Source: Naegleria gruberi | Taxonomy: Eukaryota | DNA length: 64,000 nt | NCBI GenBank assembly: GCA_000004985.1 | Contig: GG738896.1 | Reading direction: 5' to 3' (one strand) | Part shown: piece after piece, positions 1-64,000 of the stretch | Position numbering within the stretch: position 1 is the first letter of the stretch | Layout: each line of letters starts with the position of its first letter | Made by a program: the position numbers and the translations under genes | Notes under the pieces: generated by a model | Told to the model about the DNA's origin: nothing | Database searches by the model: none | What the model saw: only the letters and a program-made list of their open reading frames with translations

Positions 1-849
1 TGACCACTCGTGGATACACGAACAAGATCATCATGTGAATACTACTATTTGAATTATTACTTTTATAAAAACCTTTAGGAGCTTCCGATATCATATTGGG
101 AAGTTGTCATAATTACATCCTATGTTTTTTGATACCCTAACCGGCTCTGTAGGAATCGTCACTTCAATTCCTACATCCTACACTCAACTTTTTAAACCCC
201 TCCGCACTCTTTTGACCAAATTTTCAAGAAAGACTATTTCCATTATCACCAACCCCCTATCAAACCGTAGAGATTTTTTGACCAAATTTTCGACCTCCCT
301 CCCCAATACCGTAATTATGACAAGCTCCCATTAATTATTACATGATCTGTTTTAACATTAGCCGTCCCTTCCTCTTCCCACAAATAATTACTCGTCTTAT
401 TTTCATTCACACTATTGGTCATTAGATTACGAATATTTCTAATGAAGAACATTTTTTTTATAAAGCAAGTTTATTAAGCACATTGTGAAAATGGGCATTA
501 AACTAGATTCAAGGTCGGTGATTGGTTCTATTCATACTAGGGCATATGTTTTGGAACTGGCAAACAATACGGCTGATTTTGTGAGCATATCTTACATTAG
601 AATACAGAATTCTTAATACAGCCAATAAAATAAGGACAATGACATTCCTAAATAAAAACGCAAAGGAGATTCGAGGACCAAGACACTTACAGCAATATCC
701 GCCTTTTACTGCCATCTTCCATTTTGTTGCGTGTAACACTCAATCTCTCAATAGATTGGTCTTACATGTTCTTATTTCCTCAAACACAATTTTCACAACT
801 GATTCCTGTTGATCAATTCATTGCTCATCAGTAATAAAGTTGTGAAAAA

Positions 850-2416
850 ATGCAAAACAGTACAGAACAAGAACTTACCCAAACCAAGATCAAATTCACG
901 CGATGGCTTTCTGAAATGCAATTGGGAAGTGATGTTTTACCAGGCATTGATAGCATGTTCTCCAATTCGATTGGCAATATTTTGAAAAAGTGTAGAGGAA
1001 TTAGATACATGTGTGAAAAGGACATTGAGGATTGTGCGGATCAGTTAAAATTGGCTCTCAAACTTGAAGAAGGAAGACAATTGGAAATTGTTGACGAAAT
1101 TAAAAAGAGAATTCACAAAATTAAGGAATTATTAAGGGATGAAGGAGTAAATTCTGTGGAGATTGTGAAAACAATTGAACAATTAAAGACTATTATTAAT
1201 AATGTTCCGTTAGAAAGTTTGGGAAATTTCCAATTGAATCCAAAGGAAAACTATCAAGAAAAAATTGCAGAACTTTCTTCCAATTTCTTCAAATTGAAAA
1301 GCAATGAAAGTAGTGAATCACAAGTACAAGAAACTGTTTCAGTTCAAGAGATTGTGCCAGAAGAAACTACTCAATTAATTTTAAATACTCCACTCCCATG
1401 TAAACCATTCAGTTTTAAAGAATGTTTGGTGAAGAGAATTGAAAAGGATGCGAATAGCAATCCAATAAGAAAAGGAGTTGGATTTGCCTTCTCGTATAAA
1501 CATAGGCTGTCCATATGTGGTAATGGTAACAAACTCCTCATTTATCATTTAGACACACTGTAAGTTTATCAAATTCCATTATACTAAACTGAACGAAAGT
1601 GAATTTATATGTTATGCACCATTTCCCACTTCCCCAACTGATTTGGAAATCATAAACAACTATGATGGTTTAGGAAATGATGGTTTACTGTTATCCTTTC
1701 CAAGTAAATTAACTAAATTCCAATTAGAACTCTACAATCTCCCTAATTTGGTTAAAATCAAAAAAGTGGTTCCTGACAATGAGGTCAAACCAGTTTGGGG
1801 CTATTCCACCCCCAATGAACACAGTGATATATATGGAGTATGTGTAAAACACGGCACCACACAAAATAACAATAACAATGGAAGAGGACATTTAATTTAC
1901 TTTACAAAAAAAACAGGATTTGAAAAGGGAAAGCATAGTATTGTAATAATTGACTTGAAAGGAAGTGTTATTTGTGAATTTAAACATGGAGCAGCTCATG
2001 GACTTGCTTTGGTTGATGATTGTTTGATTGCAACAGATTCAGATTATAGAATAATTACAGTTTTCCAAAATCAAGGAAATGGTCAATTAGAAAATTATGT
2101 CAATGTGAGCTCAATGAAAAGATCTGTTTCAAGCCCCATATGTTTCGATCCAATAAGCAAGTCTATCTTTATTTCAGATATTTTGAAATCGAATACTGAA
2201 AGTGTTGTCTCTGTATTCAAGTTGGAGAAGGGAAATTTAGTTTTTTCCAAACAATTGAAAACACCCGATGAATCAGGAAGTTATCGTAAAAACGAAAAAG
2301 AGTTTACAATTCACAGATTTTTTGGAATGGATTTTGATTCTAGTAATGGAAGGTTATGGATGTTTGAAACTGCTCATTTCCATAATAATCAGGGAAGTAT
2401 TATCATTTTGAGTTGA
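850..2416 (+). CDS. NHL-repeat / beta-propeller-like protein in two exons, about 850..1559 and 1600..2416, with a 40-nt GTAAGT...AG intron
   Basis: The ORF 850..1563 appears to stop at a TAA that sits inside a gtaagt donor at 1560. Splicing to AG at 1598-1599 restores the frame of ORF 1643..2416, whose track start is really TTG. The C-terminal half carries NHL-like repeats such as GLALVDDCLIATDSDYRIITVFQNQG. It ends at TGA. Confidence 0.6.
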
Positions 2417-2619
2417 TTGTAAAATTGATAAAAATGTCTTCAATGTTTAATTTCTGAAATGTTTAGTATAGAATCTCAATTGAATGTTGTTATTCTAATG
2501 GAAAGATTGGTAATAGAAAGATAACAGCTTTTGAAGAAACACCGATGACATAAAAAGTGTTTCGTATGAGATTCTTCTAAACATTCGAACAGATCAAAAA
2601 AAAAAATTCACACTGGGAA

Positions 2620-3084
2620 ATGCAAACTCCAACAAAGGTCATCCTCTCCCATAGCATTCAACTTTCTGGTGTGAAATGCAGAACAACCAACAAGGACGAA
2701 ATGAATCCTTCCACAGCAAGAATTGGTCAACTTTGGGGTCAATTCTTCCAACAATCTACTCAACCAATTCAATCCAAAATTTACAGTGTCTATACCAACT
2801 ATGAATCAGACCATAATGGAGCATATGATATCTACGTAGCCACTCCATCATCAGAAAGCAATCGAAACTTGACCGAAACTATTCAAATTCCTCAAGAAAA
2901 TGATGAAGAATTTCTCGTCTTTTCAGGCAGTGGAAAGATGCCAGAGACATGCATTAACTTATGGCAGTCCATTTGGCAATATTTTGACAAGCACCACGTA
3001 GAATATTCACGTGCCTTCTCTCTCGATTTTGAAGAGTACGACGACAAGGAAAATGTTAAGATTTACATTGCATTGAAAAAGTAA
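2620..3084 (+). CDS. GyrI-like / AraC effector-binding (Cass2-type) small-molecule-binding protein, 154 aa
   Basis: ATG follows an A10 run (aaaaaaaaaattcacactgggaaATG). The motifs IGQLWGQFF, KIYSVYTNYESD..YDIYVA and EFLVFSGSG...NLWQSIWQYF...LDFEEY..VKIYIALKK match the GyrI-like fold consensus. The terminal aag-TAA could instead be a gtaagc donor. Confidence 0.5.
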   Translation: MQTPTKVILSHSIQLSGVKCRTTNKDEMNPSTARIGQLWGQFFQQSTQPIQSKIYSVYTNYESDHNGAYDIYVATPSSESNRNLTETIQIPQENDEEFLVFSGSGKMPETCINLWQSIWQYFDKHHVEYSRAFSLDFEEYDDKENVKIYIALKK

Positions 3085-3540
3085 GCAAATAATTTATTGA
3101 TGTGTTCGTTTGTTTGCGTTATGATGAGGATATTGGTATATATAATAATAAATAGTAAGCATGTAAATTTATGGCCTTGCTCCGTTAGCCGTTATCTTCA
3201 CACAAACCTCTTGGTAAATGAAATCATTGTGATGATGATGAAAATAAGGACAAATTGATACTTCTTGCATCGGACAGAAGAATATAGAGCACAAAAAAAC
3301 GAACAACAATTCGTTCGAGTTAAAAGGCTTTTCATCATCATCTTTTGTTAACAACAGTACGGTAGTTTTGTGTGTGTGGATATTAGCTCGAACGTCAAGG
3401 AGTGTCATTTTGCAAAGATTAATCTTCTTATCCGTTACATTTATCATCACAGAATCTTTTTTCAAAGCCTATTAATATTCATCATCATATTTAACAAATT
3501 AACAACAATAACTAATATATTTACAACTAATAACAACAAT

Positions 3541-3813
3541 ATGGCCATCGACACAAAATCAGAACTCAGAAAGAGAACACAACAATCCATAAAAACAGAG
3601 GATATTGCCACTACGAGTACTTCTCCCGAACAACTTAAGGATCATCAACATCAACACAATCATCATCAACATCATCATGAAGAGAATATGCATGCTCACG
3701 AACTTTTTCAATCGATGAAGGCTGAATCTAAACGTCTCATATTCGATCCAAAGAATTATCCAAAGGAAAAGGTATTTTGTTCTCAAGCCGATAAACACAA
3801 AATTCCAGTCTAG
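3541..3813 (+). CDS. small His/Gln-rich protein (HQHQHNHHQHHHEEN tract), about 90 aa
   Basis: An ATG at 3541 lies in the frame of ORF 3370..3813. The upstream context is A/T-rich. The TAG stop overlaps a gtaagt-like sequence, so a further exon is possible. Confidence 0.35.
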   Translation: MAIDTKSELRKRTQQSIKTEDIATTSTSPEQLKDHQHQHNHHQHHHEENMHAHELFQSMKAESKRLIFDPKNYPKEKVFCSQADKHKIPV

Positions 3814-4043
3814 TAAGTAAGAGTTTCATCTTCACTTTTTAGATGTTAATAATTTTACTATTATGCATAATACTTGTTGTGAATATTGCATATTTAATTA
3901 TTAATCCATATCACATATATTCATCATTAACAAAATAATTGTGTGGTTGGAATATCATGAAAATCATGATCATATATTACTGTTATCAATATTACTACTT
4001 TTAAATCCTATAATTATTATTATTATTATTTGAATTAATTAGT

Positions 4044-4989
4044 ATGTATGAAAAATACGTTTGGGGAGGATATCGTATGAACCTAAGTTTCAAGGAAGCA
4101 TTCTTATCAATATTCCAGATCAATAATGAAACTGTTAACAATTGGACTGCAATACTGTCGGCTTTGGTATTCTTCTACTTTACTATAGACGTCATCTTCT
4201 TCTGGGAACCAACTTTGATTGGAGAAACAAAGAATGGTTATTCTTCATACTTTAATCATGTTGTGAGTGAAAACTTTTTGGAAAAGTCCATGTTTGTGGT
4301 TTATTGTGTATCATCAATTATAACATTTGGTGCATCTTTATTTTACCATTGGTTCAGTTGCATGTCTGAGAGTGCTTTCCATACCTTGTTGAGAATTGAC
4401 ATTAGTTCCATTGCATTATTGATTGGTGGTAGTTGTAAGTTTCAATAATTCTTATTATGGAATATCTCTAACATTATTTTGTAGACTATCCTCCATTATA
4501 TTATGCATTCTATTGTACACAATCTGTTGGAGTTTTCTACATTTCCACAATTACAATCTTGTGTTTGAGTTGTGTTGCAATGTTCATCATTCCAAGATTT
4601 TCCAGAGAAGATTATAGACAATTTAGAGTTCGAGTTTTTGGATTTACTGCACTTTATGGTTTATGTCCACTAGTTCATATCATTTATCTTTATGGATTTG
4701 ATAATGACGCCCTTAATAATAGACTGTTAGGTATCATGTACATGTATTTGTGCTATGCTGCTGGTGTCTTTTTCTATAGTACCAAATTGCCAGAAAGATT
4801 ATGGCCTGGCAAGTTTGACATTTTCTGTCATAGCCATCAATTTTGGCACATTTTTGTCTTTTCGGTATGTAGTAGTTCTATATTTTTCTTCTTATTAACA
4901 ATTAATAGGCCACATTGCTTCACTTTTACAATTGTGTCTACATGAAGACAGAGTCTGGAGTTTGTTTTGCTCCTCTTCCAAATACTTAA
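4044..4989 (+). CDS. PAQR family receptor (adiponectin/progestin receptor, hemolysin-III-like) in three exons, about 4044..4434, 4485..4864 and 4909..4989
   Basis: The PAQR motifs NNETVNNWTAIL, ESAFHTLLRIDISSIALLIGGS and PERLWPGKFDIFCHSHQFWHIFV are present, followed by HFY in the last exon. Introns are 50 nt (gtaagt...tttgtag) and 44 nt (gtatgt...taatag) and are phase-consistent. The ORF fragments 4044-4448, 4559-4945 and the taa at 4987 join cleanly. Confidence 0.8.
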
Positions 4990-5217
4990 TTTATGTAAAC
5001 TATAAATATTTATTATTCACTTTAATAGAGATTGTTCATCTCCTTTTCGAAATGGTTACGCAATGGACTAACAAGAGAAAAGTTTTTGCATCATTGGTAG
5101 ATTGTTGTGTCAATACACATACAGACGTTGCTATTATATTGACCAAGACACTCCAGTCAATTGTGAATAAGAGAGATACAGAGACAAGCAAAAAAAACAA
5201 ACGCAACACATCATCAC

Positions 5218-6132
5218 ATGACATGGTCAGTTTTCTCTCCAAGAGGGAACAAATCAACAAGTAAGAAGAACACCGAAGAAATGATTGATAGACTAATATC
5301 AACAACACCTCAAGATGACAATAAGCTCACTCTTCCCAGTATTTCGAGAAAGCCAATGAAAATGGATTTTCGAGTAACTGAGAGAATTCAATCAAATGAT
5401 GTCAATTGCCCACCCCTCAGAGGATCACCAACAAGTAGTCGAAAGAAAAATTCTATGCTAAACGATATTCAAAAGAGGGATTTGGATGCAACCATTCATA
5501 GGAGGCAAATGCTCAAGTCAACCAATTCGAAACGTCTCCTCGATACATTCCAGAAAACTAAGAGCAGTAGAGAAGTTCTCAAACAAGATCCCTCATTTCA
5601 GGAAAAGATTTTGGAATACGAAACTATTCAACCCATCGATGAAATTCAAGAAGCCAAACAAAAGATCTTTTCTCAACTGGATGACATAAGGAAGAAATCG
5701 AGAAATAATTCACCAGAAAATTCTCATAATGATCGTACTGGCGGACAGGAAGTTCCAAATCTCAAAATTTCAACAATTATCCCAACAAATTCTATTGGAA
5801 ATGAAACTATTTCCACTCCAAAATCATCTTCCTTAACTGTTGCTCCAGACAACATGACACCAGTGAGTAAGAAAACCAAAAAGAAGAAGCCCAGAAGATT
5901 CGAGTCGATGAGTATTGAGGAATTGACTATTTCTGATACGGACGAAGGTAAAATGTATGCCTCTGATATTGGAAAGGAGAGTTTCAAAGTGATTTGTCAA
6001 GCAAGAAGAACACTCATCAAACAGAATAGTTACTTGCAAGAAATGGATGGATATCAATCAAGTATTAAGGAAAAATTAGAAAGGAACCGAAACTTGCTGA
6101 AACCCTATTCAAATCAGAATCCTTCAGAGTAA
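5218..6132 (+). CDS. hypothetical Ser/Lys-rich protein
   Basis: A 304-codon ORF is present. The likely ATG is at 5281 (atgattgatagac), in frame. The product is low-complexity, basic and Ser-rich. The terminal gag-TAAgat could be a donor. Confidence 0.45.
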   Translation: MTWSVFSPRGNKSTSKKNTEEMIDRLISTTPQDDNKLTLPSISRKPMKMDFRVTERIQSNDVNCPPLRGSPTSSRKKNSMLNDIQKRDLDATIHRRQMLKSTNSKRLLDTFQKTKSSREVLKQDPSFQEKILEYETIQPIDEIQEAKQKIFSQLDDIRKKSRNNSPENSHNDRTGGQEVPNLKISTIIPTNSIGNETISTPKSSSLTVAPDNMTPVSKKTKKKKPRRFESMSIEELTISDTDEGKMYASDIGKESFKVICQARRTLIKQNSYLQEMDGYQSSIKEKLERNRNLLKPYSNQNPSE

Positions 6133-6561
6133 GATTCTATACACTTTATTGTTGTATTCTTCTTCTTCATTGTAAATATTTAAAAGATAATTCAGGATAA
6201 TCATACTTTTCCAGAATATCGACACCATCTGATGTATTATACAAAGTATTGAATGGGAATTCACCGAATCTAAAACTTCCACTAAGAATTTTCAGTCTGA
6301 ACAATAGAACCTAAATATTCCATTTGAAGCTATTTGATTGGATTTTACAATTCCAAACAAACATCAAATGGATTAATCGATTTTCCCGCCTCAATCGGAA
6401 TTATTTACAACTATTAATGGCCATTGAGAGGATTCAATACTACACTTTAAACTTTCAGTTGAGTAAGAACTTGTTGTATTATGAAGAGTGACTTGCTTTC
6501 TCTCTTCACTGACCCAATCTCACTACAACTTCTGACACCAGACAGCTGACATCTACGGCTA

Positions 6562-6569
6562 TAAAAACC
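6562..6569 (+). promoter_or_regulatory. TATA box (TATAAAAA) about 43 nt upstream of the ATG at 6612
   Basis: ggcTATAAAAAcctggcaatgcgcg lies directly upstream of the start of the polycationic protein gene. Confidence 0.4.
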
Positions 6570-6611
6570 TGGCAATGCGCGAATCATATCCAAACATCAA
6601 CAAGAAAAAAA

Positions 6612-8123
6612 ATGAACAAAATCTTCTCACTCTGCTTACTCGCATTGTTCTGTGCAGTTCTTTTCTGCGCTTCCACTTCTGAAGCCTTGAGCGTCATCAA
6701 AACCGTTCAAGCAAAGGCTGTCCCTGCCAATAAACCAAAACAACAAAAAGGAAAGAAATTTGGTAAACTCTTGAAGAAGGGTGCTTCCAAGAAGCAAATT
6801 AAGAAGGCTGCTAAGAAAGCTATCAAGAAATCAAAGAAGGAATTGAAGAAGGCTACCAAGAAGGTTAAGAAGGCTGCTAAGAAGAATCTTGCCAAGTGGA
6901 GAGCTTTGTGGGCTAAGTATAAGAGAATTGCTCAACGTGCTTTGAGAAAGTTTAGAAGAACTCAAAGGTAAGTGTCATGTCATTCGTGTTGACAATTAAC
7001 GAATAATTTTATTTGTTATCCTCTCTCTCGCTTGATGACTAAATTACGGAAAATATTCGAATGTTTATTATCATCATCATTTTGATTAACATACAACAAC
7101 AATTTGTGGACAATTTGTGTGATCATCATGTTGGAATGTCATGACTTTACAATATATTCTAAACGTATGATTAGAAAGTTGAAGAGAGCTCGTAGATCTG
7201 CTTCCAGAAAGACTGTTAGAAAGTTGAAGAAACAAGCCAAGAAGGCCAAGAAGACTGCCAAGAAGGCCCAAAAGAAGGTCAAGAAGGCTTCCAGAAAGGT
7301 TAAGAAGGCTAAGAAGCAAGTCAAGAAGGCTGCTAAGAAAGCTGCTAGAAAGCTCCAAAAGAAGGCTGCTAGAAAACTCAAGTTGAGCAAGACTTCTATC
7401 AAGAAACTCAATGCTACTGTTAAGAAGTTGTTAAAGTTGAAGAAGAAGTTGGGTAAGAAGTTCTCCAGAAAGTCAATTCCTGCCAAGATTAAATTGTTAG
7501 CTGCCAAGTTGAGAATTATTAAGAAGTGTAAGATTTCAAAGAAGTCTGCTGCTAAGAAGGCAAAGAAGGTTGCTGGTAAGAAGACTGCCAAGAAGGCCAA
7601 GAAGCAAGTTAAGAAGGCAAAGAAGGCTGAAAAGAAGGCTAAGAAGCTCGTCAAGCAAGCTAAGAAGGCTGCTAAGAGTGGAAACAAGAAGGCTGCCAAG
7701 AAGATTGCCAAGAAGGCTATTGTCAATGCTAAGAAGTCAATTGAAGTTGCCAAGAAGTCAGTTACTGTTGCTAAGGTTGCTGTTGAAAAGGCCAAGCAAG
7801 TTTTCACTACTATTGTCAACAAGCTTAAGGAATTAGTCAAGAAGGCTCAAATCACCGTTCAAACTGGTAAGACTACTGAAATCAAGAAGATTCAAAAGAA
7901 GGTTGAAGTTGTTAAGAAGACTGTCAAGAAGGCCAAGAAGAATGTCAAGAAGGCTCAAAAGAAGGCTAGAAAGGTTGTTAAGAAGGCTAAGAAGGTCATC
8001 AAGAAGGCCAAGAAGGTTCAAAAGCAAGCCAAGAGAGTTCTCAAGAATAAGGTCACTAAGAAGGGTATCAATAGACTTGTTAACAAGTTGATTAGACTCC
8101 AAAAGTGTTCCAAGAAGAACTAA
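6612..8123 (+). CDS. secreted polycationic Lys/Ala-repeat protein in two exons, about 6612..6967 and 7175..8123, with a 207-nt intron; it could instead be two tandem genes
   Basis: The N-terminus MNKIFSLCLLALFCAVLFCASTSEA is a clear signal peptide. The rest is dominated by KKAAKK, KKVKKA and KKAQKK repeats. ORF 6612-6971 ends at a TAA inside ggtaagt. Both ORFs are in the same frame, and the acceptor ttag at 7173-7174 joins them in phase. Confidence 0.6.
7190..8100 (+). repeat. coding tandem low-complexity repeat, imperfect AAG/GCT-rich units of about 18-24 nt
   Basis: aagaaggctgctaagaag and gccaagaaggccaagaag variants are reiterated. The repeat generates spurious ORFs in all frames on both strands. 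Confidence 0.6.
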
Positions 8124-8394
8124 ATTGATGACTAGTTTTTGTATATAAATCACCTCCATATGCTACAGATGTATATTAATGTGGTATAACCAAATAATAT
8201 TGAGTTATACTTTATCAACTGTGCAATAATTGTGTATAGTTCCAATAATAATAAATCAACCTATTTGTAAATCTTGTTTTGTTTTTCCCGCCAAATTTTT
8301 TATAAAATTATAAAAAAATGCCATTACTTGCATCCCACAACAACATTGTGTTCAATTTGAAAAGCATCGGAAGAGAATGAAAAACATGCTGCTT

Positions 8395-8545
8395 ATCTAT
8401 CGGCAAACGGCAAGTCGTCGTTGGGTGGATTGGAATGAATTCAGTCTCCCTCTAGGCTTCCTGTGATAACAAAATACCCCATGGTCTTGCATTTAGCCGC
8501 AGCGGCCCTCCCGACTCACGTCATGGTCGCCTCCTGAGAGATCAA
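8395..8545. other. GC-rich island of about 150 nt in a convergent 3' intergenic spacer, a candidate small non-coding RNA or 3'-end element
   Basis: The sequence ...ggcaagtcgtcgttgggtggattgg...ccccatggtcttgcatttagccgcagcggccctcccgactcacgtcatggtcgcctcctgag is clearly GC-richer than its flanks. It has no ORF. It does not match tRNA, 5S or U-snRNA consensus by eye. Confidence 0.2.
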
Positions 8546-8678
8546 CATTATCTTTTTATTATGTACTGGATTTTACTGTGGAATGCATGTTTACAAGAGG
8601 GAGAAATTCGAATAAGAGTACCAGTTGCAATTATTTCTTTGAGTTTTTAAACAGTTTCTGATTCTATTCCTTCAGAAA

Positions 8679-10037
8679 CTATTGAACTAACATTGGTTGG
8701 TTGATTGATGGATGAAGGTGTCGATTCATCCCTAAGATCACCATAACAGATGAAATTCTCACAGGATTAGTTGATGAAGATGGAAGAACACTCTCCTTTC
8801 TCTTCATGACATTGGATCCAACAATTTCATCCTTCTTTTCCAAAATAACTTTTGTTGAGTATTTGAGTTCTTGCATAACAAATTGAACTGGATGACTCAA
8901 AACTGGTAATCTGTAAGGCCAGAAAATCAAAATAACACACAATGCAAAGGAAACATCAGGAATAGCCTTAACCAGTGGATAAATCACATAGCTCGGTAAA
9001 TCAATTGCATAAATAGCAACAGCAACCAATCTAACAATAACACCAATACCCAAAATAACTACAGCAACTGTCAATTTAACAATGGTTTGTTTCTGGAGAA
9101 TGTACAATTCACCATCTTCAGGTTGACTCTTTGAAGTGGCTTTAATCATGTGAATGATAATGGCAACACAAGCAATACTCATAGCAAGAACTGCCAACAC
9201 AGCCAATCCACCCAATGGAGCAGCCATTCCATACATTAAATAACGTCTTGTCTTTTCATAATCAATGGTTGGATGAGCCAAAGCCAAAATTGCCATCACT
9301 ACCAATGGTGCCAATCCAACAAATGCTGCAATATTACACAAAATCAAAATAACATAAATTGTAATGGTGATGGCCTTCTTTTTGGTGGTCTGACCCATCC
9401 AAGACATACAGACCTTCAACCAAATCGGCAAAATCAGTGTGTAATTAAACAGGTACCAATAAATTGAAATGTAATCGAAAATTCTTCTCACTTGTTTTGT
9501 TGTTTCAAAATCACTCTCAATTCTCTGCAATTCAAATACGTGTTGAATAATAGTCACAATTTCATGTCCAATTCTCATCAGGTAAAACACCAACAAGGAG
9601 TGTAACAATAAAAAGAAGAAACCTTTCGACTGTGTCTTTTGATTATTCTTCTTTTCATCAACTTTCACAAATCGTTTCAATAACCTCACTGGCCATGTAC
9701 TATCCTGTAAATCTCCCTTCTTTCCACAAAGTCTAGAATTAATAATCAACCAGCCCAATAACCATGATTCTCTCTTGATGTAAACAATCAGAGTTGGAAT
9801 GTAGAGTAGAATAAATGCAAGTAACGAGATGGAATCAATGACTAGATTGGCTGTTGATTCGCCCACTGAAACCCATTTAACTGTTGAATTTGTTGCTGTT
9901 GTTTGAGTTGTTGCAAATAGAGAGATTCCTTCAAAATTATTCGAATCTGGATACATGTTGTTAGTGGATGGGATTGTTGAGGAGAGAATAGAATGAGTTA
10001 GTTGAGCGGTAAAATACAATGCATTTGAAAAGTCCAT
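8679..10037 (-). CDS. multipass membrane protein (at least 7 predicted hydrophobic helices), function unknown
   Basis: The 452-codon ORF shows alternating hydrophobic segments such as LLAFILLYIPTLIVYI, FFFLLLHSLLVFYLM and ITITIYVILILCNIAAFVGLAPLVVMAILALA. Confidence 0.55.
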   Translation of the reverse strand: MDFSNALYFTAQLTHSILSSTIPSTNNMYPDSNNFEGISLFATTQTTATNSTVKWVSVGESTANLVIDSISLLAFILLYIPTLIVYIKRESWLLGWLIINSRLCGKKGDLQDSTWPVRLLKRFVKVDEKKNNQKTQSKGFFFLLLHSLLVFYLMRIGHEIVTIIQHVFELQRIESDFETTKQVRRIFDYISIYWYLFNYTLILPIWLKVCMSWMGQTTKKKAITITIYVILILCNIAAFVGLAPLVVMAILALAHPTIDYEKTRRYLMYGMAAPLGGLAVLAVLAMSIACVAIIIHMIKATSKSQPEDGELYILQKQTIVKLTVAVVILGIGVIVRLVAVAIYAIDLPSYVIYPLVKAIPDVSFALCVILIFWPYRLPVLSHPVQFVMQELKYSTKVILEKKDEIVGSNVMKRKESVLPSSSTNPVRISSVMVILGMNRHLHPSINQPMLVQ

Positions 10038-11168
10038 CTTTATGTTTAGTTTCGAATAGAATGATAAATCAACTAAATCCTTTCTTCTAACACAAAATGA
10101 AAGAGTCTATAGTTTAACAAGTTGTTTGTTTTTTTTAAAGTGTGTTTGGCTTCCTTATCAGAAACCATACGAAAAGCTATGAATCGAATAGCGAGAGATA
10201 TCTTTCCACAGTATTACTTGCGATCTTAGAAGAGAAAACTCGGTCATTGTATTCACCTCTCAATTATTCATCATTCACAAATGTCATCCAATTAAAATAA
10301 AGTTTGCATTTTTGGTTTGAATAAAAAATCAAACCTTTCCAATAAATTTTTTTAGCAATACGAAAGAGGCAACCCAAACTGTGACCATGTTTGGACTATG
10401 GAGAAATGTTGTTTGTATACGAATCATTGTATGAAGGCTCTTTGTGCATTACAACAAATTATTCGAAACTTGTCAATACATTGTGAAACTTCTTAATTAT
10501 CAAAATTGGTCTTTAATTGAAACTTATTTCACAATTTAAATATTGAATGTTACCTATACAGTTTCAAGCCTTTCCAAAATTCGAATAGCAAACCAGTTTA
10601 GTCTGAAAACGCAAAGGCTCATGTAACATGTTACTTGACCAAATATGAATACCAAAACAAAAGGTCACATCACTTGAATGTTCTCTAACCAAATATCAAT
10701 CCTGTAAATTTTTTCAATAAATACATTCTATCGGATTTTGAGAAACTACGGTTTTTAACATTATTGAATTACACTCATAAATTTCCTTAATAAACATTTC
10801 CACTTATCCTAAATGAAATTTGTTCATGTATTCAAACTCTTGAAAAGTGCCAAAACCCTGGTATTATTTCAGTTTCTGCAATAATTCACAAAATTTTGAA
10901 AAGACTAAATCCATCATTCGTATCATTGTTCGAAGGTCATCAAAGGCCATCAAAGACTGTGCCTGATCTAAAAAAGGAAACCGTAGTGTGTTTCCTTCCT
11001 TTTTAATTCTTGGAGAGGTACATCATCTATCTGTTTTTCAATGCAAAATAATCTGTTTTACATAGCTGGACTTTATGTTCTATCGAACAAAAGAACAAAA
11101 CAATTTTAATAAAAAGGCAAGACAAGCAACAACACGCACAATGATCAAGACCAATTTTCGTTCCGAAT

Positions 11169-12390
11169 ATGCTAAGCATGAGTCCACCACGATTGATTCC
11201 GAACATAATTAATCTTGATGATGATGATGATGAAGATTTGATGCAATTTTCATCATCGTCTCCTTTGCAAGACGATACTAACATCATCATCGCAAAATAT
11301 TTGGAAAATACATCAGATAAGGAAAATACTTCTGATAATGAATCGACTCGCACCACTCGTACAAGTGAAACGTTGCACTCTTCTTGGGAGAATGACACAC
11401 TATCCGAGTTATCGATGAATTCAATCTTAACAAAGCAAACAGAAGCATCCGATAATGAAGATGAAGACCTTGAGGAAGATGAAATGGAGACTAATGGATC
11501 GGAAGAAGAAACTGAAGAAGAAGAAGTAATTCAGAAAAAGAGAAGGCATGGGGAAGTTGTGAGTAAATCTAAAAGGATCAAGACAGAAGGAGAAACTAAT
11601 GAACACCACATTCCTTCACACCTACTTCTCACCTTAGGCCAAACACTTTTCATTCCATATGCAGGCGATTCTGTTTTGATTGGAAACTTATTAGACTCAA
11701 TGGTTGGCTTATCTGTTGAAGAAATGCTCGAACAAGATATGGTAAAGATGGTTCTCTCTGTAATGCAACCAAAGGAAGCTGCTGAGGAAGAATGGAATCA
11801 AAGATTGAATGAGGATAAATCAACGCAATGGACAGCTTTATTAGATACCTATCCAAAGTAAGTATTGGAATATCTCTCTCTATTAATTAACACGAATCAG
11901 ATTGAAAGAATACAGCATGTTCAATTTAAAGTATGTTCATGTGAAGGAATGCCTTGAGAACGATTTTGAATTAAGGAACAAATTTGGATATGTATACACT
12001 ATTGAAGATGAAGATGACAATATTATTTTGTGGATTGAATGTGAAAATGGAGACAAGTATGTGGATAAAGTCAGTCTTAGATCACATTTAAAGAAAAAGC
12101 GTTTGAGATCTGACAAACCACATTACAAAACAAACTGTTCTACATTTACCCAGCTACTTCTTAAGAGTTTACCATATCAAGCTGAAAAGATAATAGCAAA
12201 TGGTTACAATGAGGTGGCATTCATAAATGTTGAGGAGGCCACTAAAAGATATGGTGCATTCATTCTTCAAGACAAATACAAGTTGGATTTCAGTAAATTG
12301 GGATTAAAGGAATACCAGGTAAAAAAGAATAGAAGTAAGAAAGCAAGTAAGGAAAAGGAAGAAAAGAAATCAGTTAGCAAAAAACCATAA
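11169..12390 (+). CDS. hypothetical acidic (Asp/Glu/Ser-rich) protein in two exons, about 11169..11857 and 11901..12390, with a 43-nt intron
   Basis: ORF 11169-11861 ends at a TAA inside aaagtaagt. The acceptor cag at 11898-11900 joins in phase to ORF 11902-12390, whose track start is TTG. Confidence 0.5.
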
Positions 12391-13498
12391 TTTCCATTGA
12401 ATCGCCATCACTTGTTGTAACATAGCAAAACCCTGTATAATTATCAATGAAAATATTTTGAATATTTGTAAATGAATCAATTTCAAATAGTTTTTTTCCT
12501 TGATCAGAAAAAACGTGCATTACATTAGTTGTACACAAATAAATGCTCTGAGAAATACAATCATAATCCATACAGAGTCCCTCATATTCATATGAAAATG
12601 TTTTTGGTTGTTTCCATTCTTGTCTAGAATCAAAAGTGTGAAATCCAATTTCATTATTGTGGTTACCAAGCTCTGTGCAAACTAGACTAAGAGTGTAGGG
12701 ATTGTATGAAATTCCAAAAAGAAAAAGGAATGTTCCAAATTTTGGAACACCATGATAAATTTCGTATAATAATTCACCATTAAGAGAATTTAGAAATTTG
12801 AAACCCTCCCTTGATCCAACTATAATTGCACTCGATCCATTCAATGAATTCATTTCCTTAATTTTCCCCAACATGGGATGTCCTCTCTCCATCAAACTCA
12901 ATGAAAAACCCTTTCCTATCTCAGAAATCCACACACATTCCTCAAGTCGAAGTGTAGTTTCCTTTCCAGAATAATCTCCAATAAATCGAGTTAAATCAAA
13001 CAAAGCAACTCCCTTATTAGTTGATAATATTGCAACCAATGAATCATTTCTCTCCTCCAAAATTAAAGTAAATGCAAAACTATCAAACCGCACTGTATTC
13101 ATCACTTTCAATTCCTCTCTCCTATATTCTCCCTTATTTTCCGTATTCAAATTATTATTATTATGTTCAATACTATTATTAATCATTGATGAAGATGAAC
13201 AGAATGTAACTCGATTTCCACATTCAATAAAACAAATCACTTGTTCCTCCTTATACATTTTACCATGCAACACATGTAACGTAAAATCTTCCATGGTTTG
13301 TTGATTGCATACTATCGTCTTTACATGCTTAAATTGATTAGAGAAGGCTTTCCGAATAGGTGAAGGCTTTCGGAATTGTTGGATAAGTCTCGGACAAGGC
13401 TGAAAATTAAAATCTACTAATTGTATAGTACATAATGATGTCGAAGAGGTTTCTTCATGTTTAAAATTGTTGAATTTTCTCTTCTTTGCTTGTTGCAT
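12374..13498 (-). CDS. hypothetical protein, possibly a distant beta-propeller paralog of the 850..2416 gene
   Basis: The 374-codon ORF has a central Asn-rich tract. Its end overlaps the preceding + strand gene by about 17 nt in a convergent arrangement. Confidence 0.45.
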   Translation of the reverse strand: MQQAKKRKFNNFKHEETSSTSLCTIQLVDFNFQPCPRLIQQFRKPSPIRKAFSNQFKHVKTIVCNQQTMEDFTLHVLHGKMYKEEQVICFIECGNRVTFCSSSSMINNSIEHNNNNLNTENKGEYRREELKVMNTVRFDSFAFTLILEERNDSLVAILSTNKGVALFDLTRFIGDYSGKETTLRLEECVWISEIGKGFSLSLMERGHPMLGKIKEMNSLNGSSAIIVGSREGFKFLNSLNGELLYEIYHGVPKFGTFLFLFGISYNPYTLSLVCTELGNHNNEIGFHTFDSRQEWKQPKTFSYEYEGLCMDYDCISQSIYLCTTNVMHVFSDQGKKLFEIDSFTNIQNIFIDNYTGFCYVTTSDGDSMEIMVFC

Positions 13499-13562
13499 TT
13501 TTTTTAATTATTAAATTAATATTAAAATCTTTACAAAATTATTAAATATTATTAAATAGTTT

Positions 13563-14830
13563 TTATAATTGTTCTTCTTGTTGTTTTTGTTCTTCAGTAG
13601 TGTATTCATAAACATAATCAGTAATAATTTCCTTAGCTTCATCAGATAAATATTTAGAAATTGCTTTCTGGTCAACTTTAGCGAGAGAATCCCACTCATT
13701 CGAATGTTCCTTCTTGAAATCTGCCAAAATATCCTGAACAAACAAAGCCAAACACTTATTTCTCAATTTAAATGAAGTGATAATATTACCAATTTTGGAA
13801 ATGGCAGATTCCAATCGATTATCATTCAAATATTGAACTATTAAATCGAATACTGGAGTGGAAACAGATTCATTATCAAAGGTTGGCTTTTTGGTTTTTT
13901 TTCTAGGTCTTGGTGGCTTTTTTGGTTGCACAACTTCCTTAAATGCTTCATTCTTCTTCTTGATAATAAATCGTTCTCCCTTTTCCTTTGTGAACATATC
14001 TCTGATTGGCTTAATAACCACTCCTTCACAGATATTTGGACATGATTCAACGAGTGGGAGGTTGTAGAATAATTGTGGAATTTTGGTTGGATAATTGCAA
14101 TCGTATTCTAAACATTCTTCCAAAGTTCCTCTCATCACTTCTTTGGCATATCGAGAAATTCCACATTCAGTGAGTAATTGAATCATCTTGTCATAGGCCA
14201 AATAGAATCCTTCTTCCTTCTTTGTTTCTACATTTAATCCAAATACATAGACATCGAACATATAGAAATCATAATCAGGAGTATAATACACATGTTTTTG
14301 AATTGGATATCTTCCTTTTACATTTTCTATTTGATCATGAGGATATTGACCTCCAAAACTATTTCAAGAATTCCAAAATAAATAAATTTTACACTTAAGG
14401 ACACTTACATTTCTCCATAGAAATTAGCTCTTCTCACCTTAAAATTATCATTCGAATAGATATCACAAATACTCTTAAAAACCTTCTTTATCTGTTCCTC
14501 ATATCTATTCCTCACAATCTCCACAGCCTCAGGAAAGAAATCGTCATCTTCATGAGGTGATTTTTTCTTCTTTTGTTTTTCCTCTTCATCCAATCCAACA
14601 TATTGTCTTCGGGATGCAACCTGGCATTGAATATCTTCCACAAGACACGAATTGGCAGTCTGATAATTATCCCTCCACATTACAAAACTAAAATTACATC
14701 CATGAATCTTTTCAGAGACAACCCAAGGAATTGATGGATCATAATTCTCATCACGGATTAAATTCTTGGCAAATTCTTGATAGTGATTCTCGATGGAACT
14801 GTACGCTTTGAAATGATGTTGATTCTTCAT
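13563..14830 (-). CDS. Rnl2-family ATP-dependent RNA ligase in two exons, about 14830..14409 and 14310..13563, with an intron of about 98 nt
   Basis: The protein carries nucleotidyltransferase motif I EKIHGCNFSF (T4 Rnl2 has KIHGTN), motif III-like FDVYVFG, motif IV CEGVVIKP and motif V RFIIKKKNEAF. Exon 1 ends with at|gtaagt. The acceptor ag precedes a TATCCA... that restores the frame of ORF 14291 (GTG). Confidence 0.7.
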
Positions 14831-15012
14831 GAGTTTATTGTTGGATGTTTTTTTCTTGTTGATTTACTTGAATTTTGTTGGCGCCAAATGTTGTGAAGTT
14901 CAAAGTGCAAACTCAGATTAGCACTTGAAGTATCACTTGGGATTTGCATTTAATAACTAAGCTCATTGAAATCTCACAAATTACTCACTTTATTTGAAGT
15001 TAATAGGAACAA

Positions 15013-15960
15013 TTAAATGGCAGTTCCAGTTTCAGTCAATTGACCAAGACATTGTCTAGCTCCAACCTTTGAAATGGTTGGCCAAACTTGATTATCAATC
15101 TTATCAATCTTTGTCTTGTTCAAAACAATGACCTTCATATATTGTAAATAATAGTAAAGTTCCTTATCTGATTTTTCACATTCTCTCAATTTCTTATCCA
15201 AATCAGAGATGGAACGACCCAAACAATTCAACTTGACATTTCCTCCCCAAACATCTTTCAACCATCCACCAAATTTGTTCATGGTAATTCTGTCAGAATA
15301 AATTGGGACGAATTGATATTCGAATTTGGTGAATTCCTTTCTAGCAATAAGTTCTGAAACGAATTTTGCAACATCTTCATAATTGGAAATTTCAAATTCT
15401 TCATCACCAGTTCCATAGAAATTCAAAGCATGTTTCTTAGTATCGACAATGAAGGAAACTTGGAGCAACTTTTCAATAAAGATACCACACAAGATGGAAA
15501 TCCATTTCAATTGAGTATTCTGATTCAAGAGTGCGTGAACCTTCTTTCTTACATCAATTCTAGGCAACATTTCTGTATTATCAAGTTTAGTAAAATCAAT
15601 ACTAAAGTCAGATGGAATGTAATACTTGACGTTGGCCTTGATACATGATTCAATGACACGAGTTTCAGCTTTCAATTCTTCTTCATGATCGAAAAAGTTC
15701 ATACAATTCAACACCAAAGTGAAATCTTTGAGAATATTAACGAAATCTTCACATGAATCTTTCAAGACATCGAAACAGAAAATCTTTCCATTAAGCTTCT
15801 TCTCCCATACGTTCAATTTGTCACGACTTTCGGATGGAACTAACAAGGAGCATTTAACATCTTTTTGATGATTTTCGCACAAGTTTTTGACTATTTGGCA
15901 ACCAAGATGACCGGAAGCACCAAGGATTAGGACATTCAAATCAGAGATTTTAGATTCCAT
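15013..15960 (-). CDS. NmrA-like / isoflavone-reductase-like NAD(P)-binding protein
   Basis: The N-terminal Rossmann motif VLILGASGHLGCQIV is present. Overall similarity is to NmrA/PCBER-type atypical SDRs. The 315-codon ORF is intact. Confidence 0.65.
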   Translation of the reverse strand: MESKISDLNVLILGASGHLGCQIVKNLCENHQKDVKCSLLVPSESRDKLNVWEKKLNGKIFCFDVLKDSCEDFVNILKDFTLVLNCMNFFDHEEELKAETRVIESCIKANVKYYIPSDFSIDFTKLDNTEMLPRIDVRKKVHALLNQNTQLKWISILCGIFIEKLLQVSFIVDTKKHALNFYGTGDEEFEISNYEDVAKFVSELIARKEFTKFEYQFVPIYSDRITMNKFGGWLKDVWGGNVKLNCLGRSISDLDKKLRECEKSDKELYYYLQYMKVIVLNKTKIDKIDNQVWPTISKVGARQCLGQLTETGTAI

Positions 15961-16148
15961 TGGAAATGATTATGATGTAATTTTTTCTCAATGCAAATAT
16001 GAGTTTCTTATATAATTGTTGTCTTTAAAGGAAATCAACTTTTTCATTTTTGGAAAATTAACAATTTTGGCAAGAGTATTGAATTGATAATTTCCATTTT
16101 CTAAATAATTGTTAATTGTTCCAACCCTTTTTTGAAGAAATTCTGGAT

Positions 16149-17312
16149 TCAACAATTATTCATACGGTAAGCAAATGCATACTGAAGAGGAAATTGTAAA
16201 TCTTGAATTGAATCTTCCTTTGAACTAATCTCAAAATAAACTAATTTTGCATTTGAGAATTTCATTGCATCATTATATGTGGGCACAAGTTCAGCAATAT
16301 ATTCAGAAATTACTTGTTGAGAGACTTGTCTTTTCAAATCCCTCTTCATTCCCAAAATAATAAACAGTATGCTATCTTTTCTGGTATCTTCTTTCATTTC
16401 TCTGAAAATGTAAAATTGCTGGTCCAAATCGACAACTTGTTTTTTCATATCCTCAAATGAGGCGGAATCACTCAAATCAAAGCAGAAGAAAACAACACGG
16501 GCTCCTCTATAGTAAGATAATGAGTTATGTGAAAATTGTGGATCACCACTTGTGTCCCAAATTAGAAATTTCATCATACATTGACTATCGTTAAAGTATT
16601 TCGGATAGAATTCCACGCCAATTGTTGGACGATATATACTGCTAAATTCTGATTGGTGTAACCTTTTCAAATATTCACTCTTTCCACATTTCATAGGTCC
16701 TAACAATGTCACATTATGGAGATAGTCAATTTTCTTCTCTGGACGAGATTGACTCTTTCGAATTTCACTCATAAATCTTTCATACAATAAAACATAATCC
16801 CGTGGATGCACCATCTGCATCTGACTCTTCTCGTATGCAACTGGTTTGAAATGTATCCAAGTTTCATTGGCAAGCTTATTCAATTCTTGTCGCCAAAAAA
16901 TATCCAATCCCGACCAAACGTTGAAACTCTTTGAAACTCTTTCCATCATTATAACATCAAAGATTGTAAGATAATCCATAATGTGCATTTTCATCTCATC
17001 AGGTAATTTGATAATTAAAATTCCTAATTTTGTTGTTATTATTGAATTGTTAGTTTCATCATGTATACTATCAATTTGTTGTTGTTCATTGAAATTTTCA
17101 TCATGATCACAATTAATTAATTGATTATTATTCCGATCATCTTGAGAAATTAAATTATTCTCTTCTTGCTGTTCCGATGTGTTGGGAAGACTTTGAACCA
17201 ATGCTGAATATCTCGCTGATGAAACCAATTTCCAATGCGAAAATTGTTGATATCTTGAAAAATCGATTACCTTTCTAGTACTACTTGCTGGCGGCACTTG
17301 TTTTTGTCCCAT
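16149..17312 (-). CDS. F-box domain fused to a Rab-like small GTPase domain
   Basis: An F-box is present (LPDEMKMHIMDYLTIFDVIMMERVSKSFNVW). The GTPase motifs are G1 LLGPMKCGKSEY, switch I YRPTIGVEF, G3 WDTSGDP (Q replaced by D), YYRGARVVFFCFDLSD, G4 LGMKRD (NKxD replaced by MKRD) and G5 EISSK. Confidence 0.65.
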   Translation of the reverse strand: MGQKQVPPASSTRKVIDFSRYQQFSHWKLVSSARYSALVQSLPNTSEQQEENNLISQDDRNNNQLINCDHDENFNEQQQIDSIHDETNNSIITTKLGILIIKLPDEMKMHIMDYLTIFDVIMMERVSKSFNVWSGLDIFWRQELNKLANETWIHFKPVAYEKSQMQMVHPRDYVLLYERFMSEIRKSQSRPEKKIDYLHNVTLLGPMKCGKSEYLKRLHQSEFSSIYRPTIGVEFYPKYFNDSQCMMKFLIWDTSGDPQFSHNSLSYYRGARVVFFCFDLSDSASFEDMKKQVVDLDQQFYIFREMKEDTRKDSILFIILGMKRDLKRQVSQQVISEYIAELVPTYNDAMKFSNAKLVYFEISSKEDSIQDLQFPLQYAFAYRMNNC

Positions 17313-17532
17313 TTTTTGTAATGCTTTCCTTTACTAGCATCACACATGGTAGAACAAACAAACTCGGCTTGTTACCTGCCTGGATGATCCTTCCACCCGT
17401 TAGTTACCTTAATATTTTTCAAATTGTCTTCTTGCAAGGCTTGTAAATTTTTTTGGCGAACAAGACTCTGCGGTAATTAAGCTTGAACTATTAAATGATT
17501 GGAAAGATATAAAAAATAATAAAACAATCATC

Positions 17533-18327
17533 ATGATGATGAAGATGGAATGTCCACTCATGTTTCTTCAAGAGGAGGTGGGAGAATTCAGTACCACTGT
17601 ATATTTCAGAGTAGCAGCATCTCAATCCGAACACCAACTCCCAACTAACTATTTTGAACCTATAAGGAGTGAGGTAATTATTGATAGTTACTTTGAAATT
17701 CCACCCTTTTGCTTACTAGAGGTGGATGGTGATTGGCCAATGGCAAGACTAATCTTTTCAGATTTGAATACATGTAAAGAGGACTTTATTTTGAAGAGTA
17801 AGAAACGAGAAGGCAACCAAATCACTGACGATTCACTAGTTCACTTTAATGTTAAACATTATGGCAGTAGCACAGATCTTGTGAATGCAATTTTGGAGAA
17901 TAAGAAAGATAAGTTAGCATTTGTGAAATCTAGTGTTTGCCAACGATTCATTGCCACCACTCACATTCTGAGATATGTACTGCAACACAAAACAGACCCA
18001 CAAGTTGAATTGCAACTGTGCAGTCTAAAGATTGGACTCGAGTATTATAATTTCGGTAAGATTAAGGTGGGAAGAAAGTGTGATGCAAATGAAATGGAAA
18101 CCTTTTTCAGTCAATTGAATCCAATGGAATTGCAATACATTATTCCAGCAAATAGTCCTGTTATTAGAAAAATGCAAAGTGAAAAATCCCTCCTTCTCCA
18201 GACCATACCATCCTCTCAAATCTACCACTTTATAGACACATCATTATCTGAAAGTCCTCTTCACTTTAAACATGAAAAATTTAATGACATTCTATTAGAA
18301 ACTCTAGAAGAAGTTTCTGAATACTGA
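17533..18327 (+). CDS. hypothetical protein, 264 aa
   Basis: An intact ORF begins at an ATG in an A/T-rich context. I recognise no family. Confidence 0.4.
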   Translation: MMMKMECPLMFLQEEVGEFSTTVYFRVAASQSEHQLPTNYFEPIRSEVIIDSYFEIPPFCLLEVDGDWPMARLIFSDLNTCKEDFILKSKKREGNQITDDSLVHFNVKHYGSSTDLVNAILENKKDKLAFVKSSVCQRFIATTHILRYVLQHKTDPQVELQLCSLKIGLEYYNFGKIKVGRKCDANEMETFFSQLNPMELQYIIPANSPVIRKMQSEKSLLLQTIPSSQIYHFIDTSLSESPLHFKHEKFNDILLETLEEVSEY

Positions 18328-18408
18328 GAATAAAGTAATACAACATGTGAAAGTAATATATTTAAAGTTTATATTCACTTCAAATATAGTATTATTTCCA
18401 TAAAAAAT

Positions 18409-19314
18409 TTAAGCATTGAAACCAGCAGCTCTAACAACTTGTGCAGAGGTGTATGATGAAACACTGAATCCAGAATCATTAACTTCGAAAACACCATTAG
18501 AGTAACTCTTAGCCAAAACCCAATGTCCACCATTTCTGACGTTCAAAATGACAACCTTTCCTTGACAGACCCAATTGATAATAGCTTGCTTATCAGTAGT
18601 TTGTCCAAGATAATTGAATCCAAGTCTAGAAACAGCTCCCCAAACAAACAAATTTCCATAATAACCTCCATTCTTCAACAAGTATTGGTTCAATTGACCT
18701 GGGTTCATTGAACTCTTTCCTCTACCATTCAAAGCAGAACAAACTGAATTCATCAAACAACCAACTTGACAAATAGTGGAAGAACTTCCAAGTCTATCAC
18801 CACCCCATCTAGAATCACATTGTTTAAAGAGTGGATAATTGTAATTTTGTCTACAACCAGATGTAGAACCACCACCACCACCTCCATTTTGAACAACAGT
18901 TAAGAAATTAGAGGCAGCATAACCAGTTCCAAAACTACCAGAAACCTTATACCAAGTATAACCACATCCACTTTGGACTTCACCAGTGAATTTGACAACT
19001 TGACCATTTCCAAGAGTAGTAATAATTGATTTACCAGTGCATGGTCCACTTCTGACATTCAAAGCAGTGGTTGCTTTCAAGGAAGCTCCACTAGCAATTG
19101 ATGAATCAGATTCGGCATCTGACATTTCGAAATCTTCTTCAGATTCGGATTGAACACTTTGAATGGCATTAATTGGAAGATCAATAGCGAAATTGGTGGC
19201 CAATGAAGGTTCTCCAACCAATTTGACACTTCTATTGTTTGGATAAGCACGTTGACAAGAGACAACGACAGCAAATGTCAAGAGCAATAAAATTCCCACG
19301 AAGATTTTGTTCAT
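18409..19314 (-). CDS. secreted bacterial-type cell-wall hydrolase candidate: signal peptide, SH3b-like domain, poly-Gly linker, then papain-fold (peptidase C39-like) domain
   Basis: The likely start is MNKIFVGILLLLTFAVVVSC at 19314. The SH3b-like segment is GPCTGKSIITTLGNGQVVKFTGEVQSGCGYTWYKV. The linker GGGGGGS is encoded by a ggtggtggtggtggt run at about 18870-18890. A Cys/His peptidase pattern follows (CDSRWGG...CQVGCLMNSVCSALNG...GGHWVLAKS). Confidence 0.65.
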   Translation of the reverse strand: MNKIFVGILLLLTFAVVVSCQRAYPNNRSVKLVGEPSLATNFAIDLPINAIQSVQSESEEDFEMSDAESDSSIASGASLKATTALNVRSGPCTGKSIITTLGNGQVVKFTGEVQSGCGYTWYKVSGSFGTGYAASNFLTVVQNGGGGGGSTSGCRQNYNYPLFKQCDSRWGGDRLGSSSTICQVGCLMNSVCSALNGRGKSSMNPGQLNQYLLKNGGYYGNLFVWGAVSRLGFNYLGQTTDKQAIINWVCQGKVVILNVRNGGHWVLAKSYSNGVFEVNDSGFSVSSYTSAQVVRAAGFNA

Positions 19315-19729
19315 TTTTTTTGTGATGATTTTTTGGCAGTTGAAAGGTTGAATATTAAAATCAAATTGCTGCTCAGCCAATACGGATAATAAACATGAAC
19401 GAGATGGTAATGAAAGAATAAAAATAGAATGTTAAATAATTGGGGCATTATGATATTGAGGGGGCATTGAAACGAATCGAATAGAAAATGTGCATTTATT
19501 CCAAACAAAATACTAAGTGATGCTTGAAAGGTAATCTTGCGCTGGAGTAACCGACAACATGATCTTGAAATGCATGCTTGTTGTTTGAAGAAGGTGGTTA
19601 TTGTAATAGTTTGTGATTGTTCAAATGGATGTTAGATAGAGAAATTTCAATCTTTTTGCATCTACAGTTCTATCAAATAACTTCTTTCCAATATTCGAAT
19701 AAGATTTTTACAAAATATACAATAGGATT

Positions 19730-20806
19730 TTATGCCTCCTTGTTTGGAATTGGAGATTCAGATGGATATGTTATCTGTTCGTTTGGAGCCTCAATTGAAA
19801 ACATATCTTTACCATTATAAATAAATTTCTTACTCTTGTACATGTATTCATATTCATTCCTAAATGAATCTGCAATCTGACACCACAATGAGGCATTTTC
19901 CTCAATATCAAGTTCAGTTTTTCCATCCAACCATATCAGTGCAATTCGAATCTTGTCTCTTAATGATTCCATTGTGGCAATCTCTGAAAAGATAAACGTC
20001 CTGTTTGTAACTGTATCCTTCTGGCAATGTTCCTTTTCAAACTCTTGTTGATAAATCTTGGGTATCGACATTTTAGCCCACAAATGATACAGGTAATTCC
20101 TAGCTGATTTGTAATCATTCAATTCTCCATATTCATCTGTGAGTGAATCAATATCAAAAGAAAACCAATCGATTGGCATTTCTACTTGTTGTCTACTTCT
20201 CATTGAAGAAGACAATGGTTTGAAATTAAAAACTGGAAAATCTCCCAAATCCAATTCATCTAACATGTCTGCACTTTTCCAATACTCTTCTTCCTTTTCA
20301 AAGAAATTAGATGAAAATCCTAGAGGGCTCTTCTTATCATTACAAGGTGATCGAACATATTCATTTGGATTACTAAATGGAAATCTATTATCCCATTCCT
20401 TCTTTACAGATCTGACACTATTCGATCTCTCAATAGGTTCACAAGCCCACCTCGAAAGTAACGACGAATTCATCGTCATTGTTGATGAAGAAGGTACTGA
20501 AGATTTAGATCTTTGAGAGGAGTAGGATCTCGTCGATGGAGAGGTAGAATACATAGTCCTAGTGGTACTTGGGTTGGATCGGGATTGAGTCTTATTCATA
20601 CTATTAGATTCATACCCGATGGGATTATCAAATTTACTCCTAAATTTAGCTAGTTTTAGTCTCTTCTTTTGTTGGTAGGTGAGTTGTTGTTGTTGTGCTT
20701 GTTGTTTATCCATGCTGTTCATTCCCTTAAAGGTTTGTAGGGGTGGCGGTTGTAAATGTACAAGATGTTGATGATCCGACCTCTTTGATGACATTGTAGT
20801 GGTCAT
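19730..20806 (-). CDS. hypothetical Ser/Gln-rich protein
   Basis: The 358-codon ORF has a low-complexity N-terminal half. The C-terminal half (DELDLGDFPVFNF...) matches no family I recognise. Confidence 0.45.
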   Translation of the reverse strand: MTTTMSSKRSDHQHLVHLQPPPLQTFKGMNSMDKQQAQQQQLTYQQKKRLKLAKFRSKFDNPIGYESNSMNKTQSRSNPSTTRTMYSTSPSTRSYSSQRSKSSVPSSSTMTMNSSLLSRWACEPIERSNSVRSVKKEWDNRFPFSNPNEYVRSPCNDKKSPLGFSSNFFEKEEEYWKSADMLDELDLGDFPVFNFKPLSSSMRSRQQVEMPIDWFSFDIDSLTDEYGELNDYKSARNYLYHLWAKMSIPKIYQQEFEKEHCQKDTVTNRTFIFSEIATMESLRDKIRIALIWLDGKTELDIEENASLWCQIADSFRNEYEYMYKSKKFIYNGKDMFSIEAPNEQITYPSESPIPNKEA

Positions 20807-21037
20807 GCTGATTCGTTATATTATTATTATATGATAGTGGGTGTAACGGTCGTTTTAAAAATGATGATTGAGGGTGAGAGGTAAGGTGGTGTCCTTTTTT
20901 TTTCGTTGAAAAAATCGTTACACGATGTTGCTGTAGTTCAAGCATGAACTATGTGACATTACCGTAACGAATGGTTGCAAATCAAGAATGGTTTGAATTC
21001 GCGAATAAGAGTAAAAAGGAATAATGGTAAGGAAAAT

Positions 21038-24000
21038 TTATTCAACCTTAGATGATTGCTCTGATTGTTCTAGAGAGAGGGATCTGAAAATAGGGAAGAA
21101 GGAAGTAACATCATCATTGTCTTCACATCGATCGTAAATGTATTGTTCTGTACCTGTGAATTCAGTCACTGATTTTTGGTAGAGGTAAATTAAAAAGTAG
21201 ACATAATTCCACAAGTAGTGTTCCTCCTTGACATGCTTTTCAAAGGTGATACCTTCATTGGCTCTTGTATCGAATTTAGTTCGTTCCAATCCACAAATAA
21301 AACACTTATCTCGAATGTCCTTCTTTCTGTCTTCTCTTTCATTTCTCAGTACTTCAAACGAATCGAGAATGACACCAAACACAACGTTAACAAGTAACAC
21401 AATAACTATCACTAAAAAGGAAAGGTCAAGTATGGCTCTCTGAACTGAAACATTTGGATCATAAATATCCTCCCAAAAAGATTCTCCTCTAAAGCCATAA
21501 TCCAACATGGTCACATAGCAAGCTAACATATCTTCACATGTCTTGTCGCCTGTCTTGGAGATTTTAAAATCTGAAGAAAAGAAGGTAAAATAGAGTGTAC
21601 CAAAGAAGAATAAGGCAATACACAACAACATTCCTGTAAAGAACAAACGTTTCACATTCGAAGTAACTGATTTCAACACATCGGTCAATGACTTGAAGAT
21701 GTAAACCATTTCAAAAAGCTGTATCGAGTAAATAATTGGAGTTATCAACAATCCAATCACAGAGACTACAATGTAAATAATAAAATACCAAATTTGAGAA
21801 TCTTGTATGGTATATAAAAAGCATTTGGTCATAAAATCAAAATCTCTTGGAATTGAGTCCCACGTTTCGTTTTTCTTTAGCTTGAATCGTTTCTTCACTT
21901 CCAACGTCAAGAAGAGTGATACATAAATGACAAATAGAATTACCAGGAAAATCAATTGTGTCACACCAACAATAATAAGAATTATATCACTTGCAAGATT
22001 TCTAGGTGCTGTAGTTTTGGTGAGAGCATATACATCAAAGTCACTGCCAGGTAAAGGTATTTGAGAATACTCTGTTGTTGCATAAATTCTCTTAAATGTT
22101 CCCAAAACAATAATATTAATAATAACAGAGAGGAAGAATGAAGACAATCTCAAGTAATCCCACCAATTGGCAATATATTCCCATGATGCTGTTTTAACCT
22201 CTTGTTTCTTCTTTTTCTTTCGTTTTGCTAGCAAATTGCTGGTTGTGGCAACGAGAGACATTGAAGGCAAAAGATTTTCCATTTCCTCCTCTGGTTCCTC
22301 TTCTTCTTTCTTGTTGAGATTCGGAATAGTAAAAGTCTTTTTCATATTTTCATAGTGACACATTTCCACATAGAATGTACTGAATGTGTCATTGTACAAT
22401 TTCCTAACTTTTTCTTGTGGAGTCATTACGTGCAACGAATTGGCATAGTTGCTTCTTGCCTTATCGATAATATTGTTACATATTGTTGGTTTGGGAAAGT
22501 AGATCTTTTCAAGTACGTTATTTCTCAATACTTCAATGCTACCAGTTCTTTGTTTGAAATAAGAGAGCTCCTTTGAATTGGTTTGGAAAAAGTTGGCTAC
22601 TCTTGATTCCTCTTCCAAAGCTTGAGTACCCTTTCTGAATTCAGTCTCACTGTCCCTGATCATGGAGAGAAGGAAAAAGATGTGAGTTCCCAAGTCATCG
22701 TATTGCAATCTAATCTTCTCGAGATTGTCCTCCATATAGTCGTCGACACGGATTGGCTTCTTTGAACTCTTCTCAGATTGATACAAAACATGGAATCCAA
22801 AGTCTTTACGCATTCTCTTTTTGAGTCTTTCAAGATCATCACAATCATCATGGTTATTACCCGATAGAGTTTCGAACAATCTCAAAATGTACAATAATTT
22901 TTGTTCAAAATCATCCAAATTCAAAGAATTTTTCATGAATTCTAATGTGACTGTGTTTCTTCCTTCCAATAGAGATATTAAGAAGAGTGTAATTTCCTTC
23001 TTGAGGTCAAGCTCTTGTTCCTTCAACAACTTGCTGTCATCGTAGGTCTTACTCATGATTTCATTGATAAGTCTTGGATAAATCTTATTGGATGTACCAA
23101 TTAAATTTTGGTTAAAGACAGCAGGTCCTTGGACAAATTCGGTCAGGGTCTTAAAACCTTGGATGGCTACTTGAACATTGTCTGCATCCAATTTCTTTTC
23201 CAAAGCAATCAAATATTCAATAATTTCCGTAATTAAATCAAAGCTGAAAATATTTCTTGGTTGATGTTTCAATAGGGCTTGATTTTTGGTATTATGGCCT
23301 TCACACAATAATCTCAAAAATTCCATAGTGTTAAAAATGAATCCCTTTTCTACAAATTCCACACCAACTTCATCTTCTTCGTTATCATGGTCAGCATTGA
23401 GGTTAGTTGTAGACTTTTTCTGGTTAGCTAGTGCCAACTCCTTGTCTCTCTTTTTCTTCAAGTGATTCTTCATTTGTTTGATTTCAATCTTTGAGAGACG
23501 GATTCTGTCTCTAAGAGACATGAAAAATTCGGTAGAGTCTTGATCTGTAAGAAGCGAATAAATATGATTCTGAACGTCAAGATCTCCGTCATTCAATATT
23601 AAAATACCAAGCTCCAAAGCTGATTTTGCAATTTGATGGTGGTTAGAGTTGAGGAATTCAATAACTACCTCAGGAATTTTCTTTTCCACCAAATCTAATT
23701 TAAGAGTTGATTCTTCGGTTTGTTGGTTTTGCCTTTCAACAATACTCTTCAAAATATCCATACCAAAGAGTCCTACCTTCATGTTCTGAAGAAGTAAACC
23801 AGAACTATTCAAGTCACGTAATACATTGACGAGTGTTTTGATAAATCCATCATATTTGATAAATATGGCAGCAAGCTCTGAAAAGTTGGAAAAGTTTCTA
23901 TTAATCTTGGAAATTATTCTGTCTTTCAAGTACTTTTTGTATGTGTTGTGGATAAGTTCGTCCTTCTCGGTACTGGTTGATGTTTGTATTCTTGATCTAT

Positions 24001-27000
24001 GTACCTTGGCTTTAGTGGCCTTATTTGAAATGAAATTAGAAATTGCTTTCTGACTAGTTGAAGACATACTTCTCTTCAACATGGCCTGAATACATTTGAG
24101 AACTTTATCCCTATTCTCTGGATTTGGTGTATGTTTGTGAAGTTCTATGAGTTTTATCAACAAATCTTCTGCAATATCCAACTGTTCTTTTGTCAGATTT
24201 GGAGGTGGGAAGTGGAGATGGAAATAATCTCTCACACAAGGAATCATAATATCAAACAAATAGGTATTATCAACTTGATAGGTTTCTTGATCTTCCTCAC
24301 TAGGTCCAACGACTTTTGGAAGTGCTACAGAGTATGTTTTCGAAGATCGTTTGGAAGCAGTTGTTGACAATCCACGGTTTTTGGTTGGAGTAGCAAACAG
24401 TGAAGTGTTTGAGAGGGTTTTGCTTGGTGTTGTTGGGGTTCGAGTATGGGCATGCATAATACTTTGTCTTTCACCTTTTTGTGTGGATAAAATCAAGTCG
24501 TTACCATCTGATTCATTTGAATAGGTCATTTCTAACACTTCCAATTCAGTAACCATTTTAGAGAATAACTTGAAAAGCATTGGATGATGAACATTTACCA
24601 TCTTGCTCTCAGATTCTGTAGAGTCATCTGATGCCTTTTCAACATTCAAGTAAATTTCATCAATAACTTTAACCAATGGATTTCTCAATACAGGTAGAGT
24701 ACAACAAATAACTTGTTCTAAAAGTTCTTCATAGCTGTAGAGGGTTTGTAATTTAAGCTCACTCTCTCTGTTTTTACCATCAGCAAGAGAGGCCAACAAG
24801 TATAAAAGGGCAATGTGATAATTTAAAATACCATCTGGTTCAGTTTTGTGTTCACCTTTGATAATTCTTTGATTACGTTCTCTGAGACCTTCTTCGTCTT
24901 TGAAAAGAATCATAATGTCCTTCTTTCTTTCGAGCAGATATTTGGTAATGAGTGATTGGTTTCGTTTGATTGGATTGCCATTATTTGTTCCCAGAATGAC
25001 ATGCAAGAACAACAACATGAAAGAGCAAGGTTGCTCAGCAATTTGGTCAATGTAGTGTTCGATTAATTTTTCTTCAATAGTACTGCACAGACCTCTATTG
25101 TCTCTTACCATTTCACAAAGGAGAATGACAATCTTCTTATCTAGACTTCTATTCTCACCAATAGTGTGAATAAAGAATTCCAATTGTTTGAACATAATCT
25201 TTTGATTGTCTTGATTTCCTCTAACAAAAGCAATTAAAATATCAATACCAATCTCTTCAATTTCCTTGCTCACAATATAATCCTTCTTGAGGAATGTGAG
25301 AATAATATCATAAATGAAGAGATTTCTCACTATTCTTTGTGATCTTTGACCATTCTTCTTGATATCTGATAGGATTTCATTGAGAGCTTTTAGGACTTTT
25401 TTCTCTTCCTGTTCTGTGAGTCTTCTAGTACCAAAATAATTGCTTTGACCATAACCAAAAACAGATCGCAACTCAACTACCTGTGAAAGTAGCAAATCGT
25501 AGGATTTAGCCATTTCTCTCGAAACGATAAGTTCAATCTTTGGAAGAACTTCACATAATTCTTGAGCAGATCTGTACTTTCTAATTAGTAAATCAAGGCA
25601 GGTTGTAGCGAGTTCCTTATTTTCATATTTGGTCAGCGAAAGAATTTTAACATCGAATCGATCCATCTTGTTGAAAATAACATCCTTTTCGAGAATATCT
25701 TTGATTACAGCATATTCATTAGAGTCAATTTCGGCAAGTCTTTTCTGTTGTAAAGCTCTATTGTCCATTGGTATCACCTCTTGTTCTCTAAGTACAGTCT
25801 CAATCTCTTCCTCTCTGTATTTCTTCCAAAAGAATTGCAAGAATTTTGTCACTCTCTTGTCTAAAATAATGTCTAGAATCATGTGGAAGATGGAAGCAAT
25901 TTCAATTTTGATCTTCATGAGGGTTAAATTTTCTTCTACGTTTTTGTGTCTTTCTTCCTCACTAAGAATTCTACCATCCTTCTTGTCATTATCTCCTCTG
26001 AGCATATCAAAGAGAGAATTCAACAAATCACCCTCCTCAAAGTCTATCAATGTAAGAACTCCAAATTCCAACATTCTCTTACACATAATTACAACGTATA
26101 ATGTAAAGTTGTTGTGATCCTTCTTTTCTAAAGACACATCCAAGCTAACATTCTCTCTAAGGAATTTCCCTAAAAAATCTTTGATTTCTGCCAAATCCTT
26201 TGAGTTGCCGTCTTCTTTTGATCTTTGATTGAGAGTACTGGTTTTTCTGGTGTAGTCAATCAGTGGTTTCTTTTCTCTCTTCTCCGTATCAATGAAAGTT
26301 TGGATCAAAAGCTTTACAAATGATGTTCTGACGGCTGGTGTTAAATTCTTATCAGAGACACATTTGTGGACAACTTCGTAGGTGAACAGAGAAACAACAG
26401 ATCTTCTCGCATCCTCAATTTCTTCATTTCTTCCTGTACAGAGGGCAGCAAAAAGACGAATTTCCTCTTGGAAGAAGATGAGTTGTTCATAATTTGGTCT
26501 TGTGTATCCATTGTATGTATCATCTGTTGCAGACTGAGAGAAACTAATCAAGTCTATTTCATCATGATTGACTTCTACCACAACCTTGTCTTCATTGTTA
26601 AGCTTTGGAATGATAAAAACTCTTCTCAATTGGTCCTTATATTTTGAAAAAAGCAAATTACCAATATATACCTGATTTTTCACCACAGTTTTACCTTCAC
26701 AAATGATCAAGCTAGTCAAAAAGGATAAATAGACAGCCTTCTTCAAGCTCTTGGAACTTTGTCGCATACCAATCTTTGATGTGTTTTCAAAGAGAAGCTT
26801 GACGAAAAAGTCAATTTGTGACTCGGTAATCTTGTTCAAAAGTGGATAATTGTTGGATAAGATTTCCAACAGAGCTTCACTTGCAGCAATGCTATGTTCA
26901 ATCAGAGTTTGGATAAAGTTGATATATTGTGCCATGTAGAGACCGTTAGATTCGTTTGAAAGGACAAACTGTCTAATGAGTCTGAAGGAGTACTGAACCA

Positions 27001-29385
27001 CATCAAAATAAAGTGCCTTCTCTGGCTTTTCATAAATTAAAGATAAATCCTCAATTGATAAATATTTCTTCAATAATAGAGTGATATTTTCCATTACAAG
27101 ACCAATGACTCCCATATCTCTGATGATATTTTGTCTAAGTTTAACAGGAATACCACCTCTTGTTAGAGGGTCTGTCTCTTCACTAATAGTACAAAATCTA
27201 ATGCAATTTGCCAATGCACCAATGTAGAGTTTGATATCTGACTTGTCAATGAGCGAGTCGTCCAACTTGGATTTGAAATACCTAATAATTGGCATGTAAC
27301 CAGCTACGGTGAGTGCATCATTCAAATCCTCATGTGAAACAGCTGAAAAATTGAAAACATCCTGTTCAAACATTTTCAAAGATGAAGTTACTCTCTGATA
27401 GGTTGAGTCAGCAAGTGGTCTAGATATGTGTACCCAAGAATTAGTGGCTTCATGCCTCAATCTAAAGTAATCGGTGGTTTGAACTTTCTCACCCTTCTTT
27501 TGTCCTCCAGTCGAGTCGGTGAAATGGAAGACACTGGTTGGTATTGGTTGTGTAATCAAGTCATCAAAGTTTTCAACATGAAGAGTCCACAATGAATCAT
27601 TTTGTGTTACGCTGCCTGATCTATTTCCTCGTGGAGTGGCTACAATTGAACTTTTTCTAGGTGCATTAACTCCAAGTTGGCTCAAGTTATCACCAGATGT
27701 TGGTGTGTTTTCTCGTTCATATCTTTCTTCAATGGCATCATCCGCTTCAATGGTTATTCCTTTAATAGGACGAATCACCATGTATTTTCCACTTGCCAAG
27801 TGTCTTAGACGGAATTTCGAAGTCCACTTTACAGTACCAGAACAGCTAGAGTCTAAAAATTCCAATTGCCACAAAGTTTGAGGACTCACATAGTCAGAAG
27901 ATTTAGATTCCATACCAGCCAAGCTTGTATCCTCAGAGTCGTTGATTTGTAGATTGCTTGATTTCTTGAAAAATTTAATTCTATCCGTTTTTTCATTCAC
28001 TCCAATATATCCTTCCAATTCCTTGTGGTATATTCTCATAATGGTGGATCCTGCTTTGAGTTTTCTATTTGTTTCATCATTTTGTGGTGTGTATTTTTGG
28101 TAGAGTTTCATTCTCCACCTAGTGAATGCAGTACTATTCGCCATGTTAACTTCTCTTCTACTATCGTAGGAATATTTTCCTCTATTTCGTGATAATTTTA
28201 CAGCTTGTTGAGCTAATTCTGTGTATGAAGAATTTTCATTCACTCTTTGATAGGTACCATCATTGTCTTCTCCAGTTGTGTATCTATAATAGGATAAGTG
28301 AATAAATTGGTTGGACTTTTTGTTGTAAAGTCTAATTTGATCAGTGAGTTTAACTTGATCTCCATCCTTTTGAAAACTGGAATATGGCATTATTTGAAAG
28401 TATGAATAGGTAGATCCTTCTTTATCGAGGGCCAATCTCATACAATCCTTTTGCATTTCTGCAGATTCTCTTGCTACTGTCAGATAGCACTGTGTTTGTA
28501 CATGATACAATTGTACTGTTTGTCCATAGACAACTGGTTTTGAAAGGTTTCTTTGTGATTCCATCCTATTTTGTTCAAGTTCTCTTTCAGCTCGTTGTTC
28601 CAATTGTTGATATTCTGTTGAGAAGGAGGCTGTCGAAGGCATTACATTATTCTTGTTATCCTTTGTTTTTTTGTTGGCCTCTTTCAACTCTTGTTCTTCT
28701 TTGAAGGTTTTGAACTTTTTCAGTGCTGAATAACTCTTTGGATGACAAATCTTGAAAACACAATTAGAAAAGTTTGGTGTAAAGAAGGAAGAATCCTTTT
28801 CTGAAATGACAGATTCCACCAGACCACATCTAGCTTGTGGTTTGTTTCTAAAATATTGATGAAATAATAAAAGTAGTATTTAACAGAGAATAAAGAAGGT
28901 GAATAATTAGTTGAATATTTAAACAATATTTACCCTTTAACATTCTCGGAACAAGTCAAATTAATACCATCCACACTCAAGAACCCAATCATTGAATTAC
29001 CAGTACTTTTTGATGACAAATCCGTATAGAAGGAAATTTCCTCTCCAATTCTCAAATAATCTCCCTTCTTTTTCATCATCATATTATTCATCCACAATTG
29101 TTGCTCATCCTCCTTCACATCACTCATCACATCTTCATCCTCATCATACAAATGATGATCAAAGCCTTGTTGTTGCTGTGCAGAAGAGGATGATGATGAC
29201 GAATATTCGGAATGTTGTTCATGATGATGATTTGATGTGGCGCCATTATTTTTAACGGCAGAAGTGGCGCTTACCGATACGATGAGTTGTTCTTGTTGTT
29301 GATGAAATAAGAGTGCATAGTCAAAGAGGTGTTGTGATGATGGTTCGGAAGAGTTGCTATTGTTATGATTATTGGATAGTGTCAT
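21038..29385 (-). CDS. inositol 1,4,5-trisphosphate receptor-like Ca2+ release channel in two exons, about 29385 or 29082..28934 and 28847..21038, with an 86-nt intron
   Basis: Exon 1 (...DYLRIGEEISFYTD..GFLSVDG) plus exon 2 (CGLVESV...CVFKICHPKSYSALKKF) reproduce the IP3R N-terminus (LHIGD..., CLFKLC). Exon 1 ends with gg|gtaaat. The acceptor ttttag at 28848-28849 joins in phase to the 2593-aa ORF, whose track start is GTG. The C-terminus has IP3R hallmarks FLVIVIVLLVNVVFGVILDSF and CFICGLERTKFD plus the conserved tail. The upstream in-frame 100 aa are Gln/Ser-rich. Alternative ATGs lie at 29082-29076. Confidence 0.85.
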
Positions 29386-29743
29386 GTTGTGAAAAGTCTT
29401 CCAAAACTATTTCACTTATTTTTTTTTGTTAAATGTTGACAGATGAAGGATTGTCAGCTTATCAATATTTCAAGACGTGTGTTATACAATTTAATTGATA
29501 AATATTTCCTCAATCAATACAACTATTAGCCATTGTTAATCCTAATGTTGTATTATCTGAATTATTTAAATTTTGGCGCCAACTAGTTGAAAAAAAAGAA
29601 CAAACATCTCATCAAGGTTTTGCTTTTGATTTACAGTTTTTTTGTATTCCTTCCGATCACTGACTCACCCTGGCTACAACTTCTGTAATATTGTTATTCT
29701 TGCTACAGTAATACTCCTCCTTTTTGTAAATATATTAAAAAGA

Positions 29744-30616
29744 ATGAAATTAACAATTCGATCCGATAAACCAATTGTAAATTTGTATAATAATTTCCCA
29801 AAAGATTTAAGGGAACATTTGGAAAAGTGGGATTTAGGTACTGAGAGTACTTTCTATGAATCGTTCTATGTGGATTTGGATATGAATCAACATGATGAAG
29901 CATTAGTAAATACCGAATCTAAGGAACTGCTCCTCAAAAGGGCCCTTGCAAATTCTGATCAAATCAAGGAACTGGCTAATGAGTACTTGAATAGATTGAA
30001 AGAGAGATTTATTTGCTGTGGAGCTCTGCATCAATTAGATACTGTTCAAGATGTGTCACCTATGAACATCAAGTTGGCAGACATGACGTTAATTCAGAGA
30101 GAATTTCTAACCAATGAGTCGTTGTTATACTTGAAATCTCTCAACACCAGAAAATGCTTAGACGAACAAATTGACTCTGAAATGTATGTCTCTGATGAGT
30201 ACAGAAAGGCTATGGCATACATGTTGTGGGCTGAAGGATGTACCTATTACAATGAAGATACTTTCATTGAGAATTGTAACTTCCAACAGTACGGACTAGT
30301 GGAGGACTCTTGGACTAATATTTGTGCTCGAGAGCTACTGTTGCATATACATGCAAGATTGGTTATAGGAGGAAAATTTGGCCAGTATGAAGATAATTTG
30401 ATGCCATATTTTAATAATACCAAGTTACTATATAAGAACATTGTCTCCGTGCAGAAAGTGAGCAGTGTTGATTCAAATCAAAGTAGTCAAGGTTTTTCCA
30501 TTGCATCCAAAGCGTACAAATGCCCAGTCACCAACGATCTGGTGGATAAGAGTTACTTCCTCCTAATTGTTCATCCAATAGATAAGAAGGTTACAATCAT
30601 GTTGCATGCAGAGTGA
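29744..30616 (+). CDS. hypothetical protein
   Basis: The ORF runs 29642-30616. The first ATG in frame is at 29744 (aaaaagaATGaaa). If translation starts at the upstream TTG, a hydrophobic N-terminal segment is included. I recognise no family. Confidence 0.45.
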   Translation: MKLTIRSDKPIVNLYNNFPKDLREHLEKWDLGTESTFYESFYVDLDMNQHDEALVNTESKELLLKRALANSDQIKELANEYLNRLKERFICCGALHQLDTVQDVSPMNIKLADMTLIQREFLTNESLLYLKSLNTRKCLDEQIDSEMYVSDEYRKAMAYMLWAEGCTYYNEDTFIENCNFQQYGLVEDSWTNICARELLLHIHARLVIGGKFGQYEDNLMPYFNNTKLLYKNIVSVQKVSSVDSNQSSQGFSIASKAYKCPVTNDLVDKSYFLLIVHPIDKKVTIMLHAE

Positions 30617-30910
30617 ACACAACATAAATTCTTTTGATTTTCCAACATGACATTTTTGCTAAAATATTGCCTTGCCTCTTTTGTAAGAAATCCAAGAATG
30701 GCACTATCGAAGGATTTTGCTGACATGAAGAAGGTCGAATAAAGATGCAGCTTGCCACACCAACAACGCGGCATTCACTGACACCAAAGTGATTAATCAA
30801 TCGAATAATTCAATTGTCAAACTGGCACAATTAAAACAAATACCAAAACACTGCTGACTCTCCTTTTTCACAACAAGAAGAGATAACGTATTGGCCTCTC
30901 GATTATTATA

Positions 30911-31864
30911 ATGAATGAAACTAGACATGTATCTTCCTCCACACCAAGAAAATTAAATACCTACTCCTCTTCTTCTTCAACAAGTCCTTCACAGCAACAA
31001 CAATCAGAATGTTCAACATCATCCTCTACATCGGTTGAAGGAACAACCATACCAGCTGCCACATCAAACTTTGGAAGCACGAGAATAACAATTGTAAGTG
31101 ACAATATTTGGTTCACACATGTGATAAAAATCCTGGTTCCTCACTATTTAATCATCTACATGTTACATTTCAATATTTCGTAATTATCGATAGACTAAAG
31201 AGGATATGGTAAGTAATTGTTTTATTGAATGATCTCATGAATTTTATGATGATGCATTTCAGAGTCGTTACTTTAATGCACCACAAGTCATGGCTGCTCG
31301 ATTATTGAATGTCAGTGTGTCAACTCTCAAGAGAAGATTTTATGAAATGTATGAAGGGAGGTGGCCCTATCAAAAAGTAAGTTTTTCTGAATGCATGCAT
31401 TTGCAACTTCAATACATCATTACATCTACAATACATGTCAAAATGTCATCATCTGTCTTGACATTTTGAAATACATAACATTCGTGGATCTACATCATCT
31501 TTGTTCCATCTCTTTCTAGATGCCAACACAAGAAAGAAAGAAAACCATCTGGTATTACATTAACGAGGAAGATGAACCTGAAAAGAACATTTCAGATCAT
31601 AGTTTAAGAGTGTTAAATTTAGCATTTACAGACCCAACTCAGCCCAAAGTCATTTTCTTTCCTGAGGAAGCTAAAGTGGATAAACCTCGTAAAAAGGATA
31701 TCACATTCCTGAGCTATGTTCCACAAAGTGGATCAGGTGAAGGAAATTTGGAAAATGTAACCAAAGACTTGGGTAAATTAAAAGGAGGTTCTCGTCAAAA
31801 GTACTCTCTTGTTGGTGTTACTGGTGTTAAAAAAACTAGAAAGATGACTTCTAAAAAAAAGTGA
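30911..31864 (+). CDS. RWP-RK domain protein in four exons, about 30911..31093, 31194..31208 (15-nt micro-exon), 31263..31376 and 31520..31864
   Basis: Exon 3 encodes SRYFNAPQVMAARLLNVSVSTLKRRFYEMYEGRWPYQK, which is a canonical RWP-RK motif. All donors are gtaagt. The acceptors are gatag, tttcag and ttctag. All exons are in phase 0. Confidence 0.65.
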
Positions 31865-31982
31865 ATTTACTGTTGACATGCTCTCCAGAAAAATAGGGCA
31901 GAAAATACCAAAAGATATAGGATGCAAAAAGCTATCAGACTGTACTTTTTTGGAGATTTCATTCCTGTTATCATAAGTGTTA

Positions 31983-33090
31983 TCAATTAATTGGAAAAGA
32001 AGAACTGAACTTACCTGCAACTGTGAAAAGTATGGCAGTAAGGAATGCATACAAATAGTCATACCATTCTGGGGGAAGTAATGGTGCTTTGACAGTAGTA
32101 ATTCCATCAAGTGATAATCTTGGACAAATGAAACAATACTGGAAAGTTAAACAAGGTGCAATCAAACTATTAAATGATTTCTCAATATTAAATTTTAAAT
32201 ATTGAATACATACCTGAAAACATGGTGGAATTTCGTATAAAATTGAACAGGTTTGATTACAAATAGAATTCCCAAAATTAATGATCCAACACTCAATACT
32301 ACAAACAAATACCAATTGATATTTTCCATATTTTGTCCACCCATAGTAATTAATGAAACACTCCTCTCTGTTGGAGCATAACAAGGCATTAAACTGTACA
32401 ATAGGGAAGATCCACCTCCATTACAAGGTGGACACAATAATCCCAAATGAATAATATAAATCAATGATCCAATCATGATGGCACTCATTCCTTGCAAGAC
32501 TCCAAACAAGCAATCACTTGGATAATGCACACCTAGGTAAATTCTGGCACAACTCGAAGCTAAGGCACTCAACATGCAACATGGTAGACACCAACTCCAA
32601 AATGCAACATCAGACATTGATTCTCCATTTATAATACATCTCACAAAGTAACAAACCAAAAACGAATATACCACAGAGCAACTAGATTGAGTTATCTTCC
32701 ACAATTCGGTTCATTTAATACTTACGTAACTGCTCGACTTGGAAATGAACTTGTTTTGTCTTTGGCTATTTTCAATGCTCTTCCAGCAAGGTATGGTCTT
32801 TTTCTGAAAAGAAATCTCTTTGGTAATTGACTTAACATAGCGAGTGTGAATATTACCCACATGACATAGCATGCAAATTGATCAATTCCCAATAAATAGA
32901 GAATGAACGGAGCAAGGATACCAATCTCAATTGTGGTAAAGGCAGTAACAATCAAACTCATTAGGAAGAAAACCTTATTAGGTTTCATTTGGATTATAGA
33001 AATAATCTTATCATCAAATGTTTCCCAATACTTTTCAAATTTCGGATTAATTTTGTAAACAACTAAAAAGAAATCATGTGAAAACATCAA
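31983..33090 (-). CDS. PAP2-superfamily (lipid phosphate phosphatase-like) membrane protein in three exons, about 33090..32726, 32681..32214 and 32166..31983
   Basis: Motif 1 is KRFLFRKRP. Motif 3 is SCARIYLGVHYPSDCLFG. Multiple TM helices are predicted. Introns are about 44 and 47 nt (gtaagt / gtatgt donors). The joins were derived from the frames of track ORFs 32722-33090, 32195-32704 and 31983-32384. Confidence 0.6.
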
Positions 33091-33104
33091 AATATCAAAA
33101 ACAA

Positions 33105-33824
33105 TTAATCTTGAATAATGCTCAAATCCTTACATTTCTCGTAATCTCCCAATTTTTCATGAGCAATGGGTGATTGAACTTCGTTTGGAATATTTTCAAC
33201 AGTGACTAACCTAGAATTTTCTGTATGTATCGAATGATCAGATTCATCCTCTGGTGTTTTTACATGTTGTTGATGATGCTGATGCTGATTATTGTGTTCC
33301 GATGATGATTCATCATTTGATGAAGAATTTTCAACAATATTTTCCTCATCCACAACAAGCCTTGATGTTGTTCCTTCTTCTGCTGATGATAATGTGTTGT
33401 TATTATTATTCGAATAGGAGCTTACTTCCTTTGAGTAGAAATCAGTAATTACATTAAAAACACCATCCAATGATGACGAACTTCTATGATGTGATAAATC
33501 ACCACTCGAACTATGACTCAACATGATATCCCTACTATTTGCAAAATTATTATTAATATTACTACTACTATTATAATTATTATTATTAATTATTAAATTA
33601 TTATCCAAGGTTAATCCCCTCGTAATTGTTTTTCTCTTCTTTTGAGGAGATTTATGATGATTAATATTTTCTTCTTGATGATGAATAAATAATTTTTCGC
33701 TTGCTTCTTCCTGTTGCTCACGATGAATCGTTGGAGTATTGTTGCTATTAATGATACTGCTATTATTATTATTAGTTGCTACTTGTTTTTGAATATTCGT
33801 GGTTACACTTCTCCTCGTAGACAT
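33105..33824 (-). CDS. hypothetical Asn/Ser/His-rich low-complexity protein
   Basis: The 239-codon ORF has poly-N and NNNNYNSSSNINNN tracts and a His/Gln tract (EHNNQHQHHQQH). Confidence 0.4.
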   Translation of the reverse strand: MSTRRSVTTNIQKQVATNNNNSSIINSNNTPTIHREQQEEASEKLFIHHQEENINHHKSPQKKRKTITRGLTLDNNLIINNNNYNSSSNINNNFANSRDIMLSHSSSGDLSHHRSSSSLDGVFNVITDFYSKEVSSYSNNNNNTLSSAEEGTTSRLVVDEENIVENSSSNDESSSEHNNQHQHHQQHVKTPEDESDHSIHTENSRLVTVENIPNEVQSPIAHEKLGDYEKCKDLSIIQD

Positions 33825-34265
33825 GTTCCGAATATATGCTCAACTCCTTACAAACTCCTTCGTATAAATTTACAGCTTGTTGTTGAATCTAATCACTCTA
33901 TTACTACTAACTCAATAGATGTCCAATAGAGAACAGCAGTTAAAAAGAAAAATCTTTTTGAAATTTGTAACGGTTATTGCAAAGCGCGCTTTTTTTTAAT
34001 GTGGATGTCAAAACTATGGATGATTGGTTCAAAACAAATCCAAAACCTTTCAATCCAAATTCATTTCACTGATTCTCTCATCTCACCAACAATCTTTTCA
34101 ATTCCTTATTCCTTAATCAAAAACAAAGAACATGGAAATTACTGCCAAGGAACTTCTCGCAAAAATGCGAGTGAACATTTAACTCGTCTTTTTGGCTTTG
34201 GTAATCAGATTGTCATGTTGTTCGTCATCCTTTCATCACTTAAGAAAAAGAACAAGAAATAAGAT

Positions 34266-34385
34266 ATGGGCAATAAATCATCGTCATCAACTCAACCACA
34301 GCAACAAGCACCTTCGGGATCAGGAGGAAATGGCTCAACACCACCGCCACAACAACAATCCTCTCGACCACCTGCTAAGAAGTAA
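34266..34385 (+). CDS. small ORF (39 aa) beginning MGNKSSSS, a consensus N-myristoylation start; it may be a short gene, an upstream ORF or a 5' exon
   Basis: It reads atgggcaataaatcatcgtcatca...aagaagtaa and encodes MGNKSSSSTQPQQQAPSGSGGNGSTPPPQQQSSRPPAKK. It lies 150 nt upstream of the NMNAT-like gene on the same strand. Confidence 0.25.
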   Translation: MGNKSSSSTQPQQQAPSGSGGNGSTPPPQQQSSRPPAKK

Positions 34386-34536
34386 CAAAAGTATTACAAT
34401 GAAAAATTGATAGATATTAATAATCAATTCTAGAGATGAATTCAATTTCATCATCTTGCTAATAATAAATTCAAGTTCAATCACAACATTATCTTCTCAC
34501 GTTTTGAATCATCATCACTAATTAATTATTAAAAAA

Positions 34537-36081
34537 ATGATCAATTCGGAACAGACAATGATTGATGATAATAATTTACTATCAACCACTCCACAATTTA
34601 AAATTATTTGGTTGGATGAGAATTTCATGCACTTGCAAAGTTCCATTCACAAAATTAAATGTGTTCTTTTCAATGCCAGTGTTGACCAAAGAGATTTTAA
34701 TGAATCTTTCGATCTAATTGAGTTGGAGAAACATGTTAGAAATTTAATATCGAATAATAATCATGTGATGGTAATTACGAGTTATAGTAAAGGAAAGGGA
34801 TGCCAGGTTTTGGAATTGTTGCAAAGATTGAAGAGAAGTAATGAGGAGCAAGTAATTTATTCATGTGTCTATAGTGGAAGTGCTTTACGAAATGTAATGC
34901 TTCAGAATTTGTGCATTTTGCAATATGGAGCTGATTTTGTTTCGTCTTTGAATAATGCGAATGCCTTGTTGGAATTGGAAAGTTTCATTGCTCAAATCTA
35001 TCAGAAATCATACTATCCAAAATTAATGAAATATCTGAGCAGATTGGTATTCCAGAAAGATAATATGGAACATTTAATTTCGCCTACTAGCACTCTGGTA
35101 CGATCTCACATGGTTCTTGAGGAAGAAATTGAAAGAGAAACACTCAGAGAACAAGGAAAGGAATATGATTGTAAATGGGAACACGTCCCTCTCAGAAAGA
35201 TAGCTCACAATTTGCATTTGCAACAATCGGCCTGTCTTTCTCTCACTCACCGACCACTCGTTCAACAACCTCAATTCCTGGTCATGATTCAAACAGGAGC
35301 CATTAATCCACCTCACAAAATGCATCAACAGGGATTTGAAGTTGCTAAGGAATTTGTGGAAAATTATCAAACTCTAATGAAGGCAGTGGAGAGTAAACCA
35401 AAGCTGAATAGAGAACTCTTGCAAAAGATTCTGAGACCTATCAAGGTGGTTGGATGCTACATGTCGCCAAGTCATGATGGATATATCAAGAGTAAGGCCT
35501 CCAAATACAAGTATTCCAGTACTGTTCGATTGTATACTGCAACAGAGAGATTGACAATGTGTGCGTTACAAACACAAGATGATCCATTCACATGTGAATA
35601 TCCTTGGGAGTCTTGCCAACCTAAATTTATATCCTTCTCTCAAGTGGGAAATACCTGTTCCACAATACTGAGAAGTGCCGAATGTCCAATTTCAATGCTC
35701 ATGCCTAAAAATCCAAATACCAATCAATATCAAGATTCCTGCTCTTATTTGAGAGTTTGTTATACATGTGGAGCTGATTTGATTTTGAGAGCTGGCCTTA
35801 GAAGATTCGATTACTTTGAAGATATGTTATCACTTGTGGTTGGAAGACATGGAGTTAATGTTGAGGAGGTTATGAAGTCAATTAATGAAGCTCATAACAA
35901 CATGCCAGTTTTCTATGTAGAGATAGAGAATATGCAGGAAAATGCATTAAGCTCAACTGAAGTTAGAACTTGTTTGGAGAATATTGCCAAGAATGAAGAT
36001 GTTAAAAATTCTAGAATGAGATTGGAAAAAGTATTGGACCTTAGAGTTTTGGAATATATTATTAATGATTGCAAACTGTAA
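34537..36081 (+). CDS. NMNAT-like nucleotidyltransferase (nicotinamide/nicotinate mononucleotide adenylyltransferase fold) with an N-terminal extension of about 240 aa of unknown function
   Basis: [20 protein letters not shown] matches the NMNAT (H/T)xGH motif region [41 protein letters not shown] matches IVGGIISPVGDAYKKKGL. The upstream context is an A-rich Kozak sequence (aaaaaaATG). The 514-codon ORF is intact. Confidence 0.6.
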   Translation: [514 protein letters not shown]

Positions 36082-36173
36082 TAATTTATGACTCAATAAA
36101 AAAACTGATTGATATTGAATTTCTCTCTGAGTTTTTGATAAATAATGAAAAATTAATTAAATATTGATAAAAA

Positions 36174-37895
36174 ATGCAGAAATTCAAAAGCAGCTGCCTA
36201 TTCACAGCCAATCCATTTAATAAATATTCCTCATCATTGGGAGGCTTATTTTTACAGCAGCATCATCATCAAAAGAATATCTTCCGAATCACCTCCTCTA
36301 ACAATTTAAATAAGAATTATAGTCAGAATTTTAATCGGTTTGTTGGAGAGAACAAGCCTTTGGAAAAATCTCATCATGATGGTGCAGGAAAAGAATCATC
36401 AAATTTGGAGAAGAAATTAAATAATGGAAAGAATGTGCATATGAGAAGGGAAAATCATGCAATGTTTATGGAAAGGACAAGAGAATTGAATGAGAGGAGG
36501 GATGAAATTATACCACTGCTGGCAAGTCCATTGAAAACTGAGGAGACCATTGAGAGATTTATGAGTAATTCAAAGAGGAATTTTACATTTGTCAATGATC
36601 AGGCCAAGGTGAATGTGTTAAAGGCCAAACTCTTGGAAAAGAAGGATGAATTGATTGTTTTTGAGGGAACGTATCATAACATGTTGGAATTATATAATGG
36701 ATTGAAGAGGAAAATTTCAGAATACTTGAATGAGAGAATTTCCAATGATTCGAGGCCTAAATCATTGAAGGAAAAGTATTTGGAGAATCACATTTCTAAA
36801 CTCGAATTTACTGAAATAATGTCTAGATTTGGAGTATTGGGAAGAATGGTGAATGGCTCTTTGCAAGTTAATGTGAAGAAATTGCCAACTTTGGATTTGT
36901 TGGATAGACTTGGAAATTTCACAATAGAACAATCTAGGAAAATGAAACCAGAAGTGGTGAGGAGCGAAATATTCATACCAATTCATACATTGATATCTTC
37001 AATCAAGTCGATGGATCAATGGGAAAAGAAGGGAATTGAATTGGAAACTGTTGAAGATGAGAAAGTTACAATTTATCCACATTTTGGAGTTTACATGCCA
37101 ACAAGGAAGGAATTATTCACATCATTAATCAAACAATCAGTCAATGAGCTTATTAATTCTAAATTGACAAATAGTAAGAAACCTAAATTGGAAATTTTGG
37201 ATTTGGGCGCTGGATCTGGAGTGTTTTCAATCTATGTTTCCAAATTAATTTCAGAAAATGTTTCAGATTTGGAAATTAAATTTGTAGATATCAATCCATG
37301 GGCGTTGGAATGTTCAAAATTTAATTTTGAAAATAATTTTAAATCTTGCAATAACATTAGTGGAAAATATGTTCAAGTTGATTTGACAAGTGACAATAAT
37401 CTGAATGAATCGAAAGATAGTAATTCTATTAATTTAATATTGTGCAATCCACCTTGGATATCCATAGAGAAGAAAGATTATGAACACATTCAGAATGAAA
37501 GGATGAAATTCGGTTCATTTAAAAATACAATTGATTTATCAATATTTGACACGGATTATGAATTTCTGGACCAATTTTTACATCTCCTCCAGAAATCACA
37601 AAACAAACAAACATTTGGAATGCTGTTAGTGAGTAATGTTGGACATTTGGTAGGAGTGGAACAAATTTCAATATTGCAAGCTTTGGAAAAAAAGATAATA
37701 GGAACAAACATCAAGATTGAGAAGGTGGTTACTTTGAGGAGAGAACAGGGGTTGAATCAAGAATTGTCAGTGAAAAAGTATTTGGTCAATAATCCACTTT
37801 CCTCCAAGAGGAAGAAATCTCCTCATCAAAATTTAATTCAAGATACAAAGGCCAGTGAAGAAGTTTATTGTGTAAATCTCAGGAGAATTGATTAA
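36174..37895 (+). CDS. class I SAM-dependent methyltransferase, HemK/RsmC-like, with an NPPW motif
   Basis: Motif I is ILDLGAGSGVFS. Motif IV is LILCNPPW, about 80 aa downstream. The protein has a long N-terminal extension with a basic low-complexity start. Confidence 0.6.
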   Translation: MQKFKSSCLFTANPFNKYSSSLGGLFLQQHHHQKNIFRITSSNNLNKNYSQNFNRFVGENKPLEKSHHDGAGKESSNLEKKLNNGKNVHMRRENHAMFMERTRELNERRDEIIPLLASPLKTEETIERFMSNSKRNFTFVNDQAKVNVLKAKLLEKKDELIVFEGTYHNMLELYNGLKRKISEYLNERISNDSRPKSLKEKYLENHISKLEFTEIMSRFGVLGRMVNGSLQVNVKKLPTLDLLDRLGNFTIEQSRKMKPEVVRSEIFIPIHTLISSIKSMDQWEKKGIELETVEDEKVTIYPHFGVYMPTRKELFTSLIKQSVNELINSKLTNSKKPKLEILDLGAGSGVFSIYVSKLISENVSDLEIKFVDINPWALECSKFNFENNFKSCNNISGKYVQVDLTSDNNLNESKDSNSINLILCNPPWISIEKKDYEHIQNERMKFGSFKNTIDLSIFDTDYEFLDQFLHLLQKSQNKQTFGMLLVSNVGHLVGVEQISILQALEKKIIGTNIKIEKVVTLRREQGLNQELSVKKYLVNNPLSSKRKKSPHQNLIQDTKASEEVYCVNLRRID

Positions 37896-38241
37896 TTTTC
37901 AAAATTAATACCTTTTTCAATAAATGATTGAACCGAGTCTCAAGTGTGAGGAATTCAATGTAAATACTCTTGTTCATCAAATTATTGCAAATTTTTGAAC
38001 AAGCCTTTGAAAATCATTCTTCAATTCAAATTATCACCAAATCAGAAATATTAATTGGTTCTTTCACAAACTCTCCATTTTTGAGTGACTCATATTCATT
38101 TGGATAAGGATAGTTGATTTGTTTACATTTCACACAACAAACCTACTATTTGTGAACAGCATGAACGATTAAAATCGAATAAATAGTGGAAGCCTTCAAC
38201 AGAGTTTACTCCACCCACATACAAAAAAAACAAACAATAAC

Positions 38242-38532
38242 ATGATTCACCTAAATGAATCTAACAATCATCAATACATTCATTGTATTGAATTTCATTT
38301 GAATGAACTTTTTCAAGGCTTTGAAATTTTGAAGGCTGGTACGTGGATAACTTCACCACTCTCAACTTGGATTTTTTTGAATATTACAATACCACAAGAT
38401 CATTGCTTCATCATTTTCACTCAAGCATTTCATAATAAGGGTCCCTATTTATATACTCTCGAAAGAACAGCTCGAATTTGGATCTTTCCTCCAATTTTAA
38501 CAGGAATTCAGTGTGAACAGCATTATAGATAA
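38242..38532 (+). CDS. hypothetical small ORF (96 aa)
   Basis: Only the ORF itself supports this call. No motif was recognised. It sits in a 1.1-kb gap between genes. Confidence 0.2.
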   Translation: MIHLNESNNHQYIHCIEFHLNELFQGFEILKAGTWITSPLSTWIFLNITIPQDHCFIIFTQAFHNKGPYLYTLERTARIWIFPPILTGIQCEQHYR

Positions 38533-39000
38533 TAAGCTCTTTTCTTCAGAAACTCTCTCTTCACTCCATTCTCCTTTAATCTTATCTCCCATCTCGTGTT
38601 GTGACAAAAGGCGTGTATCTTTTCAATGTCTAAAAGCTCTTTAGGAACAAGAGCTGCAAATTTTACCAACAGTGCATCCAAGGAAACATAACATCGACAC
38701 TGATAAAATTTCTCCAATACTATAAAATTGTTTTTCTATCTTCTAACATCTTTACTTAAAGCTTTAAATTTCACAGAATGGTAGTGTGTTAGTGTTCAAA
38801 ATGGATAAAAATTCGATGAAATTTTGAAATATTTAGATTTTCCAAATATAAATAAGATATAATTTCTTCCTTTTTTGCACTTCTAATTATTTGGACTTTC
38901 CATTTTATTGTTCCTTAATCTCCAAATAAATGTGTAAGGGTCACATTAAAAACGTGATCAGCATAATTAATAACAAAACATGTAATCAAAATTTTTAAAT

Positions 39001-39971
39001 TTATTTGGAAGAAACAAGATTATACGAAATTCTAATAGTTTGACCTTGCTTTTTTGCCTTGCTCATTTGAAAATTTCCAATCTCTGAGAATTGATCTACA
39101 TGGGTGCCAGAACAAGCACACTCCACATTTCCATACTTTACAAAACGAACATCCTGACCTGGTGGTAAATAGGTAGGAATTTCATGTTCAAACTTTTCAG
39201 AGAGTTGATTATTTACAATAAGATTATTCTCCTCTATATTCGAATAGTATGGAATGAATGATTTTACAACTGTTGAATTTTCACTTTCATCTTGCAACAG
39301 TTCAGTAATTTTTTGATTGACTTGTTCCACAAATTTTGGAATAGATTCAGGAATTTGATTACAATGGAAATATTCACAATATGGAGAATCAACAAAGTGA
39401 TATCCTCTTCCAGGTTTCTATTTTTCTAAATTAGACTAATTTGAAAATCTTTCATACTCACCCATTTATATCCACACATGGCAATAGCCAAATCCAAAAC
39501 ATGTCCAGCACTGTGAATTTTTGTATAGATATTTCTCTTTTCCATATCAATACGACATTCAACAGATGCATTTCCATCATTCATTTGAATAATTTCACTT
39601 TCACTCAATTCAATCCCTTCAAACCATCCAAAATGATCCACCTGAATCAAATCTCCAGCCAACTTGACAAACTTTACACAAAACTTTACCATTTCTCTTC
39701 CACCCAACGAGTTAATCAGTAAAACTCCTTCATCACTTGGTTGTCCACCTCCCTGCGGATGAAAAATAGTCTTATCCAAATTAATCTTGTAAAAATCAAC
39801 TCTTTCCGATGCTAAAGATTTGTTCTGTTGAATAGAAAAATTATTTTGCAAGGATTTGATGATTTTTTCATGATCGGAGTTTTGCTCGGAAGTCAATTTG
39901 GTGATGGAAAGTAGGCGAGCATTGGAGAGGCATGAAAGTTTGTGGTCTTTGAGGAAGAGCTTGTCACACAT
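39001..39971 (-). CDS. AlaX-like / alanyl-tRNA synthetase editing-domain protein (AARSD1-type) in two exons, about 39971..39462 and 39417..39001, with a 44-nt intron
   Basis: The zinc-binding motifs HSAGHVLD and CACSGTHV (HxxxH ... CxxxH type) are present. The donor is tgg|gtgagt and the acceptor is aaaaatag. Track ORFs 39426-39971 and 39001-39330 join in phase. Confidence 0.7.
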
Positions 39972-40465
39972 TTTTTTTTTAATTATTTTTATTATTGTGT
40001 ATATTTAATAATTTTAAATAAATTTTGGCGGGAAGTTTACAATGAAAGTTCAATTTGGATAATTATATTAAGGATGAAATAGTTTAAAAAGAAAAACCAA
40101 AATATTGAATTGGAAGAATAGAAAGGAGCAATTGCAGTCGATTGAATGAGATACAACTTTAGCAATCTATTCAGCAAATCACTAATCACTTTATTCTTGA
40201 AGAAGGGTGACAGTTGTCAGGGAGATGGATTGTTGTGGTCAAATCAACCTGAGCCAACTGTCACTTTTTTCTTATTCTTTTGTCCTTTTTAGCTTTAGTC
40301 AATACGCCTATCTTAATATTTCACATAAGATATGTTTATGATATTGTTCATTAAATTCCCGTTGTGTATCATCCACAATGGTCTGCTTTAAGAAAAGTCA
40401 ATTCAAATGTTGACTGAGAGTAGAGTAAATATTCGAAATTTGAAACTAAATATTGATATACTAAT

Positions 40466-43400
40466 TTAATATCTAATTTCTATGGTACTCGCATCTGGTA
40501 TACTTCTCGCTGTTGATTTAGTTTCTGAAAATCTAGGACTTTGCATGGATGATTTGGTATCTGATCCCTTTGGACTCTGAAGAACCTTCTCAATGTTGGT
40601 TTCTGCTGTACTCTCATCAATACTTTCCAATTGCTTTTCTAGCTCAAATTCAAATTTCATCTCACCAACATCCTTAAAGCTTGTTCTTCTCAAGACCATC
40701 TTATTTCGAACATTATTCATAAATTCTTCAATGTTGATGTGTTGCTCAAAGTCGAGCTCCTCATTAGGCTCAGCATGAACTCCAAATCTCAAGAGCTTAT
40801 CTAGATTGTCCTTACACACTTGTTTGTACTCGAATATTTCCTTAACTCTTTTCAATGGGAGAGCTCCTTCTCTATCCTCCTTCTCACGAAGCCATTCCTC
40901 TACTTCAATATTATATTCCTCTACTTCCCTGATGAACTGTCTCTTGATAGTAGTGAGGAATCGTCCATCAAATCCTTCATTATCTTGTTGGAACAATCTC
41001 TCGTACTTGACCACAGCATCCCTTTGATCCTTGTGCATGTCAATCTTTATCTTTAAAATATCATCTGGAGCCTTTCCCTCAAAGAAGTATTCTAATTGCT
41101 TGTTGGCATTCTTCTTCTGTACAGTACCATCAGCAATACCAGACTCTGTTTCATCCAATTTGACAAACATCTTTCTCAATTGTTCAATCATGGAGAACAA
41201 TTCGAAAAAGACCAACTCGGAGACATCTCCCTTGATGATCTTTGTGAATAAATAACAGTCTGTGTCCCATGTGAAATGTTCAGCTCCAAAAACAATATTA
41301 TAAATCAATTCGGCCTTAATGCTTCCAATGTTACCCACTTTCATTGTTACAAAGCTTTCAAAAAAGTCGGATATAGTGTCCTTATATCTTTCTGGACCTT
41401 CTCTTTGTTTCATTCTGGCCTTCCACATATCATTAACAATACCCATGATATCCTTCTTTTTAAATCTCTTGTTTCTTATTCTTCCTCTGTGTCTTAGGTA
41501 CTTTGGAACAGAAGGTCCAGTACCGAGCCCCATAAAATAATTGTTGTAAACCTTTTCTCGGACAACATCGTCTGATTTGAGGAATTCGAGTGCCTTGGCA
41601 TTCTCCTGAAGTTCTTTTTGTTGCTTCTTGACAAGTATTTGTAATTTTGAAACTCTGTTAGCAAGTTGATTTACATTCTCAATGGTGTTAGAATCTAGTG
41701 GGAGTGATTCAATCCTCAAATCGTCACGGACCAAATCCCATTTTGGTCTAGGGGTTAAACTTCTCGATTGGTCCAGAATTCTCTCCTCCAAAACGGTGAT
41801 ATTCAGTTTGAGCTCGTTGAGTTTTTCATTCAACAGTTTGCTGATTCTCTGTTCTTGGGTAAGTTTAACTTTCGTATTTTTCAATTCTTCCTCTAGAAGG
41901 TCATTCCTCGAGAGGACTTCTTGATAATCCGCCTTTGGTACCATGTTATTTAACTTGTCCAATTCCTGCAGTGACTCGACATACAATTGCTCAATCTTGT
42001 TCTTTTCTTGAGCTACTCCTTGAAGCCCAGAGAGTTGCCTTTTAATTTCAGTCTCCTTAAGATCTCTGTATTGGATGGCATCGTTCAAAATCATACTTCT
42101 CTTAATGTCGTCATTTCTCCTCTTTTCGTACTTTCTAATGTCAACACCTAGTTTTTCAATGGTCTCCAATAAACCAGCTTCCTTTTCTCGCATTGCTAAA
42201 ACCTCCTTTTCTAAATTTGAATTTTGTTGTTTTACCATTTCAATTTCTTTTGAGGTATCTCTGTAAACTTTGTGCATTTTGAGAGATTCCTCCTCCCTTT
42301 TGGTGTGATGTTGATTGAATTTATCATTTGGCATTGTTAACTTTAGTTTCAACTCTTCCACTGCAGTGGAAAATTCTTCCAAAATATGGGTCAAAATAGG
42401 TCCATAAGTTCTCGAATGGTCAATGAATATTCTAAAGCATTCCTTATAGACATTACTCTTTGCTGCAATATATTCGACCTCATTCATTATCACATTCTCC
42501 TTCTTCATTTCTCGGGTGACTAAATGCAATTCCTTTGCAATAAAATTTTCCATGGCCTCTAACAGAGGTGGTTTGAATTTCTTATTCTCGTAAGAGACCA
42601 TTGAACCTAGATTGTATTTGAGACTTTTTAGCCCGTTGTCCTCCTTTGTGGTAGACATGAGCGAATGGACGTACGAGTCCTTTGCTGAAAACCCATTCCA
42701 TGTCTTGAGCATGGGAGAGAGTTTTTTAGAGGATGTTCCAAAACTGCTAGCATTCAATTCTTGCCTTTCAATCCCAAATTCTTCAAATTCAGCTTCTGGT
42801 ATTTCACCAAATAGTATTTTCGACAATTCCGAATCTTCTTTAACACTTTGATAATTTTCCTTAATAAGCCTCTCCTGGAATGCACTTCTCTGAGTCTTTG
42901 TCATGAAATTAGGAGAAGCTCTCTGAGAATTGTCAGCAGAATTTTGGTGTAGCGATTCATTTGGGCTAGAGCACATTTCCTCTCTTCCATAGATGTCCAT
43001 TGTTTTAGCTTGGTGAGGAATTGAATTAACTCCAGGTTTTGGCAACTTTTCACAAGAGTGCCAACTTGGTTTCATCTTCCCTGAAATCGCTCCTGTTCTT
43101 TTTATACCTAGACCTTTCTTATTTAGGACTGAGGTAACTGAATTTTCAAGTACCATCTGAGGCGATTTGACTCTTCTCTCATTAACAATCTGTATCGGTT
43201 TTGAATTATCAACTTCATGATGATCCAACTTGAACCCATTCTTCTTTTTAATGTTAGGTAACTTGGAGGCAGCACCTGTATCGTGATTGAGACTAAAATC
43301 GGAATGTGAATGATGCTTACTACCCTGATGAGTTGCACTCAGTGTAGTAAGGCCACTAGTAGCGACGGTTTTCTTTTTCATCCCAGTTGGTGTTGAACTT

Positions 43401-44104
43401 CTTCCTGTTGATGGTTGACTTGTATTCTTGGGTGTATTCTGTGTTGATGGTGTTACAGACATCCTATCCATTGAAGCATATGGATTGGGAGGTGCAACAA
43501 TTGATAGATTGCCTCTCTTTGGCCCGAGTGAAATGTTCGAGCATGATGAAGTGGGACGAGAACCACTCTCTTCCTCATTGGTATTATTGTTACCCTTATT
43601 TGTGCCTTCTTTGGGTGAAGTCACCATTGTGGAAGAGTTGTTACTGCTGGTGTGGAGGTTGTTCGGTTGTTGTGGGTTGCTTTCTTTTTGTTTGTTGTTA
43701 TCGTTGTTTTCTTCTGAAGTAGATGAGATGGTCGAGAGGTTAACTTCCTCAATTGTACTATTCATATCAAAATTGCTCTTGCTATTTCTTGTTGATGAAT
43801 AATTAGAGTCTTTGATTTCCTCAATAATTTCCTGAGGTTCTTCTTCAATTTCCTCCTCATCATCGTCATCATAGTCTGCATCATGTTGATCCTCTGATTC
43901 TTCGATAGTTTGTTGTAAATGTTGGTGTTCTAATTCATCCTCAGTATCTATATCCTGTTGAGATGAATATTCATCAATAGACATTGTATGATGATGTTGG
44001 TTTGGTTCCTCTCTAATTTCATTAAATCGAGGTGTTTCCTCAATCAATAAACTTCCATCCTCCGCATCCTCATCAATACTTCCAAAATCCTCCTTCAACC
44101 TCAT
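40466..44104 (-). CDS. large coiled-coil protein (1212 aa) with an acidic/Ser-Thr-rich N-terminus and a conserved-looking C-terminal domain, function unknown
   Basis: The ORF is intact. The central heptad-rich region reads (EIEMVKQQNSNLEKEVLAMREKEAGLLETIEKLGVDIRKYEKRRND...). Confidence 0.55.
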   Translation of the reverse strand: MRLKEDFGSIDEDAEDGSLLIEETPRFNEIREEPNQHHHTMSIDEYSSQQDIDTEDELEHQHLQQTIEESEDQHDADYDDDDEEEIEEEPQEIIEEIKDSNYSSTRNSKSNFDMNSTIEEVNLSTISSTSEENNDNNKQKESNPQQPNNLHTSSNNSSTMVTSPKEGTNKGNNNTNEEESGSRPTSSCSNISLGPKRGNLSIVAPPNPYASMDRMSVTPSTQNTPKNTSQPSTGRSSTPTGMKKKTVATSGLTTLSATHQGSKHHSHSDFSLNHDTGAASKLPNIKKKNGFKLDHHEVDNSKPIQIVNERRVKSPQMVLENSVTSVLNKKGLGIKRTGAISGKMKPSWHSCEKLPKPGVNSIPHQAKTMDIYGREEMCSSPNESLHQNSADNSQRASPNFMTKTQRSAFQERLIKENYQSVKEDSELSKILFGEIPEAEFEEFGIERQELNASSFGTSSKKLSPMLKTWNGFSAKDSYVHSLMSTTKEDNGLKSLKYNLGSMVSYENKKFKPPLLEAMENFIAKELHLVTREMKKENVIMNEVEYIAAKSNVYKECFRIFIDHSRTYGPILTHILEEFSTAVEELKLKLTMPNDKFNQHHTKREEESLKMHKVYRDTSKEIEMVKQQNSNLEKEVLAMREKEAGLLETIEKLGVDIRKYEKRRNDDIKRSMILNDAIQYRDLKETEIKRQLSGLQGVAQEKNKIEQLYVESLQELDKLNNMVPKADYQEVLSRNDLLEEELKNTKVKLTQEQRISKLLNEKLNELKLNITVLEERILDQSRSLTPRPKWDLVRDDLRIESLPLDSNTIENVNQLANRVSKLQILVKKQQKELQENAKALEFLKSDDVVREKVYNNYFMGLGTGPSVPKYLRHRGRIRNKRFKKKDIMGIVNDMWKARMKQREGPERYKDTISDFFESFVTMKVGNIGSIKAELIYNIVFGAEHFTWDTDCYLFTKIIKGDVSELVFFELFSMIEQLRKMFVKLDETESGIADGTVQKKNANKQLEYFFEGKAPDDILKIKIDMHKDQRDAVVKYERLFQQDNEGFDGRFLTTIKRQFIREVEEYNIEVEEWLREKEDREGALPLKRVKEIFEYKQVCKDNLDKLLRFGVHAEPNEELDFEQHINIEEFMNNVRNKMVLRRTSFKDVGEMKFEFELEKQLESIDESTAETNIEKVLQSPKGSDTKSSMQSPRFSETKSTARSIPDASTIEIRY

Positions 44105-45193
44105 CTTTTGATGTTCTATTGATTTCTTAAATATTAATAATGTATACTATGCAATATTGTTTGAAAAAACAGCCCAGTTACTAAGGTATTTTTCTATTTA
44201 CTCTCGGATTCTTATTGTTGTGCCCGATTGATCAAAGCTCTTTGAAAGCAACAACAACAATGTGTTTGATCCTCAGCTGTGTTTTTTTTAATGCTTGAAA
44301 TCGTAAATTATTTCAAACGTAACGGTTTTTTGTTTGAGTATTTTTTGAGTAAGGAGGCAAAATGTTGTTCATGTTCGGAGAACAAGTTTCCAAACAAATG
44401 GAAGAATTAGTAGAAATAGTTCTATTGAGATAATTTTCATTGTGTGGTTAATAATTGGTATGCTGTAAACAATTAATTTTGAGGAAGGTGACATTTTTCA
44501 ATTCGTACCAATCTGAAAAAGTTCATTTTGTAATTGTTGCTGAAAAGACGTCAATGAATTGCAACAAGAAAATAAATTGTAGGTAATCTATTGGTATTCA
44601 ATAATTATTGGATAACATTCATTATCTAGAGCTGCTTTAGACTTTCGTTGATTATTAACTCAACAAATGGCTTCAACACCAATAAAAATCTTGTAATTGA
44701 ATCTCATCTATTTTTAGTCATGGTTAAAACCTTCCATTGGGAAATATTCTTCAATATTAAATATTAAATCCAATGAATATATTTAATTATCAACAAACGT
44801 AAAGTAGGGTACATACCTTCAATAGAGATAATATTTCTATTGAGGTGGTGGCTTATTTGGTTAGCAAAAAGGCTTGTTTATTGATGATGGCTTTTCGTTT
44901 TCGCGCGTCAAAAAATCCTCGCTCCCTGTACCTCAAACTTTATTTTGTAACGACTCACAACAATAAGAATCTAAAAAAAATTAGCTAACCGACAAAAAGC
45001 GTGACCATTTGATCAACTAGATCTATTCTACAAATCCGCAAAGACTTTGTCTCTTCCCCAAAACAAATAACCACATTCTTCCAATCTATTTAATTTAACT
45101 ACCTATACTTCTAGTATCATTTGTAATATATTATAATATTCCAATACCTTCCCTAGTTCATTCTACAACAACAAAATCCTAACCGACAACAAA

Positions 45194-46209
45194 ATGAAGT
45201 ATATCGAATTCCAAGAATTGTGGCCTTATAACTGTCTTCTTGATGGTTATGATCTCGGCATCACCTATCTCTATGGCAAGATTGAAGTATTTTCTTGTAA
45301 GTAATTATTATTCATACAAAAAGTTTCTAATTATTTTGTGTTTCATAACAATTGTTATTCCAACTGCACACAATCAAATAATAATAACAATACATCTCTC
45401 ATCACAATACAGGTAAACAAACATCTCAAGATAGAAAATTAACAAAGGAAATTGAAAGTAGAAGAAGAACTAGTAGTAATGCTTCCCTGAGTAGTTCCCT
45501 TCCAACATCAACGAACGGGACGAGATTGTCGACGTTGTCTCAATCCGTTCAAACACAACAAATGCAAATTCCAACCAAAGCCACTACAGTGGCACATCAT
45601 CAAGTTGATGTTGTTTCTCCTCCAGCGTTGAGTCCTCCATGCTTTTATGACTTGACTTCACAATTCAATGATGATCCTTTTGGCAATGAAAAGAGACAAA
45701 CCTACATTGACCTCATCTCTACTCTCAACAACTCGTATCCAGACTATGACTTCCGTCACGTAAAGCCTGAATTCTTTACTCAAGTCACCCTCCAAGATTC
45801 CATTCAAAATATTAACAATTCTCTCCATGAAGTATATGAGAATGAACAATTTAGCTCTCTCTGGACAAATGTTAACGAAATTATTGACCTCAACCATTGC
45901 GAAGTTTACAGTTACCTTCCTGACCAAAATTTAGATGATCCAATGGCTGATCCGTTGAGTCTTGGTGGTTCTAAACTTTGGAGTTGGAATTACTTTTTCG
46001 TGAATCGTCCATTGAAACGCTTGGTCTTCTTTACAGCCTATGGTAAGAGTAAAGCCTGTGCTTTAGAAGATGATGAAAGAGAAGGTATGATGGTTGGTGA
46101 CCAATATGATGATGAAGACTATTTCTACTCCAACACTAAGAATGCCAATGTCCACTTTGACTATAACGAAAGTGACAGTGAGATGATGGATGAATTCGAT
46201 GACTTGTAG
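45194..46209 (+). CDS. maf1: Maf1 (RNA polymerase III repressor) homolog in two exons, about 45194..45296 and 45413..46209, with a 116-nt intron
   Basis: Exon 1 encodes MKYIEFQELWPYNCLLDGYDLGITYLYGKIEVFSC, and human Maf1 begins MKLLE...GRIESYSCK. The donor is gtaagt and the acceptor is acag. Exon 2 contains the Maf1 signature LWSWNYFFVNRPLKRLVFFT. It joins in phase to ORF 45526, whose track start is TTG. Confidence 0.8.
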
Positions 46210-48224
46210 ACCTCTCAAGACTCGATATTTCTTGTGTGGCTGTTGGTTCAATTAACAACCTTTGGACTTGCAAGATAATGTGTGCTGTTGGTGGTGTATT
46301 TACGTTTTTGCGTGTCAGTGCTAGCGACAATTAGCATCAAATACGCCCGTTAGACAAAACCTACAAACACAGAGTCTAAAGCCATTGGATTTCCTTGTAC
46401 CATATCCCCACAATGAACACACCAGTTGTACAACAATTTGGAGTGTGATGGATCCTTTTTGCAAGGGTTTTTTGCCACGTACCAAGTCCACTATCATGTA
46501 ACAACAGTTAGAAGCAAAATCTCAGAGTTGTGGGTTTCGTTAAAATTGTATGTGCTGTAAGTGGGATAGGTACTATGGGAGTCTCTTGCGTCTGTCAATT
46601 ATCCTCATTGATACTGGTATATATTTTACACAAATCTATTTCTACAACAATACAAATTCTGTTATCTTATATATACTCCTTGCACACTATCTTGTTTTGT
46701 TTCTGCTTGTTCTTGTAGGGTTCAATTAAAATTCTTTCCACAGTTTGCGAAAGCAAGTGGAAAGTTCGGATGTTGTGCCCTTGCAAAAAGTCCTTTTGTG
46801 ATGCTCCTGTTGTTGATAAGTCAATAATTATCTTTGATGTTTGTTGTTGATAATTCAATAATTATTAATTCCAAATGATGATGAAGTAAAGTGACATCCC
46901 TTCAATAAAAAGATCGACAAACAACTGGTTGCCATGCCTCTATTGTCTCTCAGAGAAATCCTTCTCAGGACACCTATCTTTTGGTTTCTTTTCAAGTCTG
47001 TAGCTCCCAATCCTTGGGTTTGCCCTTCCTGAAAAACAATGAGGGACTTAGTTGACTACATCTTAAAAAGAAGGAACATTTGACAGGCAGTCTCCAACTG
47101 AAAAGGACGTACACATTGGTCGATACCGTGTACTCAAAAGAAGCATAGCAATTCATTGTTCAAGGGATGTAAAAAAGCAGTGATGGTGTTTGAAGAGAGT
47201 GGAAATTCTCTACAGGTACACCCCAACAGCTTAAAAACAGAATCGATGATAAAATCTTACTTGTTGTTGATACTATTATTGATGTTAATTATCAAAGTTA
47301 TTATTTGAAAGATACTTACTCTTAAACTTTCTTGTGGTGGGTATTTATTAACTCTCGTACAACCCAGAGTGCTGCTGCTTTCTGATGTGCGCAGTGGTAG
47401 TAGTTTCATCTTGCCCCTAAACATCAAGATCCAGGTGTGAAACAACCCATCTTGAACAGATGGCAATAACAAGCTAGGCTCTTTAACACACAACCCTAAA
47501 TATTATACTGGACATCAAGTATTCAAGTGGCTAGGAAGAAAGAGTTGCTGCTGTACAAGACCTTCTACTTGTTATTTTAAAGTCATTTCAACACTATGGA
47601 AGTGAGTTTATACGGAACAAGAACAAAACTCTCTCTCTACTATTGATAAGGAACAAAGTACCCATCTTCCTTCAAGGAGACAAAGTAGTACTATTGCTTC
47701 TTCATGATGAAAAAACCAAAATGTGCGTACATTGTCGGTTGGTTTCTAGCGAGTGCGGAGGTTGCACATTTTTTTTTTGCTTGATGTTTTTCTTCAGCAT
47801 TGCCGTTGTAATGGTTGCTAAGAGTTTGTGCTTGCTGGTGCAACTTGGTTTTGGCACTTGGGGAAAAAGCACGTTTGCAATTCGATAGTGCACTTTGTTG
47901 AAACCCAATGAAAGAACAATTGGTACTAATAATAAGATTGGATGTCTGTTGAGAGTGAACTTGGTGTGTCAAACTGCAGTCATTGGTTGGGGAAATATTA
48001 TTGAGATTCGAGGCAGAATTCAAAAGTGCTACCAACTACTCTGATTCCAAGCTTGTTGCATTGAACGTCAAAGTGATCGTAGCTGACCTTTGGGAAATAC
48101 ATTTTAGAGATTGAAAGAAATTCAATTCCATCCAATTTATCACAATCCAATCTGAATAAATTTCCATATTAAAATCAATTAAATACAAATAAATTCAATT
48201 TGAATAATTTCCTAGGAATTAAAC

Positions 48225-48611
48225 TCACCTAAAAGAATGAGCCTTCTTTTCCTCCTTAATGGTCAAGACCCCTTCCTCCTTCTTTGACTCTAACTTGTAA
48301 TGACAATATTCCAAATACAATTCATCCTTACTCCATTTTATCATTGTAAATATAAAGTAAGAGGTCAATCCAAAGTGTTGAACAGCATTCTCTGTCTCAT
48401 CACTAGAAGCAGGCGACAAGGAAGCCCACTTATCTTGATCCATTCTCCTCGGAAAACGATACGTTCCATACTTATTCAACACCAAATGTTTCCTCTCATA
48501 GACACAATTCACCACTCCCTGATGACTCTCGAACGGAATCACCTCCTTGATGATCAACTTTAGAGGTGGTGATGAATGTCCCGAAACAAGTTGTCTTTGA
48601 AAAGTTTCCAT
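48225..48611 (-). CDS. 5' exon(s) of a hypothetical gene that continues downstream into 46210..48224; the ORF stop is created by a donor (ag|gtgagt)
   Basis: The ORF ends ...ttt agg tga gtt, so the TGA lies inside a perfect gtgagt donor. The region downstream on this strand is a 2-kb stretch with no long ORF. Confidence 0.4.
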   Translation of the reverse strand: METFQRQLVSGHSSPPLKLIIKEVIPFESHQGVVNCVYERKHLVLNKYGTYRFPRRMDQDKWASLSPASSDETENAVQHFGLTSYFIFTMIKWSKDELYLEYCHYKLESKKEEGVLTIKEEKKAHSFR

Positions 48612-48815
48612 TTTTTAATTTTAATTTTTCAAATTTTTGTAGTTTTTTTTGGCGCCAAAACGATAATCTTAATTGCTTTTATTTTGAGTTTCGAATGAGA
48701 AAAGTATCTTCAAATAATTGTTATCTTTTGACATATATTCCCTTACCGAATGAATTCCTTCCAATTATTAACATTATCAACCAAATCCTGATAACAACTC
48801 TTTTACTGACATATT

Positions 48816-49367
48816 TTATTCCTTATTCGAAAGTACCAGTAGGATCAACACTCCAATTACAATATATTTAACAATTGGATAGTTAGTAATAATAATTGTT
48901 GCATATCCTAAATAGGGCAGCATAAAGTTAACTCTTCCAATAATATGAGATCGATCTAACCATTGCAAATCAGTACCATATATTCCGTATCGATCATCGA
49001 ATTGGTTGTGGTCTCCTTTTGTTAGAATTTTTACATCCTTATCCTGTATTCCACTAAAAAGATTTGTTTGAGCTTTAGTATTGTGAAGTCGAATCACTCT
49101 GTGAACGATTGGAATTTCTTTTGATTCCAATTTATAGACAATGATATCACCAATATGAATAGGTTCCGATGAAAGGGAAAGGAATAGAATATCACCCTTG
49201 TAAAATGCTGGTTCCATGCTGCCAGTCAACACAACAACAATTGGTGATTGACAATTGGAATAGATTGAAACAGATTTCCAAATTATCAAAGCACTGCAAA
49301 GAACTCCCAATAGAGAAAAGATTTGAGTGATATATTCTCTTGTGTGTTGTGATATTGTTAAGGCCAT
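48816..49367 (-). CDS. sec11: signal peptidase complex catalytic subunit SEC11/SPC18
   Basis: The SEC11 core motif reads IVVVLTGSMEPAFYKGDILFL. Translation likely starts at Met36 of the track ORF (MALTISQHTREYITQIFSLLGVL...), which gives a SEC11-sized protein. Confidence 0.75.
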   Translation of the reverse strand: MALTISQHTREYITQIFSLLGVLCSALIIWKSVSIYSNCQSPIVVVLTGSMEPAFYKGDILFLSLSSEPIHIGDIIVYKLESKEIPIVHRVIRLHNTKAQTNLFSGIQDKDVKILTKGDHNQFDDRYGIYGTDLQWLDRSHIIGRVNFMLPYLGYATIIITNYPIVKYIVIGVLILLVLSNKE

Positions 49368-49533
49368 TTTTTTCAAATGAAAATCATAAAGTTTCACCAC
49401 AGCTTCTATTTCTAAAAATGGAAGACACGTGTTGTCCCAAACTACCACGTCATTAGTAAAAAGGCATTTCAATTTTGAATGTAAGTAAGGTATTCATTGA
49501 TAACAAGGAAAACATCAACTATGATATTGAAAA

Positions 49534-52500
49534 TTATTTACTCTTCTTATTAATTCTTCGAAGGGATTCATCTGAATCAGATGAAGAAGGATAGGTTCTT
49601 TTAGTGTTACTTGTTGTACTGCTGATACTTGAGCTGGAAGAACTGGTAGCCATTGATGGGTTATTCAAATTCATAACAGTTGTGGAGAGTCGAGTCAAGT
49701 ATTCGAAAGTTTCTTTCAAAGCTTGCGCCTTCTTCTTTTCTGCATCATTTGGTGTGGAGACCTTCTGAATGACAAGACAATAAGGACTTCTATCCTTGAC
49801 AGTGTCAAATTTCAAGTATTTTTCTGCAGCTGCTTTAGCACTTAACATGACGTGATTTCTTTGTGCTTCTGCTTTTCTGTATTCGAATTTTGTTTTTACC
49901 TTGTCTCTTAAAAAGAATGCAAGAGAGTTGCAGACGTCACAATTACAGGCAAGAGATACATTCAGTGACCAATCCTGTTCTGATGATTGAGTATTTCCTA
50001 TAGACATTCTCAACATGTTAATGCAATACTGAAGAATGGAATTGAACCCTGGATTTAAAAAGGCATGCTTGCCAAGCTCCTTATCTGTCCACTTGATGAG
50101 AGGAATTAGCAATTCATGAATAGAATTTTCAATCATGCCTGATTTGCCAATGATAATTGAAGTAATTGTGGAAATATCATCTTTGAAATTTGCCCTGTAT
50201 AAAACTCCCAAAACTTTTTGGCATAAATTGAGAGTAATTTGAGAGATTTGCAAGCAATTAATCACACCCTTTCTGAAATATTTAGAAAGATAGAGTAGCT
50301 TGTCATCATTTTTCTGGACAGATACTTCTATAATTTGGAGGGCATGCATGATAGTGCTGGTGTTAATCATCTTGTTGCAAAATTCGACAATCTTCGACTT
50401 GATATTATCCACTCCGAGTAATGAGATGGAGGAAATAACTACAGGCATTATTACAGTAAATATTTGAGGCTGTGCGCGTCTTATTATCAGCTCAAATATT
50501 TGGTTACAGAGACCTATTTGATTTTGTGAGTGTAGGGCTTGTAAAACCTGGATTATCTGCTCAGTGCATGTTTCGATAGCGTTTGTCTGAATAATTTTCA
50601 ATGAAATTCGACCAATCACTTCAGATTCAATTTTCAATTTGCTACAGGTTTCAATGAGGGAAACCAAAAAGTTAATTGACAGAATACCTGTATTAATATT
50701 ATTGGTGATATTATCCAACTTTTCCAAAAACCTGCTCATAAAATCCAATGATAGTTGATCATCAGCAAGTCCTATCAAATAATTAAAAGTTTGATTGGCT
50801 CTCTTTTCTAAATCTTGCGTCTTATAGCAAACATACCCAACAAGACCAGACAAGAACTCGGTCTTTAAATTATCCAATCCAAAGTGATTGAGAATGGTAT
50901 TCCATGTTGGTAAATCAAGAATTGGGATTGGAATGAGGAATTTTTTGAAAAGGTCAATATCACTCAAATTAAGAAGTATTGGAATCAATTCCAAAAGTTT
51001 TCCTTTGAAAAATTGAGATTGTGTTTGTGAAGATGCCAACTCGATACATAAATTTCTTTTTGTTGGATCTATCATGAATTCTTTGTATAGAGTTATAAAT
51101 CCCTCATAGCACGTCTTGGCATCCATGTATTTGAGACTAAGGTAGTGATATTTCTTTGGAATAACAACCAGGCAATTTCTATTGGAGGAGATACTGGCAA
51201 TATCGTATGGAATTGTATCAGATAATTCAATTTTGAACATTTGTGAAACTACCACACCAGTTTTAGGATTAGTCAATCTCTTCACCAGGTAGCTACTTTC
51301 ATCATCGCTGTCATAAATTTCGTCATCATTTACTACCTTTCTAGTGGAGGAGGTTTTTGTTGTTCTCAATGTTGTTCTTTCAAACACTCCCAAATAAATA
51401 TCAAAGAGAGAATACTGATCATTGAAAAGAGTGAAAAAATTATATAATACAAGGTCTTGTCCTTTCAATAAATCAACTCTGCAGTCTGCCTCCTTGACTG
51501 AATCAAGCAAATAGACTGCAAATGGAGACTCTTGTGGAGACCACAGAGCTTCAATCTTTTTCAAATTATCAGCCACTTTAAAAACTGTTTCCAATGATGG
51601 CTTGAATGAAGGCTTTCCATTGTAAATCAAGTTATAAACAAGGTAGAGTTTGTATCCTTCCTCAATTTTATCCTCATTTACTTGACACTCAGTAAAGTAT
51701 GTAATATAGGATGGAAGATAAAATGATTGTTCCACTAAATCGTACTCTAATTGTTCATCTCTGTGAGAGAATTTGACTTTTCCTCCTGCGTAGCTGCAAG
51801 GTAATTGAACAATGAATTGAGCAAAAACATTGGAAGGAAGCTTGTTTTTCTTTGGTATATTTTCCCCTTCTTTGAAAAGTACTAGCTGATGGAGTTGGAA
51901 TGAAACCTCCTTTTCAGGGCTGACTCCCAAATTACCTCTAGTGCAACTATTAACTAGTTCAGATACCATTTCATTCCATTTTGGATTGGTAATGACAAAT
52001 TGATCAGCATTCAAATAATATTCATTAGAATGTTTGGCAGCTCTTTTGGCAAGTTTGATAATTTCTCTAGCCTGTTCTGGATTAGCGAGAGGGAATGTCA
52101 CATGTTTTAGTGTTGGTTCCTGCTCGGGATCTTGATTAGGAATAATTAATTTGAGACCAGGCAGACCTGCTCTGGTAAGCAGTGGTCCTCCACAACAAAA
52201 TGATCCAGTACAAATATCCTTTGTTATCATTCTGAATGCTGTTGCAATTCTCTTGACACTAAGGGAGGGTTTAAAGCGACCAGATGATGTGGAAACAGCA
52301 TCTTGCTCCTCTAGTTCTTCATCATTTTCCTCTTCCGAAGATGTGGAAGAGTATTCGTCTTCCTCTTCGTCGTCATCTTCATCCTCATCATCTAGTTGTT
52401 CATCGTCATCTTCTGGAATTTCCTCCTCGTTTTCACTCTCCTCAATTACTAATTGTGATGGTAAAGATGAAGGTACAACCCTCACCTTTTCAACCATAAC

Positions 52501-54036
52501 TTCATCTTCCGAATCCGAATCTATAGTGATTGCTTCTTCTAAGGTATTTGATAATCCTCGTTCCTGTTTGACCTTATATTGTGAGAGAGCAGAATCACCC
52601 AAAGTATTATTAATTTCCTGAGTGATGATACTCGCATTCTTACTTGTGACACTACTGCTGACACTGCTCGTAGGAATAGTCGATGATGGTTGTTCAAGTG
52701 TTGCTGGAATCGATCTTTCCTCTTCGGAAGTGAGGAGCACCTTCTCAGGAGAAGATTGTGTTGGTGAAGGTGGCAATGTCAATGATGGATCAATTGTAAG
52801 AGATGGTTGAAGTGACTCCATGGTTGGTTGAGTTACAAGTGATACTGGTTGAATTGACTCTATACTGTTGTGACTACCCGCTAACTTAATATTGGATAGA
52901 TTTGAAGATGATAATTCACTTGTTCCCATAGAAAAGTCAAAATCTTCCATATTTAAATCATCACTTTCCTCCTGAATAATGTCTTTAGCTTGTGTTGTTG
53001 ATTCAGTACTTGCTATTACTTGTGGTTGTTGAAGGAGAGTATTGTTATTACTACTTGTATTTACATTGGTCGTCTCGTTAATAACTTCCTGTTGTTGTTC
53101 GTCCAAATCAATATCTTCATCATCGTCTTGCATCTTATTGTCCATCTCGTCCATATTTACACTAATACTACTATTGTTACTTGTTAATCCTGGTTCAACT
53201 TTCACTCGTATCAGGGATGCATGTTGTGGTGCTTCTAAATCATCATCGAAACAAACACTTTCATCATCTGAATTAACAACAATTGCTTCGTCAAAGTTAA
53301 CTTCTTCTTCTTCATCAGATGTTATTGCTGGTATTGTTGGTGGTGCTTGTTGATTATTGAATGGTTGTTGTACTTCCTGGACTTCATCAAAATTGATTTC
53401 TTCATCCGAAGCCTCTTCATCAAGCACTTGTGATGCTTCATAGTAATTTTCCTCCTTCTTTACTCGAATTATTTGTTGTTGTTGAACATTATTATTAGTA
53501 TTGCTGCTAGTATTATTAAAGTCTATTTCCTCATCAAAGGTTTGACTATTTCCTCCCAAATCAGCGTCATCATCTAGGTTCATATCATCCGAAATTTCCT
53601 CCTCTTCATGATGAAGACTTGCTGAGGAAGAGTGAAGAGTAACGTTGCTATTCATGATGGAAGAACCGATTGTGAAAGGCTGTGGTCGAATGTAAGATGT
53701 TGATGATGAAGATGAAGAGGACGGATTATTGTTATTATTATTGATAGTATTATTAGTATTGAAGGGTTTTATTGTGTTATTATTGTTGTTGTTGTTGGAG
53801 TGTTGCTGTTGGTGAGTATTGTTGGAGTTGTTGGGCAACATTTTTTTTCTTAGTTTTTCAATCTTGGTCACGAAATTGTAAATTGAACTATTTAGTCTTG
53901 TTACAAAAATATTGAAATATTTTGTTGTCATAAAAATATCAAAATATGTGAATGATTTCAATTCATAAGAATTCACAGTAGGAAAATTTGAAATGAAAGA
54001 AAGATTACAACAATAGTTTCCAACCAATCGGAACAT
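49534..54036 (-). CDS. large (1500 aa) acidic/Asn-rich nuclear-type low-complexity protein with a structured C-terminal half, function unknown
   Basis: The ORF is intact. It has a poly-N start, a long acidic stretch (DDDEQLDDEDEDDDEEEDE) and about 900 aa of non-repetitive C-terminal sequence. Confidence 0.55.
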   Translation of the reverse strand: MFRLVGNYCCNLSFISNFPTVNSYELKSFTYFDIFMTTKYFNIFVTRLNSSIYNFVTKIEKLRKKMLPNNSNNTHQQQHSNNNNNNNTIKPFNTNNTINNNNNNPSSSSSSSTSYIRPQPFTIGSSIMNSNVTLHSSSASLHHEEEEISDDMNLDDDADLGGNSQTFDEEIDFNNTSSNTNNNVQQQQIIRVKKEENYYEASQVLDEEASDEEINFDEVQEVQQPFNNQQAPPTIPAITSDEEEEVNFDEAIVVNSDDESVCFDDDLEAPQHASLIRVKVEPGLTSNNSSISVNMDEMDNKMQDDDEDIDLDEQQQEVINETTNVNTSSNNNTLLQQPQVIASTESTTQAKDIIQEESDDLNMEDFDFSMGTSELSSSNLSNIKLAGSHNSIESIQPVSLVTQPTMESLQPSLTIDPSLTLPPSPTQSSPEKVLLTSEEERSIPATLEQPSSTIPTSSVSSSVTSKNASIITQEINNTLGDSALSQYKVKQERGLSNTLEEAITIDSDSEDEVMVEKVRVVPSSLPSQLVIEESENEEEIPEDDDEQLDDEDEDDDEEEDEYSSTSSEEENDEELEEQDAVSTSSGRFKPSLSVKRIATAFRMITKDICTGSFCCGGPLLTRAGLPGLKLIIPNQDPEQEPTLKHVTFPLANPEQAREIIKLAKRAAKHSNEYYLNADQFVITNPKWNEMVSELVNSCTRGNLGVSPEKEVSFQLHQLVLFKEGENIPKKNKLPSNVFAQFIVQLPCSYAGGKVKFSHRDEQLEYDLVEQSFYLPSYITYFTECQVNEDKIEEGYKLYLVYNLIYNGKPSFKPSLETVFKVADNLKKIEALWSPQESPFAVYLLDSVKEADCRVDLLKGQDLVLYNFFTLFNDQYSLFDIYLGVFERTTLRTTKTSSTRKVVNDDEIYDSDDESSYLVKRLTNPKTGVVVSQMFKIELSDTIPYDIASISSNRNCLVVIPKKYHYLSLKYMDAKTCYEGFITLYKEFMIDPTKRNLCIELASSQTQSQFFKGKLLELIPILLNLSDIDLFKKFLIPIPILDLPTWNTILNHFGLDNLKTEFLSGLVGYVCYKTQDLEKRANQTFNYLIGLADDQLSLDFMSRFLEKLDNITNNINTGILSINFLVSLIETCSKLKIESEVIGRISLKIIQTNAIETCTEQIIQVLQALHSQNQIGLCNQIFELIIRRAQPQIFTVIMPVVISSISLLGVDNIKSKIVEFCNKMINTSTIMHALQIIEVSVQKNDDKLLYLSKYFRKGVINCLQISQITLNLCQKVLGVLYRANFKDDISTITSIIIGKSGMIENSIHELLIPLIKWTDKELGKHAFLNPGFNSILQYCINMLRMSIGNTQSSEQDWSLNVSLACNCDVCNSLAFFLRDKVKTKFEYRKAEAQRNHVMLSAKAAAEKYLKFDTVKDRSPYCLVIQKVSTPNDAEKKKAQALKETFEYLTRLSTTVMNLNNPSMATSSSSSSISSTTSNTKRTYPSSSDSDESLRRINKKSK

Positions 54037-54252
54037 AAAATTAAAGATGATATTTATTTGATATTTTTCATCATCTAAAGATCATCTTCACATTATAACC
54101 CAATGACAGTAATGAAAGATAAAATATCCTACCACCAATGATTTTTTGAACCATCATCAACAACAAGACCTAAACGTTAGCGACTCCTCAGTGTCAGGTT
54201 TCAAAAAAGTACTCACCCAACAATACTGGCTTACTCCATCTTTAAAAAAATC

Positions 54253-56677
54253 ATGTCAATTCAAATATCAAGAGTCGGTTTGATGAACTCACTCTTGTTG
54301 ATTTGTATTCTTCTTGCAACATTGATGGTGAGTGGTATTGATACTACTGCTGCTGTTACTACTAGAACCAAATCAGCAGTGCCAACAATTCCCGCCAAAT
54401 ACTTTAAAAAATTACAAGGACCACCATCAGAGTTTTCTCTTCACGCTTATCCAAAGCCTTCCGAAGGAGCTATTCAATCAGACTTTTATTTATATGTAGA
54501 GAAGTTTAAAAAGAGTGAGAGCTTGAAGGCCTCGACAACACATCAATATGAATGGAGTGCTCGTGTTGCTGTTGATAGTTCTGAACAAGTGGATTTATCC
54601 TTACTCTCACAATATGTCAAGAGTATGCGTGTTCAAGTTTTGGATCAACATGGTACTGACATTACTTCAATGGCTAGTTTTGTTGTTGATGAGGAAAGTT
54701 TTGGAGCCTTCTCAGATGGTGAAAATAACTTGTTACCTTCAAAAACTTTGAGATTTGATGCCAACTCAATTCGTCGTTTGAAAATCAATCAAAAGAGCAA
54801 GCAAACTAGTATTGGAAGTAATTATATTGATGAATGGATTGTAAATGTTTTTGTTGATGCACCTGCTTCAGCTCCAACCTATTATGACGATGAAGCATTG
54901 CACTTGTTGGTCTATAATCAATCTCCACTTCGTGCCTATACTCAATTACAATCATATGACAATCAATTGGTTGGTGAAAATGTCATTATTGAAACTTTCA
55001 TGTATGATGAAGATGTAACTCCAGTTAAGGCAATCAATGATATTCCAAGACCAATTCGTGTCTTTGCCACTGCCACTGATGAAACAATTTTGAGTGCTCA
55101 AATGGAAATCTTGTCACCAAGTGGTCAAGAAACCTCTATCAACATGCTTGATAATGGTCTTTTGGGTGATCGTATGGAAAATGATGGAATTTACTCTGCT
55201 GCTCTCAATGCTCAAGAAGCTGGTGACTATGTTATCACTGTCTCAGTCAAGGGTGTTATCAAGGGTAATGCCGTAAAGAATATCTCACGTCTCATTAATC
55301 AAGATCTCGTTGAATTTGAAAGAAGTACACACCATGTTGTTTCAATTGTTAAAAAGTCACTCGAGTTGACTCAAAATGCTGTTTTCTCATTCAATGCTCC
55401 TTCTGTTAAAACTGCTCAAATTGCTGATGTCACCTCACAAATGGTCGACGTCAAGTTGGTTGCCAAGCCATTAGATGCTGACGCTTTAGGTAAAAAGTTC
55501 AAGGCCTATGCTGAAGTTTACTCTGCCGGTGATGCTAAATCAAGTGTTCCAATTGCTTTTGTTTCAGGTATGGCCATTGCTGAAAAGTGTGACGGTACTG
55601 AATGCCCAGAAGGACTTATCTACTTGCCACTCCAAATGAGTTTGGCTTGGGTTGCTTTGGCTAGACAACAATCTAATGGAGTTATTTCTGCTCCATTCAT
55701 TTTGAAGAATGTCAATATTCAAGATGTTGCCACCTCTAATATTATTACCAAAGCTGATCAAACTCTTCCTGAATTGACTAGTTGTCATATCAAGTTACCA
55801 GAACATACCTTGTACAATGCTAGACCAGTTGATATTAACTACTTTTTAAACACTCATGAAGGTATGGAAAAGTTTGATGGTGTCATTACTGAATCAATGT
55901 TGTTTGGTCCAAGACCAACTGAAATTGCCACTAAGAGCCTTACCTCTTCAACACAACACAAGGTCTTGCTTATCCATGGTTATTGTTCTGGTTATGCTCC
56001 ATTCCCAAGCTCTGATTTCACCAATGCTGTCTATTTCAGTGATCATAATGCCAACAGAAACAATGATGAATTTGCCAGTATGATTTTCGAACTTGGTCAA
56101 ACCTTTGATTCATTCTCAATGGTTGGTCACTCACAAGGTGGTCTTGCTTCATTGCACTTATTTGCTTATTATTGGACTCATGCTGACGTTGCTGCTGCCT
56201 CAAAGAAGACTTTGGCTGGTGAAACTAGAAGAATTATCCAATCTGTTGGTTCTCCATACAGAGGATCTGGTTTGGCTGGTGTTTTGGCTAGTATTGGTAA
56301 AGTTGTTGGAATTGGATGTGGTAAACAAACTGATTTGACCTATGATGGCGCCAGTAAGTGGCTCAGTTCTATTCCAGTTGCTGCTCGTCAAGCTCTCTAT
56401 TACTCTTACACTCAATATAAGGATTGGTCTTGGTGTTCATTGCCAGCTAATGTAAGTATTTTATTTTTTAAAACTCAATTTACCAACTATGTCAATTCTA
56501 AAGGCTGTTTTGAAATTACCAAACGATGGAACCTGTGAAAAGAGTAGAGCTTCTGTTGATGGTGCAAATCACTATGACAGCAAGAAGGGATGGTGTCACA
56601 CCAACAAGATGAAATACAAAGGTCAATGTGAAGACTCTGAAAGAAATGCCGTTCTTAACAAGTATGCCCAGTTGTAA
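54253..56677 (+). CDS. secreted alpha/beta-hydrolase (lipase/esterase-like, GHSQG nucleophile elbow) with a beta-rich N-terminal domain of about 500 aa, in two exons, about 54253..56451 and 56504..56677
   Basis: The signal peptide is MSIQISRVGLMNSLLLICILLATLMVSG. The hydrolase segment reads IHGYCSGY...MVGHSQGGLASLH. The 52-nt intron is gtaagt...ctaaag and joins in phase to ORF 56489, which is in frame 2. Confidence 0.65.
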
Positions 56678-56879
56678 ATAAACAACCCATACAGATTTCT
56701 CTCCCATGACCAAATATTATCTCTTGGATTACGACTGCCATAAATAACAATATGAAATAAGGAATATAATCTTATCAAATTTGTGGAAAAGATCACTTCT
56801 CAGCCAAGTTCAAATATGGCATATGACAAATCTCTCAAGATGCACACTAACCTAGGGATTGTTTTCAAGACCTGACTCG

Positions 56880-57372
56880 AGTTTGAATTATTTCGCTTAA
56901 TGTACCGAACTCGCAAGATCACCTCCAAAATGGTGTGTGAAAAGGTCTTTAGTGCAAATAGAAACCAAACTGGACCATTGCCCAAGGTGAATGTCGTTAA
57001 TGTTACATTGGCTTGCATGTGTTTCGGTGAAGGTGAATTCAATCAATTTCCATACTATATAGTATTACACTATAACCATTGAAGAATCCAAGAATTTGAT
57101 GGTTTGGGCTCTGAAGAATTCCGGCCAAAACTTTACAACCAAAGTACTTGATGCACCTTATATTTTGGTTTCTGAACATTTTCAAACAGAGCTGTTATAA
57201 AGAATCTATGGAACTCTTCAAGACTTATCCAGATGGGGCCTTTGGTATCCGGTTCTTGGTAGTTTTATTCAAACTTTCTACTCCGTTCCACTTTGGTCTT
57301 TCAAAAGTCAATATTTCACTCAAACAAATTGCCAGCTTCTTGTCAGGTGTGAGTTACACGAGTGTTAATTAA
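56880..57372 (+). pseudogene. decayed partial duplicate of the extracellular sensor-domain region of the downstream cyclase gene (about 58240..58750), with frameshifts and stops
   Basis: Three frames carry colinear similarity to the parent. VNVVNVTLACMCFGEGEFN matches parent YNITLANLCYGEGGLN. MVWALKNSGQNFTTKVLD matches FVWAKKNPGENFLTWILD. ELFKTYPDGAFG...GLSKVNISLKQIASFLSGV matches SLFQNYPQGAFG...LGISKVNISLTLIGKFLASV. The spacing matches the parent gene. Confidence 0.6.
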
Positions 57373-57906
57373 GGTTATTAGAAGTTTCTTGGATACCGAA
57401 AATGAAACACCACTTCACATTGAATAAAAATTCAATTCAAGTTACTCCATTGGTTTTATATTGTGAATGTTGATGTTGTGAATTAATTGTTGAAGGGAGT
57501 CTCTAGACCAGTAAAAGCACGAAATCGTAAAGTTTGACATTTGGCTTCTTTGGCTTCTAATAATTATACAGGGTCGGCCAACAACAAGCAAGAATAGTTA
57601 AGGTAATGTCCTTAATTGCTCACTTCCTTAATAGTATAAACACGCACCCTATGACCATTTCCAAGTTTTGATCTCTGCTTGTTAAATACCTCTCTGGATT
57701 GAGCGAAGAGTACCATTTTTCAATCTTTACCAAACTCTACAATCCATCTCTCTGTCAACTACCATCACCTCAAAAATAAAACAATGATCCACAACAAGTA
57801 ATTTCTTTTATCCTGATGCCAAATGATGTTTGTAATGGTAATAGTAGAGAGCATCTATCAAAATGACCTCTTTCCATTGTTTGATGCCTCAATTCTTTAA
57901 AACAAA

Positions 57907-60318
57907 ATGACTAGACGAATCGTTCCAGAAAATGCAGAATCCAGTTGGAAAGCAAGTCAAAAAGAAGAAGTTGAAGAGGAGGAACAATTGTTGGTCGCTG
58001 AGAAGAAGGAAAAGAGGCCTCTGATTCTTGGGATTTTACTTTCGGTTAGATTATTCTTGATTATTGTCATTATGAGTGTTGTATTATTGACGGCCTTGTC
58101 AATTTGGATAACTTCATACAAAGTCAATCAGGATCAAGCAATGGAAGCAGTTAATGTATTGATTTCGAATATTAGAGAAAAGGTTTCGAATTTCTTGAAT
58201 AGTCAATTGGTACCTGCCAAGCAAGTAGCTCAGCAAATGGCCTATGATTACCATAATAAGTATGTCAAAATAGATGACAGTGCCTTGCCATATGTCTTTT
58301 CAAAAATGAGAGTTTATAACATTACACTTGCTAACTTATGTTATGGTGAAGGTGGTTTAAATGCAATGCAAGCAGTTACAGTGGACGAAACTAAGGGATC
58401 TTTCGTTTGGGCAAAGAAGAATCCTGGAGAAAATTTCCTTACATGGATTTTAGATTCAGATACTGGAGCAGTTGTAAAATCGTATGGATTGATTCTTCCT
58501 GCCTATCCAGTTGGTAAAATGGACTATTATGTTGAATCGTTGAGTTTATTCCAAAATTATCCTCAAGGTGCTTTTGGAAATGTCTATCAAGTGATTAACA
58601 GTTCAATGCAGACATTCTTCTCTGTTCCAATTTATAACACAACGAATACTACATCAAAGCAAAGACTTGGTATTTCAAAAGTCAACATTTCACTAACCTT
58701 AATAGGAAAATTCCTGGCAAGTGTTGAAGTTTTGACACGTGGGTTTGTCATTGTTTCAGAATTCAACACAGATTATGTAATTGGTTCCTCCCTTGACATT
58801 CCAGAACTTTTACTCCAAAGAATTCACTCGGTCAACATTTCCCAGCACAATGCAGGAGAAATTATGAGAAAGTTTCATGAACTTTCGGGTAAAGTTGAAA
58901 CCTTCCAAACTACTCTAACCATTGGACAAACCACTTATCTTATCAGTTCTAGTGCGTATGTGTTTGAGAATATTAAATGGAGAATGACACTTGTCTTTGA
59001 GGAGAGTGAAATTATGGAAGGTATCATTGTAAGCAGTTACATCATTTTGGGAGTTACAGTTGGTGTTTGTTTATTAGGTATTTTGATAAGTGTTTTGATT
59101 GGAAATGTGGTGACGAATCCTTTCGTCCAACTCGAAAAGGATTTTAAAAAGATTGAAATGCTTGATTTGGCAAATATTAAGCCAAGATCGTCACTCTTCT
59201 CAGAAGCTGCAAATATTTATGCATGTTTAACTGCAACTGTTCAGTGGTTGAAAGATTTTAAATCTTTTCTTCCTGATTCAGTTTTGAATCAATTATCAGA
59301 TTCGAATAATGATACTTGTGATAAGGATAAGGATCCTCCTGGTGATTCATCATTAAGAGAAAGTGCAAGTGCCATTAATTTATCCAATCGCAAATCTGAA
59401 ACTCAATCAAGAATCAGTTCCCATCATGACAAGAAGAGAGACATGTTTAAATTGGGATTATCAGTCAAGGAATGTTGTGTTGTTAATGTCAGAATTAATA
59501 ACATGAATGAGAAATATTTCTCAGATCCTGATGTACTTTCACAAACAATTTCTAAGGTTTTAACTGGAATTTCAACAATTTGTAAAACAGTTCGAGCTGA
59601 TTTACAAATTAAGAGTTATGATGAATTTTTGGTGATTTTTGCTGATCGACCACAAGTTTCAAATATTGGATTGGAAACTGCATTGAAGATTGTTGCTGGA
59701 ATTGGTCATTTGAATGATAATTTGACAAGAAATGGTCATGGAAAGTTGATCAATTCCATTGGCATTGCCTCTGGAAATTCACTGCAAGGAAATGTTGGAA
59801 ACAAACAAACAAGATACTTTGCTCTTGTTGGCACAGTGATTGAAAGGGCAAAAGATTTGTGTTTCATGAGCTCACAATTCGAAACTCCAGTCTTGACTGA
59901 TCAAATCACTTTCAAACATGGTAAACAATTTGTTTTCAGACCAGTGGATAGAGTTAAAGATAAGGATGGAAATCTCTTCACTGTTCATGAATTGGTAAAG
60001 AAGAATTTGGTTGAGAATGATGAGTGGCTCTACGAATTGGAACAAAAGAGGCAAAACTCCAAGCACAACGATTATACTCTAAGTGTGGAGAAGCTCTTTC
60101 AAGCAAGAGAGAATGATTCAATTATTCCTACAGAAGAACTCAATTCAATTCGTGAATGTTTACTCTCCTATCAAGATGAATGTCCTACTGATAAGGTGGT
60201 AAAGAGAATGGCCAACCTCTCCACCCAAACAAATGATTTCTCCAATTATCATTCAAATGTTGCAAAGATTATAAGAAGCTATTTAAATGTTGATAGACCT
60301 GTACATATTAATGAATAA
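57907..60318 (+). CDS. receptor-type class III nucleotidyl cyclase homolog with ACG-like topology (TM, extracellular sensor domain of about 300 aa, TM, cyclase homology domain)
   Basis: The N-terminal TM is LILGILLSVRLFLIIVIMSVVLLTALSIWI. The second TM is IIVSSYIILGVTVGVCLLGILISVLIG. The cyclase-domain signature reads IKSYDEFLVIFAD ... IGIASGNSLQGNVGNKQTRYFALVGTVIERA. Several catalytic positions look substituted by eye. Confidence 0.7.
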   Translation: MTRRIVPENAESSWKASQKEEVEEEEQLLVAEKKEKRPLILGILLSVRLFLIIVIMSVVLLTALSIWITSYKVNQDQAMEAVNVLISNIREKVSNFLNSQLVPAKQVAQQMAYDYHNKYVKIDDSALPYVFSKMRVYNITLANLCYGEGGLNAMQAVTVDETKGSFVWAKKNPGENFLTWILDSDTGAVVKSYGLILPAYPVGKMDYYVESLSLFQNYPQGAFGNVYQVINSSMQTFFSVPIYNTTNTTSKQRLGISKVNISLTLIGKFLASVEVLTRGFVIVSEFNTDYVIGSSLDIPELLLQRIHSVNISQHNAGEIMRKFHELSGKVETFQTTLTIGQTTYLISSSAYVFENIKWRMTLVFEESEIMEGIIVSSYIILGVTVGVCLLGILISVLIGNVVTNPFVQLEKDFKKIEMLDLANIKPRSSLFSEAANIYACLTATVQWLKDFKSFLPDSVLNQLSDSNNDTCDKDKDPPGDSSLRESASAINLSNRKSETQSRISSHHDKKRDMFKLGLSVKECCVVNVRINNMNEKYFSDPDVLSQTISKVLTGISTICKTVRADLQIKSYDEFLVIFADRPQVSNIGLETALKIVAGIGHLNDNLTRNGHGKLINSIGIASGNSLQGNVGNKQTRYFALVGTVIERAKDLCFMSSQFETPVLTDQITFKHGKQFVFRPVDRVKDKDGNLFTVHELVKKNLVENDEWLYELEQKRQNSKHNDYTLSVEKLFQARENDSIIPTEELNSIRECLLSYQDECPTDKVVKRMANLSTQTNDFSNYHSNVAKIIRSYLNVDRPVHINE

Positions 60319-60334
60319 AAAATTTTACTTCTCC

Positions 60335-62533
60335 CTAAATTGTAAAGAAGAATCGCCTACACATTATATTAAATTCTTCTCCCCACTCATTATGATCATA
60401 TAAATCCAATTCTATATTGATTTCTCTCGAAATTAACAAATCGTTCATTCCACTAAATATTAATCCAATTTCACTCTTACATCTGGCCATATAAAAGAAT
60501 GAGCTTGCGAGTTGTTCTTTAATGTTTTCTCCCATATCATCCGAGTCGTATCTTGTATAGATAAAATCAATATAATACTTGAAATCCAAAATGGCAAGCT
60601 CATATTTTTTCAAGTCCAGTAAAGACATGGCTCTATTTCTATACGTGTCACTGATGTCATCAGAAAATTGAATATTATTACCAAAACGATCTATACAATT
60701 AGTATACCATAGTACAGCATTTAGATGATCCTCAGCAGCAGAGTAGGCAAATCCGAGATTGTGTGAATAGTTTTGCTGAGTTTCATCCAACAAGTCTGCA
60801 TTGTAAAAATCATTAATGGCCTCTTGATACTTTTCCAGAGAAATAAATGTAAATCCTCTATTATTGATAATAAAGGCATGTTGTTGTTTGAGCACCTTAT
60901 AGTCACGTATTCTTGCTAGCTCTTCTGTATTTTTAGCTCTTCGAGTTAGCTTCTTCAAGTCCTCAAATTTCTTGTATTCAGGAAGAATGTACTTGTCCAG
61001 TAATTTCTGATAGGTTTCTGCCGAATCGTTCAACCTTCCCATTAGCTTTAACTGTAGAGCCTTATTGTTGTAAAGAGTAATCAAGCTACCATCCTCGTGG
61101 CAGTCATTGTTACAAATACTGGAAAATCTATTGTAAAGGCATTCTCTGTAAAATCTCTCTGACAACCACTCAGGACCTTCAAACTCTGGTTTTGTAATTC
61201 TTTCGTGAAATTCTATTGCGTAATCAATCAGTTTTACTCTGGCACTATACTTTAACTGATCACGTAGGTAAATGGAGTATAAAATTGAATTCTTATAATT
61301 TGGAAAGATCTTGACACTAATTTTGAGGCAAGTCTTTGCTAATTTGAAATAATAGGCCCGCTCAGATTCCATCATAGCAAAGCATCCATACGACCAAAAT
61401 ATACTCCCACTCAAAGACAGCATTGTCTCAATCAACATGTGAGATGGAAGCATTAAATAATCCACACAATTACAATCCGTCTGTTTTACCTTTTCGAATC
61501 CTTTCGTAACAATACTGTAATTTTCCTCTCCTCCAAACCTGAGTAGATGTGACTTGTACAAGTTAAAGCACTCCTTGATATCTTTACGAGCCAATTCATA
61601 AATTAATTTCCCGGAAATTCTAGCACTAATACTCTTTGTATTGTCCAATTCATCATCATCACCAAATACCAGACTCTCAAACCTCTGAACAGAGTAGGTA
61701 GTCGAGTTGTTACCAAGAGTAAAGACCAAATCGCACAAGTATAAAGCTCTCTTTTCCAAGGCCTGTATCTTTTTCACTGCCACAAAAGTCTTGTCCTCGT
61801 ATTGCTCATCTAAATGTTGAAGCACGTAGGTAATGTCGCTCACTGCCGATAGACACAACCTCATGTCAGAATTCATAGTATCTTTACAGGCTGTCTTGTA
61901 GAAGGCATTTGCTCTATTCCAATAACACATGACATCTCCACAACAACATTTATGAACATCAAAATCCTCTTCGTTAAATGAAATTCCAAATCTTTGATCC
62001 AAATAATCAATATATCTCATCATTTCCACACAATCACATTCCTTTGTATCGTCTGCCACATTCTCATATCCATACAATTCATCTTTCAAATAATTGTACT
62101 CCTTTTCCAAATCCACAAATTGTTGCAAAAATCTCTCCTTCACTCTATCGCACACTTCAATAAATGCTTGTTCGAATTTTCTCTTGGTATTCTCCGAAGA
62201 GACAGGAAGTTTCTCCTTTGAATTTATCAACTTTTCAATCTTACTCAAGTAGGCAGAAGGTTCATAGCTAGTTTCTTGTTGATCATTCTTCTCTTCACCA
62301 CCAAAAACATCAAAATCATCTTCCGACTCCTTTACAAGTTGAGTGAGAAGAGTTGGATTCCATGGAGGAAAAGTCTCCTTCTTCTTTTTCAAGGCATTAT
62401 AATCTTCTGTTGTTATTGTTGTCGTGGTAGTTGAAGAAACTGTTGTTTCAGCTGTTGTACTATTAAAATCCTCTTCATTAGAATTGATACTAGTTGCCGA
62501 TAAATCTTCTTCACTATTATTATTATTAATCAT
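60335..62533 (-). CDS. TPR-like repeat protein (732 aa), function unknown
   Basis: The ORF is intact. TPR-like helical pairs are visible, for example YRNRAMSLLDLKKYELAILDFKYYID and NNRGFTFISLEKYQEAINDFYNA. The N-terminus is acidic and Thr-rich. Confidence 0.5.
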   Translation of the reverse strand: MINNNNSEEDLSATSINSNEEDFNSTTAETTVSSTTTTTITTEDYNALKKKKETFPPWNPTLLTQLVKESEDDFDVFGGEEKNDQQETSYEPSAYLSKIEKLINSKEKLPVSSENTKRKFEQAFIEVCDRVKERFLQQFVDLEKEYNYLKDELYGYENVADDTKECDCVEMMRYIDYLDQRFGISFNEEDFDVHKCCCGDVMCYWNRANAFYKTACKDTMNSDMRLCLSAVSDITYVLQHLDEQYEDKTFVAVKKIQALEKRALYLCDLVFTLGNNSTTYSVQRFESLVFGDDDELDNTKSISARISGKLIYELARKDIKECFNLYKSHLLRFGGEENYSIVTKGFEKVKQTDCNCVDYLMLPSHMLIETMLSLSGSIFWSYGCFAMMESERAYYFKLAKTCLKISVKIFPNYKNSILYSIYLRDQLKYSARVKLIDYAIEFHERITKPEFEGPEWLSERFYRECLYNRFSSICNNDCHEDGSLITLYNNKALQLKLMGRLNDSAETYQKLLDKYILPEYKKFEDLKKLTRRAKNTEELARIRDYKVLKQQHAFIINNRGFTFISLEKYQEAINDFYNADLLDETQQNYSHNLGFAYSAAEDHLNAVLWYTNCIDRFGNNIQFSDDISDTYRNRAMSLLDLKKYELAILDFKYYIDFIYTRYDSDDMGENIKEQLASSFFYMARCKSEIGLIFSGMNDLLISREINIELDLYDHNEWGEEFNIMCRRFFFTI

Positions 62534-63424
62534 GATGATGCTATTTTTTTGCTATTCTCACGGAATGAACAAAATGATGATGAAAAATTATTATTAGGTG
62601 TGATGATGAACCTATTATTCTATTATTTTGTGAGGATGTATTATTTACAAACTAATGGAATAAATATTAATGAAGAAGATATGAGGAGGTTCTTTTTTTA
62701 AAAATTAAAACAATGAAATAAATCGTGCGCACTCATCACATAATTTTTTTGAATTTAAATTTTAAAATTGAATTATAAAACCGAATATTCCTATTAATCT
62801 TTCTCCTTTTCCACTGCCAGTTGATGAGATTGATGTTGAACATTCTGTTGTGGCTATTATGATTGCTTCAATAAATGACATTCTTGGTTCATCAAAAGGA
62901 AACCAAAAAGGTCCAACACGGCCATCCTTAAATAAGTGTTTAAATGGAGCATCTCACCTAAAGAGTCAAGGCCAATTGTGTGTTTATTGCCTTAACATGA
63001 GTTTGAAATTGCCAAAGACAGAATTCAAAACAACGGATTTCATTTTTCCCGCCAACATGGAACTCTTATTAAGGAACCATAGCTATTGCCATCGGTACCA
63101 AATCGGACAAGATCCCTCCTTAATATTTTAATGTTGTCTGACTGAAAGGAAGCATAGGATGATGATCTCTGTGGCAAGCCACTAACCTCAATCAATCAAA
63201 TTCCTCAGTCCTCACAATGAGGTGAGGAGGAGTATCGACTGGTTAGTGTTCTTCCTTGCTTGTTAACAAAGAGTGCGGAAAGGATAAATTAAAGGAAATT
63301 AGCTTCTTGTTTGGAATGAGGCAAATGTCCTTCTTGATGCTCTTTGCGTTTCTTGTTTGGAATTTTTACACTCACTAACCATTTTATTAAAAAAACAAAC
63401 AAGATCTGCTGCAGTGGAATTTAT

Positions 63425-64000
63425 ATGACTCAAAGTAGTGCAATACAGCAACAAGAAGTGGTGGCTAAAAGGCAAACAACAACATCATCATCTCTGAACT
63501 CCAACAACATGACTGTTGGATCCATTGAAAGTGTCAACCTTAAGCTTGACATGGACATTTCGCCAAAGAAGGTTGTAAATAGAAAAAAGTCTCCAACTAA
63601 TAAGACACATGTATCATCTTCATCAATAACCATGTGGCCACATGAATCAAACTCTGTATTATCCTCTTCTGATATTTGTTCATCGAGTTCATCTCCCAGT
63701 AATACAACAACATCTAACAACAACATGGATCATCACAAGATTAAAAAGTCTCGGAAAACCATCAAGTACGAAACACATGTTTTTACATGCAATGACGAAC
63801 CACTAGTAGCATCAAAAAGAAAACTTATTGCCAAGTATGATTTGTTACGAGTGCTGCATTTACCTCAAACTTTGGCAAGTCAGGTACTGGGGTGTAGTTT
63901 CTCAACATTGAAGAGAAGATTCTACGAATCGAAAGAGGACTTGGGAATTGAGAAATGGCCTCAGTTTTATCAGGAAGTGAGGCATTTACCAATATTCGAG
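63425..64000 (+). CDS. second RWP-RK-like domain protein, 5' part (the open frame runs off the window end)
   Basis: ATG at 63425 opens a 192-codon frame without a stop to position 64000. It encodes ...LLRVLHLPQTLASQVLGCSFSTLKRRFYESKEDLGIEKWPQFYQ, which is an RWP-RK-type motif with KWP replacing RWP. The ORF track lacks it because it has no stop within the window. Confidence 0.55.
   Translation, partial: MTQSSAIQQQEVVAKRQTTTSSSLNSNNMTVGSIESVNLKLDMDISPKKVVNRKKSPTNKTHVSSSSITMWPHESNSVLSSSDICSSSSSPSNTTTSNNNMDHHKIKKSRKTIKYETHVFTCNDEPLVASKRKLIAKYDLLRVLHLPQTLASQVLGCSFSTLKRRFYESKEDLGIEKWPQFYQEVRHLPIFE

Follow-up and report, generated by a model that had tools for sequence, protein, structure and literature searches.

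The locus at positions 6612-8123 of the window (the whole 64-kb stretch of Naegleria gruberi DNA analysed here) raises the question of what a bacterivorous amoeba would do with an extremely lysine-rich protein that begins with a signal-type sequence, and of whether its two exons belong to a single gene. The feature was confirmed at these coordinates as a two-exon gene on the plus strand, the strand to which all gene features below refer. Its product has 434 residues (about 46 kDa) and is 35.9% lysine overall and 37.8% in the mature part, so that the figure of about 45% given in the first-pass annotation has to come down to 36-38%. Lysine and arginine together make up 41%, alanine accounts for 15% of the mature part, and local 60-residue windows reach 50-57% basic residues. 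Acidic residues are confined to eight glutamates, with no aspartate at all, and the net charge is about +169. There are three prolines in the 434 residues, two of them in the linker at 6687-6746; runs of basic residues never exceed three; 12 of the 21 arginines are clustered within residues 97-134; and the mature part carries two cysteines, Cys237 and Cys430.

The chain starts with a signal sequence, MNKIFSLCLLALFCAVLFCASTSEA (6612-6686), with an apolar core at residues 4-20 and the small residues S23 and A25 at −3/−1, and passes into a lower-charge linker, LSVIKTVQAKAVPANKPKQQ (6687-6746), for which AlphaFold2 gives a pLDDT below 50 at residues 32-48. A first Lys/Ala array (residues 46-91; 6747-6884) leads to a Trp/Arg-rich amphipathic helix whose exon-1 part is NLAKWRALWAKYKRIAQRALRKFRRTQ (6885-6967; AlphaFold2 helix 60-127, pLDDT 85-97) and whose Arg-rich continuation, KLKRARRSASRKTVRK (7176-7223), contains RARR|S at 7185-7196, the sole RX[K/R]R motif. 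A second array, of KKAxKKx type (residues 136-185; 7224-7373; muH 0.6-0.7), is followed by a Leu/Ile/Lys-rich module (residues 186-250; 7374-7568), which holds Cys237 (7527-7529) and the sole N-glycosylation sequon, NAT at Asn198 (7410-7418). Then come a third KKAxKKx array (residues 251-295; 7569-7703), a lower-charge helical module containing Val, Thr and Glu (residues 296-352; 7704-7874; AlphaFold2 helix 290-344), a fourth array of KKxVKKA type (residues 353-399; 7875-8015), where the best DNA-level repeat lies (period 63, 2.3 copies, 80% matches), and a C-terminal amphipathic segment, VQKQAKRVLKNKVTKKGINRLVNKLIRLQKCSKKN (8016-8120), with Cys430 at 8106-8108. A KDEL/HDEL signal, a hydrophobic tail and a GPI-type end are all lacking at the C-terminus. 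The arrays of KKAxKK type are real, as was first proposed, but they do not fill some 400 residues: tight arrays amount to about 190 residues (46-91, 136-185, 251-295 and 353-399) and the remainder is less regular.

Beyond its composition, the order of the residues is that of a straight amphipathic alpha-helix. Shuffling them lowers the mean muH from 0.50 to 0.25 +/- 0.02 (z=11.4), and the hydrophobic periodicity peaks at exactly 100 degrees, that is 3.6 residues per turn. The power in 60-residue windows reaches 12.0 at 100 degrees and 7.6 at 102 degrees, with that at 98 degrees (10.6), the 11/3 periodicity of the 11-mer repeat type, a close second. Codon autocorrelation has peaks at lags 4, 7, 11 and 18 (z up to 7.4); at longer range they fall at 11, 18, 29, 36 and 40, and none at 21, 28, 35 or 42. 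A canonical coiled coil was rejected on the ground that the periodicity is 3.6 (100 degrees) and not 3.5 (about 103 degrees). AlphaFold2 predicts nearly all helix across residues 60-433, with pLDDT up to 98. The amphipathic basic helix suspected at the end of exon 1 is borne out as a Trp/Arg helix, LAKWRALWAKYKRIAQRALRKFRR at residues 93-116, with muH 0.67-0.87. The Eisenberg <H> of the arrays is very low (−0.5 to −0.75) and their Ala-based apolar stripe narrow, and so for most of its length the chain looks suited to binding polyanions and not to lysing membranes as a classic helix would. An alanine zipper (PF11839) matches residues 354-407 only and below threshold (18.1 bits against a gathering cut-off of 23.1, E=0.003), Pfam gave no match to LEA or Apolipoprotein families, and the mixed acidic/basic helices of 11-mer repeat proteins are absent, there being 8 Glu and no Asp.

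Most likely the protein adheres to negatively charged targets, for example bacteria. The account of its function that we favour, plausible yet somewhat short of probable, is that of a polycation confined to the lumen of the secretory pathway or the phagosome, where it would bind, clump or poison the bacteria preyed upon, an antibacterial role being suggested by the charge, the amphipathicity and the lifestyle of the organism; we infer signal cleavage, cellular location, target and any killing or binding activity. The N-terminal signal would direct the nascent chain into the ER, and a protein of about +169 would thereby be kept off the nucleic acids and ribosomes of the amoeba. Abundant endogenous polycations have been reported to require phosphate-group neutralisation (PMC10028949), and on that footing lumenal sequestration would be a sensible form of self-protection. 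When alone, the mature chain of about 46 kDa may be unfolded or loosely helical, and contact with a polyanionic surface would turn it into long straight amphipathic alpha-helices in which Ala/Val/Ile/Leu form a narrow stripe and Lys a wide face. The likeliest targets would be ingested or nearby bacteria, through their LPS or teichoic acids and their acidic lipids, and through their nucleic acids once the protein had entered; these targets could be coated, agglutinated, permeabilised and condensed (“polycation poisoning”) in phagosomes or after secretion. Membrane activity might come from the more hydrophobic modules, namely the Trp/Arg helix 92-135, the Leu/Lys module 186-250 and the C-terminus. 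A bolder version, credible but doubtful, has a gene-encoded ribosomal “polylysine” that is exported by its signal and captures or kills bacteria mainly by polyanion condensation or coacervation and not by pores; if true, this would be a class of protist effector for defence or predation without homologue or size precedent among helical antimicrobial polypeptides.

The same facts, that is the signal sequence, the +169 charge, the low hydrophobicity of the arrays and a codon bias suggestive of abundance, would also suit a secreted or lumenal counter-ion, glue or scaffold that is not a weapon at all, and this is the competing account that survives best, if still a rather unlikely one. Such a structural partner of polyanions might work in the cyst wall or glycocalyx, condensing an acidic polysaccharide or glycoprotein there; it might pack the polyphosphate of acidocalcisome-type vesicles; or it might form a self-made “poly-L-lysine” coat by which a negatively charged amoeba adheres to negative soil minerals or glass. 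The two cysteines of the mature part could cross-link chains, and the missing acidic pro-piece would fit a protein that meets its polyanion inside the secretory pathway. However no gene for a polyanionic partner lies nearby, and the Trp/Arg and Leu/Lys modules are more like membrane-active segments than parts of a scaffold.

For the prey-directed polycation the lumenal location turns on the N-terminus, which consists of MNK, a 17-residue apolar core and STSEA, with a 15-residue Kyte-Doolittle mean of up to 2.9. Exon 1 has no other start codon, and a signal-type N-terminus is thus obligatory for any product begun there. The flank on the N-terminal side carries +2 against +1 for the 15-residue C-terminal flank, which favours an orientation with N in and C out, and a low-charge spacer of about 20 residues follows the polar c-region of the signal. 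Judged by these heuristic features, the N-terminus favours a signal-bearing precursor, with cleavage predicted. The hydrophobic signal-type sequence of the earlier description holds, although “textbook” was slightly generous, since a 17-residue core could also fit an uncleaved anchor.

That anchor would be N-out/C-in, with the Lys helices in the cytosol at the ER, where by analogy with p180/RRBP1 and kinectin they might bind RNA, ribosomes or acidic lipids. The core, 17 residues or 20 counting STS, is long for a signal peptide and both long and hydrophobic enough to span a membrane; the huge C-terminal positive charge would, by the positive-inside rule, favour cytosolic retention; and high abundance would suit a structural ER protein. 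It seems nevertheless quite unlikely, because within 15 flanking residues the N-terminal side is the more positive, because the polar c-region, the small −3/−1 residues and the spacer make up the layout of a cleaved signal, and because no sequence similarity to p180 or kinectin was found.

Whether the favoured lumenal polycation is made at all as a single chain is a matter of gene structure, and here the locus is probably one TATA-driven spliced gene in which a signal-sequence exon is joined by an intron to a long polycationic exon. The TATA box claimed for it is present as TATAAAA at 6560-6566, 52 nt upstream of the ATG at 6612; a TATA box within 150 nt of the start is found at 4 of the 21 putative gene starts in the window. 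In the comparison strain (contig L001, 98% identical, with a non-coding divergence of about 2-3%) the box is the same and the bases just downstream differ. Exon 1 (6612-6967) encodes residues 1-118 and two nucleotides of codon 119. The intron (6968-7174; 207 nt, phase 2) has a GTAAGT donor, the same as in the window's other putative introns, a branch-like motif, TTCTAAAC, and a TAG (TTAG) acceptor, and contains seven ATGs. Exon 2 (7175-8123) supplies the third base of codon 119, residues 120-434 and the TAA stop, the join AG|A giving Arg119 with the reading frame kept. A candidate polyadenylation signal, AATAAA, lies at 8250-8255, 127 nt 3' of the stop. Rfam and tRNA scans of the window gave no match, and the 64 kb hold no paralogue of the gene. 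Three ORFs in the neighbourhood are identical to N. gruberi proteins at NCBI.

Unspliced, the transcript would stop right after Arg119, at a TAA formed by the AG|GTAAGT junction, and the locus could then be read as two genes, one for a 119-aa secreted basic peptide and another for a cytosolic or nuclear nucleic-acid-binding polycation of 318-331 aa, for example a nucleolar or chromatin protein, begun at the in-frame ATG at 7167 or 7128. Prokaryote-style gene callers split the locus likewise on metagenome contigs. Such a division is improbable. The frame is kept over a consensus GTAAGT...TAG intron and a strong codon bias is common to both parts, as the first-pass annotation's single gene with a 6968-7174 intron would have it, whereas the 207-nt spacer has no TATA box, five ATGs precede that at 7167 (four of them opening ORFs of 2-27 aa only), a 2-nt strain indel alters the would-be N-terminal extension from 7128, and neither an H1 nor any other nuclear-protein domain is present.

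The locus is a real coding gene under purifying selection. Against L001, exon 1 shows no differences in 356 nt, and exon 2 shows six substitutions, five synonymous and one Lys->Arg, with zero indels. Five of the six exonic differences are thus synonymous (P=0.002; dN/dS about 0.05), and the exons diverge by 0.46% against 2.7% for flanks and intron, about six-fold less (P=5e-5). Strain indels are confined to the intron and flanks, the intron having +3 and −2 indels and two substitutions. The rapid repeat expansion that had been suggested finds no support here, as the repeat number is the same in the two strains, the exons are free of indels, and the DNA repeats are degenerate (66-90% matches). 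Lysine is encoded by AAG in 91% of cases, against 50% in 17 other ORFs; GTA, GTG, ACA, ACG, ATA, CTA, CTG, CAG, GAG and AGG do not occur; GC3 reaches 0.53, compared with 0.25-0.37, and the ENC of 32.9 is tied for lowest within the window, where no gene has a stronger codon bias. An origin of this bias in a duplicated unit was rejected, since it is equally strong in the non-repeat segments. In relatives of Naegleria strong codon bias accompanies high expression (PMC11702301), and the bias suggests that the gene is probably highly expressed. Coding on the antisense strand (a 233-aa Phe/Leu/Ala ORF, 7139-7840) was rejected as well, the pattern of synonymous substitutions and the codon bias fitting the plus-strand frame. 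A non-functional low-complexity ORF, or annotation noise from an AAG-rich simple repeat, would account for the composition, the missing homologues and the lack of an exact match between annotated proteins and the gene models tried, but is scarcely credible given the dN/dS and the intact exons despite repeats, a 3.6-periodic ordering far above composition, a codon bias that extends to the non-repeat parts, and the presence of TATA box, splice consensus and poly(A) signal.

By the searches made this is a gene without detectable relatives, which for its Lys-rich part is weak evidence. Pfam returned no domain above threshold and no Linker_histone match at E<=1. The sole phmmer/HMMER match among 1.84 billion representative proteins, a collection in which Lys-rich proteins may be under-represented, was the query's own exon-1 ORF. 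As a control, phmmer scores the exon-2 product at E=4e-140, and that product, though called on L001, is missing from the collection; it is on this account that “no homologue” says little of the Lys-rich part. Exact protein look-ups found neither the 434-aa spliced product, nor the 430- and 427-aa products of alternative acceptors, nor exon-2 products of 339, 331, 326 and 318 aa, and UniProt/locus-tag numbering between the neighbours leaves six slots for seven candidate genes. Scanning metagenomes with the protein or with a degenerate KWRALWAKYK pattern gave no match; a PDB sequence search returned only designed helical proteins (E>=0.0035), and the best Foldseek match in the PDB had E=0.05. 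A gene apparently missing from or hidden in protein collections is easily overlooked by homology-based annotation.

Should the protein prove secreted or phagosomal and antibacterial, it would widen the known range of cationic host-defence polypeptides beyond peptides of 2-5 kDa to a patterned polycation of 46 kDa, made by a free-living bacterivore, and would offer a natural model for safely making and handling an extremely charged protein. Features relevant to charge handling are the AAG lysine codons (91%), the limit of three consecutive basic residues and the low-charge spacer after the signal. It could also serve as a template for long genetically encodable polycations in antimicrobial coatings, nucleic-acid condensation and adhesion. 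Were its role instead one of matrix or adhesion, it would illustrate how an amoeba copes with negatively charged mineral surfaces or builds its cyst wall.

Of the known systems, linker histones were the first to be invoked, through a likeness to H1 tails. Both are Lys/Ala-rich, and the charge-driven binding of H1 to polyanions would have its parallel here; on DNA the tails of H1 become more helical, and fragments of H1 are bactericidal. H1 and H5 are however nuclear and signal-less, and the Naegleria protein has an obligatory N-terminal signal sequence. The winged helix (PF00538) that the first-pass annotation had reported missing is indeed absent by Pfam and by AlphaFold2, whose model has no beta-hairpin wing, but the tail comparison fails, as there are three prolines, no [ST]P[KR][KR] motif, and a 3.6-periodic amphipathic helix in place of a Pro-rich disordered tail. 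A histone H1 or KAP-like nuclear or mitochondrial polycation was rejected because the signal sequence is not a presequence and the globular domain is lacking, and a silaffin-like or adhesive Ser/Tyr/Gly-rich protein because the composition does not match.

Within the genus the known antibacterial and cytolytic arsenal consists of the naegleriapores, saposin-like pore formers cut from multipeptide precursors. A secretory or granule route may be common to both, but the compact disulfide-locked saposin fold has no counterpart in the polycation, by domain or by similarity. The ER proteins p180/RRBP1 and kinectin have an N-terminal anchor and a lysine-rich region, and resemble it in having a hydrophobic N-terminal segment followed by a long basic, largely helical domain; they differ in that phmmer finds no homology and in that the flank charges and c-region of the Naegleria protein favour a cleaved signal and a lumenal body. 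KERP1 of Entamoeba histolytica is likewise a lineage-restricted, Lys-rich, alpha-helical amoeba protein with no domain assignment. It is Glu-rich as well as Lys-rich, hence no polycation, whereas the Naegleria protein, with its signal sequence, counts 8 Glu and 0 Asp among 434 residues.

Closer in character are the helical antimicrobial peptides, such as cecropin, magainin, LL-37 and (KLAKLAK)2, with which it shares a Lys-rich amphipathic helix of high muH and a signal-bearing precursor, and which its stretches AKKIAKKAIVNAKK, IKLLAAKLRIIKK and LAKWRALWAKYKRIAQRAL locally resemble. The mature part is however about 409 residues against 12-50, the apolar face along most of the chain is much narrower, being built on Ala, and its hydrophobicity is much lower, and the acidic pro-piece of many such precursors is lacking. 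The single RX[K/R]R site gives no evidence of cutting into peptides, and the known helical antimicrobial peptides are all far smaller than 46 kDa. In charge density and expected physical behaviour it is comparable to poly-L-lysine and epsilon-poly-L-lysine, which adsorb to anionic surfaces, agglutinate cells, are antibacterial and pass from coil to helix upon charge neutralisation. Those polymers are synthetic or non-ribosomal, whereas the Naegleria protein is gene-encoded, has at most three consecutive basic residues, and is patterned and furnished with hydrophobic modules.

The Lys/Ala-rich gene at 6612-8123 (+) belongs to the nuclear genome of Naegleria gruberi, an amoeboflagellate, where neighbouring ORFs at 15013-15960 (−), 36174-37895 (+) and 60335-62533 (−) are identical to N. 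gruberi proteins at NCBI and two further ORFs of the window are also exact matches. G+C across the window is 31-38%, and its genes are long with few introns, those few being short and starting with GTAAGT. A TATAAAA box (6560-6566, +) stands 52 nt upstream of ATG 6612, which comes first in the open frame of exon 1 (6612-6967, +) and is the sole start codon there. The 207-nt phase 2 intron (6968-7174, +) starts with GTAAGT and carries a branch-like motif, TTCTAAAC, 16 nt ahead of the first downstream AG; the AG/A splice join creates Arg119, the frame then stays open to the TAA at 8121-8123, and an AATAAA follows at 8250-8255 (+). The ends of the gene and its intron thus stand where the first-pass annotation had put them, and the TATA box that it named is present.

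The 434-residue product contains K 35.9%, A 15.0%, V 8.1%, L 7.4% and R 4.8%, with 8 Glu, 3 Pro and no Asp, so the 45% Lys proposed earlier is too high; K+R together reach 41%, and 50-57% basic is attained in local windows only. Despite this the longest basic run is three residues. The post-signal part has a calculated mass of ~46.1 kDa, pI of ~12 and net charge of +169. Residues 1-25 read as a signal-type N-terminus, in keeping with the earlier proposal: MNK, a 17-residue apolar core (I4-A20) and STSEA, with small residues at −3/−1. A low-charge, Pro-containing linker (26-45) and a first Lys/Ala array (46-91) lead to a Trp/Tyr/Phe- and Arg-rich amphipathic helix (92-135, hydrophobic moment up to 0.87), which matches the basic helix previously noted at the end of exon 1, spans the exon junction and holds 12 of the 21 Arg as well as the sole RX[K/R]R motif (RARR/S, 123-126). 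Then come a KKAxKKx array (136-185), a Leu/Ile/Lys module (186-250) with the single sequon NAT (198) and Cys237, another KKAxKKx array (251-295), a lower-charge Val/Thr/Glu module (296-352), a KKxVKKA array (353-399) and an amphipathic C-terminus (400-434) with Cys430. The 434 residues contain no ER-retention signal, second hydrophobic segment or GPI-type end.

The order of residues, beyond composition alone, is special, since the hydrophobic moment, taken over 18 residues, averages 0.50 where shuffled sequences give 0.25 ± 0.02 (z=11.4). Codon-identity autocorrelation peaks at lags 3/4, 7, 11, 14/15, 18, 22, 29, 36 and 40, and windowed Fourier analysis (25-, 40- and 60-residue windows) peaks at exactly 100 degrees, or 3.6 residues. 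Because power there is clearly above that at the heptad angle, a canonical supercoiled coiled coil is ruled out, and the chain is predicted to form straight amphipathic alpha-helices, in which lysine covers a wide face and Ala/Val/Ile/Leu a narrow stripe. AlphaFold2, run with no alignment, gives helices across nearly all of residues 60-433 (mean pLDDT 76.9, some stretches >95), with breaks at Gly/Ser/Pro positions. A PDB structure search with this model returned nothing significant, the best being designed helical bundles at E of at least 0.05, and a PDB sequence search returned designed helical proteins only. A Pfam scan found a sub-threshold Alanine_zipper match and no linker-histone domain, in line with the H1 globular domain having been reported missing.

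It seems that the signal would route the chain into the ER, since the N flank of the apolar core is the more positive (+2, against +1 for the 15-residue C side) and a c-region and low-charge spacer stand before the dense charge; lumenal sequestration of such a polycation makes biological sense. The polyanions that a lumenal or secreted protein would meet in a bacterivore are bacterial envelopes and then, once these are permeabilised, bacterial nucleic acids. As these are the obvious targets, a role in binding, agglutinating or poisoning prey is favoured, if tentatively, with the Trp/Arg, Leu/Lys and C-terminal modules perhaps providing membrane activity and the Ala-striped arrays polyanion condensation. 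That the protein serves instead as a structural counter-ion, adhesive, cyst-matrix or polyphosphate-packing component, which the same results would fit, is possible though somewhat unlikely. The 17-residue core would also permit a p180/RRBP1-like layout, in which the N-terminus stays uncleaved as an anchor and the basic domain lies in the cytosol, yet the flank charges and c-region point the other way and make it quite improbable.

Very doubtful also is a pair of genes in which the exon-2 product would be cytosolic or nuclear. Prokaryote-style callers do split the locus, but such splitting is their expected behaviour, and one spliced gene, with 6968-7174 as its intron as first annotated, is favoured on several points: the frame is kept across a consensus intron, both exons have the same codon bias, and the 207-nt spacer lacks a TATA box and has, ahead of the in-frame ATG 7167, five ATGs, four of which start short ORFs (2-27 aa). 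A strain indel in the intron alters any N-terminal extension that begins at ATG 7128. Unspliced mRNA would stop at the TAA made by AG/GTAAGT to yield a 119-aa product, and so intron retention could give a short secreted form.

This gene has the most biased codon usage of the window. Of its 156 Lys codons 142 are AAG (91%; 17 other ORFs use AAG for 50%), Val is GTT/GTC only (35/35), Thr ACT/ACC only (18/18) and Arg AGA/CGT only, while CAG, GAG, ATA, CTA and CTG are absent. GC3 is 0.53 (0.25-0.37 elsewhere), and ENC, at 32.9 (against 33-47), ties with ORF 18409-19380 as the window's lowest. Simple inheritance from a duplicated unit is ruled out, because non-repetitive segments are equally biased. 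In Naegleria relatives strong codon bias marks highly expressed genes (PMC11702301), from which we infer high expression here; the preference for AAG may be strengthened by selection against runs of AAA in an mRNA so rich in Lys codons.

A 98%-identical metagenome contig (L001/L002; ENA ERZ929261, run ERR1078381) served as second strain. Over 695 nt, the non-coding parts of 6401-8400 show 19 differences, including +3 and −2 nt intron indels, whereas the 1305 coding nt have six substitutions and no indels, a roughly six-fold lower divergence (P=5e-5). All but one of these substitutions, a Lys->Arg change, are synonymous (dN/dS ~0.05; P=0.002 for at least five of six synonymous). The gene is thus real and constrained, and a non-functional ORF, contradicted by selection and patterning alike, is extremely improbable. 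Rapid repeat expansion, suggested at first, finds no echo in the DNA repeats, which are degenerate (66-90% matches) and equal in number in both strains. L001 and L002, both assembled from ERR1078381, share all the exonic substitutions and differ by a 2-nt intron indel at 7152-7153, which suggests that the one sample contained two haplotypes or strains.

HMMER against 1.84 billion representative proteins matched only the gene's own exon-1 ORF, JGI metagenome scans found nothing, and the 64-kb window holds no paralogue. The Lys-rich 326-aa exon-2 product, a called gene at L001 2318-3298, is absent from the searched collection, where phmmer would easily detect it, and a word-indexed search did not return even the exact 119-aa exon-1 match. 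Lys-rich or low-complexity proteins thus seem under-represented in such collections, and therefore the absence of homologues counts for little where the repeat part is concerned; the gene is real and unusual, without detectable relatives.

Several other ORFs deserve mention. The product of 18409-19380 (−), from an internal Met, begins MNKIFVGILLLLTFAVVVSCQ, which is signal-like and has the same first five residues as the Lys/Ala-rich protein; it carries a bacterial SH3 domain (SH3_3, E=1.3e-10; related in the PDB to cell-wall hydrolases and endolysins) and ~150 C-terminal residues with Cys/His and, by eye, a papain/C39-type peptidase look, and it may have come from bacteria and act as a secreted peptidoglycan hydrolase. 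ORF 48816-49472 (−), with motif VLTGSMEPAFYKGDILFL and a Peptidase_S26 match (E=9.7e-5, 22.8 bits, cut-off 22.9), probably encodes the catalytic, SEC11-type subunit of the signal peptidase in the ER, which would be the enzyme to cut the polycation's signal. An F-box (E=2.9e-4) and a Ras/Rab-family GTPase domain (E=8.6e-23) are unusually combined in 16149-17312 (−). A T4 Rnl2-type RNA ligase (T4_Rnl2_C E=1.4e-25, RNA_ligase E=2.6e-8) is encoded, in a eukaryotic nuclear genome, by 13563-14291 (−), probably extending upstream over a 50-nt GTAAGT intron (14359-14408). The giant ORF 21038-28819 (−; 2593 aa, C-terminal transmembrane segments), which perhaps continues to 29385, looks by eye like an inositol-trisphosphate/ryanodine-receptor-type channel. 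ORF 54253-56538 (+; 761 aa) starts with a signal-like stretch and contains GHSQGG, a GxSxG motif of lipase/esterase type, with no Pfam match at E<=0.001.

In charge the polycation is comparable on paper to an H1 tail or to polylysine; in patterning, to cationic helical antimicrobial peptides. Its first description as H1-tail-like holds for charge alone, as there is no S/TPKK or Pro-rich tail, and with the globular domain also missing and a secretory signal present, identity as linker histone H1 is ruled out. It is some ten times larger than any helical antimicrobial peptide and lacks both an acidic pro-piece and evident multi-peptide processing sites, and it is unrelated to the naegleriapores, the known saposin-like effectors of Naegleria. 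It would be best filed, as a variant without detectable relatives, among the secreted cationic amphipathic polypeptides.

Follow-up and report, generated by a model that had tools for sequence, protein, structure and literature searches.

Does a locus on contig GG738896.1 of Naegleria gruberi (assembly GCA_000004985.1) really encode an F-box and a Rab-type small GTPase in one polypeptide and, if so, is the product a working protein, a decaying copy or an artefact of gene prediction? The locus lies within the window, i.e. the whole stretch of 64,000 nucleotides that was analysed. A preliminary description of this DNA had proposed that an N-terminal F-box is joined to a Rab-like domain with unusual G3 and G4 motifs, that the GTPase is an aberrant switch wired to ubiquitin ligase recruitment, and that such an architecture is not standard in model organisms. 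Here we follow these proposals through the gene model, the two domains, the family to which the protein belongs and the systems that resemble it.

The gene and its product

The locus is spanned by an uninterrupted open reading frame of 387 amino acids, with the ATG at 17312 and the stop codon, which is included, at 16149 (Table 1). Its product is identical over its full length (100% identity, 100% coverage) to XP_002672693.1 (EFC39949.1; UniProt D2VTK9), which is titled 'rab family GTPase [Naegleria gruberi]' in NCBI, so the public gene model is this same single intron-less ORF. The record rests on a single genomic contig. A tblastn search using three family members as queries revealed no second copy of the gene and no tandem cluster in the window.

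The fusion would be spurious if an F-box gene and an adjacent small GTPase gene had been read as one. We consider this scarcely credible and effectively refuted, since the frame runs on from one domain into the other without a stop codon, and the same architecture, linker included, recurs in at least 14 paralogues and orthologues. Met-Gly start, F-box, linker and G domain follow one another in this order in N. lovaniensis too, as well as in environmental contigs and in paralogues encoded on other N. gruberi scaffolds. The gene model was also kept, without a corrected version, in the expert re-annotation given in Table S8 of Herman et al. 2021 (BMC Biol 19:142, PMC8296547). That the gene encodes a Naegleria F-box–Rab-like protein, with both domains in one chain as the preliminary description had it, is near certain.

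Table 1. Features of the F-box–Rab-like gene and its product (positions in the 64,000-nucleotide window)
Feature	Residues	Position	Strand	Basis
Complete single-exon gene, 387-aa F-box–Rab-like protein		16149..17312	-	ORF list and NCBI identity
N-terminal region, MGQKQV start, Q/N/E/D-rich	1-93	17034..17312	-	Model pLDDT, alignment
F-box (LPDEMKMHIMDYLTIFDVIMMERVSKSFNVW...)	101-141	16890..17012	-	Pfam, family profile, model helices
Linker: F-box C-terminal extension (…FW…KP…) and one helix	142-197	16722..16889	-	Alignment, model
Rab-like G domain	198-383	16164..16721	-	Pfam Ras, PDB, Foldseek, model
G1/P-loop GPMKCGKS, canonical GxxxxGKS	205-212	16677..16700	-	Motif reading, alignment
Switch I/G2, RabF1-like YRPTIGVEF, Thr230 present	227-235	16608..16634	-	Motif reading, alignment
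G3 WDTSGD: DxxG present, catalytic Gln replaced by Asp257	252-257	16542..16559	-	DNA reading
G4 LGMKRD: Asn of NKxD replaced by Met322; Lys323 and Asp325 present	320-325	16338..16355	-	DNA reading
G5 FEISSK, within family signature VQYFE[LI]SSK	360-365	16218..16235	-	Motif reading, alignment
C-terminus ...RMNNC, single terminal Cys		16152..16166	-	ORF translation

The F-box

Judged by the Pfam score of this protein by itself, the F-box call is marginal. The full 387-residue protein matches PF00646 over residues 101-141 with an E-value of 2.9e-4; its 21.0 bits only just exceed the gathering cut-off, which is 20.5, and the N-terminal 200 residues alone score 22.4 bits. The F-box-like profile PF12937 reaches 19.9 bits on the 387-residue protein, which is under its cut-off of 24.3.

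At the level of the family the picture is firm. All 16 aligned members match both Ras and F-box profiles in Pfam, the best F-box E-value being 2.4e-8, and PF00646 and PF12937 are each matched at E<=0.01 in every one of them. A PDB search with a profile of the family F-box and linker returned F-box proteins almost exclusively, and nothing else among the best 25 matches, Skp1-binding proteins that include KDM2A (2.6e-4), FBXW8, FBXW7, FBXL5, Cdc4, FBXO4, Skp2 and beta-TrCP. AlphaFold2 places three short helices in the region (105-114, 117-126 and 128-134) with moderate confidence (pLDDT 61-66). The family consensus, LPxExxxxILxYLxxxxLxKLxRVSKNFxxYWxxxPxLW in the 16-member alignment, carries the F-box signature LPxE…L…V(S/C)K.(F/W)…LW, and the modelled helices agree with the three-helix F-box fold of about 40 residues. 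Because of these family-wide matches, the PDB profile search and the three helices of the model, the segment can firmly be predicted to be an F-box homologous to those of Skp1-bound proteins. The Pfam annotation suggested in the preliminary description thus supports both domains, the F-box marginally in the single protein and firmly in the family.

Mean pairwise identity within the family falls from 39% in the F-box to 30% in the G domain and 13% in the linker. The F-box is hence the most conserved segment, which is not what a degenerating appendage would show.

The Rab-like G domain

The C-terminal domain matches Pfam Ras (PF00071) over residues 201-367 with an E-value of 8.6e-23. The top PDB matches to the protein sequence are all Rabs (Rab32, Rab38, Rab1, Rab11, Rab9, Rab8, Sec4, Ypt1 and Ypt7), and the same holds for the top 15 Foldseek matches (Rab9, Rab7, Rab8, Rab1 and Rab11; TM about 0.8, normalised to the target), with a few Rho and Ran chains further down the list. 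The AlphaFold2 model, which is moderate over the full length (mean pLDDT 61.7, pTM 0.57), gives the G domain pLDDT values mostly of 70-92. The sequence has insertions relative to canonical Rabs ahead of G4 and between G4 and G5. Set against the RabF strings, IGVEF (RabF1) and YYRGA (RabF4) are present, and KFLIW, QFSHNS and FCFDLS are degenerate; the consensus reportedly given by Pereira-Leal and Seabra in 2000 reads IGVDF, KLQIW, RFrsiT, YYRGA and LVYDIT.

The domain possesses the G1 GxxxxGK[ST], G2 Thr and G3 DxxG expected of a Ras-superfamily small GTPase. Absent from it are the catalytic Gln (the position of Ras Q61) and the G4 [NT]KxD: the DNA reads WDTSGD, with Asp257 at the Gln position, and LGMKRD, so that both substitutions named in the preliminary description stand. 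They are not private to this copy. The switch-II Gln is lost in all 16 aligned members, where its column is hypervariable (D,D,H,H,D,S,S,E,N,S,S,I,D,S,G,K), and so is the G4 Asn, which occurs in none of the 16; the family G4 is G[L/M/T]K[R/S/K/M][D/E]. The columns of G205, G210 and K211 (P-loop), G256 (DxxG), and G321 and K323 (G4) are invariant, as are Y359, F360 and E361, and T230 is conserved in at least 90% of the members.

The invariance of the P-loop, the DxxG Gly and the G4 Lys, together with the hypervariable Gln position, suggests that guanine nucleotide binding has probably been retained and cis catalysis lost. The preliminary description had spoken of a GTPase that is deficient, constitutively GTP-bound or independent of nucleotide. 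Its first option agrees with the free variation at the Gln position, which fits a loss of cis catalysis; independence of nucleotide is at odds with the conserved pocket, as the nucleotide-binding residues are the most conserved ones; and a permanently GTP-bound state is conceivable as far as these motifs can tell. Gln can be supplied in trans by TBC RabGAPs, and hydrophobic replacement of the G4 Asn, as in the classical N-to-I mutants of Rab and Ras, lowers nucleotide affinity. A GTP-locked, a fast-cycling and a weakly binding protein would for these reasons look alike in sequence. By analogy of Met322 with the N-to-I mutants, the G domain could even be largely nucleotide-free.

N-terminus, linker and C-terminus

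The first 93 residues are of low complexity and predicted to be disordered (AlphaFold2, pLDDT <50). A start of the form MG[QN] is shared by 14 of the 16 family members, and nine of the 14 members starting with MG comply with the PROSITE myristoylation pattern PS00008. XP_002672693.1 does not, its N-terminus MGQKQVP violating the pattern at two positions. The conserved Met-Gly start may thus be an N-myristoylation site, with the case being weak for this protein. The linker is poorly conserved, and its helix (170-186) is modelled with a pLDDT of 45-70.

XP_002672693.1 ends in ...AYRMNNC, with one terminal Cys, and possesses none of the prenylation motifs CC, CXC and CaaX. The C-termini of the family are mutually unrelated, mostly without Cys, and share no conserved Cys.

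A Naegleria family of F-box–Rab-like proteins

XP_002672693.1 is a member of a Naegleria family of F-box–Rab-like proteins that was already catalogued in 2021. Table S8 of Herman et al. (PMC8296547) lists the accession as 'Rab' with the additional domain 'F-box', and leaves its column for orthologs outside Heterolobosea blank. The paper describes three Rab-like clades that are specific to Naegleria and extended by an F-box, and for these it proposes a link to the SCF and a ubiquitination that depends on the GTPase. The novelty implied by the preliminary description was therefore overstated. Functional prediction is called impossible in the same paper, and genetic tools are said to be lacking. 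Its supplementary text, figures aside, mentions neither the loss of the Gln, nor L/M/T at G4, nor the Met-Gly start. What we add is small: the family-wide G3/G4 pattern, the conservation of the pocket, the missing prenylation motif, the Met-Gly start, and a fusion in Luapelamoeba that is described below.

The listed paralogues that we aligned (XP_002672750.1, XP_002674035.1, XP_002674104.1, XP_002672819.1, XP_002677172.1, XP_002673544.1 and XP_002670446.1) share the N-terminal extension, the F-box, the G domain and the family signature with XP_002672693.1 end to end. N. gruberi and N. lovaniensis are the sole named sources of full-length relatives, which were otherwise found on environmental contigs. 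A profile search of a set of 5.8 billion proteins returned ordinary Rabs and three family members, most members of the alignment not being recovered by it. Among the many matches of 360-650 residues in the representative search that aligned in two to four separate stretches, all nine that were scanned with Pfam proved to be tandem Ras-domain proteins, not F-box fusions.

The mode of evolution of these clades raises the question whether this copy is a decaying or neutrally drifting product of recent birth and death, which retains an open reading frame without working, its odd G3 and G4 being degeneration. Disrupted members, pseudogenes and rapid birth-and-death evolution are reported for the clades by Herman et al. 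(PMC8296547). The nearest relative of XP_002672693.1 among the matches in our protein searches is only about 38% identical, and with no relative above this value, relaxed selection on this copy is possible. Furthermore, it has the lowest score of all full-length members against the family F-box HMM (68.9 bits vs 70-91). Against decay, the 1,164-nt ORF is intact in a region of 33-34% GC, and its product preserves the P-loop, the Gly of DxxG, the Lys of G4 and the YFE/SSK signature. The deviations in G3 and G4 are those of the whole family, and Table S8 of Herman et al. (PMC8296547) attaches no pseudogene flag to the accession. On balance, we regard a non-working copy as improbable.

Possible function

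Our preferred reading, to which we give an even chance, is that XP_002672693.1 is a working, lineage-specific member of its family and acts as follows. The F-box would dock the protein on Skp1 and thereby on a Cul1-based SCF ubiquitin ligase, a step for which an SCF core in Naegleria is assumed. Ordinary F-box proteins carry a WD40, LRR or Kelch domain in the position held here by the G domain, which may accordingly be pictured as a module that binds a partner or substrate. The G domain would probably bind guanine nucleotide and hydrolyse it slowly, giving a long-lived or specially regulated switch instead of the usual Rab cycle. Any targeting to membranes would take place via N-terminal acylation, not C-terminal geranylgeranylation. 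The same mechanistic hypothesis was voiced earlier by Herman et al. under the term 'GTPase-dependent ubiquitination' (PMC8296547).

The F-box may also serve the protein that carries it. Acting as a turnover handle in cis, it would render the Rab-like GTPase itself short-lived through the SCF and the proteasome, with no other substrates recruited. Auto-ubiquitination within the SCF is common among F-box proteins, and the domain architecture is equally compatible with such a role. For TbFRP of trypanosomes, it has been suggested that the F-box makes for rapid proteolysis and a dynamic turnover of the GTPase that carries it (PMC3593210). A turnover handle nevertheless leaves unexplained why the Gln, the G4 Asn and prenylation have been lost throughout the family with the pocket kept, and we consider it unlikely.

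Alternatively, the protein may be a regulator of membrane traffic within an SCF-independent complex of Skp1 and F-box, and not a ligase subunit. The example for this is yeast Rcy1, which binds Skp1 without cullin and acts with Ypt31/32 in recycling. The G domain is nearest to trafficking Rabs, the conserved Met-Gly start is suggestive of contact with membranes, and the family F-box appears to be of the Skp1-binding type. Such a role is, however, quite improbable in our view, given that the Rab prenyl anchor is missing and that a role in ubiquitination is preferred by Herman et al. (PMC8296547).

Returning to the ligase-linked reading, a bolder version of it is that F-box–Rab-like proteins are receptors, gated by nucleotide state or permanently 'on', that bring the SCF to specific membranes, and that the losses in G3, G4 and the C-terminus are a recurrent design and not decay. 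We regard this as doubtful. Should the mechanism of our preferred reading hold, a Rab-type switch of membrane identity would be wired directly to cullin-RING ubiquitination, and we know of no such wiring in model organisms. The genus, to which the brain-eating N. fowleri belongs, would then possess a distinctive layer of regulation. In any case the 2021 supplement already contains the gene, its two domains and the hypothesis of ubiquitination, which are rediscovered here; our additions sharpen the biochemical hypotheses and leave the overall picture unchanged.

Comparison with known systems

From the other F-box Rab-like proteins of the Naegleria clades in Herman et al. 2021, XP_002672693.1 differs in nothing of kind. 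F-box–GTPase fusions have also been published for Euglenozoa (TbFRP, PMC3593210) and for Legionella effectors (10.1101/350777). In TbFRP (Adung'a and Field 2013, PMC3593210), as in the Naegleria protein, a single chain carries an F-box followed by a Rab-related G domain, and both organisms belong to Discoba. TbFRP differs in having a PI3P-binding FYVE domain at its N-terminus, for which the Naegleria protein gave no Pfam match at E<=1, and its authors did not find an N. gruberi orthologue (PMC3593210). Common ancestry with the Euglenozoan FRP, in which case the F-box–GTPase module would be ancient in Discoba, is a possibility.

The Rab-like effectors of Legionella with F-box or U-box (Gomez-Valero et al., bioRxiv 10.1101/350777) likewise combine a Rab-type domain and an F-box in a single protein. 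Legionella lives inside amoebae, Naegleria included (10.1101/350777). Its F-box–Rab proteins differ in being secreted bacterial effectors. When one genome of each bacterial and archaeal species was scanned for the Naegleria protein, a procedure that detects close relatives only, 27 patterns were matched and no relative emerged.

In the amoebozoan Luapelamoeba hula, EukProt EP01087_P014122 (P0196) has an F-box-like domain (E 3.8e-7) that precedes a Ras-family domain (E 8.1e-50). Like the Naegleria family, it has lost the switch-II Gln (WDTAGP), has the G4 Asn replaced (GTKND) and lacks a C-terminal Cys motif. The F-box HMM of the Naegleria family does not pick up the F-box of P0196, and the G domain of P0196 is much nearer to canonical Rab1/8. 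The fusion in P0196 most likely arose independently. Another Naegleria clade in Table S8 has likewise lost Gln and Asn (WDQCGP/TTKKD and WDYSGP/GTKSD). Counting this clade for Gln and Asn only, the convergent 'locked Rab' pattern comprises three cases, the other two being the present clade and Luapelamoeba P0196. Loss of the cis-catalytic Gln, of the G4 Asn and of the prenyl anchor thus appears to accompany the fusion.

Canonical Rabs (Rab1, Rab8, Rab9, Rab11 and Rab32) are the best sequence and structure matches of the Naegleria protein, which is set apart from them by an N-terminal extension of 197 residues containing the F-box and by the missing Gln, G4 Asn and prenylation site. A widespread precedent cited by Herman et al. 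(PMC8296547) is RhoBTB, which occurs in Naegleria as well. Both RhoBTB and the F-box–Rab proteins join a Ras-superfamily G domain to an adaptor of cullin-RING ligases; RhoBTB does so with a Rho G domain and a BTB/Cul3 adaptor in the reverse domain order, in contrast to the F-box/Skp1-Cul1 adaptor and Rab domain described here.

Gene model and genomic context

The F-box–Rab-like gene is read as one ORF, whose product is identical over its full length (100%) to XP_002672693.1 (EFC39949.1, UniProt D2VTK9), named 'rab family GTPase [Naegleria gruberi]' by NCBI. This identity establishes the window as N. gruberi nuclear DNA and the ORF as the public gene model. GC content around the gene is 33–34%, and the adjoining genes are of typical eukaryotic kind. 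The preliminary description had reported an F-box joined to a Rab-like GTPase with deviant G3 and G4 motifs, an observation borne out in every particular: both motifs are present in the DNA, Pfam matches both domains, and the single unbroken ORF excludes a two-gene artefact in which F-box and GTPase are separate genes.

The protein is already known and belongs to a gene family, specific to Naegleria, that has been published and catalogued. In the N. gruberi sheet of Table S8 (Additional file 10), Herman et al. 2021 (BMC Biol 19:142, PMC8296547) enter it as a 'Rab' with 'additional domain: F-box'; its row gives neither a corrected model nor a pseudogene flag, and names no orthologue from outside Heterolobosea. 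Their Supplementary Material 4 states that the specific function is not predictable and that genetic tools are nonexistent.

Features of the F-box–Rab-like gene, its product and its surroundings
Feature	Window position	Strand	Residues	Description
F-box–Rab-like gene	16149..17312	-		unbroken 387-codon ORF, ATG at 17312, stop codon to 16149
F-box PF00646			101-141	Pfam, E 2.9e-4, 21.0 bits
Ras PF00071			201-367	Pfam, E 8.6e-23
G3 WDTSGD	16542-16559		252-257	read from DNA
G4 LGMKRD	16338-16355		320-325	read from DNA
NmrA-like protein				neighbouring ORF of the F-box–Rab-like gene
T4 Rnl2-type RNA ligase, two exons	13563-14291 and 14405-14830	-		RNA_ligase PF09414 on both, T4_Rnl2_C PF18043 on second
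Divergent intergenic region, 220 bp	17313-17532			between F-box–Rab-like gene and 264-aa ORF
264-aa ORF	17533-18327	+		no Pfam match
323-aa protein	18409-19380	-		bacterial-type SH3_3 PF08239, E 1.3e-10
IP3-receptor/ryanodine-receptor-type channel, 2,593 aa	21038-28819	-		Ins145_P3_rec, MIR, RIH x2, RIH_assoc, Ion_trans

The intergenic region presumably holds a shared bidirectional promoter. The RNA ligase exons lie ~113 bp apart, presumably separated by an intron, and the upstream one encodes a KxDG-like nucleotidyl-transferase motif, 'EKIHG'. The channel ORF appears essentially intron-free. In the 323-aa protein, a hydrophobic N-terminal segment and a run of Gly accompany a C-terminal half that is rich in Cys and has no Pfam match; the amoeba may secrete it as a bacterial-like protein with a cell-wall-binding or hydrolase role.

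The F-box is supported at the level of the family

From the sequence of XP_002672693.1 alone the F-box call is marginal: PF00646 scores just over its gathering cut-off of 20.5 bits, and F-box-like PF12937 falls slightly under its own. The domain was therefore evaluated in the family, an alignment of 16 F-box–Rab-like proteins including XP_002672693.1. Ras and F-box were both matched in all 16 members, the best F-box E value being 2.4e-8 (Pfam). Furthermore, a profile of the family F-box and linker region run against all PDB sequences recovered almost exclusively F-box proteins, including all of the best 25 (matches include KDM2A/B, FBXW8, FBXW7, FBXL5, Cdc4, FBXO4, Skp2, beta-TrCP and Legionella AnkB). 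Mean pairwise identity is 39% in the F-box, 30% in the G domain, 21% in the N-terminus and 13% in the linker. That the F-box is the best-conserved segment argues that it is functional.

Searched exhaustively with HMMER, 1.84 billion representatives gave 15,876 Ras-domain matches, few of which align in one stretch, from about residue 95 to 380; these are N. gruberi paralogues, N. lovaniensis proteins and a few environmental contigs. Many top scorers (matches P0045, P0046, P0049, P0053, P0064 and others, 360–750 aa) match in two to four stretches. Such multi-stretch matches were rejected as F-box fusions: all nine scanned with Pfam carry two Ras-family domains in tandem, and the remainder appear to be of the same kind. 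These may be genuine tandem-GTPase proteins or fused gene models. A profile search of a word-indexed set of 5.8 billion proteins returned essentially ordinary Rabs alone, missing most family members, and bacterial and archaeal genomes, scanned at one per species with sensitivity to close relatives only, yielded no relative of XP_002672693.1.

The closest paralogue, P0002 (N. gruberi XP_002670446.1), lies on a different scaffold. Its 321-aa NCBI model lacks ~50 residues between F-box and G domain, which limits its BLAST alignment to the G domain. The Table S8 re-annotation puts them back (…FQFYWIRNRTLWKG…IPLIRNSFKR…), and a false intron seems to have been spliced out of the public model.

Structure and motif states

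With the family alignment as input, AlphaFold2 gives a model (mean pLDDT 61.7) in which residues 1–93 are disordered, 105–134 form three short helices, as expected of an F-box, and the G domain at 198–383 is confident. Rabs (Rab9, Rab7, Rab8, Rab1, Rab11; TM ~0.8) fill the first 15 places among the structural matches of the G domain, and the best PDB sequence matches are Rabs throughout as well.

The deviations in G3 and G4 are common to the whole family and not private to XP_002672693.1. The residue after DxxG reads D, D, H, H, D, S, S, E, N, S, S, I, D, S, G and K across the 16 members; Gln is kept in two shorter fragments outside the alignment (P0116, WDTSGQ; P0126, WETAGQ). The first G4 residue is L, M or T in every member and Asn in none, and the acidic G4 residue is D in 14 and E in two. 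The invariant columns are mostly those of the nucleotide pocket: G205, G210 and K211 (P-loop), G256 (DxxG), G321 and K323 (G4), with T230 at least 90% conserved. Since a non-binding domain would not be expected to preserve exactly these residues, we infer that guanine-nucleotide binding has probably been kept and cis catalysis lost.

XP_002672693.1 ends in ...RMNNC, without a Rab prenylation motif; the other family C-termini are unrelated to one another and mostly lack Cys. Fourteen members start with MG[QN], nine of which fit the PROSITE N-myristoylation pattern; the MGQKQVP start of XP_002672693.1 does not. N-terminal acylation is thus only hinted at, at the family level.

Possible mechanism and nucleotide state

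The F-box would dock onto Skp1 and the SCF core, with the G domain as a putative partner-binding module in the place of the WD40, LRR or Kelch domains of ordinary F-box proteins. Rival readings make the F-box a handle for turnover in cis, a role suggested in the FYVE–F-box–GTPase TbFRP, place it in an Rcy1-type complex with Skp1 that works independently of SCF, or take the gene for a drifting paralogue.

Intrinsic GTP hydrolysis should be slow, because the cis Gln is missing and the P-loop (GPMKCGKS) places bulky Met207 and Lys208 at the positions equivalent to Ras G12/G13. TBC RabGAPs supply a catalytic Gln in trans, so that even a Rab lacking one of its own can be turned off, and a hydrophobic residue for the G4 Asn weakens nucleotide binding (classical Ras N116I and Rab N-to-I mutants). 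For these two reasons we do not endorse the 'constitutively GTP-bound' state suggested in the preliminary description, whose structural reading holds and whose biochemical reading is plausible. Thr as the first G4 residue is nothing unusual among Rho GTPases. This G domain may accordingly be GTP-locked, fast-cycling or weak in its binding. The residual value lies in this biochemical question, made more sharply testable by the family-wide motif pattern.

Comparison with other F-box–GTPase fusions

A Luapelamoeba hula (Amoebozoa) transcript, P0196, encodes an F-box-like domain ahead of a Rab1-like domain. P0196/P0104 (EukProt EP01087) has WDTAGP, GTKND, SSH replacing SAK, and no C-terminal Cys motif. 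The set of losses is that of the Naegleria family, whereas the F-box is unrelated; as the family F-box HMM does not recognise it, P0196 looks like an independent fusion. A second Naegleria clade in Table S8 carries WDQCGP/TTKKD and WDYSGP/GTKSD (PMC8296547 data). The three cases suggest, but do not prove, that a 'locked Rab on an F-box' design recurs.

TbFRP, which is found in Euglenozoa only and whose authors sought an N. gruberi orthologue and found none (PMC3593210), shares with the Naegleria protein the fusion of an F-box to a Ras-like domain; the FYVE domain is its own. As a second precedent, a subset of Legionella Rab-like effectors carries F-box or U-box domains (bioRxiv 10.1101/350777), and includes the F-box and Rab-like combination seen in Naegleria.

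What the first reader, a model, noticed from the sequence alone, without database searches (positions are those of the whole stretch)
56880..60318. Degenerate tandem copy of the cyclase sensor domain immediately upstream of the receptor-cyclase gene
About 0.5 kb upstream of the ACG-like cyclase gene there is a 0.5-kb segment whose translation, spread over three frames, is colinear with the parent extracellular domain. VNVTLACMCFGEGEFN aligns with YNITLANLCYGEGGLN. MVWALKNSGQNFTTKVLD aligns with FVWAKKNPGENFLTWILD. YPDGAFG...SKVNISLKQIASFLSGV aligns with YPQGAFG...SKVNISLTLIGKFLASV. The copy is interrupted by stops and frameshifts. This looks like a recent partial tandem duplication that is decaying. 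Alternatively it could be a cassette of alternative 5' exons, or a source for gene conversion of the sensor domain. It is direct evidence of local duplication dynamics at a signalling receptor locus.
Basis: seen in the sequence. Interest (0 to 1): 0.6.

Follow-up and report, generated by a model that had tools for sequence, protein, structure and literature searches.

The report
Dead fragment of duplicated receptor gene
A 377-base broken remnant of an old duplicate of the neighbouring Naegleria gruberi membrane-receptor gene sits in the spacer just upstream of that gene; it is an ordinary gene relic, and it is neither recent nor an alternative exon.

Summary
Window 56981-57357 (+) is colinear with residues 132-273 of the gene 57907-60318. 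The match is spread over three frames in five blocks (tblastn E 1e-8 to 3e-6; family HMM E 3e-10; nucleotide identity 68%, z about 20). All four junctions between blocks differ in length by non-multiples of three (+16, -29, -7, -35 nt), and every frame has a stop. No homology to the family is detectable on either side.

The window is Naegleria gruberi. The gene encodes a Heterolobosea-restricted receptor with a predicted double-Cache-like ectodomain and a divergent class III cyclase-homology domain. Of 62 family members, the adjacent gene is the relic's closest relative (98.6 vs 70.9 bits).

The copy is not recent. Synonymous sites are near saturation (pS 0.65). Codon-position identity is 0.65/0.78/0.48, the same pattern as between the gene and its intact N. 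lovaniensis homologues. Simulations reject a copy that was dead on arrival. The best reading is an old tandem paralogue that stayed under purifying selection for most of its history, then died and was mostly deleted.

I found no support for alternative 5' exons or for gene conversion. This is an ordinary finding of low interest.

The parts
56981..57357 (+). Pseudogene relic: remnant of a paralogue of the downstream receptor gene, colinear with parent aa 132-273, the predicted membrane-distal module of the ectodomain.
56981..57046 (+). Relic block A (frame 2), PKVNVVNVTLACMCFGEGEFNQ, matches parent aa 132-153. This frame ends at stop 57080-57082.
57069..57152 (+). Relic block B (frame 0), TITIEESKNLMVWALKNSGQNFTTKVLD, matches parent aa 156-183. 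The junction with block A is 22 nt where the parent has 6 nt (+16 nt, a frameshift).
57193..57246 (+). Relic block C (frame 1), CYKESMELFKTYPDGAFG, matches parent aa 207-224. The junction with block B is 40 nt where the parent has 69 nt (-29 nt, a frameshift).
57252..57290 (+). Relic block D (frame 0), VLGSFIQTFYSVP, matches parent aa 229-241. The junction with block C is 5 nt where the parent has 12 nt (-7 nt, a frameshift).
57292..57351 (+). Relic block E (frame 1), FGLSKVNISLKQIASFLSGV, matches parent aa 254-273. The junction with block D is 1 nt where the parent has 36 nt (-35 nt, a deletion plus frameshift). This frame ends at stop 57370-57372.
56678..57906 (.). The 1229-bp intergenic spacer that holds the relic. 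The flanks 56678-56980 and 57358-57906 show no significant similarity to any part of the family and no transposon-like repeats.
57907..60318 (+). Intact parent gene: an uninterrupted 803-aa ORF of Naegleria gruberi. Layout: TM1 (about aa 38-68), ectodomain (about aa 70-371), TM2 (about aa 372-400), linker, class III cyclase-homology domain (about aa 519-700), helical tail.
58300..58725 (+). Segment of the parent gene (aa 132-273) that corresponds to the relic.
54325..56677 (+). Unrelated upstream neighbour gene: two exons (54325-56451 and 56504-56674) with a 52-nt intron, and the stop codon at 56675-56677. It bounds the spacer on the 5' side.

Best explanation
The 377-bp segment 56981-57357 is a non-functional relic of a head-to-tail tandem paralogue of the adjacent receptor gene.

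Shown:
- It is homologous and colinear with aa 132-273 of the neighbour, on the same strand.
- The neighbour is its closest relative in the whole family.
- It carries at least four frameshifting length changes and a stop in every frame.
- It has no recognisable N-terminal region (TM1 and stalk helix).
- It has nothing after the first ectodomain module (second module, TM2 and cyclase-homology domain are absent).

Inferred:
- The duplication was old, of about the same depth as the split between N. gruberi and the N. lovaniensis/N. fowleri homologues.
- The upstream copy was a working, protein-coding gene under purifying selection for most of the time since.
- It was then inactivated, and about 2 kb of it was lost by deletion and decay, leaving one island in what is now the 1.2-kb spacer upstream of the survivor.
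- The relic most likely does nothing now. At most it is passive DNA within the survivor's upstream region.
For: Homology and colinearity: (E 1e-8, HMM E 3e-10, z 20-30).

Nearest relative is the neighbour. The frame-corrected 127-aa peptide aligns end to end with parent aa 133-273 at 98.6 bits (E 1.5e-27), against 70.9 bits for the next member. Summed tblastn is 117 bits for the parent against 107 bits or less for all 61 others. The family set came from an exhaustive HMMER scan of 1.84 billion representatives. A search of 5.8 billion proteins with the relic peptide found nothing closer.

Subfamily placement: 394 of 500 NJ bootstraps place the relic either as sister to the parent or as sister to the clade of the parent plus its N. 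lovaniensis/N. fowleri homologues.

Disabling lesions: the junction length differences of +16, -29, -7 and -35 nt sum to -55. That equals the difference between the two repeat spacings, 1374 and 1319. The longest open frame is 74 aa.

Past selection:
- Codon-position identity is 0.65/0.78/0.475, pS 0.65, pN 0.28, dN/dS 0.24.
- Over the same 90 codons, the parent against its intact N. lovaniensis homologues gives pS 0.70-0.77 and pN 0.23-0.26, while the relic against the parent gives pS 0.64 and pN 0.26.
- Simulations with ascertainment give 0 of 150 dead-on-arrival replicates per setting as low as observed when pS is matched. The observed values fit 50-80% of the copy's history under selection.

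Family genes also lie within 10 kb of each other in two N. lovaniensis loci, so local duplication fits the family.
Against: - The codon analysis uses only the 101 codons that still align, so it is biased toward low dN. The simulation corrects for this only roughly: uniform omega, no indels, equal branch lengths.
- The tree position is unresolved. 39% of bootstraps place the relic as sister to the parent and 40% as sister to the wider clade, so duplication before or after the species split cannot be told apart.
- No syntenic locus was found in N. lovaniensis or Willaertia magna, so there is no direct sight of an intact second gene.
- The missing 5' and 3' parts are inferred to have existed. They are not seen.
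- Four indels in 377 bp suggest a non-trivial period of neutral decay. That sits a little uneasily with a pN no higher than that of intact homologues.
Confidence: 0.8

Rival explanations
1. Dead-on-arrival partial tandem duplication. On this view only part of the sensor-domain coding region was copied upstream of the gene, and it has drifted neutrally ever since.
For: Only a 377-bp internal fragment is detectable, and no family homology is found in the flanks. The neighbour is the closest relative.
Against: Neutral drift would spread the differences evenly over codon positions. The observed identity is 0.65/0.78/0.475, with pN/pS 0.44. When per-branch divergence is set to match the observed pS, simulated dead-on-arrival copies give pN/pS 0.68-0.81 and 19-31% amino-acid identity in the best-aligning codons. 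None of 150 replicates per setting reached the observed values. The pattern equals that between intact homologues. At this depth of synonymous divergence, a neutral fragment would probably no longer be detectable at the protein level.
Confidence: 0.12
2. The fragment came from a different paralogue elsewhere in the genome, by ectopic recombination, transposon capture or repair-mediated insertion, and lies next to this gene by coincidence.
For: The family has many members (54 representatives at 50% identity). A piggyBac-like transposase gene lies next to a homologue in N. lovaniensis.
Against: The adjacent gene is the best match by about 28 bits over every other member. It lies on the same strand and in the same order. 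The spacer has no terminal inverted repeats, no target-site duplications and no dispersed-repeat matches. No closer protein exists in the databases.
Confidence: 0.05
3. The fragment is a functional element: a cassette of alternative 5' exons, a donor for gene conversion of the sensor domain, or an independent intact gene with introns.
For: It has the same orientation as the gene and lies immediately upstream. It corresponds to the predicted membrane-distal module of the ectodomain. That module is the ligand-binding one in bacterial double-Cache receptors (my own knowledge).
Against: - The in-frame blocks are separated by 22, 40, 5 and 1 nt, whereas the nearest real intron is 52 nt. The two longer gaps do not start with GT.
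- Every frame has a stop, and the longest ORF is 74 aa.
- The parent ORF begins at an invariant Met and aligns with its homologues from the N-terminus, so it needs no upstream exon.
- An internal ectodomain segment could not replace a 5' exon in an intronless gene.
- No identity tract exceeds chance (26 of 28 nt, permutation P about 0.1). Overall identity of 68% is too low for efficient homologous conversion (my own knowledge).
Confidence: 0.02
4. The similarity is due to chance or low complexity.
For: None beyond the AT-rich composition of the region (GC about 36%).
Against: Three colinear HSPs with E 1e-8; profile HMM E 3e-10; z 20-30 against shuffles. The frame-corrected peptide scores E 1.5e-27 and matches many family members at the same positions.
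Confidence: 0.01

Closest known systems
Duplicated (non-processed) pseudogene fragments left by tandem gene duplication in expanded gene families
   Same: - Lies on the same strand, directly next to its closest intact relative.
- Colinear homology.
- Multiple frameshifts and stops.
- Large terminal truncations.
- Sits in an intergenic spacer.
- Belongs to a lineage-expanded signalling family.
   Different: Only about 18% of the coding length survives. The substitution pattern shows that it was a constrained gene for most of its divergence, so it is an old paralogue that died late and not a fresh failed duplicate. Processed and non-processed origins cannot be told apart by introns, because the parent gene has none.
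Dictyostelium adenylate cyclase G (ACG) and trypanosomatid receptor-type adenylate cyclases
   Same: The parent gene has the same overall layout: N-terminal TM, large extracellular sensor, second TM, and a single cytosolic class III cyclase-homology domain. PMC4399386 describes ACG as a CHASE domain flanked by TM segments plus a cyclase domain.
   Different: Pfam detects no CHASE domain in any of 10 members. The ectodomain is a family of its own, with only 54 representatives in 1.84 billion proteins. The cyclase domain of this member does not reach Pfam PF00211, and the canonical Asn and Arg positions align with Glu and Asp, so catalytic activity is doubtful.
Bacterial double-Cache (dCache_1) ligand-binding domains of chemoreceptors and sensor kinases (for example PacA 7psg, Mlp24 6iot, TlpC 5wbf, Tlp3 4xmr)
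   Same: The predicted ectodomain fold is a long stalk helix followed by two stacked alpha/beta modules. Foldseek gives E 1e-5 to 1e-6, target-normalised TM 0.5-0.6 and about 320 aligned columns. The relic corresponds to the membrane-distal module.
   Different: There is no sequence-level match to Pfam dCache models. The model has only moderate confidence: pLDDT 65-85 in this region, with residues 194-233 below 50. The output domain is eukaryotic.

Membership tests
Duplicated pseudogene fragment | Statistically significant, colinear homology to a functional gene | tested here: met
   tblastn E 1e-8, HMM E 3e-10, z 20-30; the frame-corrected peptide scores E 1.5e-27
Duplicated pseudogene fragment | Disabling lesions: frameshifts, premature stops, truncation | tested here: met
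   Four junctions with length differences of +16, -29, -7 and -35 nt; stops in all three frames; aa 1-131 and 274-803 absent
Duplicated pseudogene fragment | No intron-exon model can restore an open reading frame | tested here: met
   The gaps between blocks are 22, 40, 5 and 1 nt, against a local intron of 52 nt. The two longer gaps do not begin with GT
Duplicated pseudogene fragment | Adjacent to, and derived from, its nearest intact relative (tandem origin) | tested here: met
   The neighbour is the best of 62 family members (98.6 vs 70.9 bits). It has the same strand and order and lies 549 nt downstream. Bootstrap support for a strict sister relationship is only 39%
Duplicated pseudogene fragment | Not expressed as a protein | not testable with these tools
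   No transcript or proteome data are available here
ACG-type CHASE-domain receptor adenylate cyclase (parent gene) | CHASE domain in the extracellular region | tested here: not met
   No Pfam CHASE hit in this protein or in 9 homologues, even at E up to 1
ACG-type CHASE-domain receptor adenylate cyclase (parent gene) | TM, ectodomain, TM, then a single cytosolic cyclase domain | tested here: met
   Predicted helices 47-116 and 366-416 bracket an alpha/beta ectodomain; the cyclase fold is C-terminal
Class III nucleotidyl cyclase catalytic domain (parent gene) | Sequence or profile match to known cyclase domains | tested here: met
   The family profile against PDB gives Cya2 2w01 at E 2e-6 and CyaB 3r5g at E 4e-5. 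8 of 10 members hit PF00211 at E up to 1, best 6.6e-8, but this member does not
Class III nucleotidyl cyclase catalytic domain (parent gene) | Canonical catalytic residues: two metal-binding Asp, and the transition-state Asn and Arg | tested here: not met
   In the HMMER alignments the VNxAxR motif of solved cyclases aligns with the family consensus 'vkrakd' (parent IERAKD), so Asn aligns with Glu/Lys and Arg with Asp. The region of the first metal-binding Asp does not align at all, and no FxDxxGFT motif is visible. This rests on motif-level reading; no activity test was possible
dCache_1 sensor domain (parent ectodomain and relic) | Match to the Pfam dCache_1 sequence model | tested here: not met
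   No hit at E up to 1 in 10 members
dCache_1 sensor domain (parent ectodomain and relic) | Stalk helix plus two stacked PAS-like modules | tested here: inconclusive
   Foldseek matches to several dCache ligand-binding domains at E 1e-5 to 1e-6 and TMt 0.5-0.6. However, the model is of moderate confidence and was built from 10 sequences
Alternative 5' exon cassette | Open exon(s) with splice sites that can join the downstream gene in frame | tested here: not met
   No open frame longer than 74 aa. The homologous part is internal (aa 132-273) to an intronless ORF that starts at an invariant Met

The most novel reading that the evidence does not exclude
The relic is retained because it has acquired a regulatory role for the surviving receptor gene. 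It might be transcribed as part of a long 5' leader, or as a non-coding or antisense RNA that feeds small-RNA control of the paralogous family. Alternatively, it might carry upstream promoter elements. Nothing here tests transcription, so this is not excluded. Nothing points to it either.
Probability: 0.04. Interest if true: 0.4.

Novelty: new member of a known kind. Interest (0 to 1): 0.15.

Why it matters
It matters little beyond annotation. It records one birth-and-death event in a lineage-restricted receptor family of Naegleria, a genus reported to hold at least 81 cyclases (PMC9928731). It shows that old paralogues in this family can be lost by piecemeal deletion, leaving short islands in intergenic DNA. 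For genome annotators, the fragment should be flagged as a pseudogene remnant. The public model of the adjacent gene should also be revised to the uninterrupted 803-aa ORF. The codon-position test used here is a cheap way to separate 'died late' relics from 'born dead' ones.

Tried and rejected
- **Extending the relic.** A permissive frameshift-aware alignment seemed to extend it to parent aa 43-362. With stricter scoring and shuffled controls, the 5' flank (z 0.3) and the 3' flank (z -0.9) are noise, both at the protein level and at the nucleotide level. The family HMM also finds nothing there.
- **Looking for a closer donor.** A search of 5.8 billion proteins with the frame-corrected relic peptide returned nothing. 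The word-based prefilter limits sensitivity to fairly close relatives.
- **Comparing the locus in related species.** Loci of the two best N. lovaniensis homologues, and of the orthologues of the upstream neighbour in N. lovaniensis and Willaertia magna, share no gene order with this window beyond the query gene itself. No syntenic comparison was therefore possible.
- **Failed or uninformative look-ups.** Look-ups of the N. gruberi paralogue P0006 and of P0001 found no record. The metagenome contig holding P0010 was too short to help.
- **Gene conversion.** The 26-of-28 identical stretch is not significant.
- **Transposon capture.** The spacer has no terminal repeats and no dispersed copies.
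- **Structured RNA.** There are no Rfam hits in 54000-64000.
- **Literature.** The N. gruberi genome paper (Cell 2010) is not held in the library.
Full report
**Source and setting.** The 803-aa ORF at 57907-60318 (+) is 100% identical to a predicted protein of Naegleria gruberi on a 331,721-bp scaffold. Its homologues are from N. lovaniensis, N. fowleri and a few metagenome contigs. The upstream neighbour is also a N. gruberi protein, with orthologues in N. lovaniensis and Willaertia magna. The window is therefore nuclear DNA of the heterolobosean amoeboflagellate N. gruberi, with GC of 31-38%. The upstream gene ends with its stop codon at 56675-56677; it has two exons and a 52-nt intron. The spacer before the receptor gene is thus 56678-57906, 1229 bp.

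**Checking the observation.** tblastn of the receptor protein against the rest of the window returns exactly three hits. All lie in the spacer on the + strand, in three different frames, and in the same order as in the protein:
- 56984-57043 to aa 133-152, 55% identity
- 57069-57299 to aa 156-244
- 57184-57351 to aa 204-273, 39% identity

The E-values are 1e-8 to 3e-6.

Other family members hit the same places. A profile HMM built from 12 members matches the three forward frames at HMM positions 127-152, 161-238 and 187-269, with a best E of 2.7e-10. It matches nothing else in 56600-57906 on either strand.

At the DNA level, 56981-57357 aligns with 58300-58731 at 68% identity over 356 columns, with many gaps, z = 19.7 against shuffles. 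The repeat finder independently reports two direct-repeat pairs, 58 nt at 74% and 46 nt at 72%, with spacings of 1374 and 1319 nt.

**Anatomy of the copy.** The homology falls into five in-frame blocks:

| Block | Window | Frame | Parent aa |
|---|---|---|---|
| A | 56981-57046 | 2 | 132-153 |
| B | 57069-57152 | 0 | 156-183 |
| C | 57193-57246 | 1 | 207-224 |
| D | 57252-57290 | 0 | 229-241 |
| E | 57292-57351 | 1 | 254-273 |

- The four junctions are 22, 40, 5 and 1 nt long, where the parent has 6, 69, 12 and 36 nt.
- The differences are +16, -29, -7 and -35 nt. None is a multiple of three.
- Their sum, -55, equals the difference between the two repeat spacings.
- Each frame is closed by a stop, and the longest open frame is 74 aa.
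- The junctions are too short to be introns, and the two longer ones do not begin with GT. No exon model can rescue the reading frame.

**Extent.** A first, permissive frameshift-aware alignment appeared to extend the homology to aa 43-362, but this did not survive controls. With stricter scoring, the 5' flank against aa 1-131 scores z = 0.3 and the 3' flank against aa 274-420 scores z = -0.9, while the core scores z = 29.8. Nucleotide local alignments of the flanks are also at chance level. The relic is therefore a 377-bp island. Nothing recognisable remains of the N-terminal cytosolic stretch, TM1, the stalk helix, the second half of the ectodomain, TM2 or the cyclase-homology domain.

**What the parent gene is.**
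- Pfam gives no hit for this protein at E up to 0.01.
- A profile of ten family members matches solved class III cyclases: Cya2 2w01 at E 2e-6, CyaB 3r5g, and OaPAC.
- Eight of the ten members match PF00211 when scanned one by one at E up to 1. This member does not.
- An AlphaFold2 model (mean pLDDT 54, but 65-85 across most of aa 50-390) shows a long helix (47-116), two alpha/beta modules (about 126-262 and 263-365), a second long helix running through the membrane (366-416), and a C-terminal alpha/beta domain.
- Foldseek against the PDB matches the ectodomain to bacterial double-Cache ligand-binding domains (PacA, TlpQ, Mlp24, TlpC, Tlp3; E 1e-5 to 1e-6; target TM 0.5-0.6; about 320 columns). 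It matches the C-terminal domain to cyclase catalytic domains.
- No CHASE or dCache Pfam model is matched.

The protein therefore has the layout of receptor-type cyclases such as Dictyostelium ACG, which PMC4399386 describes as a CHASE domain between TM segments plus a cyclase domain. It is not shown to be a member of that family. The ectodomain family is small and lineage-restricted: 54 representatives at E up to 0.001 in 1.84 billion proteins. The relic corresponds to the membrane-distal module of the ectodomain.

**Where the relic came from.** I pooled all 62 family proteins retrieved. The adjacent gene gives the highest summed tblastn score on the relic, 117 bits against 107 or less. The frame-corrected 127-aa peptide aligns end to end with parent aa 133-273 at 41% identity, 98.6 bits, E 1.5e-27. 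The next best member scores 70.9 bits.

In the family alignment, identity to the relic is 47% for the parent and 27-39% for the other full-length members. A neighbour-joining tree with 500 bootstraps places the relic inside the parent's subfamily in 79% of replicates. It is sister to the parent in 39%, and sister to the parent plus its N. lovaniensis/N. fowleri homologues in 40%.

A search of 5.8 billion proteins with the relic peptide found nothing closer. The spacer has no terminal repeats, no target-site duplications and no copies elsewhere in the window. A local, head-to-tail origin from the neighbour or its ancestor is the simplest reading. More distant family genes also lie within 10 kb of the homologues in two N. 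lovaniensis loci.

**How old it is, and whether it was ever a gene.** Over the 101 alignable codons:
- Identity by codon position is 0.65, 0.78 and 0.475.
- 26 of the 56 codons that encode the same amino acid use a different codon.
- Nei-Gojobori estimates give pS 0.65 (dS about 1.5, near saturation), pN 0.28 and dN/dS 0.24.

A fragment that was non-functional from birth should have accumulated changes evenly over codon positions on its own branch. I simulated this and included the bias from keeping only the best-aligning 70% of codons. When per-branch divergence is set to reproduce the observed pS (0.75-1.0), dead-on-arrival copies give pN/pS of 0.68-0.81 and 19-31% amino-acid identity. None of 150 replicates per setting reached the observed 0.44 and 55%. 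Models with 50-80% of the copy's history under purifying selection fit.

As an empirical yardstick, I compared the same 90 codons between the parent and its intact N. lovaniensis homologues. These give pS 0.70-0.77, pN 0.23-0.26 and position identities of about 0.70/0.80/0.45. The relic against the parent gives pS 0.64, pN 0.26 and 0.68/0.78/0.51. The relic looks like a diverged working paralogue that was then broken by indels and deletions. It is an old duplicate that died late, not a recent one that is decaying.

Caveats:
- The analysis is restricted to codons that still align.
- The simulation is simple.
- Four indels imply some neutral time.

**Other readings.**
- Alternative 5' exons are excluded by the frame structure. 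The homologous part is also internal to an intronless ORF whose first Met is invariant among homologues.
- Gene conversion has no support. The most similar stretch (57293-57320, 26 of 28 nt) is not beyond chance in a column permutation (P about 0.1). It also coincides with the most conserved protein motif.
- No Rfam family matches in 54000-64000.

**Comparison with related species.** The loci of the two best N. lovaniensis homologues, and the loci of the upstream neighbour's orthologues in N. lovaniensis and W. magna, share no gene order with this window apart from the query gene. The suggested cross-species check could not be made with the data available.

**Verdict.** The feature is real, and its nature as a degenerate copy of part of the sensor domain is correctly seen. 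It is a short pseudogene relic of an old tandem paralogue, a well-known kind of object in an expanded gene family. It is not known to be annotated. The novelty class is 'new member of a known kind', and interest is low (0.15).

Noticed in passing
window 59920-60113: The public N. gruberi gene model (693 aa) joins 57907-59919 to 60048-60113. This removes a 128-nt 'intron' that encodes the family-conserved NDEWLYEL motif. The uninterrupted 803-aa ORF to 60318 aligns with its homologues to the end, so the public model is probably wrong.
   Followed up: yes
window 59461-60006 (parent aa about 519-700): The cyclase-homology domain looks catalytically degenerate. The VNxAxR motif of solved cyclases aligns with IERAKD, so Asn aligns with Glu and Arg with Asp. 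No FxDxxGFT metal-binding motif is visible, and Pfam PF00211 is not reached by this member. The family may be pseudo-cyclases or may need a partner.
   Followed up: partly
window 58114-59019 (parent aa 70-371): The ectodomain has a predicted double-Cache-like fold but matches no Pfam model. It has only 54 relatives (at 50% clustering) in 1.84 billion proteins, so it is a small family. All members that carry a source name come from Naegleria.
   Followed up: partly
window 21038-28819 (-): A 2593-aa ORF with the full domain set of an inositol-trisphosphate/ryanodine receptor-type calcium channel: Ins145_P3_rec, MIR, RIH, RIH_assoc and Ion_trans.
   Followed up: no
L001 7988-9660; L001 1-2071; L002 17195-21599: In N. 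lovaniensis, a piggyBac-like DDE_Tnp_1_7 transposase gene lies directly upstream of the closest homologue of the receptor gene. More distant cyclase-family genes lie within 10 kb of both homologues, which suggests local clustering of the family.
   Followed up: partly
window 54325-56677 (+): The upstream neighbour is a 766-aa protein with no Pfam hit. It contains a GHSQGG motif, reminiscent of a serine-hydrolase nucleophile elbow, and a 52-nt intron at 56452-56503. Orthologues exist in N. lovaniensis (56% identity) and Willaertia magna (39% identity), but without conserved gene order.
   Followed up: partly
window 57047-57068: The junction between relic blocks A and B carries 16 extra bases relative to the parent, including a 14-nt perfect palindrome at 57052-57065. 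It is probably a small insertion or duplication that caused the first frameshift.
   Followed up: no

Follow-up and report, generated by a model that had tools for sequence, protein, structure and literature searches.

A Naegleria gruberi membrane receptor with a degenerate class III cyclase domain, probably kept as a folded, non-enzymatic module

We analyzed a 64,000-nucleotide stretch of the Naegleria gruberi genome (contig GG738896.1), referred to here as the window, and found that one of its genes encodes an 803-aa membrane receptor whose class IIIb cyclase homology domain (CHD) is probably retained as a folded but non-enzymatic module, a reading to which we assign a probability of about 0.72. 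From the N to the C terminus, the protein is composed of a first membrane helix (TM1), a dCache-like ectodomain of ~300 aa, a second membrane helix (TM2), a HAMP-like two-helix segment, a disordered 45-aa linker, the class III CHD, and a helical C-terminal extension. The corresponding features, in positions of the window, are as follows.

57907..60318, + strand: receptor pseudo-cyclase gene, a complete single-exon open reading frame of 803 aa plus stop (list of open reading frames; orthologues align end to end)
57907..58017, + strand: N-terminal cytoplasmic tail, aa 1–37, acidic then basic; disordered, with pLDDT <50 for aa 1–34
58018..58116, + strand: TM helix 1, aa 38–70; hydropathy >1.6 in windows starting at aa 36–55, helical in the model
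58117..59019, + strand: extracellular dCache-like (double PDC) sensor domain, aa 71–371 (model fold, Foldseek, family profile)
59020..59112, + strand: TM helix 2, aa 372–402 (hydropathy; the model has a continuous helix over aa 366–417)
59113..59307, + strand: HAMP-like helix-connector-helix plus FLPDSVLNQL helix, aa 403–467 (position after TM2, P405, E433, predicted helices)
59308..59442, + strand: disordered Ser/Asp/Lys-rich linker between the transducer helix and the cyclase domain, aa 468–512; pLDDT <50 for aa 465–511
59443..60003, + strand: degenerate class III (IIIb-like) CHD, aa 513–699, with key residues R529, I568, D572, S617, A639, E646, and D650
60004..60315, + strand: helical C-terminal extension, aa 700–803, with predicted helices 707–731, 742–758, 763–774, and 785–793 (pLDDT 86–94)
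60019..60039, + strand: family signature D705-E706-W707-L-Y709-E710-L711, which opens the C-terminal extension just after the CHD

The start codon is backed by the N termini of the orthologues, which share M-x-x-K-[IV]-x-P, and the protein is 100% identical over 671 aa to an N. gruberi entry named "predicted protein"; orthologues were found in two other Naegleria species, N. lovaniensis and N. fowleri. Hydropathy places two membrane segments at aa 38–70 and 372–402, with ~300 aa between them, in agreement with the AlphaFold model, which has an overall pLDDT of 84. The N-terminal tail shares 20 to 33% identity with the orthologues, and its KKEKR stretch before TM1 fits a topology with the N terminus inside.

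Searches with the single sequence gave no sign of a cyclase: PF00211 (Guanylate_cyc, gathering score 21.9 bits) had no match at E ≤ 10 in the whole protein or in the isolated domain, and a phmmer search of the 803-aa protein against the PDB returned no match. With the same Pfam profile, matches were obtained for 10 of the 13 close relatives (E ≤ 1, best 6.6e-8) and for 16 of 53 wider relatives at E ≤ 1e-3. A close-family profile (A1) could be aligned to solved cyclases in the second half of the CHD only, which left the first Asp unplaced, and we therefore built a wider one from 130 degenerate relatives only, with no canonical sequence included; it matches CyaB (PDB 3r5g) over the whole domain with E 2e-22, Cya2 with 8e-17, and CyaC with 1.5e-12. 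In the AlphaFold model, the CHD has pLDDT values mostly above 90 and is superimposed by Foldseek onto CyaB 3r5g with a TM of 0.81 and an r.m.s.d. of 2.6 Å, the TM range being 0.75 to 0.81 for CyaB, CyaC, Cya2, and Rv1625c. The type IIIb enzymes (CyaB, Cya2, CyaC, and PACs) are the best matches of the family profile, with E 1e-28 to 1e-17 versus 2e-13 for the IIIa enzyme Rv1625c. Profile alignment and predicted fold together establish aa 513–699 as a class III cyclase domain. A GGDEF identity, which the β2-β3 hairpin S-Y-D-E-F might suggest, was ruled out, since the profile and fold searches matched class III cyclases exclusively and the GNxG/RYF/xxG region is specific to cyclases. Identity to orthologues and paralogues amounts to 44 to 58% in the CHD, compared with 36 to 54% in the ectodomain, while the linker shares 4 to 19% with the orthologues; judged by these values, the fold of the CHD is under purifying selection.

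In the profile alignment, the six canonical catalytic positions read R-I-D-A-E-D, of which one is canonical. The position of the first metal-binding Asp is occupied by R529, aligned with the Asp of CyaB, Cya2, CyaC, P0074, P0159, and P0161; that of the substrate-binding Lys or Glu, four residues before the second Asp, by I568; and the second specificity position (Thr in CyaB and CyaC, Asp in type IIIa) by A639. E646 and D650 stand at the positions of the transition-state Asn and Arg, aligned with all canonical references. Only the second metal-binding Asp, D572, is canonical, and it is replaced by Asn or Cys in the orthologues from N. lovaniensis and N. fowleri. Two of the substitutions are charge reversals (D to R529 and R to D650), and N-M-N takes the place of the phosphate-binding loop G-F-T. 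Two lysines, K569 and K686, are found close to canonical Lys positions.

The active sites of a class III dimer are composite: to each, one subunit contributes the two Asp, and its partner the Lys, specificity residue, Asn, and Arg. This geometry, taken with the loss of the hexad, implies that no complete site would be formed in a homodimer or in a heterodimer with a canonical cyclase. There are class III cyclases that can do without the Asn, and Rv1900c has a His there (PMC4886424), so that absence of a single residue is no proof of inactivity; the metal-binding aspartates are described in the same source as indispensable.

A preliminary description, based on alignment by eye, had proposed a receptor with a single class III domain stripped of its catalytic residues and dead as a homodimer. 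The full-domain profile alignment, with one of six rather than all positions canonical, and the confident model support this proposal. Its substitution of the first Asp by Arg corresponds to R529, its retained second Asp to D572, and the IGIASG...GNVG core is indeed preserved. The transition-state Asn and Arg are not conserved, as had been stated, but the register in which they were read (as I and K) is off by one. The Lys thought to be retained is K569, one residue out of register, and the catalytic position holds I568. The residue loss is also found beyond this gene and defines a large and old family.

This loss is common to about 140 cluster representatives from Heterolobosea, euglenids, and diplonemids, with members in N. 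gruberi, N. lovaniensis, N. fowleri, Willaertia, Percolomonas, Entosiphon, and Artemidia, transcript-derived sequences included. An Asp is present at position 529 in 3/140 relatives, Lys or Glu at 568 in 3/135, Asp at 572 in 46/136, Asn at 646 in 15/140, and Arg at 650 in 7/140; position 639 reads T39 S31 A27 across the family. Among the relatives scored at all six positions, 123 of 128 keep zero to two canonical residues. The family comprises 86 representatives at E ≤ 1e-30 and 780 at E ≤ 1e-10; a search with a 150-sequence profile returned 15 matches and almost nothing new, four canonical cyclases among them being used as references. The names given to members do not go beyond "predicted protein" or "Guanylate cyclase domain-containing protein," and no relevant report of pseudo-cyclases or degenerate cyclase domains in protists emerged from a literature search. 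The degenerate receptors form a large and conserved family that appears to be new to description.

Sequence comparison establishes three shared derived features of this Discoba-wide family: loss of the catalytic hexad, an insert of 48 to 99 aa, and the near-invariant motif DEWxYEL. All three are found in the 803-aa protein, which has one of the zero to two canonical residues out of six typical of the family, an insert within the bound of at least 48 aa, and the motif in the form DEWLYEL. Canonical relatives that share the ectodomain (P0074, P0069, and P0087) have DKDTNR-type sites, a connection of 19 aa, and no DEW motif. A single origin of the degenerate family is argued from only the common insert and motif.

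The insert lies downstream of the best-conserved part of the protein, aa 403–467, which shares 65 to 71% identity with the orthologues. Across the family, P405, E433, and P456 show little or no variation, and the model predicts helices at 366–417, 432–452, and 457–467. As expected of a HAMP domain, the segment directly follows TM2 and forms a helix-connector-helix of ~50 aa with a Pro starting helix 1 and a Glu starting helix 2. The HAMP profile PF00672 has no match in the 803-aa protein or among the listed family matches of its relatives, and a 33-sequence profile of the segment retrieved no HAMP domain from the PDB. Its only matches (best E 0.12) were Sin3 PAH domains with an F-x-x-FLP string in common, which we regard as spurious. 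We therefore call the segment HAMP-like, on the basis of its position, hallmark residues, and predicted topology. The conserved FLPDSVLNQL helix that ends it corresponds, by motif comparison with P0074 and P0069, to the YVPxxVV transducer motif of canonical relatives.

Between this helix and the KLG pre-strand of the CHD, the 803-aa protein has an insert of 60 aa, which includes the disordered linker. The distance from P456 to G517 is 48 to 99 aa (median 66) in 129 degenerate relatives versus 19 aa in canonical relatives. An intron artefact was ruled out, as the linker is also present in Trinity and MMETSP transcript-derived relatives. The other family-specific element, DEWxYEL, follows the CHD; W707 is conserved in 136 of 138 relatives, E706 in 120, and Y709 in 114. 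Downstream of it lies a TPR-like Y..AF..LF...P.D..V..RL segment in common with canonical relatives, which have a P-x-D helical tail without the DEW motif. Both the disordered linker and the DEWxYEL extension were absent from the preliminary description.

At the other end of the protein, the ectodomain model (pLDDT 88–98) shows a long stalk helix followed by two tandem PAS-like α/β modules, so that, as in a dCache fold, an N-terminal stalk helix and two tandem modules are enclosed between two membrane helices. Foldseek matches it to the dCache chemoreceptors 6d8v (TMt 0.59) and 9a65_B, and the wider family profile A3 (53 sequences) matches the solved dCache domains 3c8c, 5ave, and PctA/B/C, down to E 1.9e-10. 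Relatives sharing the ectodomain match PF02743 (dCache_1) at E 1e-7 to 1e-9, under the gathering score. The 803-aa protein alone has no Pfam match, PF02743 included, and the close-family profile A1 found no dCache match in the PDB. Amino-acid sensors of the dCache_1 type carry a ligand-binding motif of the form R-x-W-Y. The equivalent stretch reads, by eye, K-M-D-Y-Y-V-E-S, with D206, Y208, E210, and S211 conserved, and does not look like that motif. A remnant of a second ectodomain copy precedes the gene by ~550 bp:

56981..57354, + strand: decayed, frameshifted partial ectodomain copy, equivalent to aa ~130–271 (tblastn E 1e-8)

The family HMM matches three-frame translations of this fragment with E 2.9e-10, with pieces in all three frames.

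The most likely output of the receptor, we infer, is non-enzymatic. The protein would be a dimeric cell-surface receptor with two membrane helices and its N terminus inside, whose extracellular dCache-like domain senses a small ligand and whose HAMP-like module passes the signal across the membrane. Devoid of the first Asp, the Lys, the second specificity residue, and both transition-state residues, the CHD would remain folded but no longer be an enzyme. The Ser/Thr-rich disordered insert of 48 to 99 aa would break the rigid link between transducer helix and cyclase domain. Ligand-dependent changes in the dimer could then alter protein binding by the pseudo-cyclase/DEWxYEL module, and perhaps also how the linker is phosphorylated, much as in receptor pseudokinases or in receptors with degenerate GGDEF/EAL domains.

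A special case of the non-enzymatic reading is that the pseudo-cyclase receptor heterodimerizes with canonical dCache-HAMP cyclases of its own organism, with which it has ectodomain and HAMP in common, and acts as a ligand-dependent dominant-negative or modulator of cAMP output. Suitable partners with a homologous ectodomain exist in Heterolobosea (Willaertia P0087) and in metagenomic sequences (P0074 and P0069), the membrane and HAMP segments are the best conserved, and pairing of a dead with a live subunit would destroy both sites. We nevertheless consider this role unlikely, because the disordered insert parts the CHD from the coiled coil that would position it against the partner and because DEWxYEL, which has no counterpart in the canonical relatives, suggests a function of its own. 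We also rejected complementation of the C1/C2 type among the paralogues, as Asn and Arg occur together with Lys and Thr in none of the relatives and the first Asp is present in only 3/140.

Should the CHD still make a cyclic nucleotide or some other nucleotide product, it would have to rely on a non-canonical chemistry with residues outside the hexad, for instance with a metal replaced by a basic residue at position 529. The conserved fold, the GNxG arm, and several basic residues could be cited for this: R636 is Arg or Lys in 139/140 relatives and R678 is Arg in 127, 61/140 have Arg or Lys at 529, and D572 is kept in the 803-aa protein. Yet all six positions vary even between close orthologues, 529 being R/T/H, 572 D/N/C, and 646 E/N/K/A/Y, and their entropy is at least the CHD median; such free variation argues against a new catalytic constellation. 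R678 is also found in canonical relatives, which have an Arg one position before 636 as well, so that neither is clearly a new catalytic residue. With the altered phosphate loop and the two charge reversals added, an active enzyme seems quite improbable. Still less probable is an intracellular sensor in which the degenerate domain binds a nucleotide or second messenger without turnover and signals inside-out to the ectodomain. It would account by analogy with LapD, whose architecture is similar, for a fold strongly conserved despite lost catalysis, but the positions that contact base and phosphate in canonical enzymes show no conservation and the disordered linker speaks against mechanical coupling back to the HAMP-like segment. 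As for a decaying gene, an annotation artefact, or a chance resemblance to cyclases, the failure of single-sequence Pfam and PDB searches and the decayed paralogue fragment just upstream might point that way; the intact 803-codon frame, the orthologues in two other Naegleria species, the domain-specific conservation, the confident model, and the profile match at E 2e-22 have already effectively refuted it.

The non-enzymatic reading may be extended to the family as a whole, in a form that we offer tentatively and with the odds against it. The HAMP-like segment, linker, dead cyclase fold, and DEWxYEL could together constitute an unrecognized non-enzymatic output module, at least as old as the split between Heterolobosea and Euglenozoa, which many receptors per genome use behind dCache, ankyrin-containing, and other N-terminal regions and which signals by ligand-controlled docking of partners at the DEWxYEL/CHD surface. 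If this were true, a substantial share of the 81 to 108 "cyclases" of Naegleria would not be producers of cAMP or cGMP.

These numbers matter because Naegleria is often singled out for its unusually many adenylate/guanylate cyclases, and the counts are taken as evidence of very rich cyclic-nucleotide signaling. The 2010 genome paper reportedly lists 108 cyclases. At least 81 adenylate/guanylate cyclases are given in the pangenome paper (PMC9928731). As part of this repertoire would be unable to make cyclic nucleotides by the known mechanism, such counts probably overstate the number of enzymes. The hexad/insert/DEW signature could serve as a simple means to tell live from dead cyclases in the annotation of Discoba genomes, the pathogen N. 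fowleri included. In addition, the ~140 diverged sequences form a large natural data set for the study of pseudoenzymes: they have kept the fold of cyclases but not the chemistry, and a new invariant motif common to them points to the site of a new function.

Compared with known systems, the 803-aa protein is closest to the class IIIb receptor adenylate cyclases of bacterial type (dCache/CHASE2, with or without HAMP, and CHD) and their canonical eukaryotic relatives (P0074, P0069, and Willaertia P0087; solved CHDs CyaB 3r5g, Cya2 2w01, and CyaC 1wc1), with which it shares architecture and CHD fold. The common motifs include the KLG pre-strand, the GNxG arm, R678, YEL at the domain end, the YVP/FLP transducer helix, and the P-x-D helical tail. 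It differs from them in the loss of five of six catalytic positions, in the 45-aa disordered insert (48–99 aa in the family), and in the gain of DEWxYEL. The gene most likely belongs to the paralogue subfamily of Euglena, Naegleria, and kinetoplastids with a TM-Cache1-HAMP-nucleotidylcyclase III arrangement reported by Ebenezer et al. 2019 (PMC6366073), which has the same architecture, occurs in the same organisms, and is likewise expanded. In the passages of that paper drawn on here, its members are treated as nucleotidylcyclases, with no mention of catalytic degeneracy, the linker insert, or the DEW motif.

The preliminary description had matched the receptor to the osmosensing adenylate cyclase ACG of Dictyostelium on its topology, namely a membrane helix, an extracellular domain of about 300 aa, a second membrane helix, and a single CHD. 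Hydropathy and the AlphaFold model agree with this topology, but the resemblance does not extend to the cyclase type or the ectodomain. The ectodomain of ACG is a CHASE domain. ACG itself is a type IIIa cyclase with an active CHD preceded by an extracellular domain between two membrane helices (PMC2535757), so that the two proteins have in common only the two membrane helices and the single CHD, whereas the 803-aa protein has an IIIb-like, degenerate CHD, a dCache-like ectodomain, and a DEW extension absent from ACG.

The asymmetric class III dimers provide another comparison. In mammalian adenylate cyclase C1/C2 and in soluble guanylate cyclase α/β, each CHD by itself is short of part of the hexad, but complementary halves are joined, one giving D and D and the other K, D, N, and R; the 803-aa protein has neither set, and none of the ~140 relatives was found to be a complementary paralogue. 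Outside the class III fold, LapD combines a periplasmic domain, a membrane helix, a HAMP domain, and degenerate GGDEF-EAL domains, and signals inside-out. LapD and the receptor pseudokinases belong to other fold families and are not homologous to the 803-aa protein, but they offer an analogy for what may have happened here, that is, a once-catalytic domain kept as a folded, non-catalytic module of a receptor.

The receptor gene is a single, uninterrupted open reading frame (ORF) of 803 codons, with a G+C content around the ORF of about 35%. It is listed here with its neighbours in the window.

16149-17312, minus strand: 387-aa ORF with an F-box (aa 101-141) and a Ras/Roc-type small GTPase domain (aa 201-367)
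21038-28819, minus strand: very long ORF of 2593 aa
40466-44104, minus strand: very long ORF of 1212 aa; in Pfam, a weak TSNAXIP1_N match only
49534-54036, minus strand: very long ORF of 1500 aa, no Pfam match
54253-56538, plus strand: 761-aa ORF with a hydrophobic, signal-like segment at its N terminus
56981-57354, plus strand: copy of part of the ectodomain, decayed and frameshifted (tblastn E 1e-8; family HMM E 2.9e-10)
57907..60318, plus strand: receptor gene
60335-62533, minus strand: ORF of a 732-aa protein with C-terminal TPR repeats, convergent neighbour

The decayed copy corresponds to receptor residues ~130-271, lies ~550 bp upstream of the receptor start codon and has its fragments spread over all three plus-strand frames; it is apparently what remains of a partial tandem duplication. 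The 761-aa ORF has no Pfam match at E<=1e-3, and its C-terminal G-H-S-Q-G-G string resembles the nucleophile elbow of alpha/beta-hydrolases. The stop codons of the receptor gene and its convergent neighbour are only 16 nt apart, and the F-box and Ras/Roc-type GTPase fusion is unusual.

The N. gruberi "predicted protein" P0001 is identical to the receptor over the first 671 residues, and the closest relatives, from N. lovaniensis (51% identity) and N. fowleri (48%), are labelled "Guanylate cyclase domain-containing protein." Past residue 671, the public P0001 model (693 aa) diverges from the ORF and rejoins it at nt 60048 in a different frame, implying a 127-nt intron (59921-60047 of the window) that would delete FVFRPVDR...TVHEL...DEWLYEL and the entire C-terminal extension. 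Since the unbroken ORF can be aligned with all orthologues up to residue ~800, the 3' end of the published model is probably incorrect.

The layout proposed in the preliminary description, a membrane segment, an ectodomain, a second membrane segment, and a single cyclase homology domain (CHD), is recovered by hydropathy (membrane segments at residues 38-70 and 372-402) and by an AlphaFold2 model built from a 53-sequence alignment (mean pLDDT 84). In this model, a disordered N terminus (residues 1-34) precedes TM1, which is continuous with a 70-residue stalk helix and followed by two alpha/beta modules (residues ~126-365). TM2 extends into a helix-connector-helix up to residue 452, after which comes a short helix (457-467). 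Residues 465-511 are modeled as disordered (pLDDT <50) and lead to a compact alpha/beta domain (516-699) in which pLDDT is mostly >90; the chain ends in four helices (707-793).

The ectodomain has no Pfam match by itself. Relatives that align over its full length match dCache_1 at E 1e-7 to 1e-9 (9 of 53 relatives match at E<=1e-3), the 53-sequence profile matches the solved dCache sensors 3c8c, 5ave, PctA/B/C, and 3lib (best E 1.9e-10), and the modeled stalk helix and two PDC modules retrieve dCache chemoreceptors with Foldseek. Sequence profiles and model thus indicate a putative diverged dCache-type sensor. In its position, its length, its predicted helix-connector-helix shape, and its hallmark Pro and Glu, the segment that follows TM2 resembles a HAMP domain; it is termed HAMP-like because no sequence profile, whether of the receptor, its relatives, or the segment, supports HAMP. 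N-terminal ankyrin repeats occur in 8 of the 53 scanned relatives. In these degenerate-family members, P0055 and P0084 among them, a long ankyrin-repeat region precedes the first membrane segment and the dCache domain, so that a dead cyclase unit is combined with ankyrin repeats inside the cell and a sensor outside it.

Neither the whole receptor nor its isolated C-terminal domain has a Pfam match at E<=10, and phmmer of the receptor against the PDB gave no match. At the family level, 10 of 13 close relatives match PF00211 at E<=1, and the 53-relative profile matches solved class III cyclases (best E 2.4e-28). A profile made only from 130 relatives without catalytic residues, three canonical sequences being excluded, aligns the entire domain to CyaB (3r5g, a solved type IIIb cyclase; E 2e-22), Cya2 (8e-17), and CyaC (1.5e-12), with E-values for a PDB-sized search space. 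Superimposition of the model onto CyaB by Foldseek gives a TM-score of 0.81 and an rmsd of 2.6 Å over 197 columns, followed by CyaC (0.79), Cya2 (0.78), and Rv1625c (0.75); the top-scoring matches are type IIIb enzymes. The C-terminal domain is clearly a cyclase domain at the family level, though undetected as such for the single sequence.

We aligned every sequence to one degenerate-family HMM to read the six canonical positions (first metal Asp, substrate Lys, second metal Asp, specificity Thr/Asp, transition-state Asn and Arg). The references CyaB, CyaC, Cya2, P0074, P0159, and P0161 read D/K/D/T/N/R, except for Glu (Cya2) or Asn (P0161) at the Lys position and Gly at the Thr position of Cya2. 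The receptor reads R529/I568/D572/A639/E646/D650, which leaves D572, the second metal Asp, as the sole canonical residue, and Ser617 stands at the position of the β4 Arg of CyaB and CyaC. A full canonical set, which would have refuted the initial description, is therefore not what the alignment shows. The replacement of the first Asp by Arg is as initially described. D572 is retained as proposed, but the Lys is not, its position being occupied by I568, with K569 one residue later; the loss of the transition-state residues stands, but with the register shifted by one, so that Asn is replaced by Glu and Arg by Asp rather than by Ile and Lys.

This loss characterizes the whole family and is not peculiar to a single gene. 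When 1.84 billion cluster representatives were searched exhaustively by HMMER, using the close-family profile, the number of matching proteins was 86 at E<=1e-30, rising to 780 at E<=1e-10 and to 8762 at E<=1e-3. The cytoplasmic unit (profile positions ~375-775) is common to most of the 150 top-scoring matches, with variable N-terminal parts. Among the ~140 of these 150 that cover the cyclase domain, canonical ones left out, the first Asp position carries Arg (31), Lys (30), Thr (17), Asn (11), or others, and Asp only three times. Lys or Glu occupies the Lys position in 3/135, the second Asp is kept in 46/136, Asn in 15/140, and Arg in 7/140; 123 of the 128 relatives scorable at all six positions keep zero to two canonical residues. 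The six positions are free of constraint, since their Shannon entropy equals or exceeds the domain median. The domain itself is constrained: the receptor shares 44-58% identity with six full-length relatives over the CHD versus only 4-19% over the linker (HAMP-like segment, 65-71%; ectodomain, 36-54%). A few CHD positions (L518, R/K636, D665, and P679) are constrained in the family yet unlike canonical cyclases. A few relatives, among them P0124 (D-G-D-A-N-E at the six positions) and P0126 (beginning with D), combine the first metal Asp with a DEW-type motif and could stand midway between live and dead cyclases.

Two further features mark the family. In P0074 and P0069, canonical cyclases with a homologous ectodomain, a Y-V-P-x-x-V-V helix is followed by 19 residues up to the Gly of the pre-β1 "PGV/KLGG" segment. 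The equivalent distance, from P456 to G517, is 60 in the receptor and 48-99 (median 66) in 129 degenerate relatives. The inserted residues are low-complexity, Ser/Thr-rich (18-29%), unconserved, and predicted to be disordered; since sequences derived from transcripts contain them as well (Percolomonas, Entosiphon, and Artemidia), they are not retained introns. Immediately past the last CHD strand lies D-E-W-[ML]-Y-E-L (Trp 136/138, E706 120/138, D705 111/141, Y709 114/138, E710 112/135), two glycines aside the best-conserved string of the cytoplasmic unit. The motif is absent from the three canonical relatives; the helical Y..AF..LF ... P-x-D..V..RL tail after it is common to canonical and degenerate members. 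Insert and motif are, judging from these alignments, probable shared derived features, from which we infer a single origin.

Each active site of a class III cyclase sits at the dimer interface, one subunit providing the two metal Asp and the other the remaining four canonical residues. Because the receptor has kept only the second Asp of the six, it cannot complete either site, whether it pairs with itself or with a canonical partner, and for this reason it is very probably non-catalytic (probability about 0.85). Class III cyclases are described as unable to do without the metal Asp residues, but the transition-state Asn is not always required, Rv1900c being an example (PMC4886424). Non-canonical catalysis by the degenerate domain is less likely, as the unconstrained hexad argues against a substitute catalytic constellation, and a nucleotide-sensor role is also less likely. 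A reasonable variant of the non-catalytic reading is that the receptor acts as a dominant negative on canonical paralogues.

As a non-catalytic receptor, the protein might still relay binding of an external ligand inward, given how strongly its TM/HAMP-like part is conserved. With a disordered insert in between, the coiled coil would presumably no longer hold the cyclase fold in the position that a regulated catalytic dimer needs. The invariant DEWxYEL could form a new interaction surface at the edge of the fold, and the Ser/Thr-rich insert would be a plausible phosphorylation target.

N. gruberi has at least five paralogues (the window gene, P0006, P0029, P0042, and P0140) and N. lovaniensis at least nine members. 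Others occur in N. fowleri, Willaertia magna, Percolomonas cosmopolitus, the euglenid Entosiphon sulcatum, the diplonemid Artemidia motanka, and on many eukaryotic metagenome contigs, a distribution that would place the origin of the family at or before the Heterolobosea-Euglenozoa divergence.

In the consulted portions of two papers, TM-Cache1-TM-HAMP-nucleotidylcyclase III proteins are described as a subfamily that has expanded in Euglena, Naegleria, and kinetoplastids (PMC6366073), a "bacterial-type adenylate cyclase" with a Cache domain is noted in Naegleria (PMC4822843), and loss of catalytic residues is mentioned in neither. A literature search on pseudo-cyclases and degenerate cyclase domains in protists, with most subscription papers outside its coverage, returned nothing relevant. 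The preliminary description had matched the receptor to ACG, the Dictyostelium osmosensing adenylate cyclase. The likeness is limited to the two-TM, single-CHD topology: the CHD of ACG is type IIIa and active (PMC2535757), whereas that of the receptor best matches type IIIb and has lost the hexad. With this analogy made topological only, the Lys not retained and the feature extended to the family, the initial observation is confirmed and its interpretation supported. We therefore see here a class IIIb receptor-cyclase scaffold turned into a family of pseudo-enzymes that bears its own signature. Although pseudoenzymes are common, dead receptor cyclases that form a conserved family across several genomes and share a new invariant motif are noteworthy for specialists and directly testable.
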